Source of the DNA: an uncultured bacterium | Lineage (GTDB): Bacteria; Bacillota_I; Bacilli_A; RF39; UBA660 | Reading direction: 5' to 3' | Length of the DNA stretch: 64,000 nt | Assembly: GCA_949292245.1 (NCBI GenBank) | Contig: CASEYV010000001.1 | Location: 52,433 to 116,432 of the forward strand | In this document: in pieces, positions 1 to 64,000 of the stretch | Layout: each line of letters begins with the position of its first letter | Numbering within the stretch: the stretch's first letter is position 1 | Notes under the pieces: generated by a model | What the model was told of the DNA's origin: nothing | Databases searched by the model: none | The model's input: only the letters and a program-made list of their open reading frames with translations | Position numbers and translations under genes: made by a program

Positions 1-1993
1 CAATCATCAATACATTATCATTTGTTGTGTAAAAAGTAATATTACCAACATTATCTTTAATTGGATTACCATTTAAATTTAAATCTTTATTTAAAACTAT
101 TGATGGAGTAAATGTTCCAATTTCTTGCCAATATTCAACATTATCTAATCTAATAGTATCACTTGATATATGGTCTTTGATACATTCATATACAGTTAAA
201 GTTTTATCATTTTGTTGTTCTAATCTTGTTCCAACTTTATATTCACGGTCATATTCCCAACCTAAATATTTTGTATAATCAATATTTTTACCTAAATGTA
301 AATCACCATAAGCACCAGCATTAATATTAACATTTTCTATAGGATTAGAACCACCTAATGTTACGGTATTATCATTTGTATCATCACCTTGTTCAAGAAC
401 TAAACTATTAACAACAGGTTTGATACTTTCTTCATCATTAATAATTGTAGAATTATAATGAGTTTGTAATAAGTATTCACCATTTGGATTCATTAAATAA
501 TCAATAAATTGCCAAATAGGTTGTGTAAATTTAAATTGTAATAATCTTTTATCGCTTAATGTTGCATCTAAAATATCAGTGTAATTTAATGAAGATTCTG
601 TTTTGTAAGGTTTTGTTTCAGAAACAAAATTTGTTACTTCTTCATCAAATTTATTATGAATTACTGATACATATTCTGTATTTTCACCCAATGAAATTAT
701 TAATTTAGATGTATTTGAGCAATTATTAAATATATTTTCACTTATTATACTATTAATTATTTTTGCATTTTCATTAGGATTTAAAATAATTGCTTCATTT
801 TTAACATTTTTAAATATACAATTTTTAACAATTAAATGTTCAATAGAATCATATGATATAATTGCTGATTCAGCTGTATTAAAAATACATTTATCAAAAA
901 TAATATGAGATGAATTTGAAACATTTAAGTTATCGGAAATTCTTACTAAATTAGTAATGTCTTTACCAATAAATTCTACATTTCTAAATGTTACATTATG
1001 ACAAGTTGATAATAATAACAATGAAGAAGCCATACTAGATGATACATCTATTGTCATATCTTCAACTGTAATAAATTTAGGTGTTTCAGCATTTAAGCCA
1101 TATTCATTAACTGAACCTAAATTCATATTACTATCCATAGTTGCCATAATAGCATTTAAATAATCAATAGATTTAATAATAGTTCTACCAATTCCTTCAC
1201 CTTTTAAATAAGCTCCGTAAGGTAATGGTAAAGTTTTTGAGGTTATATTATATGTACCAGCTGGGAAAAATAAAGTTCTATAATATCTTGGATTATCACC
1301 AGCTTTATTTAAAGCAACTATTGCATTAAATACAGCATCAGAATCATCAGCAATACCATCGCCAAATGCACCAAAATTTTTAACTGAACAATAGTCATCT
1401 AAAACTTCTTGTAAAGTTCTTTCAGGTGGTAATGATGAAGTTACTGAATAAAAATTATCAGAACCGAAGCCTAATCTTTCAATTATGCCTTGACCATAGG
1501 TTTTACCATTTTCTAATGTTATTTCCGTTCCTGTTGTGATTAAGCCAATAAAAGCATTATTATGAATAAATGCTTTAACATTTAATCCTTCTGTTTTATT
1601 AATTATTTCTACAATTTTTGATATTGAAGAACTTTCTTCAAAATTTACTTCAATAGAATTAATATATAAAGATGTATTAGGAACAATAACTGGATTAGAT
1701 GCTGTTCCGACAACAACAATAGGTAAACGAGCCATAACATCTGTATTAGATTTATAAGTATAAGTAATTTTTTTCAAATTTTCTGTAAATTCTGTTAAAA
1801 TTTGAACATTACCATATGGAAATATATTTGAATCAATTCTTTCCATTAAACCTGGATTATTTGGATTACCGATAAACAATTCATTGGTATCTGTTGCAAA
1901 TCCTAATTCAGCTTCATTTAATTGAGTAGGTAATTCACTCAATTTTCCACGTCTATGTTGTATTAATGCTATTTGTTTTGTATTTTTTGCCAT
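1..1993 (-). CDS. tailspike / tail fiber protein with parallel beta-helix (pectin-lyase-like) region; C-terminus runs off the window start
   Basis: The minus strand translates continuously from ATG (plus 1991-1993) to the window edge. N-terminus MAKNTKQIALIQHRRGKLSELPTQLNEAELGFATDTNELFIGNP resembles the N-terminal motif of the other fiber genes here. The body has stacked short repeats typical of a beta-helix (NVTFRNVEFIG, IIFDKCIFNT, LIVKNCIFKNV, IISENIFNNC). Confidence 0.5.
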   Translation of the reverse strand, partial: MAKNTKQIALIQHRRGKLSELPTQLNEAELGFATDTNELFIGNPNNPGLMERIDSNIFPYGNVQILTEFTENLKKITYTYKSNTDVMARLPIVVVGTASNPVIVPNTSLYINSIEVNFEESSSISKIVEIINKTEGLNVKAFIHNNAFIGLITTGTEITLENGKTYGQGIIERLGFGSDNFYSVTSSLPPERTLQEVLDDYCSVKNFGAFGDGIADDSDAVFNAIVALNKAGDNPRYYRTLFFPAGTYNITSKTLPLPYGAYLKGEGIGRTIIKSIDYLNAIMATMDSNMNLGSVNEYGLNAETPKFITVEDMTIDVSSSMASSLLLLSTCHNVTFRNVEFIGKDITNLVRISDNLNVSNSSHIIFDKCIFNTAESAIISYDSIEHLIVKNCIFKNVKNEAIILNPNENAKIINSIISENIFNNCSNTSKLIISLGENTEYVSVIHNKFDEEVTNFVSETKPYKTESSLNYTDILDATLSDKRLLQFKFTQPIWQFIDYLMNPNGEYLLQTHYNSTIINDEESIKPVVNSLVLEQGDDTNDNTVTLGGSNPIENVNINAGAYGDLHLGKNIDYTKYLGWEYDREYKVGTRLEQQNDKTLTVYECIKDHISSDTIRLDNVEYWQEIGTFTPSIVLNKDLNLNGNPIKDNVGNITFYTTNDNVLMI

Positions 1994-2062
1994 AATAAAT
2001 AACCTTTTAAAACTATATGTATATGATTATTTATTTGAAAGAAGCCATATGTTTTAATGTTT

Positions 2063-2098
2063 TATATATAAAAAATGAGGGAATTAATTCCCCTCATT
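2063..2098 (-). terminator. rho-independent terminator hairpin (gagggaatt/aattcccctc), A-run on plus side = U-run on the minus transcript
   Basis: Inverted repeat immediately downstream (minus sense) of the CDS 2084-2506. Confidence 0.45.
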
Positions 2099-2506
2099 AA
2101 TAACTTCAATCGTTTGTTTGCCCAATTCAATTATCATAGATTTTACTGTATAATCTTCTGTTGAGCAATCATAAACATCATGAACACCTTTTGAATCATA
2201 ATATTTAATATGACATACAAAATCCTCAATATCTTCTGATGGTAATGAACTTTCGTACTCCTCGCCTGTTTTTGTATTTACGAGAGTAATTGAAATTTCA
2301 TATTCATCTAAATAAGCAGTTGTAATTTTATAATCATCTGTTAATTCAATCGGAAATTCTTGTGTAGTCCCATTTACATTTTTATATTCTGTTTTGGAAT
2401 TATAAATAAAATATCCGATAAAACCTACTAAAAAACTAACCAAAACAACCAAGCAAAATTTATTAAAATTTCCAATAAGTTTCATTTTCTTTCTCCAACC
2501 AATCAA
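2084..2506 (-). CDS. hypothetical membrane protein (N-terminal TM helix)
   Basis: 140-aa ORF with the hydrophobic segment KFCLVVLVSFLVGFIGYFIY. Confidence 0.45.
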   Translation of the reverse strand: MIGWRKKMKLIGNFNKFCLVVLVSFLVGFIGYFIYNSKTEYKNVNGTTQEFPIELTDDYKITTAYLDEYEISITLVNTKTGEEYESSLPSEDIEDFVCHIKYYDSKGVHDVYDCSTEDYTVKSMIIELGKQTIEVINEGN

Positions 2507-2810
2507 TCATGTTTTTTACAGCATCTTGTTTTTTTAACCATTCATTCATAATAATTTCTTTATTATTTTTCTTAATTTTATAAGTTTTACCTTTAAATAT
2601 ATCTTCATCATCTATATTAAAAGTTTTTGAAATATAATTCCAATCAGCTGGATTACTATCTGATTTATATATATTCCATTTAGTTTTTAATTGTTTTTGT
2701 TTTAATTTTCGTAAATATAATAATTTTTCATATCTTCTTTTTCTTGTCAAAGAAATATATTCAATTACTTTATACAAAATATATATTAATATTATATTAA
2801 CAACTATCAT
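2463..2810 (-). CDS. hypothetical protein with N-terminal hydrophobic helix
   Basis: 115-aa ORF. Its 44-nt overlap with the downstream gene suggests the true start may differ. Confidence 0.35.
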   Translation of the reverse strand: MIVVNIILIYILYKVIEYISLTRKRRYEKLLYLRKLKQKQLKTKWNIYKSDSNPADWNYISKTFNIDDEDIFKGKTYKIKKNNKEIIMNEWLKKQDAVKNMIDWLEKENETYWKF

Positions 2811-2886
2811 TTTAATCCTTTAAATACAAAATATGTTCAATAAATTTATATAAGATACAGAAAAATATAATATCGATAATTATCAT

Positions 2887-3243
2887 TTAATCCTCACAAT
2901 TTTCTGTTTCTTCGTTATCTTCCCAATCTTCTAATTTTAAAATATATAATGCCATTTTTTCCCATTTACGACTAATTTTATCAAATTCAATTTTAAAGTC
3001 TTCCAATGATGTATTTTCATTAAAATATTGTTTAAATTCATATATAGGAGCGTTTCTACCTCTATTATGTTCATTAATATCCAAGTGAATATATGTGTAC
3101 ATTTTTTTATCAGTTAATACAAATGAACCTTTAAAATTTCTCGCATGTATTTTTCCATATACTTTATTATTATAGATAATATCTTTTTGAAATTCTTTTT
3201 TATCTCTAAAATAATCTTCTTTTAAATCTTTTAATCTGAACAT
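2887..3243 (-). CDS. hypothetical protein
   Basis: 118-aa ORF in the minus-strand gene array. Confidence 0.35.
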   Translation of the reverse strand: MFRLKDLKEDYFRDKKEFQKDIIYNNKVYGKIHARNFKGSFVLTDKKMYTYIHLDINEHNRGRNAPIYEFKQYFNENTSLEDFKIEFDKISRKWEKMALYILKLEDWEDNEETENCED

Positions 3244-3304
3244 GAAAAATACTCCTATATTGATTATAGGAGTATATTATATCAAAAAAATAAATTGTCA
3301 ACAA

Positions 3305-3589
3305 TTATTTTTCAATCATCGTAGCAATAATACCTTGACCGATAAAATCTGCTTTTTTAGGCTTACCATTTTCATAAAAAAGAATTGAAATGTCACCTTC
3401 AGAAGAATTTTTAATATATGTTATTCCGTCATATTTCCAAATAATTTCACCGGTAAATGAATTTACAATAATAATTTCTCGTCTTAATTCACCATAATCA
3501 CTTTGATAATTTTTCTTAGTCATTTCCCATGAATTTCCACAACCAGAAATCATTAAAATACAAAGTAAAATACCCCACAATTTTTTCAT
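3305..3589 (-). CDS. putative lipoprotein / secreted small protein
   Basis: Signal peptide MKKLWGILLCILMISGCGNS followed by a Cys (lipobox-like LMISGC). Confidence 0.45.
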   Translation of the reverse strand: MKKLWGILLCILMISGCGNSWEMTKKNYQSDYGELRREIIIVNSFTGEIIWKYDGITYIKNSSEGDISILFYENGKPKKADFIGQGIIATMIEK

Positions 3590-3891
3590 TTATTTTCTCC
3601 TTTATATAATTTACTAATAACACTATTCATTCTCATCATAGCAGCACTATTTGCTGAATGAACCAATATAATTTTTGGTAATGGAAAATTATTGATATAA
3701 AATTCTTCTTCTAGCCAATCTAAAACTTTATATCCTTCAGCTAATCCTTCACCAAGGTCATTATCTAATGAAAGAAATTCAACATTTCCTTTATTTTTTA
3801 TTAATTGGTCAATTGTTTCTTCAACTGTATATGTACGAATATCATATATAGCTGGTGTTTTTCTACAATCATCTAAATAAATATTAACCAT
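3586..3891 (-). CDS. hypothetical protein, possible stand-alone receiver (CheY-fold)-like domain
   Basis: The 101-aa protein has acidic and polar residues at receiver-like spacings: LDD at 6-8, SLDNDLGEG at about 41-49, VHSANS at about 77-82 and KGE at about 98. Confidence 0.25.
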   Translation of the reverse strand: MVNIYLDDCRKTPAIYDIRTYTVEETIDQLIKNKGNVEFLSLDNDLGEGLAEGYKVLDWLEEEFYINNFPLPKIILVHSANSAAMMRMNSVISKLYKGENK

Positions 3892-3909
3892 GATATTTTC
3901 CTAAATAAA

Positions 3910-3987
3910 TGGCATTCCCAGAGGGATTCGAACCCCCACTCTTTTCGTTCGTAGCGAAATGCTTTAGTCCAATTAAGCTATGGGAAC
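3910..3987 (-). tRNA. tRNA-Arg (anticodon ACG), CCA encoded
   Basis: The reverse complement folds as a cloverleaf. Acceptor stem is GTTCCCA/TGGGAAT, D-stem GCTT/AAGC with a GG loop, anticodon stem TTTCG/CGAAA around loop CTACGAA (U33, A37). T-arm is GGGGG TTCGAAT CCCTC, followed by discriminator G and CCA. Confidence 0.85.
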
Positions 3988-4041
3988 ATTGTATTATTTA
4001 GGATAAGTATAATAACTATTTTATAAAATGTCAATGGTTAT

Positions 4042-4563
4042 TTATCTATTAGTTGAACCTAACCCACCTTTTCTTTCACCATCAGTTTCATCATCATAAG
4101 TTATACCATATGGCAAGAAAATTCCTTGGCAAAATGCTTTTCCTCTCTCTAAATCAATTATTTTATCACCATCATTTTGAATTTTTACCCATATATGACC
4201 TTCATTATTTTCATTATTATAATAATCTTCATCAATAACTCCAATAGAATTACCAAGTCTTAATGAATATTTAAAACCTAACCCTGATTTTGGGAAAATA
4301 CCTAAAAACCAACCATTATCAACCATACATTTTAATCCAGTTGGAATTTTTATTGATTGGTTTGGCTCCAAATAAATTCCAATTGGAGTTACTATATCAT
4401 ATCCAGCCGAGCCTTTAGTTGCTCTTGTTGGTAATTTGATAATATCATTTAATGTCGTTGATTGAAATGATTTACCACTTTCATTATCTGTAAATAAATG
4501 TGCAGTATCTTTTTCCCATTGTTCAATACTAATTTTTTCGAATTTTCCAACTCTTACTGTCAT
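4042..4563 (-). CDS. dut: dUTP diphosphatase (dUTPase)
   Basis: dUTPase motifs are present: SAGYDI (motif I), GVIDEDY (motif III) and C-terminal RKGGLGSTN (motif V). Confidence 0.85.
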   Translation of the reverse strand: MTVRVGKFEKISIEQWEKDTAHLFTDNESGKSFQSTTLNDIIKLPTRATKGSAGYDIVTPIGIYLEPNQSIKIPTGLKCMVDNGWFLGIFPKSGLGFKYSLRLGNSIGVIDEDYYNNENNEGHIWVKIQNDGDKIIDLERGKAFCQGIFLPYGITYDDETDGERKGGLGSTNR

Positions 4564-4585
4564 TATTTTTTCCTTTATAAAATAA

Positions 4586-4615
4586 AAAAGTCTATCAAAA
4601 TTATGATAGACTTTT
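4586..4615 (-). terminator. bidirectional rho-independent terminator hairpin (aagtctatca/tgatagactt) flanked by A-run and T-run
   Basis: Perfect 10-bp inverted repeat between dut and the CBM-repeat gene. Confidence 0.5.
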
Positions 4616-4640
4616 TTTAATTTATTAGCAATATTATATT

Positions 4641-5372
4641 TTATAAAACTTCAATATAACAATCAACTAATTCTTCATCTTTGCAGAATGCACCTTCGAA
4701 ACCATCATCGCCTTCTGTTAAATCATATTTGTATGTTAAAACTTCGCCATCAAATGTTTCAACTACATTTCTTACGATTTTTTTAGCATATTTAGTTTCA
4801 GTTCCAGTGATTTTAGTAACTTTAATATAACCTGTTCCAGCAACAGTAGCTTCAGTATTGTCAACTAACATAACAACACCTTGTCTATTTTCATCAGCAA
4901 CAGCAGCAACTAAATATTTGTTATAACCAACTTGTTTAATGATTTTAGCATCTTCTAATGCACCACCACCTAATGTATATTCTGTCCAATATACAACTAA
5001 TGTATATGATTTCCAATTAGCTGAATCAGTTGCAAATGCTTCACTAGAAGTATGTTGTTTTGTACATTCATATTGTTTACCAGATTCAGTTACTTTATCA
5101 CCAATTTGATATTCATGTGTAGCTTGCCAAGCAGCAGGAGCAGCTTCTTTTGCTAAGAAAGTTGATTGGTTATTTGCAGTTTTGCAGATATAATTTTTTC
5201 CACCTTGTGCTACTTTATCACCAACATTATAGTCAGTATTTTTTACCCAAGCAGCAGGAGCATATTCTTGTTCTAAAAATGCATGAATTTTTACTTTTTC
5301 AAAATTTTCTGTTTCTGCATCGAATCTTTTTTCGGCATTAAAAAATCCAAAACCAGCTAAAGGTCTTCCCAT
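4641..5372 (-). CDS. protein with two chitin-binding type-3 / CBM5_12-like repeats
   Basis: Two repeats, AAPAAWVKNTDYNVGDKVAQGGKNYICKTANNQS and AAPAAWQATHEYQIGDKVTESGKQYECTKQHTS, match the W..Y..GD.V...G..Y.C carbohydrate-binding signature. Confidence 0.5.
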   Translation of the reverse strand: MGRPLAGFGFFNAEKRFDAETENFEKVKIHAFLEQEYAPAAWVKNTDYNVGDKVAQGGKNYICKTANNQSTFLAKEAAPAAWQATHEYQIGDKVTESGKQYECTKQHTSSEAFATDSANWKSYTLVVYWTEYTLGGGALEDAKIIKQVGYNKYLVAAVADENRQGVVMLVDNTEATVAGTGYIKVTKITGTETKYAKKIVRNVVETFDGEVLTYKYDLTEGDDGFEGAFCKDEELVDCYIEVL

Positions 5373-5403
5373 TAAATTCTCCTTAAATAAATTATACAGA
5401 TAA

Positions 5404-5436
5404 CAATTTATTTCATTATCTGTATATATTTATTAT
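5404..5436 (-). terminator. hairpin (atacagataa/ttatctgtat) followed by U-rich tract on the minus transcript
   Basis: 10-bp inverted repeat downstream of the methyltransferase gene 5442-6227. Confidence 0.4.
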
Positions 5437-5441
5437 GGTAT

Positions 5442-6227
5442 TTAACTATTTTTAATTCTATCAATAGCATATTCACATTGATTTTCAGATATTTCACTAC
5501 CATAGCAATTTAAATTTAATTGTTTACAAGCAACACCTGTTGTTCCACTTCCCATAAATGGGTCATAAACTATTGAATTTTCAGAAGCATATATATTTAA
5601 TAATTTAGAGCAAAGCTCGCTAGAATAAGTTGCTTTATTTAATTTGCAAGGTCCGTCATTATTTGGGGCTTCAATAAAATTATAAATATTTTTATAAAAT
5701 GTTTGTCCAGTTTTTCCAATTTGTGAAATAGGTTTATTACAATTAAATGTTTTATATTCATTTTTACGACAAAACACAAACACATCTTCAACAATTCTTG
5801 TTAATTTATTTTTACTTGCATTATTTGGTAATGCTGTTCTTTTTTTCCATATGATTCTATCAGCTGTTACAAAATTAGTATTCCTAATAATATCAGCTAT
5901 TGTTAACCAAACTAATCCAATGCCTTCTTTATTTACAGAGCAATCAGAACCATATGAAACATTCCATAAAATTACACCGTTTGTTGACAATACATTATCA
6001 AATTCATTAAATAATTTTACACACCAATCACAATATTCTTGTTGTGTCATATTATCAATATGAATATCATACTTTCCTTCATAATTTTCACGACTTCTAT
6101 CGGTATTAGAAGGACGACCTGTATTATATGGTGGTGAAGTTAAAATAATATCTACTTTAACATTATCTTTTTTAAAATTTTCAATAGTGTCAAAACAATT
6201 TTCATTAAATATTTTTATTTCCGACAT
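5442..6227 (-). CDS. DNA methyltransferase, beta-class amino-MTase (SPPY motif; N4-cytosine or N6-adenine)
   Basis: N-terminal catalytic motif ILTSPPYN and C-terminal AdoMet motif DPFMGSGTTGVA. The order (motif IV before motif I) is beta-class. Confidence 0.8.
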   Translation of the reverse strand: MSEIKIFNENCFDTIENFKKDNVKVDIILTSPPYNTGRPSNTDRSRENYEGKYDIHIDNMTQQEYCDWCVKLFNEFDNVLSTNGVILWNVSYGSDCSVNKEGIGLVWLTIADIIRNTNFVTADRIIWKKRTALPNNASKNKLTRIVEDVFVFCRKNEYKTFNCNKPISQIGKTGQTFYKNIYNFIEAPNNDGPCKLNKATYSSELCSKLLNIYASENSIVYDPFMGSGTTGVACKQLNLNCYGSEISENQCEYAIDRIKNS

Positions 6228-6924
6228 TTTCTACCTCTTTTAATAATCTTTCAACAGCCATATTAAAATATGTTTCATTTTGTTCAATACCAATAAATTT
6301 TCTATTTGTTTTTATGCAAGCTACACCTGTTGTTCCACTTCCCATAAATGGGTCAAGAACAATATCATTTTCATCTGAACCAATAGGAATCATATTTTCA
6401 ATAGGTTCTAATGGTTTTAATGCTGGATGATTCCATTCTTTATTACCACCTATATTCCAATGATAATCTGTTTTTTTCTGATGATATGTTCCAGTTAATG
6501 TTCTGCCTTTCCAAAGATGAACACAATAATCTTTATCCTGATATTTTCCTCTAACATTAGGCAACGCATTATTTCTGTATAAGCATATATCTTGCCAATT
6601 CCATTTATTTTCTTTTGCCATAATTAAGTAATCAATAAATTGTTTTTTAGAACACCATATTTGATAATTTATAGCTTTACATACTCTTTTAAATTCAGTA
6701 AATAATAAATCGATATTAAAACCATCTGATATATTAGCTTGAATTAATTTATCATATGATTTTCTAGCTTTCTTTTCCATTATTTCACCCATATTATCAT
6801 CACTGTGAATAATATAAGGTGGGTCAGTATGAATTAATGTTACTGAATTATCTTCTATTTCTTTAATTACTTCTTCACAATTACCATGATACAATACGCA
6901 ATTTTCAATTATTACTTTTTTCAT
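6205..6924 (-). CDS. DNA N6-adenine methyltransferase, beta-class (DPPY)
   Basis: HTDPPYII near the N-terminus and DPFMGSGTTGVA near the C-terminus. Confidence 0.8.
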   Translation of the reverse strand: MKKVIIENCVLYHGNCEEVIKEIEDNSVTLIHTDPPYIIHSDDNMGEIMEKKARKSYDKLIQANISDGFNIDLLFTEFKRVCKAINYQIWCSKKQFIDYLIMAKENKWNWQDICLYRNNALPNVRGKYQDKDYCVHLWKGRTLTGTYHQKKTDYHWNIGGNKEWNHPALKPLEPIENMIPIGSDENDIVLDPFMGSGTTGVACIKTNRKFIGIEQNETYFNMAVERLLKEVENVGNKNI

Positions 6925-6926
6925 AA

Positions 6927-7334
6927 TTATCTTTCAATTCCTCTAAATGTATTATTATAAAATTTAATTTGGTGCTGTGCAATTAAATTCATTTGATTAT
7001 CAAAATCTGTTTTACTTTTTTCAATATTTAATTGTATATTTTTTTCTGATAAAAATCTATTAATGTATTCATCTTTATTAATAAGAGATTTTAATTCTAA
7101 AATATTTTCATCTTTAATAGATGTATAATATTCTATATCATTATTAGCATGTAAAGGTTTATTAAATTTAACAAAACTTAATGCTCTTTTAATTCCATAT
7201 AAATGTGCTGATAATTCATTATTAGTTTGTAATTGATTTCCATTCATCATATAAATTTGGTCTTTATCTCCAACTAAAACAACACCAACATAAGTATTAA
7301 ATTTATTTTTTTGGACTTGCGTATATATTTTCAT
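6927..7334 (-). CDS. hypothetical protein
   Basis: 135-aa ORF. Confidence 0.35.
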   Translation of the reverse strand: MKIYTQVQKNKFNTYVGVVLVGDKDQIYMMNGNQLQTNNELSAHLYGIKRALSFVKFNKPLHANNDIEYYTSIKDENILELKSLINKDEYINRFLSEKNIQLNIEKSKTDFDNQMNLIAQHQIKFYNNTFRGIER

Positions 7335-7358
7335 ATTTCCCCCACAATAAAATACATT

Positions 7359-7817
7359 TTATATTTCAATATTATCTAATCCAGCACATTGTAATTTTAC
7401 TAAATTTGATAATTGCCAATTTTTAGTTTCAAATCCTTTTGATAAAGATATAAATTTATTTCTTATTAATGCAATATCATTAATAATTAATTGTAATTCT
7501 ACAATATTTTTATCACCATCAATATATTGTTTTATATCGGTTGCATTTAATGCTCTTTGAGAAGTATTCATATATTTTTGATATAATGAAGAACGAATCC
7601 CTTTTAATTTTATATCAAAAAATTCTAATATTGCTTCTAATTCTTGTAATTGTGAATATCTCATTTCATACAAAGATGGCAATTCTGAAATATTTCTATT
7701 TAAATTTCCCTTTATTTTCATTTCATTTTTAGCCAAATTATATTCTTCTTCAAAATGTTCTATTACTTTTGAAATATTATTGGCATTATCTTTAATTAAT
7801 TTTAAATATTCAGACAT
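7359..7817 (-). CDS. hypothetical protein
   Basis: 152-aa ORF. Confidence 0.35.
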   Translation of the reverse strand: MSEYLKLIKDNANNISKVIEHFEEEYNLAKNEMKIKGNLNRNISELPSLYEMRYSQLQELEAILEFFDIKLKGIRSSLYQKYMNTSQRALNATDIKQYIDGDKNIVELQLIINDIALIRNKFISLSKGFETKNWQLSNLVKLQCAGLDNIEI

Positions 7818-7819
7818 TA

Positions 7820-8056
7820 TTAATCCTCATAATCTAAGTCTAATTCGTTTTCTTTAATGAATCTTTTTATACATTTTAAAAATACTTCATCAGTTTCTTC
7901 ATCCCAATCTTCGGCATGAGCTTTCAATTCATTTATATCACAAATTTCATATTCATACAAATAATTTAAAAAATCTTCGATAGCAGATGTTAAATCTTTA
8001 TTACTAATATATGTTGAAAAAATTTTCCATATATTATATAGTTGTTCTTCTTCCAT
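7820..8056 (-). CDS. hypothetical acidic small protein
   Basis: 78-aa ORF rich in D/E. Confidence 0.3.
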   Translation of the reverse strand: MEEEQLYNIWKIFSTYISNKDLTSAIEDFLNYLYEYEICDINELKAHAEDWDEETDEVFLKCIKRFIKENELDLDYED

Positions 8057-8123
8057 ATATAACTCCTTTAATATTACAAAATAATTTATCTAATTATAAT
8101 TAAATATTTTCATTTCAACAATA

Positions 8124-8152
8124 AAAAAGAGGAGATTTTTCTCCTCTTTTTA
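8124..8152 (-). terminator. rho-independent terminator (aagaggag/ctcctctt) with flanking A/T runs
   Basis: Hairpin immediately downstream (minus sense) of the uvsX stop. Confidence 0.55.
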
Positions 8153-9256
8153 TTCTACTTCTTCATTGGTATCTATGGAAATAACTTTTTCTAATTTTTG
8201 GCTATTTTCCCAATCTTCCCAATCTTTCATAATCATATCATAATCTTCATTAGTAATAGATTTACGATATTTTTTCCAAACCTGTTCATCGTTTTTCAAA
8301 GAATAATAAACACAGTATGAACCTTCTTTCATAATTACTGGTCTATCTTTATATTTTAATGTTTCTGTAAATAGCTCAAATAAACCAGAGTATCTATCTA
8401 ATCCTGAATCCCAAGGAATATTACATTCGGCATCTTGGAATGGTTTTGTATATCTTGTTTTACGACAAACAGCTTTTACTTTAATACCTTTAACATCAGT
8501 AGTTTTAACACCGTTTTCATCTTCTTTTAATTTTGCTTTTTGTAATGCTACAATAATAGATGGTGCATATTCCATCGCTCCACCACCGGCAATAATATCT
8601 TCTGGTTTAAAAATAGATTGTGAAGCATATGTATGGTTTGTCGCTAAAACTCCAATAGGTTGGTCTGAACAAGAAGCTAAGAAATTACGGCATAATGAGA
8701 ATAATTGCTTTGGTTTTTTACCCATATCACCCTTCATTTCACCTTTTTCAAATTGTTCTTGTTCAACAGATGTTGTTGCCATACCCAATGAATCAATTAT
8801 AAATAAAATTTTTGGTCTTTCTTCATACGGAATAGCATCATATGCTTTTTTATATTCTTCAATAAATGATGAAATAATGGCAGCCATATCATCTAATAAT
8901 GAAACAGAAATTCTAACAATTTTTGATTCATCTTCCAAATCTAAACCAAAATTTTCACCCCATTTTTTATCAATAGCATTTTCGGTATCAAGAATAACAA
9001 TTTGAACATTATTATCTTGGCAATATTTTCCCATAACACCAATACTTAATAAACTTTTTCCGGTTCCAGAAGGTCCAACTAATAAATTAAATTTACCATC
9101 TAATGGCATACCTTTATGGAAATCACCTGAAATTATATAATTTAATACATAACTTCCTGTATCAATCCAAAATGATGGGTCACGAAATCCGGATGAAATA
9201 GATGGTAAAGTTTTAGTAATGGATTTTCTGAATTTACTTAAATCCATAGGTTTCAT
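8150..9256 (-). CDS. uvsX: UvsX/RecA-family recombinase
   Basis: Matches T4 UvsX block by block. LLVGPSGTGKS aligns with ILAGPSKSFKS, ILFIIDSLGMATT with VVFIDSLGNLASK, ATNHTYASQSIF with AINHTYETQEMF, and DRYSGLFEL with DPYSGLLDM. Confidence 0.85.
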   Translation of the reverse strand: MKPMDLSKFRKSITKTLPSISSGFRDPSFWIDTGSYVLNYIISGDFHKGMPLDGKFNLLVGPSGTGKSLLSIGVMGKYCQDNNVQIVILDTENAIDKKWGENFGLDLEDESKIVRISVSLLDDMAAIISSFIEEYKKAYDAIPYEERPKILFIIDSLGMATTSVEQEQFEKGEMKGDMGKKPKQLFSLCRNFLASCSDQPIGVLATNHTYASQSIFKPEDIIAGGGAMEYAPSIIVALQKAKLKEDENGVKTTDVKGIKVKAVCRKTRYTKPFQDAECNIPWDSGLDRYSGLFELFTETLKYKDRPVIMKEGSYCVYYSLKNDEQVWKKYRKSITNEDYDMIMKDWEDWENSQKLEKVISIDTNEEVE

Positions 9257-9280
9257 ATAAATCTCCTTATTAATAAATTT

Positions 9281-9308
9281 ATAAAAATAGGGGTGGGTTA
9301 CACCCCTA
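9281..9308 (-). terminator. GC-rich hairpin (taggggtg/caccccta) followed by U-run on the minus transcript
   Basis: 8-bp stem between the SSB-like gene end (9316) and the uvsX start. Confidence 0.5.
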
Positions 9309-9315
9309 TATAATG

Positions 9316-10491
9316 TTAGTTTTGTGGATTAATATTAAATTTATTTAATATATTATTAATAACTGCTTGTGTATCAGTATCAGAAATTGTTTCTGAATTT
9401 TGAGCAATTAACTGTGGAGCAGTCATTTGTTGTTGAGGAGTTGTATTAACCATTTGTTGAATCATATTTTGTAATTCAACAGCTTGTTGTGGATTAAAAT
9501 TCAAATTAGGTTGAACATTATTAACCACAGGTTGTGCCATTGTATTTACATCATTAGCAACATATTGAGTAGTGGTTGGAATTTCAGTTGCTACTGTCGT
9601 AGCATTCTTTCCGCCTTTAACATCTTTAATGTTACCTTGTTCATCAAAGAATACATTATCTGGTTTGAAAATTTTGCCCCAACGAGCTACATCATAAGGT
9701 TCTGAATTATATGATGCTTCGAACAATTCCAACATTACGTTTTCTTGTTCTTTTGTAGGTCTTGATGGAATAAAGTTTTTCAAAACAAATGGTTTATTTT
9801 CACTTAACCATGCTTTTTCAACTTCTGTCAATGGTGATTCATTACTTGACCATTTAGAAGTAGAATAATCTTTAACTTCTTGTGGTTTACCGTTAATATT
9901 AGCAATTTTTTTCGTTACTTTAAGAATAAAATCTCTACCATGTTCCATATCAGATGGTGTATGTTCGATTTCATCATCAGTAATAAATGAATAAATTACA
10001 TTAAACAAATCTTTATTAATTACAAATCTATAAAGTTTTGTTTCGTAACCTTCTGCTCTAATAAATCCTTGAAAAATATATCTTTCTGTTCTTCCAAATT
10101 TATTATATAATTTAGTTCCTTCTTCTGTTCCATCCCATAAAGGTTTAATTTTTTGATTGATTACATCATCAGAACTGTAATACAAATAATCTTCTGGAAG
10201 ATTAGATAAATTAACATCACCCTTTTTGATATTAAATGCTGGAACACTAACAAATGTTCTATTATCCATAATAGTTCCATTTGCCAATTTAATAGAATCA
10301 AATCTTAATGTTCTTGTAGAACGAGTTCTCCAAAAGAAATCATTTGGTTCGCCGTCATCAACGAATCTGATTCTAATTTGGTCTCCAATATTTAATTTTG
10401 AAAATGAAAATATAGATGATGAATCGTAATTTGAATTTGATTTTTGTGATGAGCTAATTTTAGCTCTTAATTCTGCAATAGATAATGCCAT
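9316..10491 (-). CDS. gp32-like single-stranded DNA-binding protein (candidate) with Q/N-rich C-terminal tail
   Basis: N-terminus ALSIAELRAKISSSQKSNSN...GDQIRIRFVDDGE resembles the T4 gp32 N-terminus (TAELAAQMAKLNGNKG...GQAVIRFLP). It sits next to uvsX. The C-terminal 80 aa are low-complexity Q/N-rich. Confidence 0.4.
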   Translation of the reverse strand: MALSIAELRAKISSSQKSNSNYDSSSIFSFSKLNIGDQIRIRFVDDGEPNDFFWRTRSTRTLRFDSIKLANGTIMDNRTFVSVPAFNIKKGDVNLSNLPEDYLYYSSDDVINQKIKPLWDGTEEGTKLYNKFGRTERYIFQGFIRAEGYETKLYRFVINKDLFNVIYSFITDDEIEHTPSDMEHGRDFILKVTKKIANINGKPQEVKDYSTSKWSSNESPLTEVEKAWLSENKPFVLKNFIPSRPTKEQENVMLELFEASYNSEPYDVARWGKIFKPDNVFFDEQGNIKDVKGGKNATTVATEIPTTTQYVANDVNTMAQPVVNNVQPNLNFNPQQAVELQNMIQQMVNTTPQQQMTAPQLIAQNSETISDTDTQAVINNILNKFNINPQN

Positions 10492-10585
10492 TGTGTTCTC
10501 CTTAAATTTGTTTTCAATTAGTTTGTTTTCAATTAGTTTGTTTTCAAAATGTAGTTGGCAACTACATTATATATTTATCAAATAA
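10492..10585 (-). promoter_or_regulatory. 5' leader of the SSB-like gene: a 15-nt tandem repeat (tttgttttcaattag, 2.9 copies at 10507-10549), a perfect palindrome (aatgtagttg g caactacatt, 10548-10568), and an SD AAGGAG
   Basis: Direct reading. The hairpin plus U-run would also terminate the upstream bS21 gene. Confidence 0.4.
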
Positions 10586-10816
10586 TTAGCCAAACATTTC
10601 GGCTTTACGCTGTCTCATACGTTCACGAGAAATAGCTTCTTTCATTTTTCTTCTTCTTTTTTCTGAATTAGATTCAAAAAATCTTTTTAATTTTAATTCT
10701 TTAAGTAATGGAGCTGTCTCATGTCTTAGACGATTTAATGCTTTGTTAATAGCATTTGTATCATTACCTTCAACATAAATGATAGTTCCAGATTTTTTTG
10801 GATTATATTTTTTCAT
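10586..10816 (-). CDS. rpsU: ribosomal protein bS21 homolog (phage-encoded)
   Basis: 76-aa basic protein. IIYVEGNDTNAINKALNRLRHETAPLLKELKLKRFFESNSEKRRRK matches the bS21 consensus (V.V.ENE..EKALRRFKR...K.G.L.E.RRR..YEKPS..RKRK). Confidence 0.75.
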   Translation of the reverse strand: MKKYNPKKSGTIIYVEGNDTNAINKALNRLRHETAPLLKELKLKRFFESNSEKRRRKMKEAISRERMRQRKAEMFG

Positions 10817-10829
10817 TTTCCCTCACTTA

Positions 10830-12047
10830 TTAAAGTTTATTTAATTTATTAAGAACTGATGGAACTTTATAATATAGTTTTTTCAATTCTTCCTTTATTT
10901 TAGGATTCTTTTTAATAAAATCCTTAAAATATTCTGTTTCAATAATAGATTCATTTTCGTCTATTGAATTTATTATTTGATTTAATAATACATCATTTGA
11001 TGTAGTTGTATCAATATTATTTTTATTAATTTTATTTTCAATTTCATCTAATTTTTCAATCAAAACATCATTATTCAATGATTTTTTTATTGTATCAACT
11101 TTTTCAAGTATAGGTGTAAAATCGATAGTTTTATCAGATAATTGTTTTATTATTTGATTATTTTTTTCAATATTTTCTTTTAATTCTTTAATTTGTGTAT
11201 CGTCATTTACTTCAATTATTTTTGATTGATAATTATTTAATATTTTTTTAATTTCATTAATATCTTCATTAGTATAATTATTTTTTGTTTGTATATTAAA
11301 AATAGGTTTATCTTCAATTTTTGAAATCCAATCAGATGTAATCATTAAATACATAGCCAATGTATCAAATACTGTCATAATCATTACAATAAAAATAATT
11401 ACTGCTGTTTCATCATCAACATTAAATAATTTGGCATAATATTTTAAGTGTGCTAATGTTGGAACTTTTTGTTCCATTTCTAATTGTAATTTTGTTATTT
11501 CTTGATTTAATTTTGTTATTTCTTCTCTTTTTTTACGATTATCATCAAATAATCTATTTGTAATTTTTTGCTGTTCTTTTTGAAGATTGACCGCTTTCGT
11601 TACATATCCCATTTCAGTATATTTTAAATATGCTTTATCATCAAATTGATTTAATTGTTCTTCATTCATTTTTATAGAATTGTTTAAAATATCAATTTCT
11701 GATTGTTTTTGTTTTATTACCATTTCAATAGGAATAACTTCTTGTGCTTTAGCAGAATGAGCATTAGCAAAAAATCCATATACACCCATGGCTGATAATG
11801 ACATTGCAATTAATAACATTAATATACCTGGAATTTTTTGATATAATTTTAATTTATCCCAAAAATGATGTAAATCATATAATAATATTACACGACCAAC
11901 TTCAATAACTGTTGCAATACACATTGTTATTAAAGAAGCAGAAGCAAAAACTTTGCCCATACCAATTACGGTACAATATCCTGAAACAATAGATATTATT
12001 AATGAAATTACCATTGTTATTAAAGCTGACCATTTAATTGTTTTCAT
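10830..12047 (-). CDS. membrane protein with 4-5 TM helices and a long coiled-coil
   Basis: The ORF-track start (12086) lies inside the terminator hairpin. The internal ATG at 12047, preceded by GGAG, is the more likely start. TM segments are followed by a heptad-rich region. Confidence 0.45.
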   Translation of the reverse strand: MKTIKWSALITMVISLIISIVSGYCTVIGMGKVFASASLITMCIATVIEVGRVILLYDLHHFWDKLKLYQKIPGILMLLIAMSLSAMGVYGFFANAHSAKAQEVIPIEMVIKQKQSEIDILNNSIKMNEEQLNQFDDKAYLKYTEMGYVTKAVNLQKEQQKITNRLFDDNRKKREEITKLNQEITKLQLEMEQKVPTLAHLKYYAKLFNVDDETAVIIFIVMIMTVFDTLAMYLMITSDWISKIEDKPIFNIQTKNNYTNEDINEIKKILNNYQSKIIEVNDDTQIKELKENIEKNNQIIKQLSDKTIDFTPILEKVDTIKKSLNNDVLIEKLDEIENKINKNNIDTTTSNDVLLNQIINSIDENESIIETEYFKDFIKKNPKIKEELKKLYYKVPSVLNKLNKL

Positions 12048-12065
12048 ATTAACATCTCCAATAAA

Positions 12066-12094
12066 AAACACTTGTGAGTATATCACAAGTGTTT
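12066..12094 (-). terminator. rho-independent terminator (acacttgtga/tcacaagtgt)
   Basis: 10-bp stem with loop gtatat and flanking A/T runs, downstream of fiber gene 12121-13446. Confidence 0.55.
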
Positions 12095-12120
12095 TTATTT
12101 ATACAAAATATTTTTTATAA

Positions 12121-13446
12121 TTAAGCAATAGTAATAATTCCTCTTGCAGATAATGCATCAATTAATGCTTCTAATGAAGTTTTAACTTGAGCAACTTCTT
12201 CTCCTGCTGGTTTAGAAACAGTAGCACTTGCTTTTGTGCCTGTCATAATTTTATCACCACTTGGAATAGCTGTTTTTAAAGCATATTTTCCATCAGCATC
12301 TGTTTTTGTATAAGCATCGGTAATTCCATAACCATTTAAAGTTGTTGATTTATTAGCTTTACCATCTAATGCAGAAGTTGTAGCATAGCCAGATAAACTT
12401 GCTTTTGTTGCATAAGTTGATGTAGCATTAGCTGTTGTTAAATAATCATCTAATGCACTTGTATCGGCTTTATCAGCCAATTCAGATTTTGTTGCATAAG
12501 TTGATGTAGCAGTTTCTGTTGTTACATAAGCACTTAAAGCACTTGGTTGAACAGCTGTATCTGCTTTTGTACCTTGTGCTTTTGTAGCATATTTGCCATC
12601 AGTTTCTGTTTTTGTATATGCATCAGTAATTCCATAACCAGCTAACGTGGTTTCTTTATCTGCTTTGCCATTAAGAGCTGTTTTATCTGCTTTTGCTTCT
12701 AATGCAGAAGTAGTAGCATAGCCAGATAAACTTGCTTTTGTAGCATAAGTTGATGAAGCAGTTTCTGTTGTTACATAAGCACTTAAAGCACTTGTATCTG
12801 CTTTATCAGCTAATTCAGATTTTGTTGCATATGTAGATGAAGCAGCTGTTTTACTTAAATAAGTTGATGTAGCATTAGCTGTTGTTAAATAATCATCTAA
12901 TGTAGCTGGTTGAACAGCCGTATCTGCTTTTGTACCTTGTGCTTTTGTTGCATATTTTCCATCGGCTTCTGTTTTTGTGTATGCATCAGTAATGCCATAA
13001 CCATTTAAAGTTGTTGATTTATTAGCTTTTCCAGATAATGCACTTGTATCAGCTTTATTTGCCAATGCTGAATTCATTGCTTCAGTTGTAGCATAAGCAC
13101 TTAAAGCACTTGGTTGAACAGCTGTATCAGCTTTTGCACCTTGTGCTTTTGTTGCATACTCACCTTTTGCTTGAATTCCTAAATCATCTAATGATTTATT
13201 ACCACTTAATTCAACAGAATTAATTCGTGGTTTTCCTGTTAATGCAGAATAATCAGTAGCTCCACCAGAAGAACCTTCTCCACCAACATATGATAATTCA
13301 CTAAATGAATGTTCACCATCAAAAAGTTTTATTTTATTTGTATCGGTTTCATAAGCAATAACACCTTCTGACATTTTAGGATTTTCAGAAGCCCAATTAC
13401 TACTTGTATCTTGAATAAAATATTTTACATTTAATTTTTTAGACAT
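12121..13446 (-). CDS. tail fiber protein with tandem ~60-aa repeats (GYGITDAYTKTEADGKYATKAQG)
   Basis: N-terminal fiber motif (W..ENP....GVIAYETDTNKIKLFDG) and the INSVELSGNKSLDDLGIQAKGEY module shared with other fiber genes. Three repeats follow. C-terminus LEALIDALSARGIITIA resembles that of the next paralog. Confidence 0.7.
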   Translation of the reverse strand: MSKKLNVKYFIQDTSSNWASENPKMSEGVIAYETDTNKIKLFDGEHSFSELSYVGGEGSSGGATDYSALTGKPRINSVELSGNKSLDDLGIQAKGEYATKAQGAKADTAVQPSALSAYATTEAMNSALANKADTSALSGKANKSTTLNGYGITDAYTKTEADGKYATKAQGTKADTAVQPATLDDYLTTANATSTYLSKTAASSTYATKSELADKADTSALSAYVTTETASSTYATKASLSGYATTSALEAKADKTALNGKADKETTLAGYGITDAYTKTETDGKYATKAQGTKADTAVQPSALSAYVTTETATSTYATKSELADKADTSALDDYLTTANATSTYATKASLSGYATTSALDGKANKSTTLNGYGITDAYTKTDADGKYALKTAIPSGDKIMTGTKASATVSKPAGEEVAQVKTSLEALIDALSARGIITIA

Positions 13447-13474
13447 TTTTTAATCCTTTGTATTTTAATAATAT

Positions 13475-15013
13475 TTATGCAATAACACCTCTTGTTCTTA
13501 ATTGTGCCAAAATAGCATTAAGAGCTTCTATTAATGCTGAAATTTCAGTAACACTACCGCTATCTATATCTTGAACAGTTGGAGCTGTTCCAGACATTAA
13601 TGAAGTTGCAGCTGGAATAGAAGTTTTATCAGCTTTTTTATCTAATTCAGTGGTCATATTTTCAGTTGTAGCATAAGTTGATGTAGCTTCTGTTTTACTT
13701 AAATATGTTGAAGAAACAGATGCTGTTGTAGCATAAGCACTTAAAGCACTTGTATCGGCTTTATTTGCTAATTTACCATTTATCTCTGTTTGTGTATATG
13801 CATCAGTAATTCCGTAACCAGCTAATGTTGTTGATTTATTAGCTTTTCCAGCTAATGATGATGTTAATTCTGATTTCAAAGCATATTGTGACAATGATTC
13901 AGTAGTTGCATAATTAGCCAAAGCACTTGTATCGGCTTTATCATCAAGTAAACCATTTAATACTTCTGTTGTTGTATAATTAGCCAAAGCACTTGTATCG
14001 GCTTTATTTGCTAATTCAGTTTTTAAAGCATATTTACCGTCTGATGTAACTTTTGTGTATGCATCTGTAATTCCATAACCAGCTAATGTTGTTTCTTTAT
14101 CTGCTTTTGCTTCTAATGCAGAAGTTGTCGCATAGTCAGATAAACTTGCTTTTGTTGCATAAGTAGATGTGGCAGTTTCTGTTGTTACATAAGCACTTAA
14201 AGCACTTGGTTGAACAGCTGTATCTGCTTTTGAACCTTGTGCTTTTGTTGCATATTTGCCATCAGCTTCTGATTTTGTATATGCATCAGTAATGCCATAA
14301 CCAGCTAATGTAGTTTCTTTATCTGCTTTTCCAGCTAATGCACTTGTATCAGCTTTATTACCTAATTCAACTTTTGTAGCATATGTTGAATTAGCTGTTT
14401 CGGTAGTAACATACGCTTCTAATGTAGCAGGTTGAACAGCTGTATCTGCTTTTGTACCTTGTGCTTTTGTTGCATATTTGCCATCTGCTTCTGTTTTTGT
14501 GTATGCATCTGTAATTCCATAACCATTTAAAGTTGTTGATTTATTTGCTTTTCCATTAAGAGCTGTTACATCGGCTTTTTCAGCTAATTCAGTTTTTGTA
14601 GCATATGTTTCATTTAATTCAGATTCTGTTATAAAACCTTTTTCGTTTAATTCAGTTTCTGTTACATATTCAGCTGGAACAGATGTTAAGAAATTACTAT
14701 CATTTTGTAATTGAGAAACTTTTGTAGGTATAGCACTTGTATCAGCTTTATTTGCTAATTCAGATTTCAAAGCATATTCACCTTTTGCTTGAATACCTAA
14801 ATCATCTAATGATTTATTACCACTTAATTCAACGGAATTTATTTGTGGTTTATTAGATAAAGCAGTATAATCGGTAGTTCCACCAGATGTTGTTGAACTT
14901 AAAGTTCCATCACCAGATATAGCTAATCCAGAACCAACTTTAATACCACCTAATTGACTTGAAGAAGCAATAGGTAATACATATTCAGATGGAATAACTG
15001 GTTTATCTTCTAA
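13475..15013 (-). CDS. tail fiber distal module (paralog of 12121-13446 and 16551-18836); start unresolved, possibly fused to 15018-15650 by a +1 shift or disrupted
   Basis: The ORF track begins at a TTG at 14770, but the frame stays open and homologous upstream to 15013 (YNDLEDKPVIPSEYVLPIASSSQLGGIKVG...). There it meets an in-frame TAG where the paralog 16551-18836 has its TTG start and a Gln codon. Confidence 0.5.
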   Translation of the reverse strand, partial: LEDKPVIPSEYVLPIASSSQLGGIKVGSGLAISGDGTLSSTTSGGTTDYTALSNKPQINSVELSGNKSLDDLGIQAKGEYALKSELANKADTSAIPTKVSQLQNDSNFLTSVPAEYVTETELNEKGFITESELNETYATKTELAEKADVTALNGKANKSTTLNGYGITDAYTKTEADGKYATKAQGTKADTAVQPATLEAYVTTETANSTYATKVELGNKADTSALAGKADKETTLAGYGITDAYTKSEADGKYATKAQGSKADTAVQPSALSAYVTTETATSTYATKASLSDYATTSALEAKADKETTLAGYGITDAYTKVTSDGKYALKTELANKADTSALANYTTTEVLNGLLDDKADTSALANYATTESLSQYALKSELTSSLAGKANKSTTLAGYGITDAYTQTEINGKLANKADTSALSAYATTASVSSTYLSKTEATSTYATTENMTTELDKKADKTSIPAATSLMSGTAPTVQDIDSGSVTEISALIEALNAILAQLRTRGVIA

Positions 15014-15017
15014 GTCA

Positions 15018-15650
15018 TTATACTAATGAATCTTTATCTGCTTTAGCATTTAACATATCATTAACATCACTTGTAGTTGCATAACCTTTAGCTTTTAATT
15101 CAGTTTCTGTTACATATTCAGCTGGAACAGATGATAAAAATCCAGAATCATTTTCTAAATCTGATACTTTTGTTGGTATTGATGTAGAAGATGGTAAAGC
15201 ATTAACATCTTCGGCAGTTAAAACAATATTAGCATTCAATGGTTTTAAATTAATAGTTCTTGCTGTTGGAACATATTGTTCTAACATTAATTGAATTTCT
15301 TCTTTTGTATTAAATTTATCAAGAGCTTCGTTTCTTTCCATATAATTTTTTGAAGCTAATTCTTCTTCATCAATATATTTTAATTCTTCAATTTCTTCTT
15401 TTGTATATACTGATTCTTTATCAGCTTTTTCTTCTAATGTTGTGTTAATAGAAGAAATTTCTTGTTTGATAGCTGTATCGTTATAAGATTCTCCTTTTAA
15501 ATAAGGTAAATCTTTCCATGCGGTCATTCCATCACCAACTTTTATTTTATTAGTTGTTGTTTCATAACCAATTTCAGCCATATCTAAAATTGGATTAACT
15601 TCTAACCAATTTTCAGATGAATCATTTCTAATTTGTAATTTTGTTGCCAT
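15018..15650 (-). CDS. tail fiber proximal / attachment module
   Basis: N-terminal motif MATKLQIRNDSSENWLEVNPILDMAEIGYETTTNKIKVGDG is shared with 18826-19842. The gene ends 1 nt out of frame with the following distal module. Confidence 0.6.
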   Translation of the reverse strand: MATKLQIRNDSSENWLEVNPILDMAEIGYETTTNKIKVGDGMTAWKDLPYLKGESYNDTAIKQEISSINTTLEEKADKESVYTKEEIEELKYIDEEELASKNYMERNEALDKFNTKEEIQLMLEQYVPTARTINLKPLNANIVLTAEDVNALPSSTSIPTKVSDLENDSGFLSSVPAEYVTETELKAKGYATTSDVNDMLNAKADKDSLV

Positions 15651-15735
15651 AATTTTATCCTTAAATATTATAATTTATAATAATATTTATTGAATAAAAA
15701 AATAGCACTTATCTTTTTAATAAGTGCTATTTTAA

Positions 15736-16551
15736 TTATCTTTCATTCATAGGAACTTCAGAATTTTCATAAACAAATCTTGCATAAGTAACAGTAGCAT
15801 TTTTAATTTCAAAAGTAACGGTTTGACCTTTTGAAACAGGTAAATATAATCTTAAATTATCACCTATTCTATTAGCATTCATATGTATTGGTAATGCTGT
15901 TATATACATACCGATAAAACCATCGGCAGCAGAACTTGCACCAGATATACCTATATAACCATTATATAATACTTCATATGTTCCGTTATTTGTAACACTT
16001 GATGATATATCAATATATTTTGAACTTGGTTTATTTAATCCAGGACCAGAAATTTGATACCATGGTGTCCAACTTGATTGTTCATCATCATATGTATTTA
16101 AATTTCTTGCATATATATATTGTCCAGAACCAAAGTTTGATTCAGGTCTGCCACTAAAATGTGCATATTGCCAAGTTGCTTCTTTTAAATAAGAATCCAT
16201 TAAAAATTGTTGATGAACATCGATAAACCATTCACCACGAACAGAAGTATTAACAGGACAATTTAATGTATCTCTTGAATTAGCATCTATTGATACTTTA
16301 TATAATCCAGTTTCATGTATGGAATTAAAATCTGTATCAGCAGATAATGTTATAATATTTAATTTTTTATCTAATTCAGCATTAACATATTCATTAGTAG
16401 CATATTCACCTTTTGCTTGAATACCTAATTCTTCAAGTGTTTTATTACCATTTAATTCTATTGAATTAATTTGAGGTTTATTTAATAATGCAGTATAATT
16501 GGTATTATCTACGTTTCCTGCTATTATTTTATTACCTTGTCTTATACTCAT
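15736..16551 (-). CDS. tail fiber-associated protein sharing the INSIELNGNKTLEELGIQAKGEY module
   Basis: The 125-bp DNA segment 16367-16490 is nearly identical to 17688-17810 inside the next gene. Confidence 0.5.
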   Translation of the reverse strand: MSIRQGNKIIAGNVDNTNYTALLNKPQINSIELNGNKTLEELGIQAKGEYATNEYVNAELDKKLNIITLSADTDFNSIHETGLYKVSIDANSRDTLNCPVNTSVRGEWFIDVHQQFLMDSYLKEATWQYAHFSGRPESNFGSGQYIYARNLNTYDDEQSSWTPWYQISGPGLNKPSSKYIDISSSVTNNGTYEVLYNGYIGISGASSAADGFIGMYITALPIHMNANRIGDNLRLYLPVSKGQTVTFEIKNATVTYARFVYENSEVPMNER

Positions 16552-18836
16552 TATTTTACTCCTTCGTCGTAAACAAAGATGAATGAATATTCATCTTCTA
16601 TTGTACCTTTATATGTTACCCTAAGAGCGTCTCCCTTTTTACAAGGAATGAATATATAATGACCAATTTGTCCATTGACATTAGCTTCTACACTTCTTAT
16701 TCTTAATTGACTAGTTAAATTAATGAAATCAAGTGAACTAAAATTTTCAGAAGCTGAAGTAGCTCTTAGAGTTACCGATGCAGTATACCACCCATTAGCT
16801 GGAGCTGTATAAACAGTACCACTAGCTTCTAGAGTTAATTCTTCATATCTGGTGCTAGGCTTTCCTTGAGTGCTTACCCACTCTGTATCGTTTCTATCAA
16901 CAGCTTGGAACACGTTCTTAGGACTGAATGAGGTTATGCGACTGTTTTCACAAGTAAACGAAGCACAAATCATTGATTCTTGGATAGACCAATTAGTTGT
17001 TTGATTTCCTACATACATAAAGTTTTTGGGAACTAAATAATAGACAGACCAACCAGTTAAAGAGGTATAACTTGGAAGGGCATTAACTTCTTTATATAAA
17101 CTTAAATCTACAATACCTAGTCCAATTTTGATTATTTGCAGTACGAACTCGCCAGTAGTAGTATCAGCAAGTGTATATACAAGAACATTGTTGATAACTT
17201 GTTTAATATTGTTCAAACTACCATCAGTATTTCTGCCGTTAGGTATTAATCCCTCTACACCCGGTAAAGCAAAGATAGTGCTACCTATATAGCCAAAGCC
17301 GTTAAATGTTTCAACAGTTTTATCAGAATAAATGATTGCGATTGGCAACGAGCATACTGTAATATCCCCAGAATCAGCTTTAAACTTAACTTCTTTGGTT
17401 GTAGTGTTGTACCATAGATAGCTTGAATTAGATGGCTCTGTATCTTGGCTGAAAGATAAAGATGGCGGAACAGCTTTAATTGTGTTATCTTCACCATACA
17501 CTAAAAGATATTCAGTAGCAACAGAAGCAATATCAAGAGTAACATCAGAAGAAACTGTAAAGAAACTACTATCAGCCTTGTAAGGTTTACTTCCTGATTT
17601 TAATGTTAATACCGTGTCTGATGTTTCTATCTTAATATCTTGTGGAATTTTAGTTAAGCAATTTGTAATTTGATTTGTATTTAATTTTTTATCTAATTCA
17701 GCATTAACATATTCATTAGTAGCATAATCACCACTTGCTTGAATACCTAATTCTTCAAGTGTTTTATTACCATTTAATTCTATTGAATTAATTTGAGGTT
17801 TATTTTCTAATTCTTCATAATTTGTTGTACCACTTGGAGACATATTATAATCATCGGTAATAATATATGTTATATCATCACTATATTCTGGTAGTGAATT
17901 ATATTCACTCAAAGTTCCTTTCCATAATTTAGCATTAACATAATTATCAGATAATACAACATTATCAGGAACGTTAATTGTTGCTGAAATAGTATCATCA
18001 ACAATAGATATACCTTCACCAGCTGTTAATACATTTTGTTTAGATAATAATTTATCAGATAAATTTTTAACTGTTATTACAGATGATTCACTTAATCCTT
18101 CATTTAATTCTTCAACAGAAGCTAATTTAACAATACCTTTTGTTGTATCATTACTTTCTGGTAATGTTGACCAAAAAGCAGATGTTCCATTTGTTGATAA
18201 AAATGTTCCTTGTTTATCAGCTTGTGCAGGTAATGAATCTTTTTCAGCTATTTTAACATCAACTTCTTCTTTTGTATAAGCATCAGTAATTCCATACCCA
18301 GCTAACGATGTTGATTTTAAAGCATATGGAGTTAAATCAATAGTTTCAGATAACTTATCCCATTTATCTCCGTCCCAAGCATAATTAGCACCTGTATCTT
18401 CAACATTATAAACATCACCGATTACATTATTTTCTAATGGTAAATGGTCTATTGTTGGAACACTACCTTTAAATTTATAAACAGATGATAATCTAGCTTC
18501 AACTTCTTCTTTTGTATAAGCATCAGTAATTCCATACCCAGCTAATGTATCAGCTTTATCAGCTTTTAAATTTAAAGCTGATTGTGTTGCTTTTGAAGTT
18601 GCTAAATCCAAATCTTCGGCAGTTTGACCTTCAATTAATGTTATACCGCCGATTGATGGTTTGTGTTCCAAATCATTATAATTTATTATTGCTGTTTTAA
18701 CTGATAGTGTACCATCTGTTTCTGATATATTTAATCCAGAACCAACTTTAATACCACCTAATTGACTTGAAGAAGCAATAGGTAATACATATTCAGATGG
18801 AATAACTGGTTTATCTTCTAAGTCATTATATTGCAA
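16551..18836 (-). CDS. tail fiber distal protein (761 aa), TTG start overlapping upstream stop
   Basis: N-terminus MQYNDLEDKPVIPSEYVLPIASSSQLGGIKVG, GYGITDAYTKEEV repeats and the INSIELNGNKTLEELGIQ module. Confidence 0.65.
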   Translation of the reverse strand: MQYNDLEDKPVIPSEYVLPIASSSQLGGIKVGSGLNISETDGTLSVKTAIINYNDLEHKPSIGGITLIEGQTAEDLDLATSKATQSALNLKADKADTLAGYGITDAYTKEEVEARLSSVYKFKGSVPTIDHLPLENNVIGDVYNVEDTGANYAWDGDKWDKLSETIDLTPYALKSTSLAGYGITDAYTKEEVDVKIAEKDSLPAQADKQGTFLSTNGTSAFWSTLPESNDTTKGIVKLASVEELNEGLSESSVITVKNLSDKLLSKQNVLTAGEGISIVDDTISATINVPDNVVLSDNYVNAKLWKGTLSEYNSLPEYSDDITYIITDDYNMSPSGTTNYEELENKPQINSIELNGNKTLEELGIQASGDYATNEYVNAELDKKLNTNQITNCLTKIPQDIKIETSDTVLTLKSGSKPYKADSSFFTVSSDVTLDIASVATEYLLVYGEDNTIKAVPPSLSFSQDTEPSNSSYLWYNTTTKEVKFKADSGDITVCSLPIAIIYSDKTVETFNGFGYIGSTIFALPGVEGLIPNGRNTDGSLNNIKQVINNVLVYTLADTTTGEFVLQIIKIGLGIVDLSLYKEVNALPSYTSLTGWSVYYLVPKNFMYVGNQTTNWSIQESMICASFTCENSRITSFSPKNVFQAVDRNDTEWVSTQGKPSTRYEELTLEASGTVYTAPANGWYTASVTLRATSASENFSSLDFINLTSQLRIRSVEANVNGQIGHYIFIPCKKGDALRVTYKGTIEDEYSFIFVYDEGVK

Positions 18837-19842
18837 CTGTTGCTAAATTAGGTTTGTTAATAATAACAGCATTACCTTCTTCTGCCAACCAATCTGATTG
18901 AACATTTGGAACTGTATTAGTAATAACATTATTTTCAATAGATATACCATAACCTGTTGTTAAATTATCTTGTTTTTCATTTAATGCTGTTTGCATAGCT
19001 ATTGAAATAGGTTTATTAATATCAGAAGTATTGTTTACATTTCCTAATCCTATTTGTTCTTTTGTTACTTTATGAGGATTTAATGTATTTGAAATGTGAG
19101 AAATTAAATCTGATGCTTCTGCTTTACTTGAAATATCAGATTTTAAAGCATATTCATCTAATGTATCAGTTAAATCATTTTTTAATACATAATTGTCTAA
19201 TGAATTTATTGATGCTTTTGTGTCAACTTCTTCTTTTAATAATTCTAAATCTTCCTTAATAGGTTGGTCATCATAATTAGAAACATTAGCTAATCTTTCT
19301 AATTCTGATATAGATATTAATGAATATCCATCAATTTTATCAACTTTTTTATCTAATTCTTCATTTAATTTATCAACAGATACTATATCACCGGTAATAT
19401 CAGACCAAACAATTTCACCTTGTAATACTTTTAAGTATTTTCCTTCTTGGTCTTCAATAGCTGGTATTTTTAATAAATTATTAAAAAATGTATCAACATC
19501 AGATTTAGAATATGTATTATCAATGTCAGCTTTTAAAGCTAAACCATTAACAACATCTTCATATGAAGCATAATTTCCGATTGGTTGAATACCTAAATCA
19601 ATTAAAGAAACATTTCCATTTAATTCAATATTATTAATTTGAGGTTTATTAATAATATCATAATAATTTATGGTGTCAGCAAAATACTCTAAGTTAGAAT
19701 ATGTATCTACACCATTACCTATTTTTATTTTAGTTTTACCATTATCTAAATATTCAATACCCATTTCACCTTTAGCTAATATAGGATTGATTTCATACCA
19801 ATTTTGTGTAGTATCACGTCTAATTTGTATTTGAACTGCCAT
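18826..19842 (-). CDS. tail fiber proximal module
   Basis: N-terminal MAVQIQIRRDTTQNWYEINPILAKGEMGIEYLDNGKTKIKIGNG is the conserved phage fiber N-terminal motif. It also carries the INNIELNGNVSLIDLGIQ module. Confidence 0.65.
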   Translation of the reverse strand: MAVQIQIRRDTTQNWYEINPILAKGEMGIEYLDNGKTKIKIGNGVDTYSNLEYFADTINYYDIINKPQINNIELNGNVSLIDLGIQPIGNYASYEDVVNGLALKADIDNTYSKSDVDTFFNNLLKIPAIEDQEGKYLKVLQGEIVWSDITGDIVSVDKLNEELDKKVDKIDGYSLISISELERLANVSNYDDQPIKEDLELLKEEVDTKASINSLDNYVLKNDLTDTLDEYALKSDISSKAEASDLISHISNTLNPHKVTKEQIGLGNVNNTSDINKPISIAMQTALNEKQDNLTTGYGISIENNVITNTVPNVQSDWLAEEGNAVIINKPNLATVAI

Positions 19843-19856
19843 AATTAACCTTTAAA

Positions 19857-20450
19857 TTAATTTTTTAATATTTCTTCAACTGTAATTAATGCTTCTGCTG
19901 TTGCATAACTATCACAAGGACCTTCAACAACTAATTCTTTTAATTGCCATCCTAAAGGATTACCAGATGGTGTTTTTGTATTATCAAAATAATTTGCAAT
20001 AACATTAAAATCTTCAACTAATGCTTTAGCAATTAATCTTTTAATAGCTTTTGTTCCAATAAAGAATACTCTACCATCTCTTAATTTAACTATTTCTTCT
20101 TCATCGGCATATTCTGAACTATCAACTTGAACCATTAAACCATCAGCTTGTGTATATACTAATTTGAAATTCATTTTTGTTGGAGGAGTTATATGATTTG
20201 CTCCTTCAGTAGTTACTTCAACCAATGTATCTAAACCTCTTTGTAAATTTAAACACATTTGATTAAATCTTACCAATCCACGGGCTTTAATTTTGTATTG
20301 TTCCAATGTTTCACTTTCGATAGGTTGTGTCATTATATCAAAATCTGAATAATCTGATACTTTTAAATTATCTAAAAATCCTTTTCGAGTATCAGAAGAA
20401 CCAGCGGCGTTTGCTATACTAACTTTATAAATTTTTGTTCCTTGAATCAT
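19857..20450 (-). CDS. hypothetical protein within fiber locus (possible fiber-associated/assembly protein)
   Basis: 197-aa ORF between fiber genes; assignment is from context only. Confidence 0.3.
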   Translation of the reverse strand: MIQGTKIYKVSIANAAGSSDTRKGFLDNLKVSDYSDFDIMTQPIESETLEQYKIKARGLVRFNQMCLNLQRGLDTLVEVTTEGANHITPPTKMNFKLVYTQADGLMVQVDSSEYADEEEIVKLRDGRVFFIGTKAIKRLIAKALVEDFNVIANYFDNTKTPSGNPLGWQLKELVVEGPCDSYATAEALITVEEILKN

Positions 20451-20503
20451 TTTATTTCCTTATAAAAATATTTTTATAAAAATATTTATTAGATTCAGAA
20501 TTA

Positions 20504-22612
20504 TTATGCTTGTTCTAAATTTTCTACTCTTGATGTTAATTCAGTTATTGAAGTTTGCAAGTTTGCAACTTGAGTAATTAAATCCGAAATTGCTTGTGCA
20601 ACACTTATTACACCATCACTATTAATAGTAATTGTATCTTCATCTATTTTAACACCACCTAAAGCCGTTGTAGTAGCGATTGGTAAAACGTATTCAGAAG
20701 GAATAGTTGGCAATCCTGACAAATCGTTGTATAAACCGCTGGTCGCAACGGTTGCCAATGAAGTTGTCAAAGTATAATTTGTCAAATTGTTTACAGAATT
20801 TGTGATAAATCCTGAATCGTTATCTAAATCGCTAACTTTTGTTGGAATGGTTGGCTGATTACTTAAATCATTATATGAACCGCTTGTTGCTACATTAGCT
20901 AAATTCGATGTCAAAGTATAATTTGTCAAATTGTTTACAGAATTTGTAACAAATCCACTATCATTGGTTAAATCACTAACTTTTGTTGGAATAGTTGGCA
21001 ATCCTGACAAATCGTTGTATAAACCGCTGGTCGCAACGGTTGCTAAAGACGATGTTAAAGGATAATTAACTAAATCATTAACTTGATTTGTGATAAAACC
21101 TGAATCATTAGTTAAGTCCGAAGTATTTTCTGGTAATTCTGATTTAAGAGCATAATCACCAGTTGGTTGAATACCTAAATCTGCCAATGATTTATTGCCT
21201 GTTAATTCTATTGAATTAATTTGTGGTTTATTACTTAAATCATTATATGAACCGCTTGTTGCTACATTAGCTAAATCAGTTGTATTCGCTTTCAAATTTA
21301 AAGCGTTTTGAACTGCAGTTGAAATGGGTTTATCAGCGTCAGAAGTATTATCAACATTACTTAATCCGACTTGAGCTTTTGTAACATTATGTGGGTTTTC
21401 AGTATTTGTTGTATGAGTTGTTAAATTTGTTTGGATTGTTTGTTCAGCATTTTGAGCTCTTGTTGATTCCAATGATAAATCAGCAGCTAATTCTCCTTCT
21501 GCCTTTTTAGCTCTAATTTCTTCATTAACAATATCCTCATTCAAAGTATGTTCGGCAGCAGTAGCTCTATCTATTTCATTATCAATTTTTGTATCCAATG
21601 TTTGTTCAGCAGAAGTAGCTCTATCTGTTTCATTATCAATTTTTGTATCCAATGTTTGTTCGGCTTGTGTTGCACGATTAACTTCTGCATCAATTTTATC
21701 ATCAATGTTATCAATATTTTCTTGTAAAGTCTGCTCTGCTTGTTGTGCTCTAGTAATTTCATTATCAATTTTTGTATGAAGATTATCAGTAACTGGTTTT
21801 AATGTTGCAGGAGTAACAGGTTTAACAGTATCAGTACCTGTATTAACCTCTGTTTGTGTTGCTATTTCAACAACACCCATACGAGATGTTGTTGCTTCAT
21901 AAACATTAATAGTATCAGTCATTTTATCGGCTTCGGATTTTGTTAAATAAACATTTTTACCAGCCTTTATAGTTCTCTGAATATCAAAATCTTCTAAAGT
22001 TTTTGCATTAATAAGCTCAACACCGTTAATAGATGGTTTATTATATGTCAAATTATAATCAATAATAGCAGTATTAAATTCTGCTGAAATAACATTGTTT
22101 TCAATTTTTATATTTTTACCAGCAGTTAATTCATCTTGTTTTGAATCTATTGCATTAGCAACTGTTATACCATTATGGTCAATATCTTTAGATGTTAAAA
22201 TTACATTGCCTATTTTACCATTAACGGAAGTAACAGCATCGGAATTATCAATTTTTTGCCAAGAATTATCAGTAGCAATTATCCAATCACCTGTTTCAAA
22301 TGACAATCCAAATCTTTCTCCACCTTGTGATACAACCCAATATTGTCCTTTTTTTGATGGAACTAATGGTAATTGTGGATTATTATTTTTAGCATCCCAA
22401 ACTCCTTGAAATTGTAAATTTCCTAATAAAGAATCATCAATTTCTTCTAATGGGACTTTACCATTTTCATTTAAGTGTGCATAATTTCCGGCAGGTTGAA
22501 TACCATAATCAGCTAATGATTTATCACCCTCAACTACTACTTTGTTAATTAAAGGTTTATTAATTAATTCATTATAATCAATATAATTTGTATATTGGAA
22601 TAATTTTACCAT
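20504..22612 (-). CDS. tail fiber protein with coiled 21-aa repeats and three ~42-aa repeats
   Basis: INKVVVEGDKSLADYGIQ and INSIELTGNKSLADLGIQ modules. The IDNEIDRA..AEQTLDTK repeats occur five times. The SDLTNDSGFITNSVNNLTNYTLTS..ATVATSG.YNDLS repeats occur three times. Confidence 0.7.
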   Translation of the reverse strand: MVKLFQYTNYIDYNELINKPLINKVVVEGDKSLADYGIQPAGNYAHLNENGKVPLEEIDDSLLGNLQFQGVWDAKNNNPQLPLVPSKKGQYWVVSQGGERFGLSFETGDWIIATDNSWQKIDNSDAVTSVNGKIGNVILTSKDIDHNGITVANAIDSKQDELTAGKNIKIENNVISAEFNTAIIDYNLTYNKPSINGVELINAKTLEDFDIQRTIKAGKNVYLTKSEADKMTDTINVYEATTSRMGVVEIATQTEVNTGTDTVKPVTPATLKPVTDNLHTKIDNEITRAQQAEQTLQENIDNIDDKIDAEVNRATQAEQTLDTKIDNETDRATSAEQTLDTKIDNEIDRATAAEHTLNEDIVNEEIRAKKAEGELAADLSLESTRAQNAEQTIQTNLTTHTTNTENPHNVTKAQVGLSNVDNTSDADKPISTAVQNALNLKANTTDLANVATSGSYNDLSNKPQINSIELTGNKSLADLGIQPTGDYALKSELPENTSDLTNDSGFITNQVNDLVNYPLTSSLATVATSGLYNDLSGLPTIPTKVSDLTNDSGFVTNSVNNLTNYTLTSNLANVATSGSYNDLSNQPTIPTKVSDLDNDSGFITNSVNNLTNYTLTTSLATVATSGLYNDLSGLPTIPSEYVLPIATTTALGGVKIDEDTITINSDGVISVAQAISDLITQVANLQTSITELTSRVENLEQA
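20690..21110. repeat. about 126-bp tandem DNA repeat, 3 copies, inside fiber gene
   Basis: Near-identical copies are visible, e.g. the recurring segment ggcaatcctgacaaatcgttgtataaaccgctggtcgcaacggttgc. Confidence 0.6.
21480..21790. repeat. about 63-bp tandem repeat, 5 copies (coiled-coil repeats of the fiber)
   Basis: The segment tgtttgttcagcagaagtagctctatctgtttcattatcaatttttgtatccaatg recurs. Confidence 0.55.
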
Positions 22613-22616
22613 ACTA

Positions 22617-22928
22617 TTATCCTTGCAAAATACCTAAATCTTCTAAAACTTCTATACCTGTAAGGATAATATCTGTTGCTTCACCACGACAATATATATA
22701 TGATGGAATAACTTCAAAAGAAGCAAAACCAGAAACATTATGGTTAACTACTGGTAAACACATTTCATCAATTAAAGTTGGAGCTATATCAGCATTTAAG
22801 CCATATATATTGACTTTACCATTAACCATAATGTTTGGTTCAATTTGTTGGTTGGCAACTAAACTATTTAATTTTCTTACTCTATATAGTCTATTTGGAA
22901 CTATTCTAAATTGATATTGTTCAAGCAT
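22617..22928 (-). CDS. hypothetical protein
   Basis: 103-aa minus-strand ORF. It is preferred over the overlapping low-complexity plus ORF 22588-22914. Confidence 0.3.
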   Translation of the reverse strand: MLEQYQFRIVPNRLYRVRKLNSLVANQQIEPNIMVNGKVNIYGLNADIAPTLIDEMCLPVVNHNVSGFASFEVIPSYIYCRGEATDIILTGIEVLEDLGILQG

Positions 22929-22957
22929 ATATATCCTTTAAGTATATCTAATGATAT

Positions 22958-23722
22958 TTACTTAATTTTTCTTATACTTGGATTCAAGTTTTTAATATTT
23001 TTATTAAAAATAATATTATATGCTCTATCAATAATTTTACTATATTTTGCAATATTTTTATTATTATGAATAATTCCTTCTTTTAAAGACATATATGAAT
23101 GCTTACCAATTTGAATTGTTAATTGTCTTTTATCAATCCATTTTGGTCTTTTAGAATCATATAGCAATGGTGTTACAACATAATGTTGTAATTTGAATTC
23201 TTTTGCTAATTGTCTATGTATTGGATTATTATATAGTTCTAAAGCCAAACGCTGTGCTTTTTCCCATGCAATTTTTTCACCATACAATTTAACATTTGGC
23301 TTTGGTATAATATTACCATTTGTCCAACAAAATTGCCATCTGTCAAATATAATATTGCAGAGATTATGCTCATTTTTCACCAAAGTTAGAGGATAATTAC
23401 CACTTTCATATCTATTAAAAACAACATATGTAGTAGCAATTTGGTCTTTCACCGATGAACCACGAGCTTCGTGGTACATATTTAAAGCAAGGCATACCAC
23501 ATCTTCCTGCTTATCTTTCCTCAACTTCTTTACTTCGGTTAATATTAAATCTTCTTTTTCAAGAGTATTTAATATTGTTATTTTCTTTTGTGTTTGCAGG
23601 TCACTTATCTGAACATTACTTTCCATTTTTGTTACTGCTTTTGTCTGACTAGCAGATTGAGCGGTATATGAAAAGATACATAAAGATAAAACAACAAACC
23701 CAATAAATTTCAATATTCTCAT
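22958..23722 (-). CDS. secreted cell-wall hydrolase, SleB/Hydrolase_2-like domain
   Basis: Signal peptide MRILKFIGFVVLSLCIFSYTAQSAS. CLALNMYHEARGSSVKDQIATTYVVFNRYESGNYPLTL...QFCW matches the SleB-type motif (IY.EARGE...Q.AVA.VV.NRV.S..FP.T......QFS). Confidence 0.55.
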   Translation of the reverse strand: MRILKFIGFVVLSLCIFSYTAQSASQTKAVTKMESNVQISDLQTQKKITILNTLEKEDLILTEVKKLRKDKQEDVVCLALNMYHEARGSSVKDQIATTYVVFNRYESGNYPLTLVKNEHNLCNIIFDRWQFCWTNGNIIPKPNVKLYGEKIAWEKAQRLALELYNNPIHRQLAKEFKLQHYVVTPLLYDSKRPKWIDKRQLTIQIGKHSYMSLKEGIIHNNKNIAKYSKIIDRAYNIIFNKNIKNLNPSIRKIK

Positions 23723-23850
23723 ATAACCTTTTTAAGTTGTTGTAAATCTATTTACCATTTTTATATTAAAAAAATCATATTGTCAATATATAAAATAATT
23801 CATCAAAAGGGTAAATATTATTATAATTTACTCTAAAGTATAGGAAAACC

Positions 23851-25038
23851 ATGGAAAATTCAATCAATTTTTTACATCCAATCGATATGTTAAAATCTTC
23901 CACTGATGGAAAATTATATAAAAAAATTGAAAACAGTTGGAAAGAAATATCTAATGTTTTATATAAAAGTGAAAAAAAATTACCTACACCTGAATTAGGT
24001 AATAAAGGCGATTATTATGCAAAATATTATAGAAAATATAATTTCTTTTTATATTCAGAAGATTTTACACAAAATGCTTGGAATAAAGTTAATTGTAATT
24101 TAAATAAAGAATCAACCATAATGTTTCCTTATAATGCTTCAACAAAATTAACTGCTACAACAGAAGTATCACAACATGGTTTAGAATACTTATTTTATAA
24201 TGAATTAAGAACTCCATATACATTTAGTTTATATGTTAGAAAAAACGAAATTAGACATATATCTTTAATTTTATCTGAACAAGATGATAATTATGGATAT
24301 AGAATGAAAGCCAATTTAATTAACAATACTGTTTCGCATGAGCAATTTGGAGAAACATCGGATATTAGTAATGGCTCTGCCAATATTGAAGAAATAGATG
24401 AAAATGTTGTCAGAATTTGGGTAACCGCTCAATTTAAAACTACATTGATATTAAAAGCATCTATTAAATTATTAGATGAAGATGAAAATTATGAATTTTC
24501 AGTTCCTAATGAAACATATGGATTATTCATAAATGGTGCTCAATTAGTCCAATCATTAAAACCTGAAAGTTATATTTTATCTAATGGTAAATATGCTACT
24601 GCATTAATGTTGGAAGATTTATATTGTAAAAATGAATCTTGGAAAAAAACAAGTAACAAAGTAATTTATTTAAACAATGGTTTAAATAATTCTTACGGTG
24701 ATAATGGTGATATTGCTTGTTTAGATGCTATAATAACATTTAAACCTTTAATATTAGCTGGTTCATCCGATAATATTAATCGTTGGCATAGACCAGTTGG
24801 AACTTTACATTATAATAAAAATAAAGATAAATGGTATGTTACAACAAAACGTGGTGATTATTCTTTAGAATTTTTAAAACCAAAACCAAGATATAAAGAA
24901 GCTGCCATGGCTATATCATTAAACCAACAAATATATCAAACATATGATAGATATGGTCGTCCATCTTTATTTAAAGGATTTAATACAGGTGGTAATTATA
25001 ATTTCTGGATTAGAAATACTGGAAAAACACGATTATAA
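23851..25038 (+). CDS. hypothetical protein (395 aa)
   Basis: Long plus-strand ORF opening a small plus-strand island. Confidence 0.45.
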   Translation: MENSINFLHPIDMLKSSTDGKLYKKIENSWKEISNVLYKSEKKLPTPELGNKGDYYAKYYRKYNFFLYSEDFTQNAWNKVNCNLNKESTIMFPYNASTKLTATTEVSQHGLEYLFYNELRTPYTFSLYVRKNEIRHISLILSEQDDNYGYRMKANLINNTVSHEQFGETSDISNGSANIEEIDENVVRIWVTAQFKTTLILKASIKLLDEDENYEFSVPNETYGLFINGAQLVQSLKPESYILSNGKYATALMLEDLYCKNESWKKTSNKVIYLNNGLNNSYGDNGDIACLDAIITFKPLILAGSSDNINRWHRPVGTLHYNKNKDKWYVTTKRGDYSLEFLKPKPRYKEAAMAISLNQQIYQTYDRYGRPSLFKGFNTGGNYNFWIRNTGKTRL

Positions 25039-25039
25039 T

Positions 25040-25342
25040 TTATTTAGATAATTCAAGTAATTTCATAAATCTATTTTTATAATCTAAATCAGATTTAGAT
25101 AATGATTCATCACTTTTTGATAGAAATTCATCAAAAATATAAGTTAAATAATTTTTTATTTCTTTATCTGGGTTTTTTATTTCTTTACCAGTATATCCAT
25201 CATTAATTGACGGAATACTTAATTCACCAGCTTTTGTTTTTAAATCATAACATAAAAAATTATCTATAGTTATTTTGAGAGGTTCTTTAAATTTAAATAT
25301 TTTATCTTTATATTTAAATTTTTTTATTGTATATGTTTTCAT
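25040..25342 (-). CDS. hypothetical protein
   Basis: 100-aa ORF. Confidence 0.35.
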   Translation of the reverse strand: MKTYTIKKFKYKDKIFKFKEPLKITIDNFLCYDLKTKAGELSIPSINDGYTGKEIKNPDKEIKNYLTYIFDEFLSKSDESLSKSDLDYKNRFMKLLELSK

Positions 25343-25346
25343 TCAT

Positions 25347-25691
25347 TTAATCCAAATGTAAAATTTTTCTTTTAATTCTTTTTTCAGAAAGGTTTTTTAA
25401 TTTTATCCCTTCAAAACCTTGTAAAATAGAATAATCATTATTGGATAAATGATACTTACAATAATCAAATTGGTCAAAAATATTTTGATAATAAATTGAA
25501 ATTGGCAACATGGGTTCATTTTTCCACCAATTTTCTGCCAATCTTATAAATCTTTCTCTATCCATCGCTTTAAGTTTATCTAAATAATAATAAGATACAT
25601 AATTTTTAGATACTGATTGAATTAAACATACAAATTTTTCATCTGTTTTTTTATTATATATTTCTGTCAAATATGGATATTTTAAATTCAT
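25347..25691 (-). CDS. hypothetical protein
   Basis: 114-aa ORF. Confidence 0.35.
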   Translation of the reverse strand: MNLKYPYLTEIYNKKTDEKFVCLIQSVSKNYVSYYYLDKLKAMDRERFIRLAENWWKNEPMLPISIYYQNIFDQFDYCKYHLSNNDYSILQGFEGIKLKNLSEKRIKRKILHLD

Positions 25692-25725
25692 TGTATTTCC
25701 TTATTTTTTATAAAAATATTTATAC

Positions 25726-25753
25726 TTGACATTTTTGATTTTTTGAATATAAT
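25726..25753 (+). promoter_or_regulatory. near-consensus sigma70 promoter TTGACA-N16-TATAAT
   Basis: ttgaca at 25726-25731, a 16-nt spacer, tataat at 25748-25753, then AGGAG and the ATG at 25786. Confidence 0.5.
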
Positions 25754-25785
25754 AAATTTATACTTAATATTTTAGGAGATTTATA

Positions 25786-26124
25786 ATGACCATCGGTAAG
25801 ATTCTTCATGAAATGCTTGAACAAATTCGTTTTAGTAAACAAAATAAGTTTTTAACGATTAATATGGAAGATATAGCTTTACATGAAGCTCAAATTAAAT
25901 TATCAAAATTTTTAGAAACTGCTTCTGAAAAAGATAAAATAGAAGCATATAAATATGCTCATTTCTTATTAAATAAATGGGCTGAAGAAGGAGAGATATA
26001 CAAATATTTTGATAATAAAACTAAAACTGGTTTTATTATTCAACCATCTGAATCAACTAACATGGTTTTACCAGAACAATATACTCTTGATATTCTTGAC
26101 GAATGTGAAGATATTATAGCATAA
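25786..26124 (+). CDS. hypothetical protein
   Basis: 112-aa ORF downstream of the consensus promoter and SD. Confidence 0.45.
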   Translation: MTIGKILHEMLEQIRFSKQNKFLTINMEDIALHEAQIKLSKFLETASEKDKIEAYKYAHFLLNKWAEEGEIYKYFDNKTKTGFIIQPSESTNMVLPEQYTLDILDECEDIIA

Positions 26125-26138
26125 TAAGGAGAATAAAA

Positions 26139-26474
26139 TTGAGTTCAATAACACTTGGTAATGTTAATTATAATATTTCATTAACAACACAATCTAATGC
26201 TGAATTAGGGGAAGGAAATCGTGGAAGAATTTGGTATGAAAAATTAACAATGTATATTGATAAAAATTTACCAGAAGAACTAAAAATTCAAACATTATAT
26301 CATGAACTTGCCCATGGAATTTGTGAAGAAACATCTTTTAATAGTATGTTAATGGATAAACTTGGTGAAAATGGATATGAAATTTTTATTGATTCGTTAG
26401 GTAAAACAATATATAATATGATTCATATGAATAATATGAATCTAATTGAAGATTATATTAAAAAATCAAAATAA
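26139..26474 (+). CDS. small zincin-like protein with HExxH motif (ImmA/IrrE-like or other minimal metallopeptidase)
   Basis: TLYHELAHGICEE has H-E-x-x-H plus a downstream Glu. Confidence 0.35.
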   Translation: MSSITLGNVNYNISLTTQSNAELGEGNRGRIWYEKLTMYIDKNLPEELKIQTLYHELAHGICEETSFNSMLMDKLGENGYEIFIDSLGKTIYNMIHMNNMNLIEDYIKKSK

Positions 26475-26501
26475 TAAGAATAATTTAGAAACGGATGCCA
26501 A

Positions 26502-26531
26502 AAGAGATAGAATTGCCTTTCTATCTCTTTT
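26502..26531 (+). terminator. rho-independent terminator (aagagatagaa/ttctatctctt) followed by a T-run
   Basis: 11-bp perfect stem, loop ttgcct, then tttg tt. Confidence 0.6.
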
Positions 26532-26576
26532 GTTATATTTATTCAAATAAATATCTTTATAATATAAGGAATAGTA

Positions 26577-27386
26577 ATGCAGGTTGTTAATTTATATATT
26601 AAAAAAAACGTATATTATAATTTAGCTTCAATAAAGTATGGAGATAAAATGAATTTACCAATGTATAATAAAGATATTAAATTATTTAAAGGTATTGAGA
26701 ACAAAATTCAATTTTCAATAAGAGACCATGATAGAAAAGCATACCCATTAAGAGATAAAGAAATATTCTTAAATATAATTAATCAAAAATTAAACACCAA
26801 AATAACTAAAAAATTTTGGTGTTTAGATGCATACAAAGGTTTATATGAAGTTATTTTTTCTGAATCAGAAATGAGAGATTTTGAACCATCAACATATACA
26901 GCAACAGTATATGCAAAAGATTTAGAAGGTAACGAAGATTTATTATATTCAGGAACTGATTGGAATCCAGTTTTCCATATAGAAGTTGTTGATGGTGTTA
27001 TGGATGTATTTAAACCATCTATTAAATTAAATCCACAAGAATTTTTACATAATTTTTATATCAATAAAGAAGATGGACAACGATATGATTATTATGTTTC
27101 ATCAAGATTAAAAGCCGATGAAACTCAATATCATACCGCTTCAATAACTGTAGAAGATTATTTCTTAGGTAAAATAACAATGGAAGGTTCTATGGAACCA
27201 AATCCATTAGATACTGAATCAGATTGGTTTGTAATTGATGAAAAAGAATATACAGATGAAAATAAAGTAAAAGAAGAAACATTTCAATTCAATAATGAAT
27301 TAAATTGCTTATGGGTAAGATTTAAATATACTTTAAAATCTGCTAATTTCCGTGGCAATATTTCAGAAATATTGTATAGAAATTAG
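26577..27386 (+). CDS. hypothetical protein
   Basis: 269-aa ORF. Confidence 0.4.
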   Translation: MQVVNLYIKKNVYYNLASIKYGDKMNLPMYNKDIKLFKGIENKIQFSIRDHDRKAYPLRDKEIFLNIINQKLNTKITKKFWCLDAYKGLYEVIFSESEMRDFEPSTYTATVYAKDLEGNEDLLYSGTDWNPVFHIEVVDGVMDVFKPSIKLNPQEFLHNFYINKEDGQRYDYYVSSRLKADETQYHTASITVEDYFLGKITMEGSMEPNPLDTESDWFVIDEKEYTDENKVKEETFQFNNELNCLWVRFKYTLKSANFRGNISEILYRN

Positions 27387-27628
27387 TATTAAGCAAAAGC
27401 AATTTCTTTGATTTCTTTTTTAACAGCAAAACGAACTTTTTTGTGGTAATGTTTAACCATTTTTTAACAGATTTGTTATCACCAGAACGGCGGTAATCAT
27501 CTTTGAATTCTTCATCAGGTTTAACATCAATAATTTTATAGCCTTTAACCATTGTTTTATCTTTCATATAATTGATTTCAACTTATGAATAGATAATATA
27601 TCAAATAAATTTATTGTCAACTAAAAAA

Positions 27629-28216
27629 TTAATTAAATTTACTCATAGCTACAATAATTGATAGAGCATAAGCTATGGCATGAGATTTTTTGTATTGGTA
27701 ACCGTTATTTTCTTTTAACCATATTTTATCTATAATAGATTCCCAACCATTTTTCAAAACATCGTCTATTAAATATTTTTTTCCTGGACGAATAATGGCT
27801 ATAAACATCGCAAGTTTTTCAACAGAATCAATTAAAGGTAATTGATTTAATAATGTATAATAATTATTAATATGTGGTAATTTCTCAACAATTTCTTTTT
27901 TATATAATAAACCCCAATTTGGTTCTTTATTTAAACTATCAATAATTTCATTACGAGAATTAAAATCATCATAAACAGTATTATGTAAGAAATCTATTTT
28001 AATATATCCTAAATCTTCTTCTGCGTGTTTATAATCTATTGAAGCTAAACCAGATATTCTATCTTGTGGAATATCACACATATATATTCCAACACCATGC
28101 GGAAATATACCTTTTTCATTTATTTTTGAAGCAGGTATATGATGTAGTTTTTCTAACATATCTTCTCTTGATTTTTGTGATATATCTATATCCAAATCTG
28201 GTATAATATATGTCAT
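27629..28216 (-). CDS. hypothetical protein
   Basis: 195-aa ORF. Confidence 0.35.
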   Translation of the reverse strand: MTYIIPDLDIDISQKSREDMLEKLHHIPASKINEKGIFPHGVGIYMCDIPQDRISGLASIDYKHAEEDLGYIKIDFLHNTVYDDFNSRNEIIDSLNKEPNWGLLYKKEIVEKLPHINNYYTLLNQLPLIDSVEKLAMFIAIIRPGKKYLIDDVLKNGWESIIDKIWLKENNGYQYKKSHAIAYALSIIVAMSKFN

Positions 28217-28217
28217 A

Positions 28218-28814
28218 TCAATTTCCTAATGATAAATTAATACCTTGGAATTGGTCGTCCATTAATAATGCTCTAACTTCAACCCATTGCGAATCATCAA
28301 GTTTTTCACGAGCATTAAATCCACAATGATTGAGATATTTATAACTAATATTTCCGTATTTTAAAGATAAAAATAAACGATTTGAAGAAATATTGTCAAG
28401 TGTTAGATTTAAAGCATCTAAATAATCGGCACTTCTTTTTATAGCAATAGCTTCTGGTTCTTTATGAATAAATTCATATAACCAACAATGATATACACGA
28501 CTGTCTTTCCAAGAATCTATTTTAATATCATGATTTTTCAAAAATGAAATATATTCAAATAAATTTATAACATTTACTTCTAATACCCATTTTGTAAAAT
28601 CTATAATTTTATTATAGAATGTATCATTTATAAATGCCATTTTTTTCTTTTCATCATTTTTTGGAATATTGATTCTAAATATATTAGATATCATAAGCCA
28701 TACACGATATGCGACTTCATCAAACTCAACATATCGTCTTTTTTTCTCACACATATGATTTTGAAAACCTTTTTCGGTTTTTAATACTTTGTTACAAAAA
28801 ATACATTTTGGCAT
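28218..28814 (-). CDS. hypothetical protein with N-terminal C2H2-like zinc finger
   Basis: CIFCNKVLKTEKGFQNHMC. Confidence 0.35.
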   Translation of the reverse strand: MPKCIFCNKVLKTEKGFQNHMCEKKRRYVEFDEVAYRVWLMISNIFRINIPKNDEKKKMAFINDTFYNKIIDFTKWVLEVNVINLFEYISFLKNHDIKIDSWKDSRVYHCWLYEFIHKEPEAIAIKRSADYLDALNLTLDNISSNRLFLSLKYGNISYKYLNHCGFNAREKLDDSQWVEVRALLMDDQFQGINLSLGN

Positions 28815-28876
28815 TATTATACATCCTTATTATTATAAATAATTTATATAACATTTTTTAGGAAAAGTCAATTAAA

Positions 28877-30493
28877 ATGGTGAAAAAAGGTAATACTATT
28901 AGATTTGGTAATAAAATATTTGTTATCGAAAATTTCGATTCTGATAATTTTTTATTAAAAGATAAAGAAACAAATATCATAAATTGGGTCAGTAAAAAAG
29001 AAGTAAAAGAAAATTTAGAACCAATAAATTTTTCTTCATCTATATTATTAGAATCAAATTGTCGTAAATCCTCATTTAATAATAATTATATCACAATCAA
29101 TTTATATGAAAATAATAATAGTTCTACATTTGAAATAATTGACGGTAAAAATATATATACTAAAACATATGATTATAATAAAAATCGTGCTATATATGAA
29201 TTTAATAAATTTTTTAAATATACCAATGAATTAACACCATTTAGATTAAAAAAATATGGTTTTTTGTTAAAAGAATCTGAAAAAGAACCTAAATTTAATG
29301 ATGCTTTTTGGAAATGGTTTGGTAATAGTGTATATAAAAACAGTAGAGGTAATCCTTTAATTGCTTATCATAATTCTCCAAATAAATTTAATGAATTTGA
29401 TATTAATAAAGTTGGTTCTCGTGATTTTGGATTTTATGGTTATGGTATTTATTTTTCAACACATAAAAGTATAGCTAGTCAATATGGAAAAAATCATTAT
29501 GCTGTTTATTTAAAAATGGAAAATCCATTTATGTTTGACCGTGAACATTATAAATATTCTATCACTGAAGAAGCATATGCTATTGTTAAAAAATATGAAG
29601 AATACAATTTATTAACAGAAGATGAATTAAATATAGTTCATGAATTAGAAAATATTTTTAATAATACAAAAATTCAAGAAGAAAAAACAACAGTTATTGA
29701 AAATGGACGAACATATCCAACAACAGTTTATCATTTACAATATAAAGATAAAACATATTCAACAGACCCACATATGGTATTAGATGAAAAAGATGCTATG
29801 ACTCAATTTATATATAATGATTTTGGTAATTTATTAAAATCATTAAAACAAATATATAATGTTTGTATGAGACAACGTAATAAACAATTTGCTCAAATGT
29901 TACAAAAAAATGGTTATGATAGTATTTGGGCTGGAACAGAAATAGTAGTATTTAATCCAAAGCAAATTAAATCTGTTAAAAATGTTGGAACATGGAATCC
30001 TGATTCAAATAATATATATGAATCAATGAATGTTATAGAAACAAAAGAATCTCCAATATATATTACAAATAATATGTATGATATTTTAAAATTACAGAAA
30101 AAAATGACATCATTAAGAGTTCTTATTGATGAACAAAAGAAAATATATATGATTGGTAATGCTTTATATCATATTCATGGAGAACTTTTTGATGAAGCTA
30201 TTGAAGCAGGATATTATAATTTTAATAACGAAAGAGAAAAAGATATATATTGGGAAAATCTTCCAGCTATTATAATTGATACAGATGATTTTTTAAAACA
30301 AGAAAGAAAAGATGATTATTTTGATGGAATACTTCGTTGTAATGGTTTTGTTGTTTATTATAGAACTAATAATTATACAGAAAGCGATTTTACTAAAACA
30401 AAACTTTATAATTTATTAGTATCAAAATATAATGGTAAGCAAGAAATAAATGAAAATAAATTATCTATTGGGGATATAGTAAAGAGCAAATAG
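28877..30493 (+). CDS. protein with a PARP-like (H-Y-E class) ADP-ribosyltransferase signature
   Basis: Residues 163-205 are IAYHNSPNKFNEFDINKVGSRDFGFYGYGIYFSTHKSIASQY. The PARP catalytic signature is LLWHGSRTTNF......[20 protein letters not shown]. They share H-x-S, the N-F pair, G-x-GIYF-[AS] and the KS-A-Y tail. Confidence 0.45.
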   Translation: MVKKGNTIRFGNKIFVIENFDSDNFLLKDKETNIINWVSKKEVKENLEPINFSSSILLESNCRKSSFNNNYITINLYENNNSSTFEIIDGKNIYTKTYDYNKNRAIYEFNKFFKYTNELTPFRLKKYGFLLKESEKEPKFNDAFWKWFGNSVYKNSRGNPLIAYHNSPNKFNEFDINKVGSRDFGFYGYGIYFSTHKSIASQYGKNHYAVYLKMENPFMFDREHYKYSITEEAYAIVKKYEEYNLLTEDELNIVHELENIFNNTKIQEEKTTVIENGRTYPTTVYHLQYKDKTYSTDPHMVLDEKDAMTQFIYNDFGNLLKSLKQIYNVCMRQRNKQFAQMLQKNGYDSIWAGTEIVVFNPKQIKSVKNVGTWNPDSNNIYESMNVIETKESPIYITNNMYDILKLQKKMTSLRVLIDEQKKIYMIGNALYHIHGELFDEAIEAGYYNFNNEREKDIYWENLPAIIIDTDDFLKQERKDDYFDGILRCNGFVVYYRTNNYTESDFTKTKLYNLLVSKYNGKQEINENKLSIGDIVKSK

Positions 30494-30588
30494 AAAAATT
30501 AAACCTTTGCGATAAATTAAAACAAATATATCCGAATGGTTATAAATTAGAAAACGAATGGTAAAAAGAGGAGCAAATGCTCCTCTTT

Positions 30589-31116
30589 TTATTCAATATT
30601 TATAAGTTTAATTTCTTCTTCTTTTTCTTTTTTATCTTTAAATTCAATAGTCAAAAGACCATTTTCCAATGAAGATTTGACAAATTCTAATGAATCACAC
30701 ATCTTCCATGAATTTTCAAATTCTCTCATTGCGATACCTTTATAGCAATATACTCTTCCTTCACCATCACAAAAAACTCCACTTCCTTCCATAGTAAAAT
30801 CGTCTTTGCCCCTTTTTCCTTTTGAACCTTTAACAGTCAAGACATTAGTTTTTGTATTATATGTTATTTTTAACATATCTTTGGTATATCCAGCACAAGC
30901 TAACTGAATAAAAGTATGAACTTCTTTATGACAATCTGCTTCTTTACCATTGTCATTACAAACATTTACTTCTTCTGTAAAAATACTATATGGTGGGAAA
31001 GTTGTTTCTTTAAAAGAATTACTAAATTTATCTAAATCATCAAAAAAATCTGAAAATCCAATAAGATTACGTTTATTATTAAAGACATCAAAAAATGTCA
31101 TCAAATTATTTGCCAT
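30589..31116 (-). CDS. small heat-shock protein, Hsp20/alpha-crystallin family
   Basis: Alpha-crystallin-like core (ITYNTKTNVLTVKG...REFENSWKMCDSLEFVKSSLENGLLTIEF) and a C-terminal I-x-I motif (LINIE). Confidence 0.6.
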   Translation of the reverse strand: MANNLMTFFDVFNNKRNLIGFSDFFDDLDKFSNSFKETTFPPYSIFTEEVNVCNDNGKEADCHKEVHTFIQLACAGYTKDMLKITYNTKTNVLTVKGSKGKRGKDDFTMEGSGVFCDGEGRVYCYKGIAMREFENSWKMCDSLEFVKSSLENGLLTIEFKDKKEKEEEIKLINIE

Positions 31117-31202
31117 AATTATCTCCTTATAAAAAGCAAGTTAAGTTCTTGTAAAAGACCTATTAAAGCATCTTTTACAAGAACTATTTATCATGCTTTT
31201 TA

Positions 31203-32456
31203 TCAATTTTCAATATTATTTGACAAATATTTTATCATTTCTTCGTGATAAATTTCACCAAATTTTTTTCCAGAAAATTTAGAAAGTCTTTCTTGAACTT
31301 TTTCTGGTAAATCTTTTAAAGTTATGCCGTGCATAACATCAAAAATTTTTAACATTCTTTGTTCAATTTTTTGTCTTTCTATTTTTTCTTCATCTGAAAC
31401 TGTTAATGCTCTACCATAACAATCACATCTAGTTACTTCAATGAAATCAATCAATCTTTGACGATTTTTGAAATTTAATGAAATAGCTTTAATCATATCG
31501 TATTGCTTTCTTAGCTTCATTTGATGAAATCTATGAGCATTCATATGATAACGACAAGATATTAAAGCAAAATCACGATATTCATTTGGAATTTTAACTC
31601 TATCACATAATTTTTCAATTACTGATAATCCATTAAATTCATGACCATGATGAGCTGGTAAAATATCTTGTGGAGTTAATGCTTTACCTAAATCATGACA
31701 CAATACAGCAAATTTAACCATTGGAGATAATTGATTCCAATCAGCAACTCGCAAACACAACATTGTATGTTCAAAAGAATTACCTTCTGGATGATATTCC
31801 AATTTTTCTGGAGTATCAATTAAAGCATACAATTCTGGAAGAACAATTTTTAATGCTCCACTTTCTTGGAGATTTCTAATGAATTTTTCTGTTATACAAT
31901 TAGATTGTAATGCTTTTTCAATTTCTTTCCATACTCTTTCTTCTGTTAAGTGTTCAATCATTTTATTTTCAACCATCGTTTGCAATAAATTCATAGTATT
32001 TCTTTCAATATTAAAATCTAATTGAGCTGAAAAACGGCAAGCTCTTAATAATCTTAATGGGTCTTCGATAAAAGTTTCATCACGAACAGCTCGTAATAAT
32101 TTATTTTTTAAATCATCTTGACCATTAAAATAATCAATTACATTTCCATTTTCATCTAATGCCATAGCATTAATTGTAAAATCTCTACGAACTAAATCAT
32201 CTTCCAAAGAAACATCAGATGAAAATTCAAATTCAAAATCAGTATGTTTATCACCAATTTTTCTTTCTTTTCTTGCTAAAGCATATTCTTCGTTTGTTTC
32301 TGGGTGTAAAAACACAGGAAAATCTTTACCTACTTGGTGAAAACCAAGAGATTCCATTTCGGAAATAGAAGAACCAACAACAACATAATCATTATCATGT
32401 GATGTTCTATCTAATAATTTATCTCTAACTGCCCCACCAACTAAATAAGTTTTCAT
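31203..32456 (-). CDS. cca: CCA-adding tRNA nucleotidyltransferase (class II, with HD domain)
   Basis: N-terminal LVGGAVRDKLL, the RRDFTINA-type head domain and an HD motif (CHDLGKALTP, HHGHE). Confidence 0.85.
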   Translation of the reverse strand: MKTYLVGGAVRDKLLDRTSHDNDYVVVGSSISEMESLGFHQVGKDFPVFLHPETNEEYALARKERKIGDKHTDFEFEFSSDVSLEDDLVRRDFTINAMALDENGNVIDYFNGQDDLKNKLLRAVRDETFIEDPLRLLRACRFSAQLDFNIERNTMNLLQTMVENKMIEHLTEERVWKEIEKALQSNCITEKFIRNLQESGALKIVLPELYALIDTPEKLEYHPEGNSFEHTMLCLRVADWNQLSPMVKFAVLCHDLGKALTPQDILPAHHGHEFNGLSVIEKLCDRVKIPNEYRDFALISCRYHMNAHRFHQMKLRKQYDMIKAISLNFKNRQRLIDFIEVTRCDCYGRALTVSDEEKIERQKIEQRMLKIFDVMHGITLKDLPEKVQERLSKFSGKKFGEIYHEEMIKYLSNNIEN

Positions 32457-32467
32457 TTAACAATCCT

Positions 32468-32701
32468 TTATAAAATATCTTTCATATATAAAAATCTTAA
32501 AATTTGTATTGAATATGGTTTATTTACTTCATTGATATTAATATCAAAATTAGAATATCTTAAAAATAAATTATTATTTTGTTGCTTAACTATAAAAGAT
32601 TGATATTCATGAATTGGTTCTTTAATGCCAAATTCTACTAAAATCAAATCTCCGTCTTTTAATTTATTTTTATTATTTTCCCAATTTAACCATTTACTCA
32701 T
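32468..32701 (-). CDS. hypothetical protein
   Basis: 77-aa ORF. Confidence 0.3.
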   Translation of the reverse strand: MSKWLNWENNKNKLKDGDLILVEFGIKEPIHEYQSFIVKQQNNNLFLRYSNFDININEVNKPYSIQILRFLYMKDIL

Positions 32702-32772
32702 TTAATTCTCTTAAAAATAAAATACACTCATTTAAATATTATGAGTGTATTTTATCAGAAATTATTTTAATG

Positions 32773-33924
32773 TCAAGCATTTTTAATAAAATCTTCAACC
32801 ATATCGGCTAATTTATCATAAGTTAAATCGCTAATATATTGCATAGCACAATCGTATTTGTTATCGATAGCTTTAAACATATAATTAGAGAACTTACAAT
32901 TTTTTAATATGTATTGAGCTTTATCTTTTCTGCTTTCTAATGAATTGATGTAATCAATATTAGAGTTATATTCATCATCGATTGCGTTAATCAATGAGTG
33001 ATATCCATCTAACATTCTTTGAATATTTAATTTATATTCAGAGAAATAATTTAAGAATTCATCAATTTCATTATTGACAATTAATATCATTGCTTTTTTA
33101 GGAGTTAAAATTCCTTGTCCTTTCAAATGATGCACTGCAACATAAGATGGAGATTTAACTTTAACTCTATTGAAATTTTTATCTACAACGACATATCCTT
33201 CTTCTGTATATGGTAATTCATTTGCTGCCAAAATACATTCATTTAATGATTTAAAACCATATTGTTTTGGAGTTTTAAATATTTTTGCCAAAGGATGGTC
33301 ATAAATTAAAATTTCTTCTAATGATTTGTTATTTCTAACACCAATCAAGCATAAATTAATTCCTTCATAAGGAATAACAACTTTATTATATGGTGAAATT
33401 AATTCAAACATATAAGTATAGTTTTCTTCGAATAAATCTAACCATTTATCTTTTGAAATTGATTTTAATGGTTCAGCATTTTCAATTAATTCCTTATAAT
33501 TAGAATATTTAAAATCTAAATTTTGAGCAACTTCGGCTTTTGAAGCATCGATAGTTCCATTAGTAGAAATCAACAAATCATTACCCAATCTAACTATTTT
33601 AATTAAAGAACCGTCAATTTTTTGAGTAATTTTAGCAGATTTCCAATCTATTTCTGGACAATATGATTCACCATAATTTCCAAATTTGTAGAATGGAACA
33701 GATACTGGTTCTAATGAATCAATATCAATAATCAATCCACGGCATTCTCTAACGATTTCATTATTAAAATCAGAAGAAATTTGGTTATATTTTAATAATG
33801 CTAAATTTCTACCATACATATTATCTTTAGATACAGATATACAATATGGAGATTGAGCTAAATCATCTTCCCAATTTTTATGTGATTTAATATATTCAAT
33901 AACTTTTAACATTTCAATCTCCAT
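32773..33924 (-). CDS. rnlA: RNA ligase 1 (T4 RnlA-like)
   Basis: Motif I TQKIDGSL (KxDG). ECRGLIIDIDS aligns with T4 ECRGIMFEMDG. EGYVVVDKNFNRVKVKSPSYVAVH aligns with [24 protein letters not shown]. Confidence 0.85.
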   Translation of the reverse strand: MEIEMLKVIEYIKSHKNWEDDLAQSPYCISVSKDNMYGRNLALLKYNQISSDFNNEIVRECRGLIIDIDSLEPVSVPFYKFGNYGESYCPEIDWKSAKITQKIDGSLIKIVRLGNDLLISTNGTIDASKAEVAQNLDFKYSNYKELIENAEPLKSISKDKWLDLFEENYTYMFELISPYNKVVIPYEGINLCLIGVRNNKSLEEILIYDHPLAKIFKTPKQYGFKSLNECILAANELPYTEEGYVVVDKNFNRVKVKSPSYVAVHHLKGQGILTPKKAMILIVNNEIDEFLNYFSEYKLNIQRMLDGYHSLINAIDDEYNSNIDYINSLESRKDKAQYILKNCKFSNYMFKAIDNKYDCAMQYISDLTYDKLADMVEDFIKNA

Positions 33925-33988
33925 TAAAAAAACTCATCTATTTAAGATGAGTTTAATATATCATAATTTATTTTAATGTCAACACATT

Positions 33989-34249
33989 TTATATATTTTC
34001 TTCTGAACTTTCTAAAATCAAATATTTACCTTCATTAAGACCTTTTTCATAAGATTCATTTTTGATTTTTTCTTCAATTCTTTCATCTATTTCATCTAAT
34101 GAATGAATTAAATATTCTTTAATCAACTTTAATTCCGATAATGAACAATTATTAAGCTCATTATCATTGGTTTCATTCATAATACCACCAAATTCTTCAC
34201 AGTCAGCATTGACAATAGAAATGTATGTTTTCAATGTTTTTATTGACAT
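33989..34249 (-). CDS. hypothetical acidic protein
   Basis: 86-aa ORF. Confidence 0.3.
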   Translation of the reverse strand: MSIKTLKTYISIVNADCEEFGGIMNETNDNELNNCSLSELKLIKEYLIHSLDEIDERIEEKIKNESYEKGLNEGKYLILESSEENI

Positions 34250-34250
34250 A

Positions 34251-34847
34251 TTATTCTCCCAATATTTTTATTTGCTGATATATAGTTTCTTCAGCTTTTA
34301 AAATCATTTGCTTGTAAATTTTAAACATTATTGAAGAATCATCTTGAAACAATTCTTTCGCTCTCTTAATAAATTCTTCTTTTTCACCAAGATACTTTTT
34401 AGCAAATGAAGAATCTCTTTTAACAATATCATGACAGTTGTCAATAATATCAGCCAATTTAACAATTATAGAATCAATACTACCTTTTAAAGTATGTTCC
34501 ATATCTATCATTTTTCTAATTTTGCGATTTCCATCTTCTGGTTTAGAAATGTTTGTTAAATATTCAACATTTTTACTATAATATTCTCCAAATAAACTTT
34601 CTATTTCTTCCAATGTAGCATCAGTATCTTCAACAGTATCATGTAGATAAGCCAATTCTTCTAAACGATAGATTATATCCAAATCCATAGGTTGAATATC
34701 AGAGCAAATTTTACTAATTATTTTAGCAACACTAATAGGGTGAGTAATATATGATTCACCTGTATATTTTCTTGTTTGACCTTTATGTTTTTCAGTCGCA
34801 TAATCTAATATTTTATCGTGTTTAAAATCTCTATATTCACTACTCAT
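34251..34847 (-). CDS. small alarmone hydrolase, RelA/SpoT-type HD domain (Mesh1/SAH-like)
   Basis: KHKGQTRKYTGESYITHPISVAKII aligns with SpoT HRKGQFRKSGEPYITHPLAVAEIL. AYLHDTVEDTDATLEEIESLFGE aligns with ALLHDVVEDTDVTLEEIEERFGP. IIVKLADIIDNCHDI aligns with ILIKLADRLHNMRTL. Confidence 0.7.
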   Translation of the reverse strand: MSSEYRDFKHDKILDYATEKHKGQTRKYTGESYITHPISVAKIISKICSDIQPMDLDIIYRLEELAYLHDTVEDTDATLEEIESLFGEYYSKNVEYLTNISKPEDGNRKIRKMIDMEHTLKGSIDSIIVKLADIIDNCHDIVKRDSSFAKKYLGEKEEFIKRAKELFQDDSSIMFKIYKQMILKAEETIYQQIKILGE

Positions 34848-35028
34848 TTTTTAATATCCAATCATTTGATAATATATATTCTGTTTTTAATCCGTAAATT
34901 GGTAAATCATTTAATCCATCATTTACAAATAATTGATTACCAACAAAATAAAAATAATTTGTAGTTAATGATGGAATATAACAATGATTTCCTTGCTTCA
35001 TTTTTGGTAAAATTTCTTCAAATGTCAT
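34840..35028 (-). CDS. hypothetical small protein
   Basis: 62-aa ORF in a tandem array of small ORFs. Confidence 0.3.
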   Translation of the reverse strand: MTFEEILPKMKQGNHCYIPSLTTNYFYFVGNQLFVNDGLNDLPIYGLKTEYILSNDWILKNE

Positions 35029-35036
35029 TTTTATTC

Positions 35037-35246
35037 CTAATTAATTATATCAGAATCTGAAATTGATGCGAAATCATATGTATATAATACATCAGGTTTT
35101 TTAATTGTCAATGGAAATGTTTTATGGTCACTATTTTGCATAATAGCTTCCATAAAATCTTTTTTAGTAGTTGCATTTTCTACTTCCAATACAACACTTT
35201 CCACATATTTAACTGTTCTATTGATTATTACTTTTCCCATCTTCAA
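35037..35246 (-). CDS. hypothetical small protein
   Basis: 69-aa ORF. Confidence 0.3.
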   Translation of the reverse strand: MKMGKVIINRTVKYVESVVLEVENATTKKDFMEAIMQNSDHKTFPLTIKKPDVLYTYDFASISDSDIIN

Positions 35247-35433
35247 TTCCCAATAATTTTTTATAATTAATATCCATAACTTTGTTTGTTATTTCGGATT
35301 CTTCATAAAATCTGTCTTGACCATCAACAATTCCTAATGCCCACAATAATTGAATAAATCGTAATTGAGGACAAGCATCGACAATTTTAGATATTTTTTC
35401 TACAATTTGTTTATTTTCTTCAAGTCTTGACAT
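35218..35433 (-). CDS. hypothetical small protein
   Basis: 71-aa ORF. Confidence 0.3.
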   Translation of the reverse strand: MSRLEENKQIVEKISKIVDACPQLRFIQLLWALGIVDGQDRFYEESEITNKVMDINYKKLLGIEDGKSNNQ

Positions 35434-35473
35434 ATTTTTTCTCCATTATTGTAAATCTTCTTGTGATACCATT

Positions 35474-35671
35474 TTATTTCCCTTTATTTTTTAAGTCTTT
35501 TAATGCTTTATTATAAAGTTTATTAGCAATTAATTCATTTCTATAATGAAATTTATTCTTTTTAATTTTTTCAATTACATTATCAATATCAATTTTATCT
35601 GAACCTCTTTCTTTTTTAGATAATTCTTCATTAAGTTTTTCAACTTCTTCATATTCAAATTCGTCTTGCAT
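35474..35671 (-). CDS. hypothetical small protein
   Basis: 65-aa ORF. Confidence 0.3.
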   Translation of the reverse strand: MQDEFEYEEVEKLNEELSKKERGSDKIDIDNVIEKIKKNKFHYRNELIANKLYNKALKDLKNKGK

Positions 35672-35679
35672 ATAAATCC

Positions 35680-36177
35680 TTATCTATGTAATTTAATATT
35701 ATATTGTTCACAATCTTTTTTAAACATATCAAATGTTTCATCTTCACCAACTAAAAATAACCAAGAACAAGTATGTTCATTTCTGGTGCAATTAATCATA
35801 CCATAATTATCCATAGTTGCATTATCGCATACTGTAATATCATATTTTTGTTTAGTTTTTGTATCCATTAAATCCAATAATTCTTTTTGAGCTTTAAATG
35901 GATATGTGCTATCCATAATATGACCTTGACACCATTCATCTGTATATTTAAACAAAAGATTCCAAATATCTTTATTTGAACCTTCTAAAACTACTGTCGT
36001 TCCAAAACCTTCACCTTCATTTATCCAATTTTGAAAGTATTGATTATCATTTTTATTATTGGAAGACATAAATTCTTTTACAAATTGAGCTGAAGCATGT
36101 GATGCTTGTGCCATGGCTTTTCCAGCATTCAAAGATGGTAAATCATTTCTCATAAAAATATATAAAACTTGTTTCAT
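35680..36177 (-). CDS. peptidyl-tRNA hydrolase, PTH2 family
   Basis: VLYIFMRNDLPSLNAGKAMAQASHAS matches the PTH2 core [25 protein letters not shown]. Confidence 0.6.
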   Translation of the reverse strand: MKQVLYIFMRNDLPSLNAGKAMAQASHASAQFVKEFMSSNNKNDNQYFQNWINEGEGFGTTVVLEGSNKDIWNLLFKYTDEWCQGHIMDSTYPFKAQKELLDLMDTKTKQKYDITVCDNATMDNYGMINCTRNEHTCSWLFLVGEDETFDMFKKDCEQYNIKLHR

Positions 36178-36231
36178 ATCAATATCTCCTATATTGATGA
36201 TAATAACAAATATATATTTTTAAGTCAATAG

Positions 36232-36732
36232 TTATTCGTATGTTTTTTTAAATTTGTGTTTAATTTTTTTAAATACTTTTTCTTGCTCTATTTCTAATCC
36301 AAGTTTTCTATATTCACCAGCTAAATCATCTGCAATATTATTATAGTATGATAATTTGGTTCCATCGTGAATATGACCTTTTATTTGCATAAATTTTACT
36401 TTTTTTCTTGTAAAATCTAAAAAATCATATATATAATTTAGGCAAGATGATTCAAATTCATCTTGCCCTTTATTTCTTTGTGAAATTTTTCTTAACGCAG
36501 TTGCAGAATCAGAAATAATTGTAATTGTTTTATCATCCATTCTATCTACAATTTTATTATTACAAATATATTGAATAGCCATAGCAATTGCAGCAATTTC
36601 CGCTACATTATTATCACGACATTTATTTGTATATGTTCCAAAAGTATGTTCTCTACCTTTATATAAAAGAACCGCACCAAATCCACTCATACGAGGTTTT
36701 AATGAGTGACTTCCATCAGTAAATATAATCAT
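36232..36732 (-). CDS. rnhA: ribonuclease HI
   Basis: IIFTDGSHS...GFGAVL...TNNVAEIAAIAMAI fits the RNase H1 DEDD fold order (TDGS...G.G.V...TNN.AE..A...AL). Confidence 0.7.
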   Translation of the reverse strand: MIIFTDGSHSLKPRMSGFGAVLLYKGREHTFGTYTNKCRDNNVAEIAAIAMAIQYICNNKIVDRMDDKTITIISDSATALRKISQRNKGQDEFESSCLNYIYDFLDFTRKKVKFMQIKGHIHDGTKLSYYNNIADDLAGEYRKLGLEIEQEKVFKKIKHKFKKTYE

Positions 36733-36763
36733 ATTATTTCCTTTGGTGCTTCTATATAATTAT

Positions 36764-37207
36764 TTATTTGTCTAATAATCCTAAAAATTTTTGGATATTT
36801 TTAATTTCATCCGATGTCATTGATTGATATTTTAAATCAAACTCATCATCTGATAAATTTTTATAAAAATTTCTAATTAAATTATAATTTTTATCATTTT
36901 TATTTTTAGATTGAGCTATCCATTGATGTTTAAATGATTTATTTAATCCACAAGTGCATAACAATTTAAATTGTAAATCTTTATATTTTGATAATTCCCA
37001 ATAATGAGTATTAACATTATTATTAACTAATTTTGTTAATTGTATATGTTGTTTTTCTTGTCCATATATTGCCGACATCCAACGACATAATGTATAAGGT
37101 TGAATTTCTTTTTGTTGTTCTGACGATAAAGATTCAAAATATTGATAATTTTTATTATCAATATTTTTTAATACATCAAAAATATCATTTTTATAAGTTT
37201 TAGCCAT
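36764..37207 (-). CDS. hypothetical protein
   Basis: 147-aa ORF. Confidence 0.35.
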   Translation of the reverse strand: MAKTYKNDIFDVLKNIDNKNYQYFESLSSEQQKEIQPYTLCRWMSAIYGQEKQHIQLTKLVNNNVNTHYWELSKYKDLQFKLLCTCGLNKSFKHQWIAQSKNKNDKNYNLIRNFYKNLSDDEFDLKYQSMTSDEIKNIQKFLGLLDK

Positions 37208-37671
37208 TAATTATCTCCATATTTATATAATACACATTTTATTGGAGATTTTGCAAAAATATCTTCAATAATTTTATATACAATATTCCAATCACCACCA
37301 GCTAATCCACAACCTATTTTATAAGGTATAGCCACCGATAAATTATTATATTCGGCATATTCTTTTACTTGATTTAATGATAATTTTAATGATTCATAAT
37401 CCGTTTGTAAACCAGTTCCATATGATAATTGACCAAAACAATTCATAACATATTTTGAATTATCAACATTTACAATTTGAGTATAACCCATTAAACTATT
37501 TGGAAATTTTTTATATAAATCACATAATATTTTATATTTGTCAAAAATTACAGGATATTTTTTTCTTAATTGTAGAGCTAAACCAGCTCCCATTACTCCT
37601 AAACAATTTGTTTGATGGACAATTATATTTTCCGAACAATTTAATATATTACCATTTATAATATCAATCAT
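37207..37671 (-). CDS. macro domain protein (ADP-ribose binding / processing)
   Basis: NIIVHQTNCLGVMGAGLALQL aligns with YmdB VIVNAANPSLMGGGGVDGAI. LSVAIPYKIGCGLAGGDW aligns with TSVAFPAISTGVYGYP. Confidence 0.75.
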   Translation of the reverse strand: MIDIINGNILNCSENIIVHQTNCLGVMGAGLALQLRKKYPVIFDKYKILCDLYKKFPNSLMGYTQIVNVDNSKYVMNCFGQLSYGTGLQTDYESLKLSLNQVKEYAEYNNLSVAIPYKIGCGLAGGDWNIVYKIIEDIFAKSPIKCVLYKYGDN

Positions 37672-37694
37672 ATTAACCCCACAATTTTAATATT

Positions 37695-38684
37695 TTATGC
37701 TTCTGAACTTTTTTCTGCTTCTTTTAATTTCTCCAAGTCACTTACTTTAATATATTTTTCTGGAATTGAAGCAATAAATTGATTTACATTATTTGCCATA
37801 GCATACGCATTTTCTGTATATGGATTTCCTTTTTGAATTTGTGCTATATTTTCAAAATCTACTTTCATTGCTTTTAATATATCCTCTGTTCCAATATGTA
37901 GCCAATTTAATCCCATTGTTGACATAGTTTCTAAATAAGTTTGATATGTTTCATCTATTTGTTTAATAGTGTCCAATGTATCTTCAATTATTTTAGAATC
38001 TTCTAATATTTTTTGTGCTTGTTCTTTTGTTTTATTAACCGCTTCAATATTATCATCAACAACTTTTTTAATTTCTTCATCCGGAATAACAATTTCAGCC
38101 ATTTTTTTATTAGTTAAATCTATGTTTGGTGTTGTTTCACCTTCAAATTTTGATTTCAATTCATCTAAATTTATTTCTTTAACAGCTAAATAATATGCTT
38201 CAACCATATTAAATGGATTCATAATAGTTGCATAAACCATACCAGCTAAAGCCCCAATTAATTGGAAAGCTGTTGTGAATATATCTTTAACAGCACTCAA
38301 ACCAACTATACTTAATGGTGTTGTTATACTTTCTAAAATTGACCCAACTGATTGAGCAGCATCTAATGCTCCTTTTATAGAGTCTAGCATTTGTTGAAAT
38401 GGTATAGGACTACTTAAATTCATTTCTCCACCAGTTAACGGTGATAATTTACTAATCATAGGACCTAATTTATTAAACATAGTCACCATTTCATTTTGAG
38501 CGTTTAACCATTCATTATATGCCATACTTTGCAATGATGGATTATATCTAACCCAATTTGTTTGTTCTTCTTTAGATAATTGTTGATATTCTTCACCAGT
38601 AATTAATTTAATATTTTCAATATTATCAGTTACTAATTCACCACCTAAATCTTTTATTTGTTCATCTTTACCATTAACACTCAT
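37695..38684 (-). CDS. hypothetical protein, possibly virion/baseplate-associated
   Basis: 329-aa ORF directly upstream of the spike gene; assignment is from context only. Confidence 0.3.
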   Translation of the reverse strand: MSVNGKDEQIKDLGGELVTDNIENIKLITGEEYQQLSKEEQTNWVRYNPSLQSMAYNEWLNAQNEMVTMFNKLGPMISKLSPLTGGEMNLSSPIPFQQMLDSIKGALDAAQSVGSILESITTPLSIVGLSAVKDIFTTAFQLIGALAGMVYATIMNPFNMVEAYYLAVKEINLDELKSKFEGETTPNIDLTNKKMAEIVIPDEEIKKVVDDNIEAVNKTKEQAQKILEDSKIIEDTLDTIKQIDETYQTYLETMSTMGLNWLHIGTEDILKAMKVDFENIAQIQKGNPYTENAYAMANNVNQFIASIPEKYIKVSDLEKLKEAEKSSEA

Positions 38685-38693
38685 TTTAAACCT

Positions 38694-40664
38694 TTATTTA
38701 AATAATCCAGATTTTGTTCCATATCTATTAATAGTTAAGCATTGATTTCTTAATGAACCATCCTTATATGAAACATGAACCCAACCACTATTAGGGTCAG
38801 AAGCTAAATTATCAGCATATTCTAAAATTAATTGGTCAAATTGTAAATTTTCTTTTATCCACAATGCTAAATCGTAATTATTTACACCAGCTATTTCAAT
38901 ATCAGCAGCTTCGCCTTTACAGTGTTGAGAAGAAGTAGCACCGCCAATTATAGCGTTTAAAGTTCTACCTCTATATCCACTATTAACTATAACACGTTTA
39001 TTATAATTTGTCCATATTGGTTCTAAAATATTTTCAGCCAACGCTCTTAATTTTGCAATTTCATCGTCTAATGGAACATTAGATATACCGTTTCTATAAG
39101 CCGTATCGGAATAACATAAATCAGCCAACGTAAAGTGTTCCGATAATTGCATTTGAGGTATAGTTGTATCTTTAGATACATCTGGTGGTATAGGTGTTAT
39201 AGGAGCAATTTGATTAGAAACATAATTAGAAGATGATGATATAACCTCATAATTATAAGGTACAGGATTAATATTCAAAATTGGAAATGTTTCATTTCTA
39301 TCATGAACTGCATATGGTTCATGCGAAGGCATAGAACTAACAATAGTATTTTCATTTTTACCTATAATTGTAGGTATAGATTTAACTTCTTCTATATTTG
39401 GTGATACAACATTAGCAGGCGGAACATCAGGTATAGGTTGTGCAACTGGAATAATTCCAGAATTTGTTGCATAATAAGCTGTTCCTTGTAAAGTTCCAGA
39501 AAAAACACCATTCATATTTGCAGAAGCGGAAGTCAATGTCTCAATATTACCAGTTTTGATTGCAATTTCAGGAGCTGAAATAATACTATTTGTTACTATT
39601 CTTGGTGCATCAATATTTATATTACCACTACTTTCAATAGAAAAATCTCCACTTGTTTTTAATACAAATCCTTCATCAGCTTCCATTCTAATTTTTTTCT
39701 TAGAACGTAAATTTATATCACCGTCACAAGCTATATCAGCACTTGTTTTCGCATAACCGTGAATTCTTCCGTCATCAGATATTTCAAACCAAGCTGAACC
39801 ATCTCTATTAATAGCATATATATTACCATCATCAGATATCAATAATTGTGTTCCATTTCGTGTTCTTAATCTAAAACCAGCATTATATCTTTTTTCATCA
39901 ACTCTTTGAGATGGCATTAAACCATCAGAACCTCTTAATTCTGTATTAGTACTGCCCATATTCCAATTTTGTTTATTATCTTCCTCTGACCAACCATCAT
40001 CAATAGTAAAAGAATTTCCTAATGGTGTTAAAAATCCATAACACATACTTGGAGATTCACGCTTAGAACCAGCAGTGGATGGTCCTCTTAATTTATCGTC
40101 TTTTAAACCTTGTTCAGATAATGAATTTTTTAATGGTATATATTCGCATCTTCCTTCTTCTTTTTTTATTAAAGGAGTTCCACGATTAATATATGTTGAT
40201 TGTTCTACTTTATCATTAAGCTCACATAATGGAGTTTTTTCATCATTAAAAAATTGACTTGGTATTCCAGGAACCATTGAATTAATTGAACTATTAATTG
40301 GACAAGAAAACCAAAATGGTGTAATATTTTCACCAGTAATATTTGGATAAAATATAAAAACTTTATTTCCAACAAATGGCATTGGAAACCATATACCAAA
40401 AGATTTTGGAGATGTCATATAATTATTAATTTCAGAAATAGAATAAGGAGATGTTCCAAAAAATGGGGAAGCATAAGAAGCAGTAATCCATCTTTTTTGG
40501 TCATCTCTTGGAATATCAGAGCCCATTATCCATACTTTTATTTCACCAGCTCTTGTAACATTTCTAGTGTCCATAACTTCTGCCATATAAATACGACCAG
40601 GGTCTAATGTTCTATTTCTTGAGCTAAATTCAGCATTTGTAAAATTATTATCTAAACGTGGCAT
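38694..40664 (-). CDS. baseplate central spike protein (gp5/gpV-like OB domain plus beta-helix) with a C-terminal peptidase M15 (VanY-like) cell-wall hydrolase domain
   Basis: N-terminal AEVMDTRNVTRAGEIKVWIMG...RWITASYASPF (Phage_base_V-like). The middle has repetitive beta-strand motifs. The C-terminus has VIVNSGYRGRTLN...SQHCKGEAADIEI (M15 SxHxxGxAxD). Confidence 0.7.
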   Translation of the reverse strand: MPRLDNNFTNAEFSSRNRTLDPGRIYMAEVMDTRNVTRAGEIKVWIMGSDIPRDDQKRWITASYASPFFGTSPYSISEINNYMTSPKSFGIWFPMPFVGNKVFIFYPNITGENITPFWFSCPINSSINSMVPGIPSQFFNDEKTPLCELNDKVEQSTYINRGTPLIKKEEGRCEYIPLKNSLSEQGLKDDKLRGPSTAGSKRESPSMCYGFLTPLGNSFTIDDGWSEEDNKQNWNMGSTNTELRGSDGLMPSQRVDEKRYNAGFRLRTRNGTQLLISDDGNIYAINRDGSAWFEISDDGRIHGYAKTSADIACDGDINLRSKKKIRMEADEGFVLKTSGDFSIESSGNINIDAPRIVTNSIISAPEIAIKTGNIETLTSASANMNGVFSGTLQGTAYYATNSGIIPVAQPIPDVPPANVVSPNIEEVKSIPTIIGKNENTIVSSMPSHEPYAVHDRNETFPILNINPVPYNYEVISSSSNYVSNQIAPITPIPPDVSKDTTIPQMQLSEHFTLADLCYSDTAYRNGISNVPLDDEIAKLRALAENILEPIWTNYNKRVIVNSGYRGRTLNAIIGGATSSQHCKGEAADIEIAGVNNYDLALWIKENLQFDQLILEYADNLASDPNSGWVHVSYKDGSLRNQCLTINRYGTKSGLFK

Positions 40665-40666
40665 TC

Positions 40667-42718
40667 TTAAACCTTTAATCTTGCGGTGTTAATAAATGCT
40701 TGATTTAAAACACCAGTTAATTCTTGTATAAATTTTCCTTCTTCAAAATAAGATACCGATTCAACAATTTGATATATTGAAGAAAAATCCGTAACACTTT
40801 CTAAATCATAAGTACCATCTAATTTTTGGTCTAATGCAGTATTCATTTTAAATGAAAAATGTTGAAAATCACTATATCCTATTGAATTATTAGGTTCATA
40901 TAATGAGTTATCAGATGATACACCTAACCAAAATGGGTCTCCTAAAATTTTTATTTTTAATTCAACTAAATTTCCAGCTTGATGAATATTATTATATCCA
41001 ACCTTAGCAACCTGTGAATCAAATTGAATATTTGATGTATCAGTTAACGGATTACTTTTTGAAAATGGGTCTGGTTTTTCCAATACATTTCTACCAGAAA
41101 GATATTTTTCTTTTGTATTATCTTCAATACAATAATATATATCATCTAAATATAATCTTCCATCCGCTGTTAAATTTCTTATGCCATCTAATGGTTTATT
41201 TGTAAAATTAATAACATAATTCAATTTTTCTTTATATAAAGTTTCTTGACGTATTGTTTCAGCATATTTAATTGCTATATTTGTATTATCTGTTTTAGCA
41301 TCATTATTAAAAGAGTTTTGGTTTATTTCTAAAACATCATTTATTGGAATATTAGAATACCATAATTTATCAATACTTGAATTCATTTCAATTATTGAAG
41401 TATCATGACCATTAAATAACCATTCATATTTTTTTCTTAATGTATTTTTAGAATATAAATTTTGTAATTCTTTTAATTGCATATTTTGAATATTTTGTTC
41501 TTTATTTTGATTATTTTCTTTATAATTCATCATAAAAGTTTCTAAATAATTATTTTTATTAAATACTATATCTATATGTATTCTTTGAACTTCTTGACCA
41601 TTAATATTACCCAAATATTCAGTTTTATACACGGGTCTGGCTGTATAATTTCTTAATTCAATCGTATTAAAACATAATATTTGAAATATTTCATCAAATG
41701 ATGAATTATTATCTGGTCTTATCATACCTACATTATTATCATCTGTATTTTGAGGACTACTTTTAATATCTACCTTAACATCTTCAATATTTAATCCACC
41801 AGAAATTTTTTTTGGATTTTGTTGATAAGTAATTTCTGTTTGTGTTCTAATTTTTCTTTCATTTTCATCTATTGGAGTATAAGGATATTTCGGAACAATT
41901 ATATCAGGATTTTGTTTATTATGTTCTTCAATAAGTTTATGTGCGTATGATGTTGTATCTCCATTTAACAAGTTATCTATTTTAATAAAATCACGATTTG
42001 GAAACATAGATATTAATGCTGGATTTTCTTTAAAAAATTTATCATTCATTAATCTTTCAATTTCTTCTTTAAATCCTTTCATAGTTCCAGATTTAGATTC
42101 AATCATACCCATATTAAATAATGAATTTATATTTTTATTAAATGAAGATTGTGGAACAGGTGACATAATAAAATTATACATTGTTCCAGAAACATCAACA
42201 TTTGTTTTAACTTCTGAAATTAATACTTCATAGGTTAAAACTGTGTCTCCAATTATTTTAATAGGTTTACCAGAACTTTGTTCAAATCCAGAGAACCATA
42301 TATCAACATGAAATGGTTGTAAAATATAACTTTCATATCCAACTAATTTAGATACAGCCGTAATTTTATTAATTAATGAACAACCATTAATTTCTTTAAT
42401 TTTCATATCCATTTGATATGTAGTTGCTGATGAACTATTAGATACAGATGAATGAACAGTTTTTAATATTAACGATGTAATATCATAATTTGTTGATACA
42501 CCTGTTTCTGCTATTATTATTTTACTTGAATCTGGTAAACGATAATTATTTGGTATAATGCCTTTAGCTCTATCTTGTGATAATTTATTTTGATACAAAT
42601 GATTAATCATATAAAATCTAATATTATATGTTACATTATCGTAATATTCCAAAATATTTGGTTCATAATTTATTTTTTTTAACCATTTATTAATTTCATT
42701 AGTATTAAGATTAATCAT
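40667..42718 (-). CDS. large baseplate-region structural protein (hub or wedge candidate)
   Basis: 683-aa ORF adjacent to the spike; assignment is from context only. Confidence 0.3.
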   Translation of the reverse strand: MINLNTNEINKWLKKINYEPNILEYYDNVTYNIRFYMINHLYQNKLSQDRAKGIIPNNYRLPDSSKIIIAETGVSTNYDITSLILKTVHSSVSNSSSATTYQMDMKIKEINGCSLINKITAVSKLVGYESYILQPFHVDIWFSGFEQSSGKPIKIIGDTVLTYEVLISEVKTNVDVSGTMYNFIMSPVPQSSFNKNINSLFNMGMIESKSGTMKGFKEEIERLMNDKFFKENPALISMFPNRDFIKIDNLLNGDTTSYAHKLIEEHNKQNPDIIVPKYPYTPIDENERKIRTQTEITYQQNPKKISGGLNIEDVKVDIKSSPQNTDDNNVGMIRPDNNSSFDEIFQILCFNTIELRNYTARPVYKTEYLGNINGQEVQRIHIDIVFNKNNYLETFMMNYKENNQNKEQNIQNMQLKELQNLYSKNTLRKKYEWLFNGHDTSIIEMNSSIDKLWYSNIPINDVLEINQNSFNNDAKTDNTNIAIKYAETIRQETLYKEKLNYVINFTNKPLDGIRNLTADGRLYLDDIYYCIEDNTKEKYLSGRNVLEKPDPFSKSNPLTDTSNIQFDSQVAKVGYNNIHQAGNLVELKIKILGDPFWLGVSSDNSLYEPNNSIGYSDFQHFSFKMNTALDQKLDGTYDLESVTDFSSIYQIVESVSYFEEGKFIQELTGVLNQAFINTARLKV

Positions 42719-42727
42719 ATATTTCCT

Positions 42728-43021
42728 TTAAAAATAACTTAATAATCTTTCTTTTGTTGGTAATCTTAAAACCATACCTTCTTTTAAATCAAAAATTATA
42801 TCTGAAATTTGATTTCGATTAAAATAAGCTAAAACCCAAGAAAGACGAGGACTACCATATAATGCTTTAGCTAAATTACCTGGTTTATTATTATATTCGC
42901 TTGTAACAATTAAAAAAATATCACTATCATCATATCCTATATCAATAGGATTATAATAATCTCGATAGTAATTATCAGATTTAGTATTACTATATAAACT
43001 ATACTTATTAAATGAAACCAT
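42728..43021 (-). CDS. hypothetical protein
   Basis: 97-aa ORF. Confidence 0.3.
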   Translation of the reverse strand: MVSFNKYSLYSNTKSDNYYRDYYNPIDIGYDDSDIFLIVTSEYNNKPGNLAKALYGSPRLSWVLAYFNRNQISDIIFDLKEGMVLRLPTKERLLSYF

Positions 43022-43030
43022 GCTATATCC

Positions 43031-44557
43031 TTACCATGTAAATCCAGATTTATCAAATTTATATTTTTTAGATGTTAAATTTTTTGAATCTATACCAGCA
43101 TTTACTTTATCTACAACATCTTGTGAAATAAATACAGAAGATTTTCTATTCATAATTTCTTTAACTTTTTTATATGATGTGTCTGACATATTACCCAAAC
43201 CTTCCGCCATAGTATCAGACCCAGCCATTCCAAGTGTATTAACACTTAAATATGAACCAAAAGCTAATTGAGCAGCACCTTTTGTTTTATCCCACCACGA
43301 ATTTTCAACTGACCTCATCATATCAACTTCATAATAATTATTCATACTAAGGTCAATACCAGCAGGCTGTGGTTGATTTGTACAATCTATAACAGTTTCG
43401 GAACCATCAGATGACATAATATTAACACTTGGTTTTCCTTTATATAAATCAATATTATAGATTCCCATTTTATAATAATTTAAATCAAATTGTTTTTTAT
43501 TTTTTAACATATTTGGTTGAACTTCCAACTGAATAGTAAAAATCATTTCTGTTGGCAACCAATTATTAAAATACCAAGCATTATATCTATTAGAAACCAT
43601 AGATGTTGCTTCACTTTGTAATTCTTTTATTGAATTAGCTATACCATTAAGATATTTCATACCCTCTGAACCAGAAGCATTACCATCATAATTATCAATA
43701 AAATTACCATTAACATCTGAATATAATTTTCTATCAGAATATGCTAATGCACTAGAGTCTAAATTTATTCCTAATGAAACATAATCTTTATCTTTTGGTA
43801 ATGAATAAGAAAATGATTTAACCACAACCGGAATATTATCCATAATTTGATTATAACCGTTTAAATACAAAATTGGTGGTGGCATACCAGCAACATTATT
43901 AGAATTAGCCACATTTCCTCTTTCGCCAAAATCGCATTTAGTTACTGCTCTTAAAAACCATAATGCTGATAACATATGTAAAGCATTCTCTCTTGTATCA
44001 GCCGTAAAAGTTGCTTCTATTTGATATGTTGGAGGAGGAGTATTTTTATAATGTAGTAATCTTAAATTTGAATGTGTTATATCTGTCGAATCATAATTAA
44101 CTGAATGTGATACAGATATATTTGGTGTATAAGGAAATATCAATCCACATGATTTAGATAAACAACTATATAAAAATCCATAAACAGTTTGACCACTTGG
44201 CAATGCCGTTCTTCTTAAACCTAATACATATTGAACTCTTTGAGCAAACGATTCTGTACTTCCTAACGGAGAAACATTCAACGATACTCTTTTATCAGTT
44301 CTGGTTTTTTGAAAAGTATATTGATATGGTTTAGACACTCTTTTTGTAGTAGATTTAGATTTAGATTTACTAGAAGAATATGATGTTTTATTAGGTGATA
44401 TTATATCACTTAATTTAATTGGTTCTGTAGGTTTGCACATAGGATTTGAACTAATTTCATATCTTTGAGTAATAGTATCTGGGCTTGAACCTATATAATT
44501 TCCAAGATAATCACTTTTTTTATAATTAGATGTTTTTGTTACATAATTATCTGCCAT
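43031..44557 (-). CDS. virion structural protein candidate
   Basis: 508-aa ORF in the structural block, preceded by a TATAAATA motif. Confidence 0.35.
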   Translation of the reverse strand: MADNYVTKTSNYKKSDYLGNYIGSSPDTITQRYEISSNPMCKPTEPIKLSDIISPNKTSYSSSKSKSKSTTKRVSKPYQYTFQKTRTDKRVSLNVSPLGSTESFAQRVQYVLGLRRTALPSGQTVYGFLYSCLSKSCGLIFPYTPNISVSHSVNYDSTDITHSNLRLLHYKNTPPPTYQIEATFTADTRENALHMLSALWFLRAVTKCDFGERGNVANSNNVAGMPPPILYLNGYNQIMDNIPVVVKSFSYSLPKDKDYVSLGINLDSSALAYSDRKLYSDVNGNFIDNYDGNASGSEGMKYLNGIANSIKELQSEATSMVSNRYNAWYFNNWLPTEMIFTIQLEVQPNMLKNKKQFDLNYYKMGIYNIDLYKGKPSVNIMSSDGSETVIDCTNQPQPAGIDLSMNNYYEVDMMRSVENSWWDKTKGAAQLAFGSYLSVNTLGMAGSDTMAEGLGNMSDTSYKKVKEIMNRKSSVFISQDVVDKVNAGIDSKNLTSKKYKFDKSGFTW

Positions 44558-44561
44558 AAAA

Positions 44562-44597
44562 AATCCTTATAAATCTATAATTGTATTTATAAGGATT
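44562..44597 (-). promoter_or_regulatory. 13-bp inverted repeat (aatccttataaat/atttataaggatt) embedding a TATAAATA late-promoter-like motif (minus strand, 44584-44591), about 27 nt upstream of the ATG at 44557
   Basis: Direct reading. It could act as a terminator for 44611-45114 and/or a T4-type late promoter. Confidence 0.35.
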
Positions 44598-44610
44598 TTT
44601 TATATATTTT

Positions 44611-45114
44611 TTAAGAAATTTTTTTCGGTCTACCACGATTAGCAATTAATTTTATATTATTATCATTATCATATTTTACAGTGAATATTCTATTATTATA
44701 TTTTGGAGTAACATCATTAAGAAAAATAAATCTCTTTCCTTCTTTTAATTCAATACCATCAATACAACCTTCTTTTTTACCTATAACTTCATTAACAACA
44801 TCTGTTTCAATATCAATTTCTTCTATTTTATTATTTTCGGACATATCATACGCTTCTAAAATCTTTTCAACTGGCATATTTTCTATTTTAGATATTAAAG
44901 TATGGGGAATAAAAAATGGTTCTCTATTATTAGGAATAATTTCCTGAAAAATAATATCTATCATAATTTTTTTATTTTTTGTATCATTAATTATTTTATT
45001 AACAAAACAATTTTTATTTTTTATCGCTGGTATATTCACCATAATAATTGAATTATTACTTAAAATATTTCTTTCACATAATTTTTTTGCTTGTTCATAA
45101 GTCAATATAGTCAT
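44611..45114 (-). CDS. hypothetical protein
   Basis: 167-aa ORF. Confidence 0.35.
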   Translation of the reverse strand: MTILTYEQAKKLCERNILSNNSIIMVNIPAIKNKNCFVNKIINDTKNKKIMIDIIFQEIIPNNREPFFIPHTLISKIENMPVEKILEAYDMSENNKIEEIDIETDVVNEVIGKKEGCIDGIELKEGKRFIFLNDVTPKYNNRIFTVKYDNDNNIKLIANRGRPKKIS

Positions 45115-45119
45115 TATAA

Positions 45120-47354
45120 TTATTCCCCAAAATAAATTTTATTATCTTTTATTTTTAATAATATTTTTCCACCATTTTTATATTTTCCAAAAACAATATC
45201 TTTTGCTATCACATTTTTAATTTCATTAGTTATTATATGTTTCATAGGTCTAGCACCGTTATTGGAATTTTCAACCTTTTTAACGATATAATTTATTATA
45301 TCATCATTATATTCAAAATCAATCATTTTTTTTGACAAAATAGATTTTAATTCGTCCAAAAATTTTATGCAAATTGTTTTTAATACATCTGATGACAAAT
45401 TATTAAAAGTAATAGTTGAATCAATTCTATTTCTAAATTCAGGTAAAAATCTATCTTCATAATCTTGGTCAGATGGTGTATAATCATCATTACCAAAACC
45501 AATTCGTATTTTATGAGAATTATACGAACCGACATTTGATGTCATAATTAAATAAACATGCTCAAATGAAACTGATTTACCAGATGATGAAGTCAATTTA
45601 CCATTATCCATTACTTGTAATAAAACATTATGTATTTTAGAATTAGCTTTTTCAATTTCATCTAATAATAAAATACAAGATGGATGTTCATCAATAGCAT
45701 TAATTAATAAACCATTACCTGATTTACCATCTCCGAAACCTTTATATCCAGGAGGAGCACCTAGTAATTTAGACACACTATGTTCTTCCATATATTCAGA
45801 CATATCAAATCTAACCAATGGAATATTCAAAATTTTTGACAATACTTTACATATTTCTGTTTTACCGACACCAGAAGAACCTTTAAACATCAAAGATATA
45901 GCCGTTTTATTTGTTTCTCTTAATCCAGATTTAGAAATAATAACAGCTTCACTGACTTTTTTTACAGCTTCATCTTGTCCAATAATTTCTTTTTTTATAG
46001 TATTTTCTAAATTTTTATAAATTTCTTCTTCTGATAAAGAAATATTATTTAAAGGTATGCCTAATAATATAGACAATACTTTATAAATCATATCTTCTGA
46101 TATTTCTTTTTCATTGTGATATGTAGCATAAGCTCCGACTGTATCTAAAATATCAATCGCTTTTTCAGGAAAAAACTTATTATAAAAATATCTATTACAA
46201 TAATCCATTATTAAATCAATTATTTTTTCTGAAAAAGTAACATTAAAATTATTTTCATATAATGATTTAATATTCATTATAATATTTTTAGTTTCATCAA
46301 ATGATGGTTCTTTAACAGTAAATTTAAAAAAGTTTTTTACAAAATTGTCATCTTTTTCAATAAACCTACGATAATCTTCATTAGTTGTAATGCCAATAAT
46401 TTTAATTTTACCATCACAAAGCATTGGCTTAAATAATGATGATAAATCATTTTGACTTGAATAATCACCATTTCCACACATAAAATGTATGTCATCAATA
46501 ATTAAAACTACATTTTCTTTTTTATTTAAAATATTATGTAATGTTTTTACTCTATTTTCAATTTCACCTTTAACCATAATATTTGCAGTAAAAGATAAAT
46601 TATCTAATAATAGAAATTCTTTATCAGTATATTTTTCACTGTAAATTTTTGCCAAGCCTTCTACTAACTTAGATTTACCAACACCATGATTACCAACAAG
46701 TATAATATTTGGTTTATCATGTCTTAATAAAATATATTGTAACAACTCTAATTCATCATCACGACCAATTAAAGGTTGCCATTCTTTCCCCTTTACTTTT
46801 TCAGTTAAATTAATTGTATATTGTGATAAAAATAATTGTTCTTTTTTATTTGAAGAACCATCTAATGTTTCATTTATAATTTCTGATACACGATTAGACA
46901 TATTAGATGAATAAGATTGATAAATTTTTGTCAAAAATAATGGACTAACATTATTTGACAATAATATTTTTTGAGAAAAAGTTTCTTCCATAAACAAAAA
47001 AGATGCAATGACATTTGTTATAAATAAAACATCTTTATTTATAACAACATCTTCATTACATTTATGACATAGATTGCAATATCCTAAAAATACCAAAACA
47101 TGTGGAGAAATTTCTATATTATCGCTTGAACTTTCTATATGTTCCATTAAAGGATAATTAGAAATAAAATCTTCTAATTCTTTTGTAATTTTTTTATAAT
47201 CAATTTTATATTTTTTAAATAACTTTAAAAAATGTTCGTCTTTCATAACGACATATAAAACATGTTCCAAATGAACATATTTTGAACTATAATTTTGGGC
47301 CACTTTTTTTGATTCATTAATAAGTTCTTGTAATCTTTCAACAAAATCAATCAT
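45120..47354 (-). CDS. ClpA-like AAA+ unfoldase (Clp_N domain, two AAA modules, IGF ClpP-docking loop)
   Basis: D1 Walker A LVGNHGVGKS and D2 Walker A FKGSSGVGKTE. The sensor is GARPMKHII. KIRIGFGNDD...FRNRID aligns with the ClpA IGL loop RKSIGLIHQDN...FRNRLD. Confidence 0.8.
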   Translation of the reverse strand: MIDFVERLQELINESKKVAQNYSSKYVHLEHVLYVVMKDEHFLKLFKKYKIDYKKITKELEDFISNYPLMEHIESSSDNIEISPHVLVFLGYCNLCHKCNEDVVINKDVLFITNVIASFLFMEETFSQKILLSNNVSPLFLTKIYQSYSSNMSNRVSEIINETLDGSSNKKEQLFLSQYTINLTEKVKGKEWQPLIGRDDELELLQYILLRHDKPNIILVGNHGVGKSKLVEGLAKIYSEKYTDKEFLLLDNLSFTANIMVKGEIENRVKTLHNILNKKENVVLIIDDIHFMCGNGDYSSQNDLSSLFKPMLCDGKIKIIGITTNEDYRRFIEKDDNFVKNFFKFTVKEPSFDETKNIIMNIKSLYENNFNVTFSEKIIDLIMDYCNRYFYNKFFPEKAIDILDTVGAYATYHNEKEISEDMIYKVLSILLGIPLNNISLSEEEIYKNLENTIKKEIIGQDEAVKKVSEAVIISKSGLRETNKTAISLMFKGSSGVGKTEICKVLSKILNIPLVRFDMSEYMEEHSVSKLLGAPPGYKGFGDGKSGNGLLINAIDEHPSCILLLDEIEKANSKIHNVLLQVMDNGKLTSSSGKSVSFEHVYLIMTSNVGSYNSHKIRIGFGNDDYTPSDQDYEDRFLPEFRNRIDSTITFNNLSSDVLKTICIKFLDELKSILSKKMIDFEYNDDIINYIVKKVENSNNGARPMKHIITNEIKNVIAKDIVFGKYKNGGKILLKIKDNKIYFGE

Positions 47355-47991
47355 ATTTTTCTCTCATTGCTTCAAAAATTTTTTTATCGTCTTTTTCAAG
47401 ATTTACATTTTTTATTTTAAATTTAATATATAACGGATTTCTTTTCGAAATATTATATCTTTGAGGATAACCGGCATTTTCTATTTTTTTAGAAAACGAT
47501 GAATTAAATAATTCATTTGGTTTTATTTTAATTTTATATTTTTCCCCCAATGATACTATTTCTTTTTCAAAACCAAGAATAACATCAAATAAATTAATTT
47601 CAACTATTTTCGTTATAATTAAATCTGAATATTTACTATCGTATTTTATAATTTCATCATTTTCTGGAATTATATTGACGTATATTTTATATAATACACC
47701 ATTTTTATCTTCAATTTCAATACGATTTTTTTTATTATAAAATTTTTTTGATATTTTGATATCTATTCCATCACAATTTACTACACAACCTTGATATGCT
47801 TGTGTAGTTGTTATATCTATAACTTTATTATTGATTATTTTATTAATAAGACCTGATTGAATAGTAGTATCGTATAAAGATTTATATTTCATGAATAATT
47901 CAGCATTACCAGTTTCTTTATTATCTGGATGATATTTTTTAAATAATTGATTAAATGAATTTTTAAAATCTTTATAACTTTTAAAAAACAT
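47347..47991 (-). CDS. J-domain (DnaJ-like) co-chaperone
   Basis: FNQLFKKYHPDNKETGNAELFMKYKSLYD has the HPD tripeptide in J-domain context. Confidence 0.55.
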   Translation of the reverse strand: MFFKSYKDFKNSFNQLFKKYHPDNKETGNAELFMKYKSLYDTTIQSGLINKIINNKVIDITTTQAYQGCVVNCDGIDIKISKKFYNKKNRIEIEDKNGVLYKIYVNIIPENDEIIKYDSKYSDLIITKIVEINLFDVILGFEKEIVSLGEKYKIKIKPNELFNSSFSKKIENAGYPQRYNISKRNPLYIKFKIKNVNLEKDDKKIFEAMREKYD

Positions 47992-48026
47992 TATTATTCT
48001 CCTTTGTGAGAATAATAAATCATTTT

Positions 48027-48353
48027 TTATTGTTTGTCAATGTTTTTATTCATATTTTTCCATTGTAATCTTTCTTTATTAATTTCATCGACAAATTTTT
48101 CAAATAATAGTTTTTGTTCTCTATTAATTTCTTGATTTTTTAAATAACATTTAAAATTTTCTTCATCAAATCCGATAAAAATGTTCGAATCTTTGTTTTC
48201 AGGCATAGAAAATTTACAAGGAATATTTGATAAAATTAAAGGCGATTCAATTTGTGGTAAATCAGGATAAACATTTTTATAAACTATTTCTGTTCTTGTT
48301 GTTGAACAAGCACATAATGCAAAAGCTATTATTAAAAATATTATTTTTTTCAT
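48027..48353 (-). CDS. putative lipoprotein
   Basis: MKKIIFLIIAFALCACSTT is a signal peptide with Cys. Confidence 0.4.
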   Translation of the reverse strand: MKKIIFLIIAFALCACSTTRTEIVYKNVYPDLPQIESPLILSNIPCKFSMPENKDSNIFIGFDEENFKCYLKNQEINREQKLLFEKFVDEINKERLQWKNMNKNIDKQ

Positions 48354-48362
48354 ACTAATTCC

Positions 48363-49109
48363 TTAATAAACGTATTTTGAACCAACCGATAATAATTTAT
48401 TATATTCATAATTTGTAGAACCGATAAATGTAGAACCATTATATTCTTCAATAATTATTGATTCAACTTTAATAGGTGCATTTCTTTTTAATCTAATTTC
48501 ATCTTCATAATCAGCAACCATTCTTAAATAAATTGTTTGTTTCCAATCAACATTTTCCATAGTTGCTTCACCTTGAAAAACATAATCATATTTTTCATCT
48601 CCACCGTAATATGCTTCTGATGTATTAAAATTTTTTGCCCAACAATTACCAGTTCCATCTTTTTCAATAATAGATATTAAAGTTTGAATATCACCATTAA
48701 ATGATATTCTTCTATATATATTATTATCGATAGCAAATTCTCTCAATAATTCATTTTTTTGCATTTCATAATAATCACTTAAAATATTATAATAAATTTG
48801 ATGGGCTATTTCGTCACTATCATAATTATCAATTACATATTGAAATAATGTATGACTATCATCGGTTCCAAGTTTTTGAATTAATTTAGTTTTTAATCCA
48901 TCATTTTTTGTTTCTAAATAATATCCGATATCATTTTCTTGAACTATTGAATCTAATTCACCATCATTAAAGCATAATTCTATAACTTCATCTTTTATTA
49001 AATCCCAATCAGTAAAATATTTAGCTTCTGCTAAAATACCAATTTCAGCTAAATTAAATATTTCATCTATTTGTTTATTAATAATATTATTTTTTTGATT
49101 ATAAATCAT
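48363..49109 (-). CDS. hypothetical protein
   Basis: 248-aa ORF. Confidence 0.35.
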   Translation of the reverse strand: MIYNQKNNIINKQIDEIFNLAEIGILAEAKYFTDWDLIKDEVIELCFNDGELDSIVQENDIGYYLETKNDGLKTKLIQKLGTDDSHTLFQYVIDNYDSDEIAHQIYYNILSDYYEMQKNELLREFAIDNNIYRRISFNGDIQTLISIIEKDGTGNCWAKNFNTSEAYYGGDEKYDYVFQGEATMENVDWKQTIYLRMVADYEDEIRLKRNAPIKVESIIIEEYNGSTFIGSTNYEYNKLLSVGSKYVY

Positions 49110-49118
49110 ATTATTCCT

Positions 49119-49868
49119 TTATGAATAAACACGAATATTATATCCAGATGGATAAATTTGTTTTAATACTTCTCCAAAATATTTTTTAGTTAAGGATATG
49201 GCTTCATTCTCATCTTCTGAAGGTGATATTTCAGCCCATAATTCAACTAATTTTGGACATAAAACACCAATAATATCTTTATCGGATAAACGTAAATCAA
49301 CATTATCCATGACATCTCCATGAATCCAACGATTACCATTCCATACATATAAAATATTTTTTAATGGATTATATATAAATCTTAAATCATTTTTTTCTAA
49401 TTCTGATTGAATCCAATTAATAGATGGATTTTTAATTATTCTCAAATTTTCAAATTTTTCAGAAGCACTATTATATGCTAAATCATCAAAACATACAGAT
49501 TCTTGAAACTTTTGACGCATTTTTTCAACAGTTTCTTTTGGAACATTATGAACATTTTGATAATTTCCTTCACATACTTTTATTTCAACTTTATAGTTAT
49601 ATTCTTTTGCTAAATCAACATATGGTTGATAATCTTTAACTTTAATAAAAGTATTAGCTACAGCAATAGTAGGACGACCTTCTTGCATATATTTTTCAAC
49701 AGTTTCTTTGCATTTTTGATGAGCCATATGCAATTTAGATGGATGCCATCTATATTCACCGTCTTCATACATAAATTGGTCAGCTTCAACAACATTATCG
49801 GTTAATTTATGTGCCAAAGTTGATTTTCCAGAGCCAGGAACACCACGAATTATGTATAAAATATTCAT
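49119..49868 (-). CDS. P-loop kinase, polynucleotide 5'-kinase-like (T4 Pnk kinase-domain-like), no HAD phosphatase domain
   Basis: MNILYIIRGVPGSGKSTLA aligns with T4 Pnk KKIILTIGCPGSGKSTWA. No DxDxT motif is found. Confidence 0.45.
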   Translation of the reverse strand: MNILYIIRGVPGSGKSTLAHKLTDNVVEADQFMYEDGEYRWHPSKLHMAHQKCKETVEKYMQEGRPTIAVANTFIKVKDYQPYVDLAKEYNYKVEIKVCEGNYQNVHNVPKETVEKMRQKFQESVCFDDLAYNSASEKFENLRIIKNPSINWIQSELEKNDLRFIYNPLKNILYVWNGNRWIHGDVMDNVDLRLSDKDIIGVLCPKLVELWAEISPSEDENEAISLTKKYFGEVLKQIYPSGYNIRVYS

Positions 49869-50248
49869 TATTGTATCTCCAAATTACATTTTATTGATGG
49901 ATTTAAACTATTTTTAGCCATACAAACTTCATAATTATTAATTTTCATTAATATAATATCTTTATTTTCATTAAATTTCATTGAATCAATTTTTAAATTT
50001 GATTCAGAAATATATTTTAACGATTCTTTTTCATTTACACGCATTTGTTCTAATTGTTCTATAGTAACATTAGAAGCATGAGTTATACTTTCTATTCTTG
50101 ATAATAACTCAGAATTTTCAGTTGTCAAGCAAATATTTTGTTCTTTTGCTTTTGATAATTCTGATGACATATATTTAAATCCACCATATATTCCATACCC
50201 TAAAGCTATTATTAATAAATACGGCAACAATTTTAAAAATATATTCAT
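49868..50248 (-). CDS. hypothetical membrane-anchored coiled-coil protein
   Basis: N-terminal TM helix LKLLPYLLIIALGYGIYGGF. Confidence 0.35.
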   Translation of the reverse strand: MNIFLKLLPYLLIIALGYGIYGGFKYMSSELSKAKEQNICLTTENSELLSRIESITHASNVTIEQLEQMRVNEKESLKYISESNLKIDSMKFNENKDIILMKINNYEVCMAKNSLNPSIKCNLEIQ

Positions 50249-50370
50249 AAATCATCCTTCTTTTAATTTAACAACATAAATTCTTAATATATTATAAATT
50301 TGATATTTAATTGATTCATTTATTTTATTATTTGATTTAAGAGATTGTTTATTACAATTTAATCTCATAA

Positions 50371-51093
50371 TTATTCTTCTCTTAACATTAAAATTTTATC
50401 TTTTTTAATTAAAAATATATTACTATCTGTTGTTATTACTTGATATCCAGGAAATGCACTTTCAATTAAATAAATTTCAGAATAATCTTTATTATTTAAT
50501 GAATCGGATTCAGTAATAAATTTATTCAATTCTTCTTCTGAAATATATCTTTCTGGAATATATTGTCTTTTCCAACCATGGTCATTAATTGTAAATGATT
50601 GATATGATTCATTTTTTGCTTCTTTATTTTTTTCTTTATCTTTATTATTCAAATCTTCATCATTTATATCTTCAACAGATGAATTTCTTAATTTAGCCAA
50701 TCTAACATATTTTTGAATATTATCCAAAGATAAAGTTGCTTTATCGTGCATACCAAAAGTTTTAAATTTCCAATCTTTATTATCAGTTAAATTATTAATT
50801 GAATCAATCATATCCATTAATAATTTAGGAAATGTAATATTTCTTTCAAATTCTACAAATAATATATATTTGTTATCTTCTGTTAATGAATCAGATATTT
50901 CAATATCACGAATTTCTATATAATAGATTTTTTCAATAAAATCTCTTAAATCTTCGGCAACTTCTTTTTCATTACAAAAAAATGCAACTGTTATATTATC
51001 ATCGTCTAATTTAGAAGTATATTGGTCAATACTGATATAGTTAGAAACCAAATATTTTAAATCATTTATTCTTAATCCTTCATTTAAATTCAT
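50371..51093 (-). CDS. hypothetical protein
   Basis: 240-aa ORF. Confidence 0.35.
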   Translation of the reverse strand: MNLNEGLRINDLKYLVSNYISIDQYTSKLDDDNITVAFFCNEKEVAEDLRDFIEKIYYIEIRDIEISDSLTEDNKYILFVEFERNITFPKLLMDMIDSINNLTDNKDWKFKTFGMHDKATLSLDNIQKYVRLAKLRNSSVEDINDEDLNNKDKEKNKEAKNESYQSFTINDHGWKRQYIPERYISEEELNKFITESDSLNNKDYSEIYLIESAFPGYQVITTDSNIFLIKKDKILMLREE

Positions 51094-51713
51094 TATTGAG
51101 CTCCCATTTCATCATTATTAGATACAACACTTTCTAAATTATCATCTGTATCTTGGTCATCTTCTAATTTGTTTTGTATAGCTTCTAAATCATATACATT
51201 ATTATTAATAATATGTTTATTTGGAATTAATATATCAACTAACCATATTTTTTCTTTTTTTAATTTTGGTCTTTGACGACCAGTTTTATTATCGACAACT
51301 ACATCTTTTTCAGATTTTACATCAACCGGAAGCATTTCATATGATTTAGTATATTCTACTTTACAATCATATTTTGTTAAAATAACACCTGCTTTTGGGT
51401 CAGGACATTTATCTTCTTTTTTATCATCGCTTCTTGGAGATTTAATAACAATATTTGTAAAATATTTCATAAATTTTACATCAACTACTTCTGCATCCAA
51501 CCAATTAGGAAAAGCATATATATGTAAAATATCAAAAAAATCATCAATGTTCATTAAAACATCTAAATAACTTTCATTCTTATAAAGTCTTTGAATAAAT
51601 TGATATTGTTGTAATAAATATAGATTCATTTTATATCCTCGTATTTTAATATAAAAATATTTATCTTGTATATTTTCTTTTATTACCTCAAATTTTATAA
51701 TTAAATATCTCAA
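51093..51713 (-). CDS. hypothetical protein
   Basis: 206-aa ORF. Confidence 0.35.
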   Translation of the reverse strand: MRYLIIKFEVIKENIQDKYFYIKIRGYKMNLYLLQQYQFIQRLYKNESYLDVLMNIDDFFDILHIYAFPNWLDAEVVDVKFMKYFTNIVIKSPRSDDKKEDKCPDPKAGVILTKYDCKVEYTKSYEMLPVDVKSEKDVVVDNKTGRQRPKLKKEKIWLVDILIPNKHIINNNVYDLEAIQNKLEDDQDTDDNLESVVSNNDEMGAQ

Positions 51714-51750
51714 AAATATAGATATAAATATTTTTATAAAGGATTATGAT

Positions 51751-52161
51751 ATGAAATATAAAACAAATATGTGTAATAATAAAAAATATGAAATTAATGA
51801 TGATATTTTAATAAAAATAAAATCTTTAAATAAATTTCATAATAAAAACATTAAATTAAATTTAATGTCAGGTAGTTATAAAATCGCTGCTACTTATAAA
51901 ATTAATAAATTAAAAAATGTTACATTATTTTTACCATCATTTATATCACAAATGTATTCGCCCAATATAATTGCCGAGGGATTTGATTTTGAAGAATTAA
52001 AATTTATTTTATCTTCTAAAAGATTAAATCACCCAATCAATATAAAAAATAATTTTTTAGAATTATTTGATAATGGCTTTTCTATTAAAAATAAAAATAT
52101 TAAAATATTTCCATCATATTTCTTTAATCAAATAACTGGTTTATTTTTTGATTGTGAATAA
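51751..52161 (+). CDS. hypothetical protein
   Basis: 136-aa plus-strand ORF convergent with the next gene. Confidence 0.35.
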   Translation: MKYKTNMCNNKKYEINDDILIKIKSLNKFHNKNIKLNLMSGSYKIAATYKINKLKNVTLFLPSFISQMYSPNIIAEGFDFEELKFILSSKRLNHPINIKNNFLELFDNGFSIKNKNIKIFPSYFFNQITGLFFDCE

Positions 52162-52163
52162 TA

Positions 52164-52189
52164 AAAAAGCTACTCAATGAGTAGCTTTT
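52164..52189. terminator. bidirectional rho-independent terminator (aagctactca/tgagtagctt) between convergent genes
   Basis: Perfect palindrome flanked by an A-run and a T-run. Confidence 0.55.
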
Positions 52190-52733
52190 ATAATATCAAT
52201 GCACTTCCAGTTATTTCTTTTTTAAGAAAATATAAATCATCTTTATCATCAAAATGATAAATTTCTTCTGTCGTTGGTTTAATGGCAATTAATCTATTGT
52301 CATCATCTTCTGAAATAACGTAACCTTTATCTCCAAACATTTCAATATAAGATTTACCATCTTCTAATTTTATGTTATAAGGTTTCATAACTTCATTGAT
52401 TTTTGATTCTAAGTCATTCAATATAGTTTTTTCTGCTTCATTCCAAAAAGTATTAACAGATTTAGCTACAATATCTCCGACAGCATTTTGAATATTTAAA
52501 CAGAAATCATTGTCATTATAATATGCTTCTTTTCCTTCTGGAACTTCCATATCAAATTCGACTTCTCCTTGTTCATTCCATTCAATGTTACCAACTTTTG
52601 CTATGACATCTTTATATTTTTCATCTTTTAACTGAATAAAAATTGTATCTTTTTCAGTATTAATCATAATTTTATAATTTGATGTTGAATCTTGATTAAT
52701 GTTCATCATCCAACTCCTTTTCTTCATCAACAT
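52188..52733 (-). CDS. hypothetical protein
   Basis: 181-aa ORF. Confidence 0.35.
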   Translation of the reverse strand: MLMKKRSWMMNINQDSTSNYKIMINTEKDTIFIQLKDEKYKDVIAKVGNIEWNEQGEVEFDMEVPEGKEAYYNDNDFCLNIQNAVGDIVAKSVNTFWNEAEKTILNDLESKINEVMKPYNIKLEDGKSYIEMFGDKGYVISEDDDNRLIAIKPTTEEIYHFDDKDDLYFLKKEITGSALIL

Positions 52734-53202
52734 TAATTAAATTATCATAAATTTCTTTAACATCTGTTCCGAATGTTATATCTTCAGATGCCCCTTTAAA
52801 TATAATTTGAGAAACTTTAGCCCAAACTTTAAAATTAAAAGGATTAGCTTTTGGTCTATTCATTAATGGAGAAAATTCTAATTTTTCAACACTACAAGAT
52901 TTATAAATATAATCAATTTTATTTGGATTGGACAATGATAATTCAATATCAAAGTTTGTTCTAAATAATAAATCATATACTTCTTTTTCTACTGAACCAT
53001 CTTGTGTTGAACGCAATGTTATTTTAATATATTTGTTTAGATATTCTTCATCCATATCTGTTGTTAATATTTCTGGTAATTCAATAACAAAAATATTATT
53101 AGGTATCTTCGCCAAACTTTTGCCGTTTTCTAATTTAAATCTAACGCTAAAGTTATTATCCCAATTCAATTTTAGTTTTTCTATATCTTCTAACTTATTC
53201 AT
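52696..53202 (-). CDS. hypothetical protein
   Basis: 168-aa ORF. Confidence 0.35.
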   Translation of the reverse strand: MNKLEDIEKLKLNWDNNFSVRFKLENGKSLAKIPNNIFVIELPEILTTDMDEEYLNKYIKITLRSTQDGSVEKEVYDLLFRTNFDIELSLSNPNKIDYIYKSCSVEKLEFSPLMNRPKANPFNFKVWAKVSQIIFKGASEDITFGTDVKEIYDNLINVDEEKELDDEH

Positions 53203-53254
53203 ATCATTCCTTTAATCTTTCTTTTACAAAGATATTATGATATAAAATTATAAA

Positions 53255-53596
53255 TTATTCAATATTATATTTTGGAAAAAATATACTTTCAAATTCTTTT
53301 ATATGTTCTTGGGTATTCATATCTGAAAGTTCTTTTTTTATAATACATTTATATTCTGGATGTTTTTCAACAAAATTTGATAATATTTTGCTTGAAATAT
53401 AATTTTTAAACATTATAGATGAAGCAGATTTCAAATAATCATAAATGATAGTTTTGACAAAATATTTGTAATATATTTCATCTTGGAAATCGACAACAAT
53501 ATCTAATGTATCTTTACCTGATTGAAACTCCTTGATTAAATTATCAACAGCATTATTTTCTTGTAATTTTATGTCCGCAATTTTAACATTAAACAT
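53255..53596 (-). CDS. hypothetical protein
   Basis: 113-aa ORF. Confidence 0.35.
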   Translation of the reverse strand: MFNVKIADIKLQENNAVDNLIKEFQSGKDTLDIVVDFQDEIYYKYFVKTIIYDYLKSASSIMFKNYISSKILSNFVEKHPEYKCIIKKELSDMNTQEHIKEFESIFFPKYNIE

Positions 53597-53928
53597 TAAT
53601 CATTCTCCATAGATATAATTAAAGAAGCATCTTTATTTCTTCTATCATTAAAAGAAGCATATTCTTTTTTAATTCTTTCATCAAACAATTCTTTACCATT
53701 TTCTAAACAAAATTCTTCTGGTGTTAAATAATGAGTTGTAGGTATATATTCTCCTCTGCACATAATTCCACACTCAATCACAATAAAATCAGAACCATCT
53801 GCAACATAAACAGAATCAAATTCTCCACCTTTAAGATTAAATTTTGAAACTAATTCATATGCTCTTTCATTAATTTTTTTATCTAATTCCATATATAATT
53901 TTAATTCCTCAACAGACAATTCAATCAT
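53596..53928 (-). CDS. hypothetical protein
   Basis: 110-aa ORF. Confidence 0.35.
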   Translation of the reverse strand: MIELSVEELKLYMELDKKINERAYELVSKFNLKGGEFDSVYVADGSDFIVIECGIMCRGEYIPTTHYLTPEEFCLENGKELFDERIKKEYASFNDRRNKDASLIISMEND

Positions 53929-54302
53929 TAATCTTCCTTTAAAATATTATTTAAATTTATATAAATTATATTATCAGGGTTTTTAGGATTAAGAAATCCT
54001 TGAATACTTCCTTTTAAAACAGAATTTAACCACCAATGTGGATAATTTGGGTCATTATATAATTCTTCAAAATATAATAACCCATTTTTCATATCTTCTT
54101 TCCAAGAAGTTACTTGTAAATTAAGAATTTTCTTTCCTAAAAAATATCCATTTCTTTCATCTACAAAACCTTCTCCATATGTTTCATAAAGATACATAGC
54201 TTCTTTTGCTTTATCACTAAAATCAATGTCTGCACTTGCAAATTCCTTTGCAAACATTTCATATAATGGTATCATTTTTTTAAATTTTTTACCAAGTTTC
54301 AT
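53928..54302 (-). CDS. hypothetical protein
   Basis: 124-aa ORF. Confidence 0.35.
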   Translation of the reverse strand: MKLGKKFKKMIPLYEMFAKEFASADIDFSDKAKEAMYLYETYGEGFVDERNGYFLGKKILNLQVTSWKEDMKNGLLYFEELYNDPNYPHWWLNSVLKGSIQGFLNPKNPDNIIYINLNNILKED

Positions 54303-54304
54303 CT

Positions 54305-55003
54305 TTAATTACCCATAGCAACAAGAACTAATGAATTAGCTTTAACTTCAACCTCTGATTCTCTTAATAATTTTTTTTCAAATTCATTAAATGCAGAATC
54401 ATCAAATCTTACTAATTTTCCATTATTTTTTAAACAAAGTAATCTTCCATTAGCATCAAATTTTTTATCAGCAACAACGTGATAACCATTTTTAGTTTCA
54501 AATGTTTCAAGATAATCTTCCCCACATAATTTTTTTATAACATTTAAAACATTTTCATCTTTAGTATCAACATCAAACATCCATCTTTTTTCTCCATCAG
54601 AAGATTCAGAAACTTGGGAAGCAGATGGTATTAATTTATTAAGCATACGAACACTTACCGAAGCATTTTCACTCATGACAAAATGGTCTAAACATTCTGT
54701 AAGTTTATTTCTTGCATACATCATTGTTTTGACAGTGGATTTTCTGTCTGTTGTCATATACAAACGACATTTAAACATTTCAGTTACAGCTAACATATCC
54801 GGTAAGCATTTATCCAATGCTTCTTCACTATCAACCAACCATTGTCTAACAAAAACTTCCTGCTTTTCTGTATTTGTTAAAACTGGTTTTTCGTCTCCAT
54901 CTTTATAATCTTTTGCTCTTATTAAAGCAACAAATTTATAATAAGATTTTTGGGGATTAAACACCATAACTTTTTTCAATTTAGAAGTATTATCAACTAA
55001 CAT
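54305..55003 (-). CDS. hypothetical protein
   Basis: 232-aa ORF. Confidence 0.35.
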   Translation of the reverse strand: MLVDNTSKLKKVMVFNPQKSYYKFVALIRAKDYKDGDEKPVLTNTEKQEVFVRQWLVDSEEALDKCLPDMLAVTEMFKCRLYMTTDRKSTVKTMMYARNKLTECLDHFVMSENASVSVRMLNKLIPSASQVSESSDGEKRWMFDVDTKDENVLNVIKKLCGEDYLETFETKNGYHVVADKKFDANGRLLCLKNNGKLVRFDDSAFNEFEKKLLRESEVEVKANSLVLVAMGN

Positions 55004-55071
55004 ACTTTATCTCCAAAAATTAAACCTATCCATTTAAGATAGGTTTAATATATACTAAATATTTTTAATTG

Positions 55072-55539
55072 TCAATGATTATTATTCATCATAATATTCA
55101 TTCCTAAAAATAACATCGAAAAAATGAACACTCCAAAACAAGTTGTATTAATCATAAAAGTTAAAACTAACGATAAAATTGATAGAACAAATAATAAAAA
55201 ATTAAAAATATGAAAAATACTAAAATTAAAAATATGAAAAATACTAAAATTAAAAAAATTAGTTTTATCTTTATATTTTTTATTATCGATTTTTATTCTA
55301 TCATTCAAAAATACTTTATTTAACCATAAATTATACGAATCAGTTTGAGTATTACTTTTTATCAACCTAATAATATTTTTTAACTCATAAAAATTCAAAT
55401 ATTTAACAATGTTTTCATCGTCAGTAAGATTATTCTCATAACATTCTAATCTATAATTCATAGAAGATTCGAATAATTCACTTTCATCTTTAAAATCTTT
55501 TGTAAAATATTTTTTAACCAACTCGTTTCTATTTGCCAT
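55072..55539 (-). CDS. hypothetical protein with C-terminal TM segment; contains a 24-bp tandem repeat
   Basis: aaaaatatgaaaaatactaaaatt occurs twice at 55203-55250, encoding FNFSIFHIFNFSIFHIFNF. Confidence 0.3.
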   Translation of the reverse strand: MANRNELVKKYFTKDFKDESELFESSMNYRLECYENNLTDDENIVKYLNFYELKNIIRLIKSNTQTDSYNLWLNKVFLNDRIKIDNKKYKDKTNFFNFSIFHIFNFSIFHIFNFLLFVLSILSLVLTFMINTTCFGVFIFSMLFLGMNIMMNNNH

Positions 55540-55584
55540 TTTTAAACTTACCTTTTTCAGTAAAAGGGGAGAAATCCCCTTTTA

Positions 55585-56277
55585 TTATTTTACTTCAATA
55601 TTTTTCAAGAATTCATCCATTTCCTCAACTGAATTAAAATCAGTAGTTTCAATGATAGGAATTTCTTTACGAATTAGTTGAGATTTTGTAGTTTCACGAA
55701 CCAAATCGTCATCCAGTTCTTCCTTAATTTCAGTAATAGTAGTCGTATTATCAGAACCATTTGGAAGATGAATATCAGCCATAGTATTATTAATTTCTTT
55801 CATAGATTCGTAAGTTTTTTGTTTAGCTTCAATAATATCAATTTCATATTTCAATTTATTAACATCTTGTGTCAACAATTTAATATTTTCATTAATAGTT
55901 TTTTCAGCTTCCTCGTATGCCAATACAACTTTTTCTTGTTCTTTGAACAATGAATCTTTTGCTTTATAACTCATTGCCAATTCATTAAATTTAACTGTAT
56001 CACTTTTTTCACGAGCCTTTTGTAAATCTTTGGTAAGTTTTTCTCTTTCTTTTGCCAATTTATCCATTTTATTCTTATGAACACTTTTTTCTTGGGCAAT
56101 TCCAACTAACTTATCCCAATTAGTTTTAAGATTAGCATTACACTCGTTGAGTTTAACTTTCATCAACTGAACCCTAAACTCTTTACGAGTTTCTTTATTG
56201 AGTTTAATCAATCCAAAAGAAAGCAAACTCAAAATTGTAGCAAAAATATTTTTAATTCCATTAATCAAAGTTTTCAT
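55585..56277 (-). CDS. coiled-coil protein with N-terminal hydrophobic helix
   Basis: 230-aa ORF dominated by heptad-like K/E-rich sequence. Confidence 0.35.
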   Translation of the reverse strand: MKTLINGIKNIFATILSLLSFGLIKLNKETRKEFRVQLMKVKLNECNANLKTNWDKLVGIAQEKSVHKNKMDKLAKEREKLTKDLQKAREKSDTVKFNELAMSYKAKDSLFKEQEKVVLAYEEAEKTINENIKLLTQDVNKLKYEIDIIEAKQKTYESMKEINNTMADIHLPNGSDNTTTITEIKEELDDDLVRETTKSQLIRKEIPIIETTDFNSVEEMDEFLKNIEVK

Positions 56278-56341
56278 TTATATTCTCCAAATATTGTTAT
56301 CTCATTTACATTTATTGTTATAATGTATTTAATTTTAATTG

Positions 56342-57001
56342 TCAACAACTAAATACAAAATCAATCCATTTTTTAAAATTAGGATATTTTTCATATCTAT
56401 TTTCTTTTATAACTTTTAACATATTTAAAATATCTTTTTTATCATAGTTATATTTTTCAAATGGATATTTTATATCTGTTTTTTTATTTTTGTATCTTTT
56501 TAAACGATATTTTACAATTTCATTAAATATAATATCAAAATTTTTATCTTTAATATTATTGACCAAAGTAATTAACTCTATATCATCATTATTTAATGAT
56601 TCAAAATCATCGTTTTGATAATACATTGCTTTTTGTCTATTATACAGAATATTTAATTTATATGCTTGCATTGAAGTTAATTGTATATCGACATTATCAA
56701 AATAAGTTGAAGTATTATTTTCATTATCAATAAAATATATGTCTTTAATACTCTCAAAATTATCAACAATAATGTAGCAATTATAATTTATACTAAAAAA
56801 AGCATATTTTTTATTTCTAATATCACTCCATTCATGCATGAAATTTAAAGTATCAATATGAACTTCATCCAGAATATCACTAATAACAGATTCAAATCGA
56901 GTATATATTTCAAGTTGCTTAAAATCGTTTTCTGACATTTCTTTATTCATATAATCCATATCCATATACGGGTTTACAAATTGTTTAAAATCAATGTGCA
57001 T
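56342..57001 (-). CDS. hypothetical protein
   Basis: 219-aa ORF. Confidence 0.35.
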   Translation of the reverse strand: MHIDFKQFVNPYMDMDYMNKEMSENDFKQLEIYTRFESVISDILDEVHIDTLNFMHEWSDIRNKKYAFFSINYNCYIIVDNFESIKDIYFIDNENNTSTYFDNVDIQLTSMQAYKLNILYNRQKAMYYQNDDFESLNNDDIELITLVNNIKDKNFDIIFNEIVKYRLKRYKNKKTDIKYPFEKYNYDKKDILNMLKVIKENRYEKYPNFKKWIDFVFSC

Positions 57002-57714
57002 TAATTATACTCCGTAGTTTCACCTTTACGCAATTTATATGCTTCAGAAACCGATTTTACAAAGCATCTTCCTAAATCATCAACATATCTTTCATTAAGA
57101 GGTCTAATAACAACACCTTCTCTAATTTGGTCTTTATTAGTTCCCAATGTTGTTTTACCAGATGTCAATTCCATAACTTTATCATAAGAATATGGACCAA
57201 CATAAAGAGATGGAACTCTTTCAATTCCAACTTCATCGGCAAATTGCTTGCATTCTTCAAAATTAAGGAATCTTCCTTGTCTTGGTTTTCCAACATAAAC
57301 ATCAAATAATCTATATCCAACTTTACCATTTGTCAAACCATATTTCAAATCTTGCATACCATATGTTTCACCAAACAAAGTAACCATATCATTTTCTTGA
57401 TAAAGTTTTGAATTTACAACTTTTTCTTCGATATTATTTTCTTTAAATGCCCTAACATAATATGCGTTTTCATTAGAAGCATTATTTTTAAAGAATAAAC
57501 CTTTATCTCCTTGACCCTTTGAAGCAATATAAATATCTTTATTTTCGCCAAATGTTTCATCATTTGAATTACCTTTTGCAAAAATAAATCTTGTTTGAGA
57601 ATTGTGTACTAAAATATCATTAGCAAAAAAATTATGATTATATTCTACTTCAATATCATAACGTTTAGAATCATTTTTAATTTTCTTTATATTCTTTATT
57701 GTAAAAACCTTCAT
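57001..57714 (-). CDS. split-intein C-fragment (about 38 aa) fused to the C-extein of an Rnl2/Rnl5-type RNA ligase
   Basis: The start is probably the ATG at 57714 (RBS AGAGGTG). RYDIEVEYNHNFFANDILVHN|S matches intein blocks F and G ending in HN plus Ser. The extein carries ligase motifs III LFGETYG, IV YRLFDVYV and V EGVVIRP. Confidence 0.8.
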   Translation of the reverse strand: MKVFTIKNIKKIKNDSKRYDIEVEYNHNFFANDILVHNSQTRFIFAKGNSNDETFGENKDIYIASKGQGDKGLFFKNNASNENAYYVRAFKENNIEEKVVNSKLYQENDMVTLFGETYGMQDLKYGLTNGKVGYRLFDVYVGKPRQGRFLNFEECKQFADEVGIERVPSLYVGPYSYDKVMELTSGKTTLGTNKDQIREGVVIRPLNERYVDDLGRCFVKSVSEAYKLRKGETTEYN

Positions 57715-58920
57715 TTTCACCTCTTTCTATAAATTTTTTAATTATATCTTTAACTTTATCAAAATTTTCTTTAATATCTTTTTCCCAAACATATAAAACA
57801 TCATATCCCAAATGTTTATATTCCTTAAATTTTTGATAATCTTTATCCCACAATAATTTCGCTTTATCATTATAACCCCAAAATCTTATTAAATCATTTG
57901 ATTTGTAAATTTTTGGATTGGCGTGATAAATATCCCCATTAACTTCAATAATCTTATTGTTTATAACACAATCTGCATATTTAACTTTGTTATTACATAA
58001 TATTTTTTTATTGTTTATAACATCATATCCTTCACTAATTAAAAAATCAAGAACTTTCTTTTCAACTTTTGAAATTTTTCGTAATTGTGTTTTTCCTTTA
58101 TGATGAAATAATGAAATATGAGATTTAAATTTAATATCTTCTCTTTGAAAAATATTTGTTATCCCATAATCATCAAATAATTGTTGTTCCCATTTTTTAC
58201 GACTTTCAGTATTTTTACAAAAATTATGTTCATAACCAAAATTTTTTAAACAAGTTTCTTTATATCTTTGTTTTCTTTCAGCTTCATTGCAAGATTCTTT
58301 AATAGTTCTTGTATCAATATTAAAAAATTTCATTTTTTTAATAATTGCTTTTGTATTAATGCCTGTTTGTTCGCTTATCCATTTGGCAGAATGTCTATTA
58401 ACAATATATTCATTATATAAATATTCTTTTGTTAATATTTCATTTTTATATTTTTGATATTCATTACATTTTGCAAGATGTCCTTGCATAGAACCTTTAT
58501 GTCCATCTTTTTTTATTTCAACTTTCTTATGACAATATTTACAAATTTCGGTGTGCATCTTTTCTCCTTATTTTTAAAATATTTATCAGAAAAGATGCAC
58601 GATGTATCTTTTCAGTTATTATCAATTAATACAGTTTCTGTTCCATCTAAATCTTCAACTGCTCTATAAGCATTTAAGTTTTCACACCATACTAAATGAT
58701 TTCCTGTTAATTTAATAATTGAACCATCTTCTAACTCAATTAAATACCAATTATCAATATTTTCTTGTATAGATGTTCCTAAAACAGGACGATATTCAAT
58801 TTCTTTAGTATCTAAATTATAAGATTTTACCATATCATTTGTAATATCTTTTTCAACATATTCACCGATTTTTATTTTACCATATTTTAAAGAATCAATA
58901 ATAGTATTATAATCTGCACA
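57601..58920 (-). mobile_element. split mini-intein (IntN 58615-58920, IntC 57601-57714) flanking a free-standing homing-type endonuclease gene
   Basis: Canonical intein blocks A, B, F and G sit in two separate ORFs with an endonuclease ORF in a third frame between them. The insertion point is immediately after ligase motif I (KVHG|S). Confidence 0.7.
57677..58558 (-). CDS. free-standing endonuclease, Vsr-like/DUF559 (PD-(D/E)xK) with N-terminal zinc ribbon, inserted between the two intein halves
   Basis: Own RBS AAGGAG. CKYCHKKVEI....HLAKC is the zinc ribbon. C-terminal HLGYDVLYVWEKDI resembles the GYxVLRFWExE motif of Vsr/DUF559 endonucleases. Confidence 0.55.
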   Translation of the reverse strand: MHTEICKYCHKKVEIKKDGHKGSMQGHLAKCNEYQKYKNEILTKEYLYNEYIVNRHSAKWISEQTGINTKAIIKKMKFFNIDTRTIKESCNEAERKQRYKETCLKNFGYEHNFCKNTESRKKWEQQLFDDYGITNIFQREDIKFKSHISLFHHKGKTQLRKISKVEKKVLDFLISEGYDVINNKKILCNNKVKYADCVINNKIIEVNGDIYHANPKIYKSNDLIRFWGYNDKAKLLWDKDYQKFKEYKHLGYDVLYVWEKDIKENFDKVKDIIKKFIERGENEGFYNKEYKEN

Positions 58921-59544
58921 TCCATGAACTTTTTCAGTCGCTTCAAAAATTTCACCATCAATAAAAGCATCCATATATTTTTGAATTGGTTCTACATCAT
59001 ATGGAACAACAATTTCAGTTCCACCATTAAAGATTTCACCACCCATACTAGCAGGAATTGGTTGTTCATATTTTGTAATACCAAGAAAATCGGCAACATT
59101 TTCACCTTCGACAGCAGGTAGCCAACTTATATATGAAGTTTTTTCTGAAATAATAAATTTTTGGTCATCAGAATAACCCCATTGTTTAGCACAACCATGA
59201 CAACCCTCATCATATTCAGTTTCAGTCATAGCTGGATATAAAACACCTTCAGAAAAAATACCACGAAGTTTTAATGGTTTAACACGATTACCGTCTTTAC
59301 CAGCTAAAATACCTTTATTTTTTTCAAAATCCCAAAAATTCATTCTTTTAAGCAACCATTCAGGAAGAACAGCATTTTCAGGAATATATACTACCAAATC
59401 GCCAACATTATAACGGTCTGAACCATCTTCTAATTTATTGGAAATACAAGTATATCCACCAATTTTATACAATGTTAGTCTATCAGCATTTGGGTGATTT
59501 TCTTTTTCATCAATTTTAACTACTTTACATTCAAAATTTGCCAT
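58612..59544 (-). CDS. N-extein of an Rnl2/Rnl5-type RNA ligase (N-terminal HPNADRL domain plus motif I KVHG) fused to a split-intein N-fragment (about 102 aa)
   Basis: N-extein ..VVKIDEKENHPNADRLTLYKIGG...GDLVVYIP...EATEKVHG, then intein block A CADYNTIIDSLKYGKIKIGE and block B GSIIKLTGNHLVW, then stop. Confidence 0.8.
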   Translation of the reverse strand: MANFECKVVKIDEKENHPNADRLTLYKIGGYTCISNKLEDGSDRYNVGDLVVYIPENAVLPEWLLKRMNFWDFEKNKGILAGKDGNRVKPLKLRGIFSEGVLYPAMTETEYDEGCHGCAKQWGYSDDQKFIISEKTSYISWLPAVEGENVADFLGITKYEQPIPASMGGEIFNGGTEIVVPYDVEPIQKYMDAFIDGEIFEATEKVHGCADYNTIIDSLKYGKIKIGEYVEKDITNDMVKSYNLDTKEIEYRPVLGTSIQENIDNWYLIELEDGSIIKLTGNHLVWCENLNAYRAVEDLDGTETVLIDNN

Positions 59545-59624
59545 TACTTTTCTCCAATAAAAAATACCATATTTTATAATATGGTATTTTATTAAATTTA
59601 TTTAAAATTGTCAATAGTTATTTT

Positions 59625-60320
59625 TTACCAATCAATAGCCATATACAATTCAGCAATAGAATCTTCCATATATAAATTATATGAGGTAACAGCAAAACCA
59701 TTGGACTTCAAATGATTAGCAACTCTTTCCAATACTTTTAAAACAGTTACCAAACGAACATTAAGCAACAAAGCATCCCATTTCTTATCCATGAAATCAT
59801 ATTCAAGTGAACCTTTACTTGCATTTGACTTAATATCAGAATAAATTGTTGTCAAAATTTTTTCAGCTGTTTTATTTACATTAATCAAACGAACCTTGCT
59901 TTCTTTTAAAGAATCAGCTGTAAATGAATTAGCAACATTTAATTTATTCTTCTTTGTATTGCAATCATTACAATCACAATCTTCAACAGTTTTACCACAT
60001 CCACAACCACACATTTCTTCTGATTTCATTTTATCTCCTTTTACATCCAATGGACTATCAATAAGAATTTTTCTTTCTTTATTTTTAACCTTTTCCTCTG
60101 CATTTTTAATATTTTGATTCATTAAATCAGAAGCATATTTTAATCTGTCTTTAAAAGTATCTTCTTTTTTATCTTCATTTAATAAATCTTCAATCGACAA
60201 TTCAGAATCCAAATCTAAATCCGAATCTGCAGTTTCATCAGTTGAATTTAATTTCTGTAAAGCAACATGTAGCATATCTTTCATCAAATCGCCAAGCATT
60301 TCAACATCATTTTTTAACAT
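59625..60320 (-). CDS. hypothetical protein with Cys-rich cluster
   Basis: MCGCGCGKTVEDCDCNDCNTKKNK. Confidence 0.35.
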   Translation of the reverse strand: MLKNDVEMLGDLMKDMLHVALQKLNSTDETADSDLDLDSELSIEDLLNEDKKEDTFKDRLKYASDLMNQNIKNAEEKVKNKERKILIDSPLDVKGDKMKSEEMCGCGCGKTVEDCDCNDCNTKKNKLNVANSFTADSLKESKVRLINVNKTAEKILTTIYSDIKSNASKGSLEYDFMDKKWDALLLNVRLVTVLKVLERVANHLKSNGFAVTSYNLYMEDSIAELYMAIDW

Positions 60321-60330
60321 TTATTTTCTC

Positions 60331-60609
60331 CTAATCAATATAAAATTCATTTTCATGTGAATATTTAATGTTTAAATAACAAAATAATAAGTAAGCAAAA
60401 TTTTCTGGCTTTAAATTTAATTTTAAAAAGTCAGTATCAATAAAAACTTTATCCAAAACAGATGATTTATTATTAAACCAATATTTCTTTTTAACTTTAT
60501 TTGTTTGTTCATCATATACCAAAGATGAATATACTTCCAATTTATATTTTTTTAACAAACTAAATGCTATTGGTTTTTTATCTGTATCGCTCATATATGT
60601 TTCACTCAT
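60331..60609 (-). CDS. hypothetical protein
   Basis: 92-aa ORF. Confidence 0.3.
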   Translation of the reverse strand: MSETYMSDTDKKPIAFSLLKKYKLEVYSSLVYDEQTNKVKKKYWFNNKSSVLDKVFIDTDFLKLNLKPENFAYLLFCYLNIKYSHENEFYID

Positions 60610-60821
60610 AATTGTTTTCCTCGTTTATTAATACATAATAACTATATTTTTTTATTAAGTCAATAATCATTTTGATTAAGAGTAATAAAAATACAAAATA
60701 ATAAAAAACTACATACAATCAATAATCCCATAATATATTTGATAGCAAACAATTTACATCCTTTTTTTACATATTTTAATTATAAATAATAATATATTAT
60801 AATAAAAAAGGCAAATATAAA

Positions 60822-62714
60822 ATGATTGAAAATATCGTGTTTAGTAAATTATATAAAAATAAAAGATATTTAAAAAAACTTTATGAACATTCTGAATCAT
60901 ATGAAGAAATTAAACAACAACTTTTAAATGGAGAACTTATAAATAACGAACCATTACAAAATTTTTTATATAATGTTGGAAATACTTTATTGTTTAATGA
61001 AACAGATGAAGAATTATCATTATTAACCGGTATTGAATATCGTAGTGCAGATGAAAGAATAGATTCTTTAAATATGACTTTAAATGAATTTAAAAAATTT
61101 ATTTATGATGACTATTCAAATTATATTAATAAACAACCACAAATTCGTAATAACCAAATTATATTTTTTAATTTATTTAAAAGTGAATTTGAAAATAAAA
61201 AAGCCAAATTTTGTCGTTACAGATTATTTAAAAGAATAACTATTAATAAAAAAACCGCTTCATCAAAAATAGATGCTATATTATGCTATGGAATATTTCA
61301 ATATGCTTCACATGCAAATGATACCGAATATTTTAACAAATATATTAATAAAAGATTAAATGTTAGAAAAATTGGTTGTAATGGGAGAAAATATAATTTT
61401 TATTTAACACCAAATTTTTTTGAAAAAATAAAATATTTATTATTCTTACCAACTGAAACTAATATTTCTCAAAATATTCAAAAAAATACAACTTATAAAA
61501 AAAGAGAAGTTCCAAATTTATGGAAATATAATGTTGAAACTACTGATGATACAGACTCAAAACCTTCTTCAGAAGTATCCATGCACATAAAATCATATAA
61601 AAATATGGACGGTGTTTTACCATTTATATATACAAATGAAGCTGTTACCGATGATAAAGCAAGAAAATATTATGATGTTTGTAATATGGTTGAAAATAAT
61701 ATTACAACGCTAGAAGATAAATTACTGGATAATCTTTCTTCGACTATAAAATATAATAAAAAAAATATTAATATAACAAATGATATGAAAGTAGATATTC
61801 ATGATGAATATAAAAATAACATAGAAACAATAGATAATATTAATTATATTAAAGACTTTAATTACTCTTTAAATGGGACAACATCTTTACAAGATGCACG
61901 ACATATGAGAAAAATTGCTATTAATGTGTGTGATGTTTATTTAAGAGCAATGGCTGATGCTAAAAAACATATTTTTGATAAAGATTATAAAAATTCAAAA
62001 GGATTAAATTATAATATACATTTATATTTAACAGAAATATTATCTCCATTAGTTGTCGTTGCTAATAAATGCGAATGGAACGAATTAAATGAAAATGAAG
62101 GATTTAAAATTTTTCGTAAATATGTTAATTTACCAAATAATGAAAATTTTATTAATGAAGCATATATCAATTATCCAACTGAATCTAATTTCCCATTAGC
62201 TGATTCAGCTATTTATATAAATGGATATCGATTATATGTATCAACTAAAGCTGGATTAAATGGATTAGGGGCAAGTGCTTCAATAAAATCATTAAAACAA
62301 TTTTTATATAATCCTAATAATGGAGAAATGACAGGATTAGCCAAAGAAATGGAACAAGAATTTAATGAACAATTTAATTTATTTAAAATTTTTTTAGATA
62401 AAAGCATACAGCAATTTAATTGGAAAGAAATAGAAAAAATAACACACAATCAAGTTTCAACTAGATATGAATTAAAAAAATATTTAGAATTAAATAAAGA
62501 TATTTTTACAAAAATAATTATGAATATTTTGCAAGCAGCATCTTTTCAATTTGTTCAAGTTAATTGTAAAGCATCTAGTACAACCGAAGATTTCCATTTT
62601 AATTATAGAGTTCAATATCCGGCTATATTTAAAGGAAATGTAGATATAGAATTACCATCTGAAGATAAAAATTCTGGTGCGGTTAAATTCCATATTGTTG
62701 AATCAAATAAGTAA
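60822..62714 (+). CDS. hypothetical protein (630 aa)
   Basis: Long plus-strand ORF. A TATAAATA motif lies at 60781-60788, about 34 nt upstream. Confidence 0.45.
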   Translation: MIENIVFSKLYKNKRYLKKLYEHSESYEEIKQQLLNGELINNEPLQNFLYNVGNTLLFNETDEELSLLTGIEYRSADERIDSLNMTLNEFKKFIYDDYSNYINKQPQIRNNQIIFFNLFKSEFENKKAKFCRYRLFKRITINKKTASSKIDAILCYGIFQYASHANDTEYFNKYINKRLNVRKIGCNGRKYNFYLTPNFFEKIKYLLFLPTETNISQNIQKNTTYKKREVPNLWKYNVETTDDTDSKPSSEVSMHIKSYKNMDGVLPFIYTNEAVTDDKARKYYDVCNMVENNITTLEDKLLDNLSSTIKYNKKNINITNDMKVDIHDEYKNNIETIDNINYIKDFNYSLNGTTSLQDARHMRKIAINVCDVYLRAMADAKKHIFDKDYKNSKGLNYNIHLYLTEILSPLVVVANKCEWNELNENEGFKIFRKYVNLPNNENFINEAYINYPTESNFPLADSAIYINGYRLYVSTKAGLNGLGASASIKSLKQFLYNPNNGEMTGLAKEMEQEFNEQFNLFKIFLDKSIQQFNWKEIEKITHNQVSTRYELKKYLELNKDIFTKIIMNILQAASFQFVQVNCKASSTTEDFHFNYRVQYPAIFKGNVDIELPSEDKNSGAVKFHIVESNK

Positions 62715-63326
62715 ATAAAGTTGTTTTAAAAATAAAATAAAATATTTTTTATTATTTTCTTTATCTTGTTTATAAAAATTATAATAATCTTTAAATATTG
62801 CCGATTGGCGAGCCAACTTTACCCATGAAGTTGGCTTTTTTATATTGTTTAATAAAAAATCTTTACTATAAGAGCATTTTAATTCTGAAGCTGATAATTC
62901 AGCCAATTTATCCATTTTAATAATTAAATAATCATTGAAATCATGTGTTTCATCATCTTGAACTATACTTTCTATTTGTTCAATTATTTCATTAAGATAT
63001 TCGGTATAATTAGAATAATTACCGGATAAAATATTTTTTATTTTATCATAACACAAATATATTTGAATTTTTTCTTTTTTATCATCAAATATTTTTTCAA
63101 TTAAATTATTATCATTTTTTGGTAATAAAATCACAACATTAAATGATTTATTAAATTTAACATCAATATATTTTGATAATTCTTTTCTAATGTAATTAAC
63201 AAATCTTCTTAAATTCAATGAATTAAATCCAGTATTATAAAATTTCATATGTATATCATTATCAATTTTTGATATGAAATTTTCATACTCTGAAATATCA
63301 TTTAAATAATAAGAAGATATTTTCAT
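62703..63326 (-). CDS. hypothetical protein
   Basis: 207-aa ORF. Confidence 0.35.
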   Translation of the reverse strand: MKISSYYLNDISEYENFISKIDNDIHMKFYNTGFNSLNLRRFVNYIRKELSKYIDVKFNKSFNVVILLPKNDNNLIEKIFDDKKEKIQIYLCYDKIKNILSGNYSNYTEYLNEIIEQIESIVQDDETHDFNDYLIIKMDKLAELSASELKCSYSKDFLLNNIKKPTSWVKLARQSAIFKDYYNFYKQDKENNKKYFILFLKQLYLLI

Positions 63327-63346
63327 TGATTGTCCTTTATATATTT

Positions 63347-63940
63347 TTATTTACTATTTAATATTTCATTTAAAACATATTCACCAAGTTCTGGTTTAAC
63401 ACAATTTCTTAAAACTTGTCGTTTATTGCTTATTCTACTATTCGCAACAATTTCATAATTATCAAAATCACTTATTTTATTTTTTGTTCTAATAGCATCT
63501 TTAGCAAATTCTTTTTCTCGTATTGGTTTATTACTCCAAAACAAATGTCTTTGTAATAAAACAGTTGGTTCTACTAATGGTTTATAGTATGGAACAACAT
63601 TTTCAACACACCAATCGCCTTTAAAATAAGTTTTTAAAAATATTATAATAGAATATAAACCCATATCTGGTAATATTGGAGCAAAACCTTTTCCCAATAC
63701 ACCAACATTATGTCTATATTGACCGTGAGACTGGCAAGGTGGTGAAGCCCATATAAAATCAAACTCACTATAATGCTTTTCTAAATATTCTAACGCATCT
63801 CCAACTATCATAGTATCATTAGGATATAATTTAGAATAAACTTCAGCAATTTTTTCATCTAATTCAACAGATGTTATTTCATGCCCTTTCCATAATGCTC
63901 TATTACCACCAATACCAGAATATAAATTTAATATTTTCAT
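63347..63940 (-). CDS. DNA cytosine-5 methyltransferase-like protein (short form)
   Basis: Motif I ILNLYSGIGG, motif IV ASPPCQSHG (catalytic PC) and motif VI CVENVVP. At only 197 aa, no clear TRD or motif IX-X is seen. Confidence 0.55.
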   Translation of the reverse strand: MKILNLYSGIGGNRALWKGHEITSVELDEKIAEVYSKLYPNDTMIVGDALEYLEKHYSEFDFIWASPPCQSHGQYRHNVGVLGKGFAPILPDMGLYSIIIFLKTYFKGDWCVENVVPYYKPLVEPTVLLQRHLFWSNKPIREKEFAKDAIRTKNKISDFDNYEIVANSRISNKRQVLRNCVKPELGEYVLNEILNSK

Positions 63941-64000
63941 ATCGTTTCTTCCTCAATGGTTGTAAAACCTTGTTCTTTAATTATTTTTAATAATTCTGAT

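What the first reader, a model, noticed from the sequence alone, without database searches (positions are those of the whole stretch)
10586..10816. Phage-encoded ribosomal protein bS21
A 76-aa basic protein matches the bS21 consensus and sits between the SSB-like gene and a membrane protein gene. bS21 sits near the mRNA entry/anti-SD region of the 30S subunit, so a phage copy is thought to bias initiation toward phage transcripts. Together with the tRNA, CCA enzyme and Pth2, this phage invests unusually heavily in translation components.
Basis: partly seen in the sequence, partly recalled or inferred. Interest (0 to 1): 0.6.

Follow-up and report, generated by a model that had tools for sequence, protein, structure and literature searches.

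The report
Jumbo-phage copy of ribosomal protein bS21
A small, very basic gene in this AT-rich jumbo phage is a real but diverged copy of bacterial ribosomal protein bS21, a kind of phage gene already reported in over a thousand phage genomes, so it is a solid but ordinary find.

Summary
The ORF is real: 10586..10816, minus strand, 76 aa, pI 10.7. S21 is the top hit in Pfam, NCBIfam, PHROGs and PDB sequences, at E about 1e-5 to 1e-6. This sequence falls 1.7 and 3 bits below the two curated cut-offs. Family-level evidence closes that gap. Ten of 11 relatives hit PF01165 (best 1.4e-11). A family profile hits 35 PDB chains, all bS21. Profile-profile comparison with cellular bS21 gives 99.2% probability (E 1.4e-19). 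Residues 13-66 are 46% identical to a genuine bacterial rpsU.

The gene is under purifying selection (dN/dS 0.13-0.35). It keeps its position (tail-fibre cluster, membrane protein, bS21, gp32-like SSB, UvsX) in relatives on 200-286 kb contigs.

The claimed tRNA-Arg, CCA-adding enzyme and PTH2 are all present, alongside an Rnl1-type RNA ligase, so the set looks as much like tRNA repair as translation takeover.

About 80% of the phage's genes carry Shine-Dalgarno sites. The host therefore reads SD, unlike the Bacteroidota hosts of the best-studied bS21 phages.

Phage bS21, including its basic/aromatic N-terminal extension, is already published. Verdict: supported; a new member of a known kind; modest interest. 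Ribosome incorporation is inferred, not shown.

The parts
10586..10816 (-). CDS of the phage bS21 homologue (76 aa, stop codon included). Residues 1-10 (MKKYNPKKSG) form a clade-specific basic/aromatic N-terminal extension. Residues ~13-72 are the bS21 core.
   Evidence: ORF. S21 hits. Family and profile evidence. Conservation and dN/dS.
10820..10826 (-). Shine-Dalgarno-like GUGAGGG. It lies 3-4 nt before the ATG and only 3 nt after the stop (10830) of the upstream membrane-protein gene, so bS21 is probably co-transcribed, and perhaps translationally coupled, with that gene.
   Evidence: Read directly from the sequence. GUGAGG is kept in relatives L007 and L009. Co-transcription is an inference.
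10550..10566 (-). Perfect 17-nt palindrome TGTAGTTGCCAACTACA followed by UUUUG, 20 nt after the bS21 stop. It is a candidate terminator closing the tail-fibre/membrane/bS21 unit, or an operator or 5'-UTR element of the SSB gene.
   Evidence: Unique in the window. Conserved in L009, and replaced by a different hairpin in L007. Fold z-score is -2.2. A sigma70-like TTGGCT-16-TATAAT overlaps it at 10593..10566. Function not resolved.
10830..12047 (-). Upstream neighbour: a 405-aa membrane/coiled-coil protein of unknown function. The mechanical ORF runs to GTG 12086, but ATG 12047 matches the gene called in relatives.
   Evidence: no family hit. Hydropathy.
9316..10491 (-). Downstream neighbour: gp32-type ssDNA-binding protein, followed by a UvsX-like recombinase at 8150..9256.
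   Evidence: phrog_1192 at 2.7e-24 and phrog_97 at 3.9e-53. RecA Pfam hit.
3910..3987 (-). Context: tRNA-Arg(ACG), the only tRNA in the window, next to a cREC_REC (cyclic-phosphate-processing receiver domain) gene at 3586..3891.
31203..32456 (-). Context: CCA-adding enzyme (PolyA_pol head, RNA-binding and HD domains). An Rnl1-type RNA ligase lies beside it at 32773..33924.
35680..36177 (-). Context: PTH2-type peptidyl-tRNA hydrolase homologue. Only the N-terminal half matches the profile.
   Evidence: E 4.6e-9; 36.9 bits against a cut-off of 23.

Best explanation
The gene encodes a diverged homologue of bacterial small-subunit ribosomal protein bS21, carried by an uncultured AT-rich (~25% GC) T4-superfamily jumbo myovirus of about 270-286 kb.

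Shown: homology to bS21, purifying selection, conserved synteny, a phage genomic setting, and heavy Shine-Dalgarno use by the phage's own genes.

Inferred: the protein is made from the same transcript as the tail-fibre and membrane-protein genes upstream. It exchanges into the host 30S platform next to the 3' end and anti-SD of 16S rRNA, in place of (or alongside) the loosely bound host bS21. There it keeps or tilts translation initiation in the phage's favour. The conserved basic/aromatic N-terminal extension (MKKYNPKKSG) and the altered helix1-helix2 turn are the candidate determinants of competitive binding or mRNA preference.

Because about 80% of the phage's genes carry AGGAG-type sites, the protein must work within SD-dependent initiation. 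That differs from the SD-blind Bacteroidota system proposed for the lake phages.

My estimates: genuine phage-encoded bS21 homologue, ~0.95; binds host ribosomes, ~0.65; confers selective advantage to phage mRNAs rather than simply supplying bS21, ~0.35.
For: - S21 is the best hit in four independent libraries.
- Ten of 11 clade members hit PF01165, best 1.4e-11, and 28 of 31 homologues carry a precomputed PF01165 hit.
- The family profile against PDB gives 35 hits, all bS21, bS21c or bS21m.
- hhalign of the phage family against cellular bS21 gives probability 99.2%, E 1.4e-19 over 62 columns.
- Residues 13-66 are 46% identical to a genuine rpsU in a Nitrospirae MAG, which sits among DEAD-box helicase and LysRS genes.
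- dN/dS is 0.135-0.35.
- Synteny is conserved in relatives at 81% and 75% identity.
- The phage setting is clear: UvsX, gp32-like SSB, baseplate hub and tail fibres.
- SD cores sit upstream of 63 of 79 ORFs, against 8.6% background (p ~5e-52).
- Published precedent: pelagiphage bS21 enters E. coli 70S ribosomes (PMC6375957). Huge-phage rpS21 proteins have basic/aromatic N-terminal extensions (PMC7162821). Phage bS21 is co-expressed with late structural genes (PMC9723584). Francisella bS21 paralogues change which mRNAs are translated (PMC9578407).
Against: - This sequence alone misses the Pfam and NCBIfam curated cut-offs.
- The Gly that is invariant in my small cellular bS21 alignment, at the helix1-helix2 turn, is missing. 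The phage clade has a 2-residue deletion there, with a Pro.
- The AF2 model (pLDDT 80, pTM 0.40) is one continuous helix and gave no Foldseek match, so structure adds nothing.
- No ribosome binding, expression timing or host is known for this phage.
- In the one experimental case, ribosomes carrying phage bS21 had about 5% activity in a heterologous system. Stimulation of translation is therefore unproven anywhere.
- The gene is not next to the capsid or prohead-protease genes, as it is in many published cases.
Confidence: 0.6

Rival explanations
1. Plain supply, with no selectivity. bS21 is small, loosely bound and exchangeable. The phage copy tops up or replaces the pool when host gene expression is shut off or host bS21 becomes limiting, keeping 30S subunits able to initiate late in infection without favouring phage mRNAs.
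For: The core that contacts 16S rRNA is conserved (KAL..L.H....LLKELK.KRFFE...EKRRRK). Phage genes use ordinary SD sites like any host gene. Mizuno et al. note that viruses tend to encode dynamic, exchangeable ribosomal proteins.
Against: The clade-specific, strictly conserved N-terminal extension (Y4, N5, K7 invariant) and the altered turn suggest more than simple replacement. A 280-kb lytic phage with a short infection cycle may not outlast host bS21.
Confidence: 0.2
2. Dominant-negative shut-off. The protein occupies the bS21 site and disables or restricts host ribosomes, contributing to host translation shut-off or needing a further phage factor to become active.
For: E. coli ribosomes carrying pelagiphage bS21 had about 5% of wild-type in vitro activity (PMC6375957). 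The phage protein lacks the conserved turn Gly.
Against: The phage itself depends on the same ribosomes. The 5% result may only reflect heterologous incompatibility, as its authors say. The gene is linked to late-type structural genes rather than early takeover genes.
Confidence: 0.1
3. Extraribosomal RNA-binding role. The S21 fold has been co-opted as a small basic RNA- or DNA-binding protein, for example a regulator acting on the conserved palindrome and repeat leader of the adjacent SSB gene, or a virion-packaged protein.
For: bS21 has a reported non-ribosomal partnership in the OLE RNP (title and abstract of PMC12054373). A conserved palindrome and 15-nt repeats lie directly downstream of the gene. 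Chen et al. raise possible packaging into virions.
Against: There is no direct evidence. The most conserved residues are those of the rRNA-binding bS21 core. The parsimonious precedent is ribosome incorporation.
Confidence: 0.07
4. Not a gene, or a chance similarity of a lysine/arginine-rich ORF in AT-rich DNA.
For: Single-sequence scores are below the curated thresholds. Basic low-complexity peptides can give spurious hits.
Against: dN/dS is well below 1. Length and position are conserved across relatives down to 59% identity. hhalign E is 1.4e-19. All 35 PDB profile hits are bS21.
Confidence: 0.01

Closest known systems
Huge-phage rpS21 proteins with N-terminal extensions (Al-Shayeb et al. 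2020, PMC7162821)
   Same: Both are encoded by phages over 200 kb, together with tRNA, CCA-adding and tRNA-ligation genes. [quoted passage not shown] The proposed role is the same: substitution for the host protein and preferential initiation.
   Different: I could not test whether this clade is among those already catalogued. It is very diverged from cellular bS21: only 17 proteins in 1.8 billion representatives reach E of 1e-3 or better. It also has a 2-residue deletion at the helix1-helix2 turn.
bS21 of Bacteroidetes-infecting freshwater phages (Chen et al. 2022, PMC9723584)
   Same: Both are large phages (up to 331 kb there). In both the gene is conserved in position, linked to structural genes and strongly conserved. 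The hypothesis is the same: substitution into host ribosomes during late replication.
   Different: Those phages infect SD-blind Bacteroidota. Their bS21 most resembles Flavobacteriia bS21 and keeps the Tyr54-type aromatic residue that blocks the anti-SD; the gene sits by TerL, MCP and prohead protease. Here 80% of genes have SD sites, and the gene sits between the tail-fibre cluster and the SSB/UvsX genes. No close cellular donor is evident.
Pelagibacter phage HTVC008M bS21 (Mizuno et al. 2019, PMC6375957)
   Same: Both are T4-like myoviruses of an AT-rich host, with a lytic-type genome. This is the only phage bS21 shown experimentally to enter 70S ribosomes.
   Different: The HTVC008M protein is 54% identical to its host's bS21 and was clearly acquired recently. 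The present protein gave no tblastn match to any of 50,697 deposited phage genomes, even at E 10 (the low-complexity filter may contribute). Its best confirmed cellular match is 46% over the core only.
Cellular bS21 (RpsU; Pfam PF01165, TIGR00030)
   Same: Size, charge and the core motif pattern match (V.V..N.....KAL..LK......L.KE.K.R.F/Y.E..S.KR.RK), and there is a C-terminal aromatic residue as in E. coli ...RLY.
   Different: The phage protein has an extra 10-residue N-terminus, H32 where cellular proteins have R/K, and loss of the turn Gly. FESNS replaces YEKPS. It scores below the curated thresholds.
Francisella tularensis bS21 paralogues (Trautmann & Ramsey 2022, PMC9578407)
   Same: This is a working model only: alternative bS21 proteins give heterogeneous ribosomes that change which mRNAs are translated, without transcript changes.
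   Different: Those are chromosomal paralogues of a bacterium, not phage genes. No relationship beyond family membership is implied.

Membership tests
bS21 / Ribosomal_S21 (PF01165, TIGR00030) | Statistically significant sequence homology to bS21, with bS21 as the only family supported | tested here: met
   Single sequence: Pfam 1.3e-5, NCBIfam 5.9e-6, PHROG S21 4.7e-6, PDB bS21c 4.6e-5. Family profile against PDB: 35 of 35 hits are bS21. hhalign against cellular bS21: 99.2%, E 1.4e-19. BLASTP against a genuine rpsU: 46% identity over 54 residues.
bS21 / Ribosomal_S21 (PF01165, TIGR00030) | Operational criterion: the single sequence reaches the curated gathering or trusted score | tested here: not met
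   25.3 bits against 27 (Pfam) and 26.0 against 28.95 (TIGR00030). This is an annotation threshold, not a biological feature. Ten of 11 clade members match PF01165 at E of 0.01 or better (best 1.4e-11), and 28 of 31 homologues carry a precomputed PF01165 hit.
bS21 / Ribosomal_S21 (PF01165, TIGR00030) | Small (about 55-90 aa), strongly basic protein | tested here: met
   76 aa, 22 K/R against 9 D/E, pI 10.7.
bS21 / Ribosomal_S21 (PF01165, TIGR00030) | Conserved core residues of cellular bS21 | tested here: inconclusive
   My 8-sequence cellular alignment has three invariant columns (Ala, Gly, Glu). The phage clade keeps Ala26 and Glu48 but lacks the turn Gly, having a 2-residue deletion and a Pro. 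The KRRRK basic stretch is retained.
bS21 / Ribosomal_S21 (PF01165, TIGR00030) | Two-helix architecture as seen on the 30S subunit | tested here: inconclusive
   AF2 (pLDDT 80, pTM 0.40) predicts a short N-terminal beta-hairpin and one continuous helix over residues 20-75. Foldseek against PDB gave no match. An isolated model of a protein that folds on rRNA is not informative.
bS21 / Ribosomal_S21 (PF01165, TIGR00030) | Physically part of the 30S platform next to the 3' end of 16S rRNA | not testable with these tools
   Needs ribosome purification with mass spectrometry, or cryo-EM, from infected or expressing cells.
Phage-encoded bS21 (Mizuno 2019; Al-Shayeb 2020; Chen 2022) | Encoded within a bona fide phage genome | tested here: met
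   UvsX-like recombinase, gp32-like SSB, baseplate hub/lysozyme, tail-fibre and virion proteins. The nearest cultured relatives by UvsX are jumbo myoviruses at 41-47% identity. The identical gene lies on 200-286 kb contigs.
Phage-encoded bS21 (Mizuno 2019; Al-Shayeb 2020; Chen 2022) | Under purifying selection | tested here: met
   Nei-Gojobori dN/dS of 0.135, 0.19 and 0.35 among three diverged copies. For comparison, mean pN/pS is 0.10 in PMC6375957.
Phage-encoded bS21 (Mizuno 2019; Al-Shayeb 2020; Chen 2022) | [quoted passage not shown] | tested here: met
   Residues 1-10 (MKKYNPKKSG) precede the start of cellular bS21 in the alignment. Y4, N5 and K7 are invariant across 21 clade members. 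The feature is described in PMC7162821.
Phage-encoded bS21 (Mizuno 2019; Al-Shayeb 2020; Chen 2022) | Linked to and co-expressed with late structural genes (Chen 2022 subset) | tested here: inconclusive
   The gene lies 13 nt downstream of a membrane-protein gene that follows a tail-fibre (Mtd_N) cluster, and a hairpin follows it. It is not near MCP, protease or TerL, and no expression data exist.
Phage-encoded bS21 (Mizuno 2019; Al-Shayeb 2020; Chen 2022) | Bacteroidota host with SD-independent initiation (Chen 2022 subset only) | tested here: not met
   63 of 79 ORFs have an SD core 4-20 nt upstream, against 8.6% background. The phage therefore does not belong to that subset, and the anti-SD-sequestration rationale does not transfer.

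The most novel reading that the evidence does not exclude
This diverged bS21 clade has a strictly conserved basic/aromatic N-terminal arm and a remodelled helix-helix turn, and sits in a phage whose genes all rely on strong Shine-Dalgarno sites. It might be a true specificity factor that reprogrammes SD-dependent 30S subunits toward phage leaders, or protects them from a host translation-targeting defence. Alternatively it may have left the ribosome to act on the conserved palindrome and repeat leader of the neighbouring SSB gene. Either outcome would be the first mechanistic role assigned to a viral ribosomal protein.
Probability: 0.15. Interest if true: 0.6.

Novelty: new member of a known kind. 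Interest (0 to 1): 0.3.

Why it matters
Virus-encoded ribosomal proteins are one of the few cases where a virus supplies a piece of the ribosome itself. bS21 is the commonest of them: 88% of viral ribosomal-protein detections and 1,310 genomes in PMC6375957. No in-infection function has yet been shown for any of them.

This copy adds a well-conserved, highly diverged clade from AT-rich, SD-using jumbo phages. It is a useful contrast to the Bacteroidota-phage clade, where the proposed logic depends on SD-blind ribosomes. It does not change the picture, though, and with no cultured host it does not make the open question more testable than existing examples do.

Tried and rejected
- Megablast of 8000-14000 against 50,697 phage records found no match.
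- tblastn of the 76-aa protein against the same collection found nothing at E 0.01 or at E 10. The low-complexity filter probably masks much of this K/R-rich query, so the absence is weak evidence.
With A2 it returned one confirmed locus, a Nitrospirae rpsU, so no host clue came from it.
- IMG/VR gave three related contigs (59-226 kb) but no host or ecosystem information through this tool.
- An Rfam scan of 9000-12500 gave only two sub-threshold chance hits, mir-92 and a snoRNA.
- The region around UvsX in the nearest cultured relative, Sinorhizobium phage Phosso, has no annotated small gene between the protein upstream of RecA (unnamed there) and its upstream neighbour. The bS21 insertion is therefore specific to this clade.
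- I considered that the ORF was a chance basic peptide and rejected it on conservation and dN/dS.
- I considered a Bacteroidota host, as in Chen 2022, and rejected it on SD usage.
- I could not decode the ENA sample names (BRZ_FA, BRZ_S, ONAT22-1), so environment and host remain unknown.

Full report
**Observation.** The window has an ATG-to-TAA ORF of 76 codons at exactly 10586..10816 on the minus strand. Nothing of 30 aa or more competes with it on either strand. The product, MKKYNPKKSGTIIYVEGNDTNAINKALNRLRHETAPLLKELKLKRFFESNSEKRRRKMKEAISRERMRQRKAEMFG, has 22 K/R against 9 D/E, a pI of 10.7 and a mass of 9.1 kDa. The description of the neighbours is correct. The next gene downstream (9316..10491) matches the phage ssDNA-binding protein family phrog_1192 (E 2.7e-24) and is followed by a UvsX-like recombinase (phrog_97, 3.9e-53). 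The gene upstream (10830..12086) probably starts at ATG 12047, as in relatives. It has at least four hydrophobic segments and no family match.

- Ribosomal_S21 is the top hit in Pfam (E 1.3e-5, 25.3 bits), NCBIfam TIGR00030 (5.9e-6, 26.0 bits) and PHROGs phrog_21469 'ribosomal protein S21' (4.7e-6).
- By phmmer against PDB sequences, the top hit is chloroplast bS21c (4.6e-5), followed by bacterial and mitochondrial bS21.
- The two curated cut-offs (27 and 28.95 bits) are narrowly missed, so I sought evidence at the family level.
- The 5.8-billion-protein search returned 31 homologues at 59-100% identity, 28 of which carry a precomputed PF01165 hit.
- The exhaustive search of 1.84 billion representatives found only 17 proteins at E of 1e-3 or better. 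This is a small, isolated clade.
- Ten of 11 clade members hit PF01165 on their own, the best at 1.4e-11.
- A profile of the clade hits 35 PDB sequences, every one a bS21.
- Profile-profile comparison with an alignment of cellular bS21 gives 99.2% probability and E 1.4e-19 over 62 columns.
- Residues 13-66 are 46% identical to the rpsU of a Nitrospirae MAG, which lies among a DEAD-box helicase and lysyl-tRNA synthetase.

Homology is therefore secure. The structure route added nothing. AF2 (pLDDT 80, pTM 0.40) gives a short N-terminal hairpin plus one long helix, and Foldseek found no match.

**What is different about it?** Four features separate the clade from cellular bS21.
- It has a 10-residue N-terminal extension, MKKYNPKKSG, with Y4, N5 and K7 invariant in 21 sequences.
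- It has a two-residue deletion at the helix1-helix2 turn. This removes the Gly that is invariant in my small cellular alignment and leaves a Pro.
- It has His32 where cellular proteins have Arg or Lys.
- It has FESNS in place of YEKPS.

The basic KRRRK stretch and a C-terminal aromatic residue are kept. A basic/aromatic N-terminal extension is exactly what Al-Shayeb et al. reported for rpS21 of huge phages (PMC7162821).

**Is it a functional gene, and whose?**
- Three diverged copies give dN/dS of 0.135, 0.19 and 0.35.
- The order tail-fibre (Mtd_N) genes, ~405-447-aa membrane protein, bS21, SSB, UvsX is kept in relatives whose bS21 is 81% and 75% identical.
- The identical protein occurs on 59 contigs, the longest 285 kb. 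Close variants occur on contigs of 200-286 kb.
- The window also encodes a baseplate hub/lysozyme, virion proteins and a Lon-like protease.
- By UvsX, its nearest cultured relatives are jumbo myoviruses (Phosso, Atu_ph07, GAP32, CBB, XaC1) at only 41-47% identity.
- No deposited phage genome matches at the DNA level.
- In Phosso, no small gene is annotated upstream of the unnamed protein next to the recombinase. The insertion is therefore specific to this clade.

**Expression context (inference).**
- The bS21 start lies 13 nt after the stop of the membrane-protein gene. Its GUGAGGG Shine-Dalgarno-like site sits unusually close to the ATG, at 3-4 nt, and is conserved in relatives.
- Twenty nucleotides after the bS21 stop there is a perfect 17-nt palindrome followed by UUUUG. 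It is unique in the window and conserved in the 75% relative.
- A sigma70-like TTGGCT-16-TATAAT overlaps it.
- I read this as bS21 closing the tail-fibre/membrane-protein transcription unit, with the SSB/UvsX genes starting afresh. That would fit the late, structural-gene-linked expression found by Chen et al. (PMC9723584). No expression data exist, and the palindrome could equally be an operator.

**Host type.** Of 79 ORFs, 63 have an AGGA/GGAG/GAGG/AAGG core 4-20 nt upstream and 46 have a five-base match. The background rates on the coding strand of this 25% GC sequence are 8.6% and 4.3% (p about 5e-52 and 5e-42). The host therefore uses SD/anti-SD pairing. This separates the phage from the lake phages of Chen et al. 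Their predicted hosts are Bacteroidota, whose ribosomes sequester the anti-SD with the help of bS21. I could not identify the host or the environment.

**The 'translation investment' claim.**
- All three named companions are real: tRNA-Arg(ACG), a CCA-adding enzyme and a PTH2 homologue.
- The CCA enzyme lies beside an Rnl1-type RNA ligase.
- The tRNA lies beside a cyclic-phosphate-processing receiver-domain protein.
- HD, Macro and ART-PolyVal genes are nearby.
- This looks at least as much like tRNA repair and counter-defence as translational takeover. The whole repertoire is described as typical of huge phages. 'Unusually heavily' is not supported.

**Mechanism.** The best-supported reading is the published one. 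The protein exchanges into the 30S platform next to the 3' end of 16S rRNA and maintains or biases initiation during late protein production. Three precedents bear on this.
- Pelagiphage HTVC008M bS21 enters E. coli 70S ribosomes, though those ribosomes were only about 5% active (PMC6375957).
- Francisella bS21 paralogues alter the proteome post-transcriptionally (PMC9578407).
- bS21 contacts the anti-SD region.

Rival readings are plain supply without selectivity, dominant-negative shut-off, and an extraribosomal RNA-binding role. None can be excluded computationally.

**Novelty and verdict.** Phage-encoded bS21 is the commonest viral ribosomal protein: 88% of detections and 1,310 genomes. 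It has been analysed in huge phages and in a dedicated study. This is a new, diverged member from an SD-using, AT-rich jumbo-phage lineage. It is real, conserved and correctly interpreted, but of a known kind. Interest 0.3.

Noticed in passing
window 10492-10585 (minus strand), compared with L009 8216-8340 and L007 8228-8310: The leader of the gp32-like SSB gene has a perfect 17-nt palindrome (10550-10566), then 2.6 tandem copies of GAAAACAAACTAATT (10516-10545 and beyond) just before a strong AAGGAG site. The palindrome and repeats are conserved in a relative whose bS21 is only 75% identical. Another relative has a different hairpin plus AGAAAAGC repeats. This could be a translational operator for SSB autoregulation, as in T4 gene 32, or a terminator or operator.
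   Followed up: partly
window 31203-37671, and 3586-3987: An apparent tRNA-repair and counter-defence cluster: CCA-adding enzyme (31203..32456), Rnl1-type RNA ligase (32773..33924), HD_4 phosphohydrolase (34251..34847), PTH2 homologue with only the N-terminal half matching (35680..36177), RNase H (36232..36732) and a Macro domain (37207..37671). Separately, a cREC_REC cyclic-phosphate-processing receiver domain lies next to tRNA-Arg(ACG).
   Followed up: partly
window 12121-22612; L003 2873-3964: A run of about seven tail-fibre-like genes shares a ~100-nt module near the 5' (N-terminal) end (repeat family D6) and many internal 60-270-nt repeats. Several carry the Mtd_N (major tropism determinant) domain. 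This block varies in gene content between otherwise near-identical relatives, and one relative has a reverse transcriptase (RVT_1) gene there, suggesting a diversity-generating retroelement or cassette shuffling of receptor-binding proteins.
   Followed up: partly
window 28877-30493: A 538-aa protein with an ART-PolyVal ADP-ribosyltransferase domain (E 2.5e-17), on the opposite strand to most genes. An Hsp20 homologue lies nearby at 30589..31116, and a Lon-like ATP-dependent protease at 45120..47354 (phrog_4871, E 3.7e-194).
   Followed up: no
window 5442-6924 and 63347-63940; L009 12032-14920; L010 8531-11949: There are two adjacent N6/N4 DNA methyltransferase genes here, plus a C5-methylase fragment at the window's end. 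Relatives carry four or five tandem methylases, and one has an inserted LlaMI/MvaI-type restriction endonuclease. This is a variable anti-restriction or RM island.
   Followed up: no
window 10830-12086: The mechanical ORF starts at GTG 12086 with no SD. The ATG at 12047 (MKTIKW...) matches the 405-aa gene called in relatives and is the likely true start.
   Followed up: yes
window 38694-40664: The baseplate hub protein is fused to a C-terminal endolysin/peptidase domain (phrog_13211 at 1.3e-54 plus phrog_894 at 3.9e-37). A SleB-type cell-wall hydrolase lies at 22958..23722. These might help narrow the host's envelope type.
   Followed up: no

Follow-up and report, generated by a model that had tools for sequence, protein, structure and literature searches.

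Fibre genes A and B, two tail-fibre genes in the 64,000-nucleotide stretch of DNA that was analysed (the window), each appear as a pair of out-of-frame halves. We slightly favour, at a probability of about 0.52, the reading that recent frame-breaking deletions in a recombination-prone linker caused these splits and that two accessory fibres were lost, as opposed to programmed recoding. At the level of sequence comparison, it is well established that bases are missing, that all relatives have the genes intact and that recoding signals are absent.

Fibre gene A is encoded on the minus strand and begins with a proximal stub of 210 aa (15018–15650), which was taken from the list of open reading frames, carries an Mtd_N anchor and continues in frame in the relatives P0001-5, P0121 and P0132. 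The 3′ end of this ORF reads GAT TCA TTA GTA TAA (DSLV*), its premature TAA (15020–15018) being a product of the deletion. At the deletion junction, TTAG|TATAAT (15021–15025, minus strand), 23 nt (CAACAGTTGCAACATCTGGTTCT) are absent between positions 15023 and 15022. The distal part of the gene follows in the +1 frame (13475–15022, minus strand); it is open over 515 codons from 15022 to 13475, ends in the C-terminal sequence of the family (...AILAQLRTRGVIA) and is 94–95% identical to the corresponding regions of P0001 and P0121, which are intact. Across the junction, the +1 frame reads ATG CTA AAG CAG ATA AAG ATT CAT TAG TAT AAT GAC, or MLKQIKIH*YNDLEDKPVIPSEYV. The ATG (15047–15049, minus strand) opens an 8-codon reading, MLKQIKIH-TAG, that is an out-of-frame by-product of AAT GCT AAA..., i.e. 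the +1-frame reading of Asn-Ala-Lys... codons, and the same string is found in intact relatives. The TAG (15025–15023), in frame with the distal part, consists of S-L codons read out of frame. A canonical start is absent from the first 84 codons of the distal part; the earliest is a TTG at 14770 (14768–14770, minus strand) with AAAGGTG upstream, where the public gene call P0008 begins (431 aa, against 515 for the whole frame). This TTG is a fortuitous internal start, not gene A's own.

Fibre gene B, on the same strand, is split in the same manner. Its proximal stub (18826–19842, minus strand; 338 aa, with Mtd_N) terminates at a premature TAA (18828–18826), and the corresponding proteins of relatives are fused and 1085–1103 aa long. 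The 0 frame closes with ...GCA ATA TAA (ATVAI*), and the +1 frame reads TAG CAA CAG TTG CAA TAT AAT GAC. At the deletion junction, GCAA|TATAAT (18829–18836, minus strand), 11 nt (CATCTGGTTCT) are absent between 18831 and 18830. From there, the distal part runs in the +1 frame for ~760 codons (16551–18830, minus strand), aligning with residues ~342–1103 of the single ORF of contig L036. The apparent TTG start (18836–18834) and the CAA that follows are T-V-A codons (ACA GTT GCA A) read out of frame. They also occur in intact relatives, and no Shine-Dalgarno sequence lies upstream of the TTG.

A first-pass annotation of this DNA had described the ORF at 15018–15650 ending in DSLV-TAA, the YNDLEDKP... 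continuation in the +1 frame and the TAG just upstream, all of which we found in the sequence. It counted 82 codons without a canonical start, where the count is 84 (first start TTG 14770), and it overlooked the ATG at 15049–15047, eight codons before the TAG. The paralogous pair 18826–19842/16551–18836, which it used as an intact two-gene reference with a TTG start, does have the same junction; its status as an intact reference is lost, since 11 nt of its linker are gone.

The comparison with relatives, which that annotation had proposed for the junction, covered 13 close-relative proteins and 10 DNA junctions in six related contigs (L036–L039, L047 and L048). Both fibres are unsplit, single ORFs in 13/13 proteins and 10/10 DNA junctions. 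The relatives have one continuous ORF through ...DSLATVATSGSYNDLEDKP..., their junctions reading ...DSL-ATVATSGS-YNDLEDKP... and ...NLATVA-TSGS-YNDLEDKP... at the protein level and TTAGCAACAGTTGC(A/G)ACATCTGGTTCT|TATAATGA in all 10 DNA junctions; it is against these sequences that copy A lacks 23 nt and copy B 11 nt. P0001–P0005 are single ORFs of 515–696 aa that match the virtual fusion at 92–96% identity and 100% coverage, and synteny places single genes of 1089–1103 aa and 515–696 aa at the matching positions in relatives. In the 90% clusters that hold both proximal stubs and the 431-aa distal-A call, all other members (P0121, P0132 and P0125–P0130) read through the linker. The linker motif is internal in every fully read related protein containing it, and none of them begins at the linker. 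The flanks of both gaps are collinear with and 93–98% identical to those of relatives, and the ~22 kb aligned to relatives (93–98% identity) contain no other uncompensated frame-breaking indels.

Split versions are confined to a single public contig of 283,511 bp. A megablast of 13400–19900 against a GenBank phage collection gave no match and hence no cultured relative with an annotation, the exact 23-mer TATAATGACTTAGAAGATAAACC is absent from IMG/VR, and the exact proximal A protein has no record in the contig index. A search of JGI metagenomes with the pattern RTATAATGAYTTAGAAGATAAACC returned four unrelated intact genes with TCA-TAT only and no further lesion. Among the three readings that the first-pass annotation had offered, a recently inactivated cassette is the only one that would fit this sequence evidence: a +1 shift at GUA-UAA is contradicted by relatives that are all in frame and by the lack of a recoding signal, and in place of reinitiation at a non-canonical codon the relatives hold one continuous ORF. 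Its suggestion of a possible 1-nt error that fuses the frames or makes a start gives way to gaps of 23 and 11 nt.

Copies A and B share a repeat. A 99-nt block at 14924–15022 in copy A is identical to 18732–18830 in copy B (both minus strand) and comprises the 33 codons that remain of the shared 42-codon linker LATVATSGS|YNDLEDKPVIPSEYVLPIASSSQLGGIKVGSGL. It is the longest exact repeat of the window, and both lesions are located at its 5′ edge. Identity between the copies begins exactly at TATAATGAC, as the first-pass annotation had it: from TATAAT it covers 99 nt rightwards and 0 nt leftwards; the 23-mer TATAATGACTTAGAAGATAAACC at this edge has two exact occurrences (15000–15022 and 18808–18830), with 0 expected. 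On its right, the block stops where homology naturally ends, since relatives diverge there as well. The coincidence of a 99-nt block with an assembler k-mer is only weakly suggestive, the right edge being such a natural boundary.

The deletion lengths, 23 and 11 nt, are both 2 mod 3, and the deletions share their 3′ end, just before TATAATGAC; the left ends and the lengths of the two gaps differ. Neither deletion has microhomology, and no copy of the deleted sequence was found elsewhere in the window with up to 3 mismatches. A templated origin of the junction sequences, from a quasi-palindrome or direct repeat, was rejected, as there is no nearby donor and the sole match is a chance 13/14 at 11267. 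A new promoter arising from the junction TATAAT was also rejected, since no promoter-like site uses it. The double gap pattern with its common 3′ end is not chance. A shared cause may lie behind that end, for example a DNA break in the linker or recombination gone wrong there; that one nucleotide position was hit twice might indicate targeted cleavage, or else an assembly failure that recurs at the repeats of phage fibre genes. A more specific version of real deletions seems improbable to us: the 3′ end TCT^TAT would mark a site-specific double-strand break in the linker, made by a CRISPR or restriction nuclease of the host or by a homing-type endonuclease whose recognition sequence occurs in both fibre genes, leaving an escape mutant with both targets destroyed, or a linker deletion that gene conversion later repairs would switch single fibres on and off. 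A scan of GTDB genomes for CRISPR spacers with one 22-mer (TTGCRACATCTGGTTCTTATAA) retrieved no spacer; its three hits were fibre-like ORFs of MAGs, all unrelated.

In the reading that we favour, A and B were each a single gene in the ancestral state, in which an Mtd_N anchor and a shaft were followed by a conserved linker of 42 codons (126 nt) and then by a variable distal module. Gene A would later have lost 23 nt from the 5′ part of its linker, and gene B 11 nt. With lengths of 2 mod 3 and a shared end just before TATAATGAC, these deletions would lead translation into a TAA, reached one codon (A) or two codons (B) further on. The predicted products, anchor stubs of 210 and 338 aa without the distal receptor-binding parts, are probably non-functional as fibres. 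The distal modules would go untranslated in the +1 frame or would be made weakly from fortuitous internal starts.

The architecture of the fibre family is consistent with such an ancestral state. Both proximal parts match Pfam Mtd_N (PF18454) above the gathering score (A, E=5e-11; B, E=2e-8). The complete fibres of relatives carry Mtd_N and the ...LAQLRTRGVIA end (A) on one chain, and in the window the Mtd_N anchor and the C-terminal end fall in different frames. The break is located inside the conserved ATVATSGSY motif, not between domains. Both distal ORFs contain zero stop codons, and their N/S counts resemble those of intact relatives. Relaxed selection in the distal modules was considered and set aside, the lineage-specific N/S counts being too few and too similar to those of relatives to inform. 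The probability of finding no stop is ~0.06 under the assumption that all 47 window-specific substitutions accumulated neutrally, which, together with the open distal ORFs, argues for a recent event.

An assembly, polishing or curation artefact is a real possibility, though one we lean against. The linkers of the real phage would in that case be intact, and the gaps would date from the resolving or joining of a 126-nt near-exact repeat, whose core was placed next to unique flanks that had been trimmed. Several observations that weigh against real deletions also favour this explanation. The lesions coincide with the 5′ edge of the longest exact repeat, the kind of place where assemblers and curators err, and the identical block that was kept measures exactly 99 nt. 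They share one 3′ end and have zero microhomology, which is unusual for two independent spontaneous events. They are unique to one public contig, with 13 proteins and 10 DNA junctions of relatives intact, and both distal modules are perfectly open and free of decay, fitting either an artefact or continued expression. However, a pure de Bruijn graph contig cannot hold junction k-mers that are missing from the reads, which is an established property of assemblers of this type. Furthermore, the remaining 22 kb that were compared are without such errors, the differing lengths and left ends of the gaps suggest no obvious single systematic error, and the 99-nt block ends on the right at the natural homology boundary described above. 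We consider it slightly more likely than not that the lesions exist in the phage DNA itself and not just in its assembly.

Programmed ribosomal frameshifting, by +1 (or −2) at GUA-UAA in copy A and AUA-UAA in copy B, would yield a short and a long product from each locus. Its appeal lies in the geometry: in both copies, the 0-frame stop coincides exactly with the point from which the +1 frame continues, this layout of the junction occurs twice, both distal frames are fully open, and a UAA follows the last sense codon as a slow A-site codon. The latter is created trivially by the deletion. Known programmed +1 sites, such as CUU-UGA-C in Escherichia coli prfB and those in the capsid and tail genes of Listeria phage PSA, likewise have a 0-frame stop at the shift point and the continuation in the +1 frame. 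In contrast to these, the window has no shift-prone P-site codon, Shine-Dalgarno stimulator, RNA structure or conservation at the junctions. By codon–anticodon rules, GUA (A) and AUA (B) in the P site cannot re-pair on the +1 codon UAU. Neither copy has a purine-rich Shine-Dalgarno-like sequence within 15 nt upstream, and the fold of 14900–15060 is not unusual (z = -0.87 versus shuffles). The split is not conserved, every relative being in frame (13 proteins, 10 DNA junctions), and the flanks are the same as in these in-frame relatives, which argues that no dedicated signal has evolved. A frameshift fusion would, moreover, be without 4–8 residues of the widely conserved ATVATSGSY motif. We regard frameshifting as highly improbable.

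A related mechanism, bypassing as in T4 gene 60, depends on a take-off codon that is followed by a stop, on a matching landing codon ~50 nt away and on a take-off hairpin, all of them conserved. Copy A resembles it in having GUA followed by a stop, with an in-frame GUA 43 nt downstream in the distal frame. In contrast to gene 60, a matching landing codon at a similar distance is missing from copy B, no take-off stem-loop is present, and the relatives have no coding gap.

Another possibility is that these are genuine two-part fibres, whose distal modules are translated alone (in B from TTG 18836, through reinitiation or coupling; in A from a non-canonical codon or TTG 14770) and join the stubs non-covalently. 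The TTG two codons ahead of YNDL in B would suit such a start, as would TTG 14770 with its Shine-Dalgarno-like AAAGGTG and its use in the public gene call. Yet the TTG of B is ACA GTT GCA out of frame, lacks a Shine-Dalgarno sequence and is present in intact relatives too, while copy A has no start for 84 codons. In addition, no fully read related protein starts at the linker, and the break lies inside a conserved motif instead of between domains, making this organisation very unlikely.

In the distal frame, an ATG precedes the TAG by eight codons, and this, together with the CAA at the matching codon of the paralog, raises the idea of amber readthrough or TAG-to-Gln reassignment. Distal A would then be translated from ATG 15049 through TAG 15025–15023, giving MLKQIKIH-Q-YNDLEDKP.... 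Phages with a reassigned stop codon read TAG as Gln (code 15), and a late structural gene with a TAG in frame close to its start, where a paralog has CAA, is reminiscent of them. Here, unlike in code 15 phages, there is one instance, TAG otherwise serves as a terminator (ordinary ORFs such as 26568–27386 and 28862–30493 end in it), and no suppressor tRNA is found in the 64-kb window, whose only tRNA is a tRNA-Arg(ACG). If TAG is read as sense, ORF length grows by only 522 nt, approximately the contribution of this one junction. The sole other TAG-separated same-frame pair (28859) is antisense to a neighbouring gene and lies beside an ordinary ATG at 28877. As the ATG...TAG string also occurs out of frame in intact relatives and copy B is left unexplained, we find this idea barely credible.

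The closest parallel to the deletion reading comes from phage lambda, where the stf gene of lambda PaPa is frameshifted (orf401/orf314) and that of Ur-lambda is intact. Loss of an accessory fibre by frameshift is known and can be either tolerated or selected (PMC12617516; PMC2762979). By analogy, the splits of fibres A and B appear to be lesions like the one that laboratory lambda carries in stf. In both cases, a small indel turns an accessory fibre gene into two adjacent out-of-frame ORFs, with halves that stay recognisable and open and a wild relative that is intact. As in this type of lesion, close relatives have one ORF over both halves, the indel is not a multiple of 3 and the rest is collinear. 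The present case differs in that two paralogs are affected in one linker at one 3′ end, with gaps of 23 and 11 nt, and in that its source is a metagenome-type contig, so that an artefact may be involved. For annotation, the four public ORF calls (210, 431, 338 and 761 aa) would represent two disrupted fibre genes and not a candidate recoding site. Should the lesions be real, two of the several fibres of this jumbo phage lineage would have been deprived of their distal modules, with effects on host range.

The linker itself may be a place where fibre modules are exchanged. In the G segment of phage Mu and the C segment of P1 (Sc/Sv), constant and variable tail-fibre modules are exchanged at a conserved crossover. 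The window is similar in that a conserved sequence within the fibre gene joins a constant anchor to exchangeable distal parts. Unlike Mu and P1, it has no invertase and no inverted exact repeat of at least 30 nt, and what it shows is a deletion in place of a switch. Exchange at the linker presumably proceeds by homologous recombination, given the presence of a gene for a UvsX-like recombinase. P0132 is a natural chimera exchanged at this point; its proximal module is 100% identical to that of the window, and its linker is intact.

Two paralogous fibre genes on the minus strand, A and B, are most likely single genes that have each been cut by a frame-breaking micro-deletion. The proximal ORF of gene A (15018-15650) ends in GAT TCA TTA GTA TAA, while the distal part, one base out of frame, reads TAT AAT GAC TTA GAA... 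(YNDLEDKP...) and is open for 515 codons to 13475. The codon just ahead of its TAT AAT is TAG, and an ATG at 15049-15047 opens the same frame eight codons ahead of this TAG. In gene B (proximal ORF 18826-19842, distal ORF 16551-18836), the 0 frame reads GCA ATA TAA and the +1 frame TAG CAA CAG TTG CAA TAT AAT GAC. The two copies have nothing in common to the left of TATAAT, versus 99 identical bases to its right. Re-reading both copies recovered every sequence observation made at these junctions by the first-pass annotation. The lack of a canonical start early in A distal also holds, except that the stretch spans 84 codons rather than 82.

A virtual fusion of both halves of A was used as a query and found five proteins with 92-96% identity over 100% of its length. 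These are single ORFs of 515-696 aa, each with Mtd_N, and all read ...NAKADKDSL-ATVATSGS-YNDLEDKPVIPSEYV... across the junction. Apart from the window's own proteins, fused proteins (P0121 and P0132 for A; P0125-P0130 for B) are the sole members of the 90% clusters to which the two proximal stubs and the 431-aa distal-A call belong. The B relatives read ...NKPNLATVA-TSGS-YNDLEDKP..., and P0132 combines a proximal module 100% identical to that of A with an intact linker. On the relatives' contigs, which have 93-98% identical flanks and full synteny with the window, one 1089-1103-aa gene takes the place of B proximal and distal, and one 515-732-aa gene that of A proximal and distal. At ten junctions in six loci, their DNA reads TTAGCAACAGTTGC(A/G)ACATCTGGTTCT followed directly by TATAATGA. 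Compared with these, junction A is TTAG joined to TATAATGA, missing CAACAGTTGCAACATCTGGTTCT (23 nt), and junction B is TTAGCAACAGTTGCAA joined to TATAATGA, missing CATCTGGTTCT (11 nt); copy B, previously taken as an intact two-gene reference, thus has the same kind of lesion. In more distant homologues, among them 30-60% identical fibres on many contigs, LATVATSGSYNDLxxKP is always internal and never at the start. Junction A (15015-15029, minus strand) also creates an inverted repeat with 6-bp arms, TCATTA-GTA-TAATGA, whose arms lie 26 nt apart in intact relatives, on either side of the deleted segment; this may be a coincidence or may hint at how the deletion arose.

The proposed TTG-CAA start of B distal is what ACA GTT GCA A gives when the frame is shifted by one base, and the ATG...CAT TAG string ahead of A distal is an out-of-frame reading of AAT GCT AAA GCA GAT AAA GAT TCA TTA G. 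Since both strings are also found in intact relatives, neither is an evolved start or recoded codon. Reassignment of TAG has no support: it terminates ordinary ORFs in the window, reading it as sense adds only 522 nt in total to long ORFs, and the one further pair of same-frame ORFs split by a TAG lies antisense to a neighbouring gene, beside a normal ATG start. No suppressor tRNA was found in the 64-kb window, where the only tRNA is Arg(ACG). The +1 shift at GUA-UAA offered by the first-pass annotation fares no better, as the P-site codons GUA (A) and AUA (B) are unable to re-pair on UAU, the junctions carry no Shine-Dalgarno-like stimulator, RNA structure at junction A is unremarkable (z = -0.87), none of the relatives has the two-frame arrangement, and the shifted product would be incomplete in a strongly conserved motif. 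Moreover, the in-frame relatives have the same flanking sequence, so no frameshift signal has evolved. For a T4 gene 60-type bypass, two GUA triplets separated by 43 nt are present in A, but B has nothing of the kind. The TATAAT of the junction belongs to no promoter-like site. Recoding interpretations are not supported.

Both deletions lie within the opening 27 nt of a 126-nt linker common to the two genes. Taken at face value, the record encodes anchor stubs of 210 (A) and 338 aa (B); the A stub is without the family C-terminal ...LAQLRTRGVIA end, which is found out of frame with it. Neither distal module has a credible start. The 431-aa protein of the public annotation begins at an internal TTG, and the AAAGGTG ahead of this codon is fortuitous. 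Over the ~22 kb compared with relatives, no other frame-breaking indel is left uncompensated. The distal frames are free of decay, with N/S counts similar to the values for intact relatives; had all 47 window-specific substitutions been neutral, the probability of finding no stop would be ~0.06. The event is therefore either recent or absent from the DNA altogether. The earlier suggestion of a recently inactivated cassette is supported by the single ORFs of the relatives, although an artefact has to be taken seriously as an alternative.

We give a probability of about 0.5 that the lesions are real. Graph assemblers are unable to invent junctions, and the remainder of the compared record is clean, which also speaks against the gaps being an assembly artefact. 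In lambda, accessory fibres are well known to be lost through frameshifts, a loss that is selectable (PMC12617516, PMC2762979), and we count this likeness in favour of real lesions. An artefact is nevertheless a possibility of some weight, as both gaps end at the same nucleotide, lack microhomology, lie at the edge of the window's longest exact repeat (99 nt versus 71 nt for the next) and occur in one contig only. By inference, two independent random deletions in the block would share a 3′ end with a chance of ~1/27 to 1/126, making a common cause likely. Candidates are aberrant linker recombination, a site-specific break, the assembly procedure, or gene conversion of one lesion and then a second loss, of 12 nt. 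Frameshift-split fibre genes are a feature of an ordinary kind; the curious point is that two paralogs were struck at the same nucleotide.

The linker, LATVATSGSYNDLEDKPVIPSEYVLPIASSSQLGGIKVGSGL (126 nt, 42 codons), lies at 14924-15022 and 18732-18830 (minus strand), with a further 27 nt upstream in the relatives' loci L036, L038, L039 and L047. Inside any one relative, the 126 nt of copy A match those of copy B at 97-99% identity, whereas the sequences on either side are unrelated. Chimeras occur naturally, such as P0132 (anchor A with a B-type distal part), P0004 (anchor A with a C-terminal end of the type seen in the neighbouring 441-aa gene) and a 179-aa hybrid in contig L003, all with exchange points in the linker or fibre repeats. 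From these sequence patterns, the linker and the GYGITDAYTK-type repeats look like recombination joints for fibre-module swapping, which makes it plausible that biological and computational errors alike concentrate there. The distal fibre parts (12121-14770, minus strand) and those of relatives consist of units of ~40-50 aa (…TTLxGYGITDAYTKxExDGKYATKAQGxKADTAVQP…) that vary in number among relatives, with fibres of 515 to 732 aa, and neighbouring genes have many exact repeats of 30-60 nt in common. An exact copy of the 22-mer TTGCAACATCTGGTTCTTATAA, which encodes VATSGSYN, is also found in fibre-like ORFs of 35-43% G+C that are otherwise unrelated, on MAG contigs from Clostridia, Alphaproteobacteria and Ca. 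Enterousia (L044, L045 and L046). The motif is widespread, its DNA now and then identical in distant settings.

The fibre-gene cluster occupies 12.1-22.6 kb on the minus strand, in the order 702-aa gene, 197-aa gene, B proximal (338 aa), B distal (761 aa), 271-aa gene, A proximal (210 aa), A distal and 441-aa gene. Both proximal ORFs match the Mtd_N anchor domain above the Pfam gathering cut-off; the N-terminus of the 441-aa gene has a weak, sub-threshold match. The slot of the 271-aa gene (15736-16551, minus strand), between A and B, holds 447 aa in L038 (8572-9915) and several small ORFs in L039 (7830-9915), and is empty in L036 and L047, making it another highly variable place in the cluster. 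This gene is separated from A by a terminator-like hairpin of 14-15 bp followed by a T run (15699-15733), readable on both strands, which suggests that A may begin its own transcription unit.

The window (25% G+C) is phage DNA, encoding a baseplate hub/lysozyme, virion proteins, a UvsX-like recombinase, a gp32-like SSB, an RNA ligase and a CCA-adding enzyme. The fibre region has no match in the GenBank phage collection; its exact proteins occur in public data on one 283,511-bp contig and the relatives on contigs of 276-289 kb, identifying a jumbo phage whose only records are metagenome-type assemblies. Usual jumbo-phage accessory genes are present on the minus strand: tRNA-Arg(ACG) (3910-3987), CCA-adding tRNA nucleotidyltransferase (31203-32456), RNA ligase/fibre-attachment-like protein (32773-33933) and Lon-like ATP-dependent protease (45120-47363). 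Finally, a 76-aa ORF (10586-10816, minus strand), flanked by SSB-like and membrane-protein genes and kept at the same position in L036, L038, L039 and L048, may encode a phage S21-like protein, with a Pfam Ribosomal_S21 match (E=1.3e-5, 25.3 bits) slightly below the cut-off of 27.

Follow-up and report, generated by a model that had tools for sequence, protein, structure and literature searches.

The open reading frame at 28877-30493 of the window, the stretch of 64,000 nucleotides analysed here, encodes a protein of 538 amino acids that almost certainly belongs to the ART-PolyVal family of ADP-ribosyltransferases (ARTs). The reading that we prefer, and hold with moderate confidence as a whole, is that it is a short phage polyvalent protein with an ART-PolyVal module of the active type, which would mono-ADP-ribosylate a host target after being delivered by the virion. 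Taken separately, activity of the enzyme is likely as far as its sequence can tell, and for delivery by the virion we put the chances a little below even. The features of the gene and its surroundings are the following:

28877-30493, plus strand: whole coding sequence, a polyvalent-type protein with one ART-PolyVal domain (PF18760), in a C-terminally truncated allele
28877-29290, plus strand: N-terminal module (residues 1-138), a Tudor/SH3/KOW-like β-barrel (residues ~6-46) followed by a β-meander and a helix
29291-29536, plus strand: N-terminal half of the ART core (residues 139-220), from column counts in alignments A1 and A2; pLDDT >90
29537-29911, plus strand: insert of ~125 residues (221-345) between the halves of the ART core, with helices and a three-stranded β-meander
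29912-30052, plus strand: C-terminal half of the ART core (residues 346-392), with GYD (D348), a hairpin, TEIVVF (E355), QIKS and a tail, from column counts and the PARP4 alignment
30053-30463, plus strand: C1 module (residues 393-529), alpha/beta, from jackhmmer searches of fetched proteins; AF2 pLDDT 70-83
30464-30565, plus strand: deletion scar, from blastn against locus L001 and three-frame translation
30560-30593, bidirectional: intrinsic-terminator-like hairpin, common to the ART gene and the convergent Hsp20 gene
37207-37671, minus strand: stand-alone macro domain of 154 amino acids, DarG/AdfM/Poa1p-like (PF01661, DarG models, AdfM)

The reading frame, which starts with ATG, is exactly as the initial annotation described it, according to both the list of open reading frames and the translation. 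The PARP-like signature placed there at residues 163-205 is also present (IAYHNS...GYGIYFSTHKSIASQYG), but the numbering was one too high and the true span is residues 162-204. Against the Pfam profile PF18760 the protein scores 64.4 bits (E 2.5e-17) where the gathering score is 31.2, and judged from this score the resemblance of the motif is far beyond chance. The alignment sets residues 156-369 against profile positions 2-135 of 140; the match takes up 214 residues but only 134 positions of the profile, so that an insertion of ~80 residues or more is implied. The protein has the split β-sheet fold of ADP-ribosyltransferases, detected both by the profile search and in the structural models, the two routes by which the initial annotation had proposed to look for it. 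The same evidence supports the earlier suggestion of a PARP-like enzyme, with a fold of the H-Y-[EDQ] (PARP/diphtheria-toxin) clade and not of the R-S-E clade of T4 Alt, ModA and ModB. The further claim of a different lineage does not stand, as a description of H-Y-D ARTs from the polyvalent proteins of phages dates from 2017 (PMC5512222) and Pfam already includes the family; the product is a further member of a known, computationally described family. Its members have been termed “N4-ART” or Tox-ART-HYD2-related ARTs and occur in the polyvalent proteins of phages and conjugative elements (PMC5512222; PMC9503650).

When 1.84 billion representatives were searched exhaustively with HMMER, 4426 relatives came up at E<=1e-3, including 41 at E<=1e-30. 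Among the best 150 of the 4426, 87 exceed 1000 residues and 46 exceed 2000 residues, and one protein may contain as many as 15 matched stretches, which is the signature of the polyvalent proteins of Iyer et al. (2017). The protein from the window is built in the same manner, with three modules in addition to the ART domain, and its relatives are multi-domain and multi-copy. Close relatives have, among other partner domains, DUF5662 and an AAA_33 kinase-like domain, and by eye an HExxH motif of zincin type and an HEGRHR motif like that of ParB can be seen in some of them. The protein matches only 18 phage records. Searches of a phage collection at the DNA level, with the ART gene and with a 24-kb stretch, gave no matches, a scan of IMG/VR with the ART protein likewise turned up no relative, and PDB sequences yielded nothing significant, whether searched with a single sequence or with a profile.

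Residue conservation was counted in an alignment of 102 family members (A2); a second alignment (A1) brings together 16 copies of the ART domain taken from the closest relatives. H165 (codon 29369-29371) in strand 1 and F193 in strand 2 are present in all 102 members, and D348 of the GYD motif (codon 29918-29920) in 101. Position 192 is a tyrosine here (codon 29450-29452), as in 12 of the 102, the other 90 having tryptophan. At position 355, where the window encodes glutamate (codon 29939-29941), aspartate is the residue in 66 family members, glutamate in 11 and asparagine in 14, so that 77 of the 102 carry D or E. In the models strand 1 comprises residues 162-167, including H165, and strand 2 residues 191-194, including Y192; strand 3 (206-220) has a kink at a conserved Asn-Pro and is followed by the insert, strand 4 (349-352) comes directly after D348, strand 5 (355-358) has E355 as its first residue, and strand 6 covers 364-366. 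Two stretches had been put forward as the site of the catalytic glutamate. NHYAVY (206-211) falls away, being part of strand 3 in the models, while TEIVVF (354-359) is probably the best candidate strand for the catalytic acid. When the family profile is aligned to PARP4, GYD falls on GYDSV and E355 on the glutamate of DDE, with 6.2 bits there, which is not significant alone; DDE is the catalytic X-X-E motif of PARP4 (PMC7955679). H165, Y192 and E355 fit an H-Y-E site by motif, by strand order and by this weak alignment, and from these observations together with the conservation in the family we infer a triad H165-Y192-E355. On that assignment, the “D in strand 5” that Iyer et al. (PMC5512222) give as the acidic active-site residue of the family would be position 355. 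D348 was at first given this role, for which strand order, the PARP4 alignment and the consensus D-Y-x-V-F now favour position 355; it stays the second candidate for the catalytic acid, and may also contact NAD+. A comparison by hhalign with an approximate PARP1 sequence covered only 21 columns around GKGIYF and did not map the catalytic glutamate.

In common with other ART-PolyVal enzymes, the protein has histidine on strand 1, an aromatic side chain on strand 2 and D or E as the acid at the front of what we take to be strand 5, along with a score of twice the Pfam threshold, a multi-domain phage setting, giant multi-copy relatives and a place among virion genes. It differs from them in its shortness, in its single ART copy, in the insert of ~125 residues with its β-meander, and in having E in place of the usual D at the third triad position and Y in place of W in strand 2, which would make its site a literal H-Y-E.

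Resemblance to the eukaryotic PARP catalytic domains themselves (PARP4, PARP10, PARP13, PARP15, the tankyrases and PARP1-3) is more distant. PF00644 has no match in the 538-residue protein at E<=1, and in the PDB the family profile reaches chains of PARP13 and PARP4 at the sub-significant E values of 0.6-1.4. The protein has neither the regulatory helical domain of PARPs nor their long loops for donor and acceptor, its loop before the catalytic strand has only 4 residues, and it stands in a phage-effector context. The R-S-E enzymes (Alt, ModA and ModB of T4, together with the Alt/VIP2 family) were rejected, since strand 1 has H and not R, strand 2 has Y-F and not S-x-S, and there is no Alt-type Pfam match; the three T4 enzymes are neither a sequence match nor the top structural match of the protein. 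Enzymes of the KptA/Tpt1 type (H-H-h) were set aside because the second position is Y and not H and PF01885 does not match, and DarT-type enzymes were rejected because of the active-site residues and the absence of a model match. An enzyme that consumes NAD+ as a hydrolase or phosphorylase, like MbcT or the RES toxins, and not as a transferase, is extremely unlikely. Matches of MbcT/RES type do occur, but they rank below ~15 PARP domains; the active-site residues of RES and MbcT are unlike the H-Y-E set; and depletion of NAD+ would be harmful to a lytic phage, several phages being described as restoring NAD+ instead (PMC13464706).

A closer parallel is offered by AcrIF11 (PDB 6kyf, 8dwq), which shares with the protein the ART fold, a site consisting of a histidine, an aromatic residue and a D-type acid, and an origin in mobile elements, although no sequence homology to AcrIF11 was detected in the 538 residues. 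AcrIF11, carried by phages and plasmids, has been established by experiment as a specific mono-ART that inactivates the type I-F CRISPR complex, and between the two halves of its core lies a variable helical region (PMC12421852), with which the insert seen here may be compared. Anti-defence of this kind, in which one specific host immune protein would be mono-ADP-ribosylated and the core host machinery would not be reprogrammed, strikes us as unlikely, if credible.

The division of the protein into four parts emerged from local iterative searches with jackhmmer. The N-terminal module forms the N-terminus of multi-domain relatives (P0001, P0003, P0131 and P0162) and also exists by itself, as proteins of 136-138 residues; stand-alone fragments are represented by P0152, P0184 and P0178. 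Its barrel resembles the Tudor domains of CarD and of the UvrD C-terminus. The N-terminal half of the ART core contains the NDAFWKWF lead-in helix, the strand with H165, the GIYFS strand with Y192 and F193, and strand 3 with its N-P turn, and the C-terminal half ends with the strand QIKS and a conserved tail, N-G-W-x3-S-x-N-I-x-E. Between them, the length of the insert differs widely across the family (A1 shows variable inserts at this point), and an insert of the same type is found in P0003, P0148, P0153, P0158 and P0162. By analogy with AcrIF11, the insert may be the region that recognises the target. The C1 module recurs in at least 20 polyvalent-type relatives among the fetched proteins, sometimes twice per protein. 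Pfam gave no match to it at E<=1, and a word-indexed search with C1 alone returned nothing although close relatives exist. A further module, C2, recurs at the C-terminus of P0001, P0148, P0137, P0163, P0185 and P0188. C1 and C2 look alike by eye, but the idea that they are repeats of one module was abandoned as iterative searches fail to link them. None of the partner modules N, C1 and C2 is in Pfam.

Most of C2 is missing from the protein encoded in the window. The locus L001 is 98% identical to the window at the nucleotide level, but in blastn alignments 244 nt present there are absent from the ART gene of the window. This loss removes most of C2 and shifts the frame, adding nine new residues (SIGDIVKSK) before a stop codon at 30491-30493, while the last ~33 codons of C2 survive out of frame at 30466-30565, just before the terminator-like hairpin (30560-30593). 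The terminator scan found 2 such elements where 0.3 were expected; a promoter scan yielded sites only at the number expected by chance, and the promoter-like site upstream of the ART gene is itself no better than random. With C2 lost through a frameshifting deletion and the locus of one relative split by a frameshift, the ART gene may be decaying. The stronger version of this idea, that the protein is a catalytically silent remnant, left from a polyvalent protein that was once larger and serving as a module for structure or scaffolding, could draw on the 244-nt deletion, on the homologue at locus L005, which a frameshift has split inside C1, and on the stand-alone fragments of the N-terminal module. 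Every conserved ART residue is nevertheless intact, the N, ART and C1 parts are 97% identical to those of an intact relative of 643 residues and lack internal stops, and the deletion leaves all residues up to 529 in place, all of which makes such a remnant very unlikely.

The window comes from an AT-rich jumbo myovirus, distant kin of phages of ~350 kb such as Serratia BF, and its baseplate hub is ~33% identical to those of ~350-kb phages of Serratia, Erwinia, Salmonella and Vibrio; the description of it as a T4-type phage was in this respect imprecise. Genes for virion structural proteins, tail fibres and the baseplate surround the ART gene. The corresponding slot is also occupied by ART-PolyVal genes in related phage contigs, likewise AT-rich (24-27% G+C) and in one case 289 kb long; the products are 643 residues, 712 residues and, at L005, 1003 and 521 residues, the last two being parts of one gene divided by the frameshift inside C1. 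The slot is bounded on one side by two small minus-strand genes and on the other by genes for Hsp20 and a CCA-adding enzyme, with the exception of the relative at L003, where there is no Hsp20 gene. It is syntenic but hypervariable, and the earlier description of a small island typical of accessory cargo was imprecise here too, the slot not being foreign in its composition. The G+C content of the ART gene (22-25%) equals that of its neighbours (24-25%), so its composition gives no hint of recent foreign origin.

These surroundings bear on how the enzyme might reach its target. The gene lies among virion genes and its relative P0002 adjoins baseplate genes, an arrangement for which T4 Alt, ModA and ModB provide a functional model: these phage ARTs, whose genes lie near those of the baseplate, modify proteins of the host, and T4 Alt travels in the phage head, from which it is injected. 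Packaging into the virion is not universal in the family, however, because a solo homologue in Dickeya phage JA33 sits among replication genes. Delivery by the virion is further suggested by a structural match of the model of the ART domain alone to chain B of PDB 9k3a (130 residues at 3.6 Å), which is gp27 of the cyanophage A4, a podovirus. This protein of 1717 residues is an ejection protein located in the capsid as part of the pre-ejectosome. The match was at first taken for a spurious helical hit, an interpretation that was dropped in view of its extent, the identity of gp27 and the motifs seen in it: residues ~1421-1606 contain YHGT...GSGTYFS...NSP...GVDAL...TTLVINPDAV, the motifs of the ART family in the same order. 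In sequence, gp27 is only marginally similar to the ART protein, at 2.2 bits and E 0.056 in a set of four proteins; it has T at the equivalent of E355 with a D one residue earlier, and Pfam finds no ART domain in A4 gp26, gp27 or gp28. The paper on A4 makes no mention of ADP-ribosylation or of an ART domain in gp27. The presence of an ART domain of the PF18760 kind in gp27 is thus moderately supported and, if true, gp27 would be the first physical evidence of such ARTs inside capsids, as has been predicted for polyvalent proteins.

The initial annotation had also recorded a macro domain at 37207-37671, which is confirmed by PF01661 (33.6 bits, threshold 22) and by phrog_335 (E 4.4e-40). DarG models match it with 72 bits (NCBIfam) and 74 bits (PADLOC) over the macro part only, and it is 28% identical (E 3e-13) to PhiKZ gp104 (AdfM), with the catalytic Asn retained (N22, corresponding to N23 of AdfM). 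AdfM is a stand-alone macrodomain of a jumbo phage that strips DarT2-made ADP-ribose from DNA (PMC13309987). The protein of the window is likewise a stand-alone macro domain of a jumbo phage, and it differs from DarG in that it is without the C-terminal domain by which DarG binds DarT. Members of its family occur in 2026 phage records, where they are annotated variously as Appr-1''-p processing (Poa1p-like) enzyme, phosphatase or macro domain. In the window its gene forms the end of a cluster of translation-rescue and RNA-repair genes, which includes a CCA-adding enzyme, an Rnl1-type RNA ligase, a SpoT-like HD hydrolase domain, PTH2 and RNase H.

It had been suggested that the macro domain reads or removes the mark made by the ART, or detoxifies its by-products, so that the two would form one system. 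In its favour, one phage carries the two genes, each of them real, at a distance of 6.7 kb, and a human macrodomain, hMacroD2, removed the mark of AcrIF11 in lysate (PMC12421852). Between them, however, are at least 12 open reading frames of unrelated function, and they are on opposite strands. At six loci, each from a different relative of the ART protein (L003, L004, L005, L008, L009 and L010), we searched up to 10 kb of flanking sequence and found no macro homologue by Pfam or by tblastn at E<=1; L003 retains the neighbouring genes for RNase H and a 147-residue protein and is without the macro gene. With linkage that is not conserved, with 2026 phage records for the macro family as opposed to 18 for the ART, and with kinship to DarG and AdfM, so that the nearest characterised relatives of the macro domain act on DNA modified by DarT, the pairing is unsupported and we regard it as highly improbable. 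The occurrence of an ART and a macro domain in one phage should not be annotated as a writer-eraser pair unless there is evidence of linkage. According to Iyer et al. (2022; PMC9503650), phage macro domains act mostly on soluble ADP-ribose derivatives or against ADP-ribosylation of DNA by the host. The macro domain is probably an independent counter-defence enzyme, of the AdfM type and directed against host DarT toxins, and not a partner of the ART.

A more elaborate scheme is that of an offensive writer with a self-protecting eraser, in which the enzyme, by its H-Y-E site unlike most of the family, would modify nucleic acid or RNA polymerase of the host with ADP-ribose, perhaps in short chains, guided to its target by the barrel, and the macro domain would protect or reset the molecules of the phage; we consider there to be little chance of it. 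Another proposal is that the ART modifies DNA bases or ends, or RNA, in place of protein, as a means of host shut-off. ADP-ribosylation of nucleic acids has precedents in DarT, PARP1-3, TRPT1/PARP10 and CmdT, and we look on such a target here as rather improbable.

On the reading that we prefer, that of a virion-delivered mono-ART with a host target, NAD+ would be bound in the cleft between the halves of the split β-sheet, contacted by H165 and stacked against Y192 and F193. Nicotinamide would then be released and the oxocarbenium intermediate stabilised by E355, after which a single ADP-ribose would be moved to a macromolecule of the host, most probably a protein. The insert of ~125 residues would pick the target, a role that has been suggested for AcrIF11's variable helical region, while the conserved N-terminal module might serve for incorporation into the virion or for targeting, in which case the enzyme would act at, or soon after, the entry of the DNA, in the manner of T4 Alt. 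The macro domain would have a separate role, most likely the removal of ADP-ribose placed by host DarT-type enzymes on phage DNA, or else the processing of soluble ADP-ribose derivatives.

ART-PolyVal is the commonest predicted macromolecule-modifying enzyme domain in the polyvalent effectors of phages and, to our knowledge, no member of PF18760 has been assayed to date. With 538 residues and one ART copy, the protein is a compact and tractable member of this large predicted family, and its apparently full H-Y-E set would make it a handy construct with which to find out what the enzymes of this family act on.

Two recurrent modules of polyvalent-type proteins are termed C1 and C2:

30053-30463, plus strand: C1 module within the ART protein
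P0001 (a 643-aa relative of the ART protein), residues 536-643: C2 module

Neither module matches a Pfam family, and iterative searches revealed no link between them. C1 is present in at least 20 of the fetched relatives, some of which carry two copies, and C2 in about 7, where it occupies the extreme C-terminus of three (P0001, P0137 and P0148). Relative to the related contig L001 (11588-11833), which is 98% identical to the window, 244 nt are absent from the window at 30464-30565. With L001 as the reference, this deletion removes the C2 module from the ART gene and shifts the frame, and the final ~33 codons of C2 are still present, out of frame, ahead of the terminator. The ART gene of the window is a truncated allele.

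The polyvalent gene in the same slot of L005, the 289-kb relative, is represented by two open reading frames of 1003 and 521 aa. It is split by a frameshift within the C1 module (about 9960-10001), which is also seen in the related contig L006. The 1178-aa representative P0131 is unbroken through the C1 module at this point.

The genes surrounding the ART gene, and others in the window, include:

3910-3987, minus: tRNA-Arg (anticodon ACG)
26139-26474, plus: 111-aa ORF with a TTG start and an IrrE/M78-like metallopeptidase motif (HELAHG)
27629-28216, minus: 195-aa ORF, immediately upstream of the ART gene and divergent from it
30589-31116, minus: Hsp20, directly adjoining the ART gene and convergent with it
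31203-37671, minus: multifunctional, HD-domain-containing CCA-adding enzyme; T4 Rnl1-type RNA ligase; 198-aa SpoT-like HD hydrolase domain; PTH2-type peptidyl-tRNA hydrolase; RNase H; macro domain
38694-40664, minus: baseplate hub protein with a gp5-like N-terminal part
45120-47354, minus: ClpB-like double-AAA protein, a chaperone of the same phage

The tRNA is the only one found within the window, and the 111-aa ORF barely reaches its Pfam threshold (score 22.2 against 22). The 195-aa ORF has no Pfam match and matches phrog_11778, annotated as 'DNA polymerase' (E 7e-56); its length falls far short of a polymerase. Genes for translation rescue and RNA repair are clustered at 31203-37671. The gp5-like part of the hub is ~33% identical to the hubs of ~350-kb jumbo phages, and its C-terminal domain is an M15 peptidase rather than the lysozyme annotated in related hubs. 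Hsp20 and the ClpB-like protein are chaperones of this phage; in the related locus L008 (8847-10890), GroEL and GroES lie beside the relative's ART gene instead.
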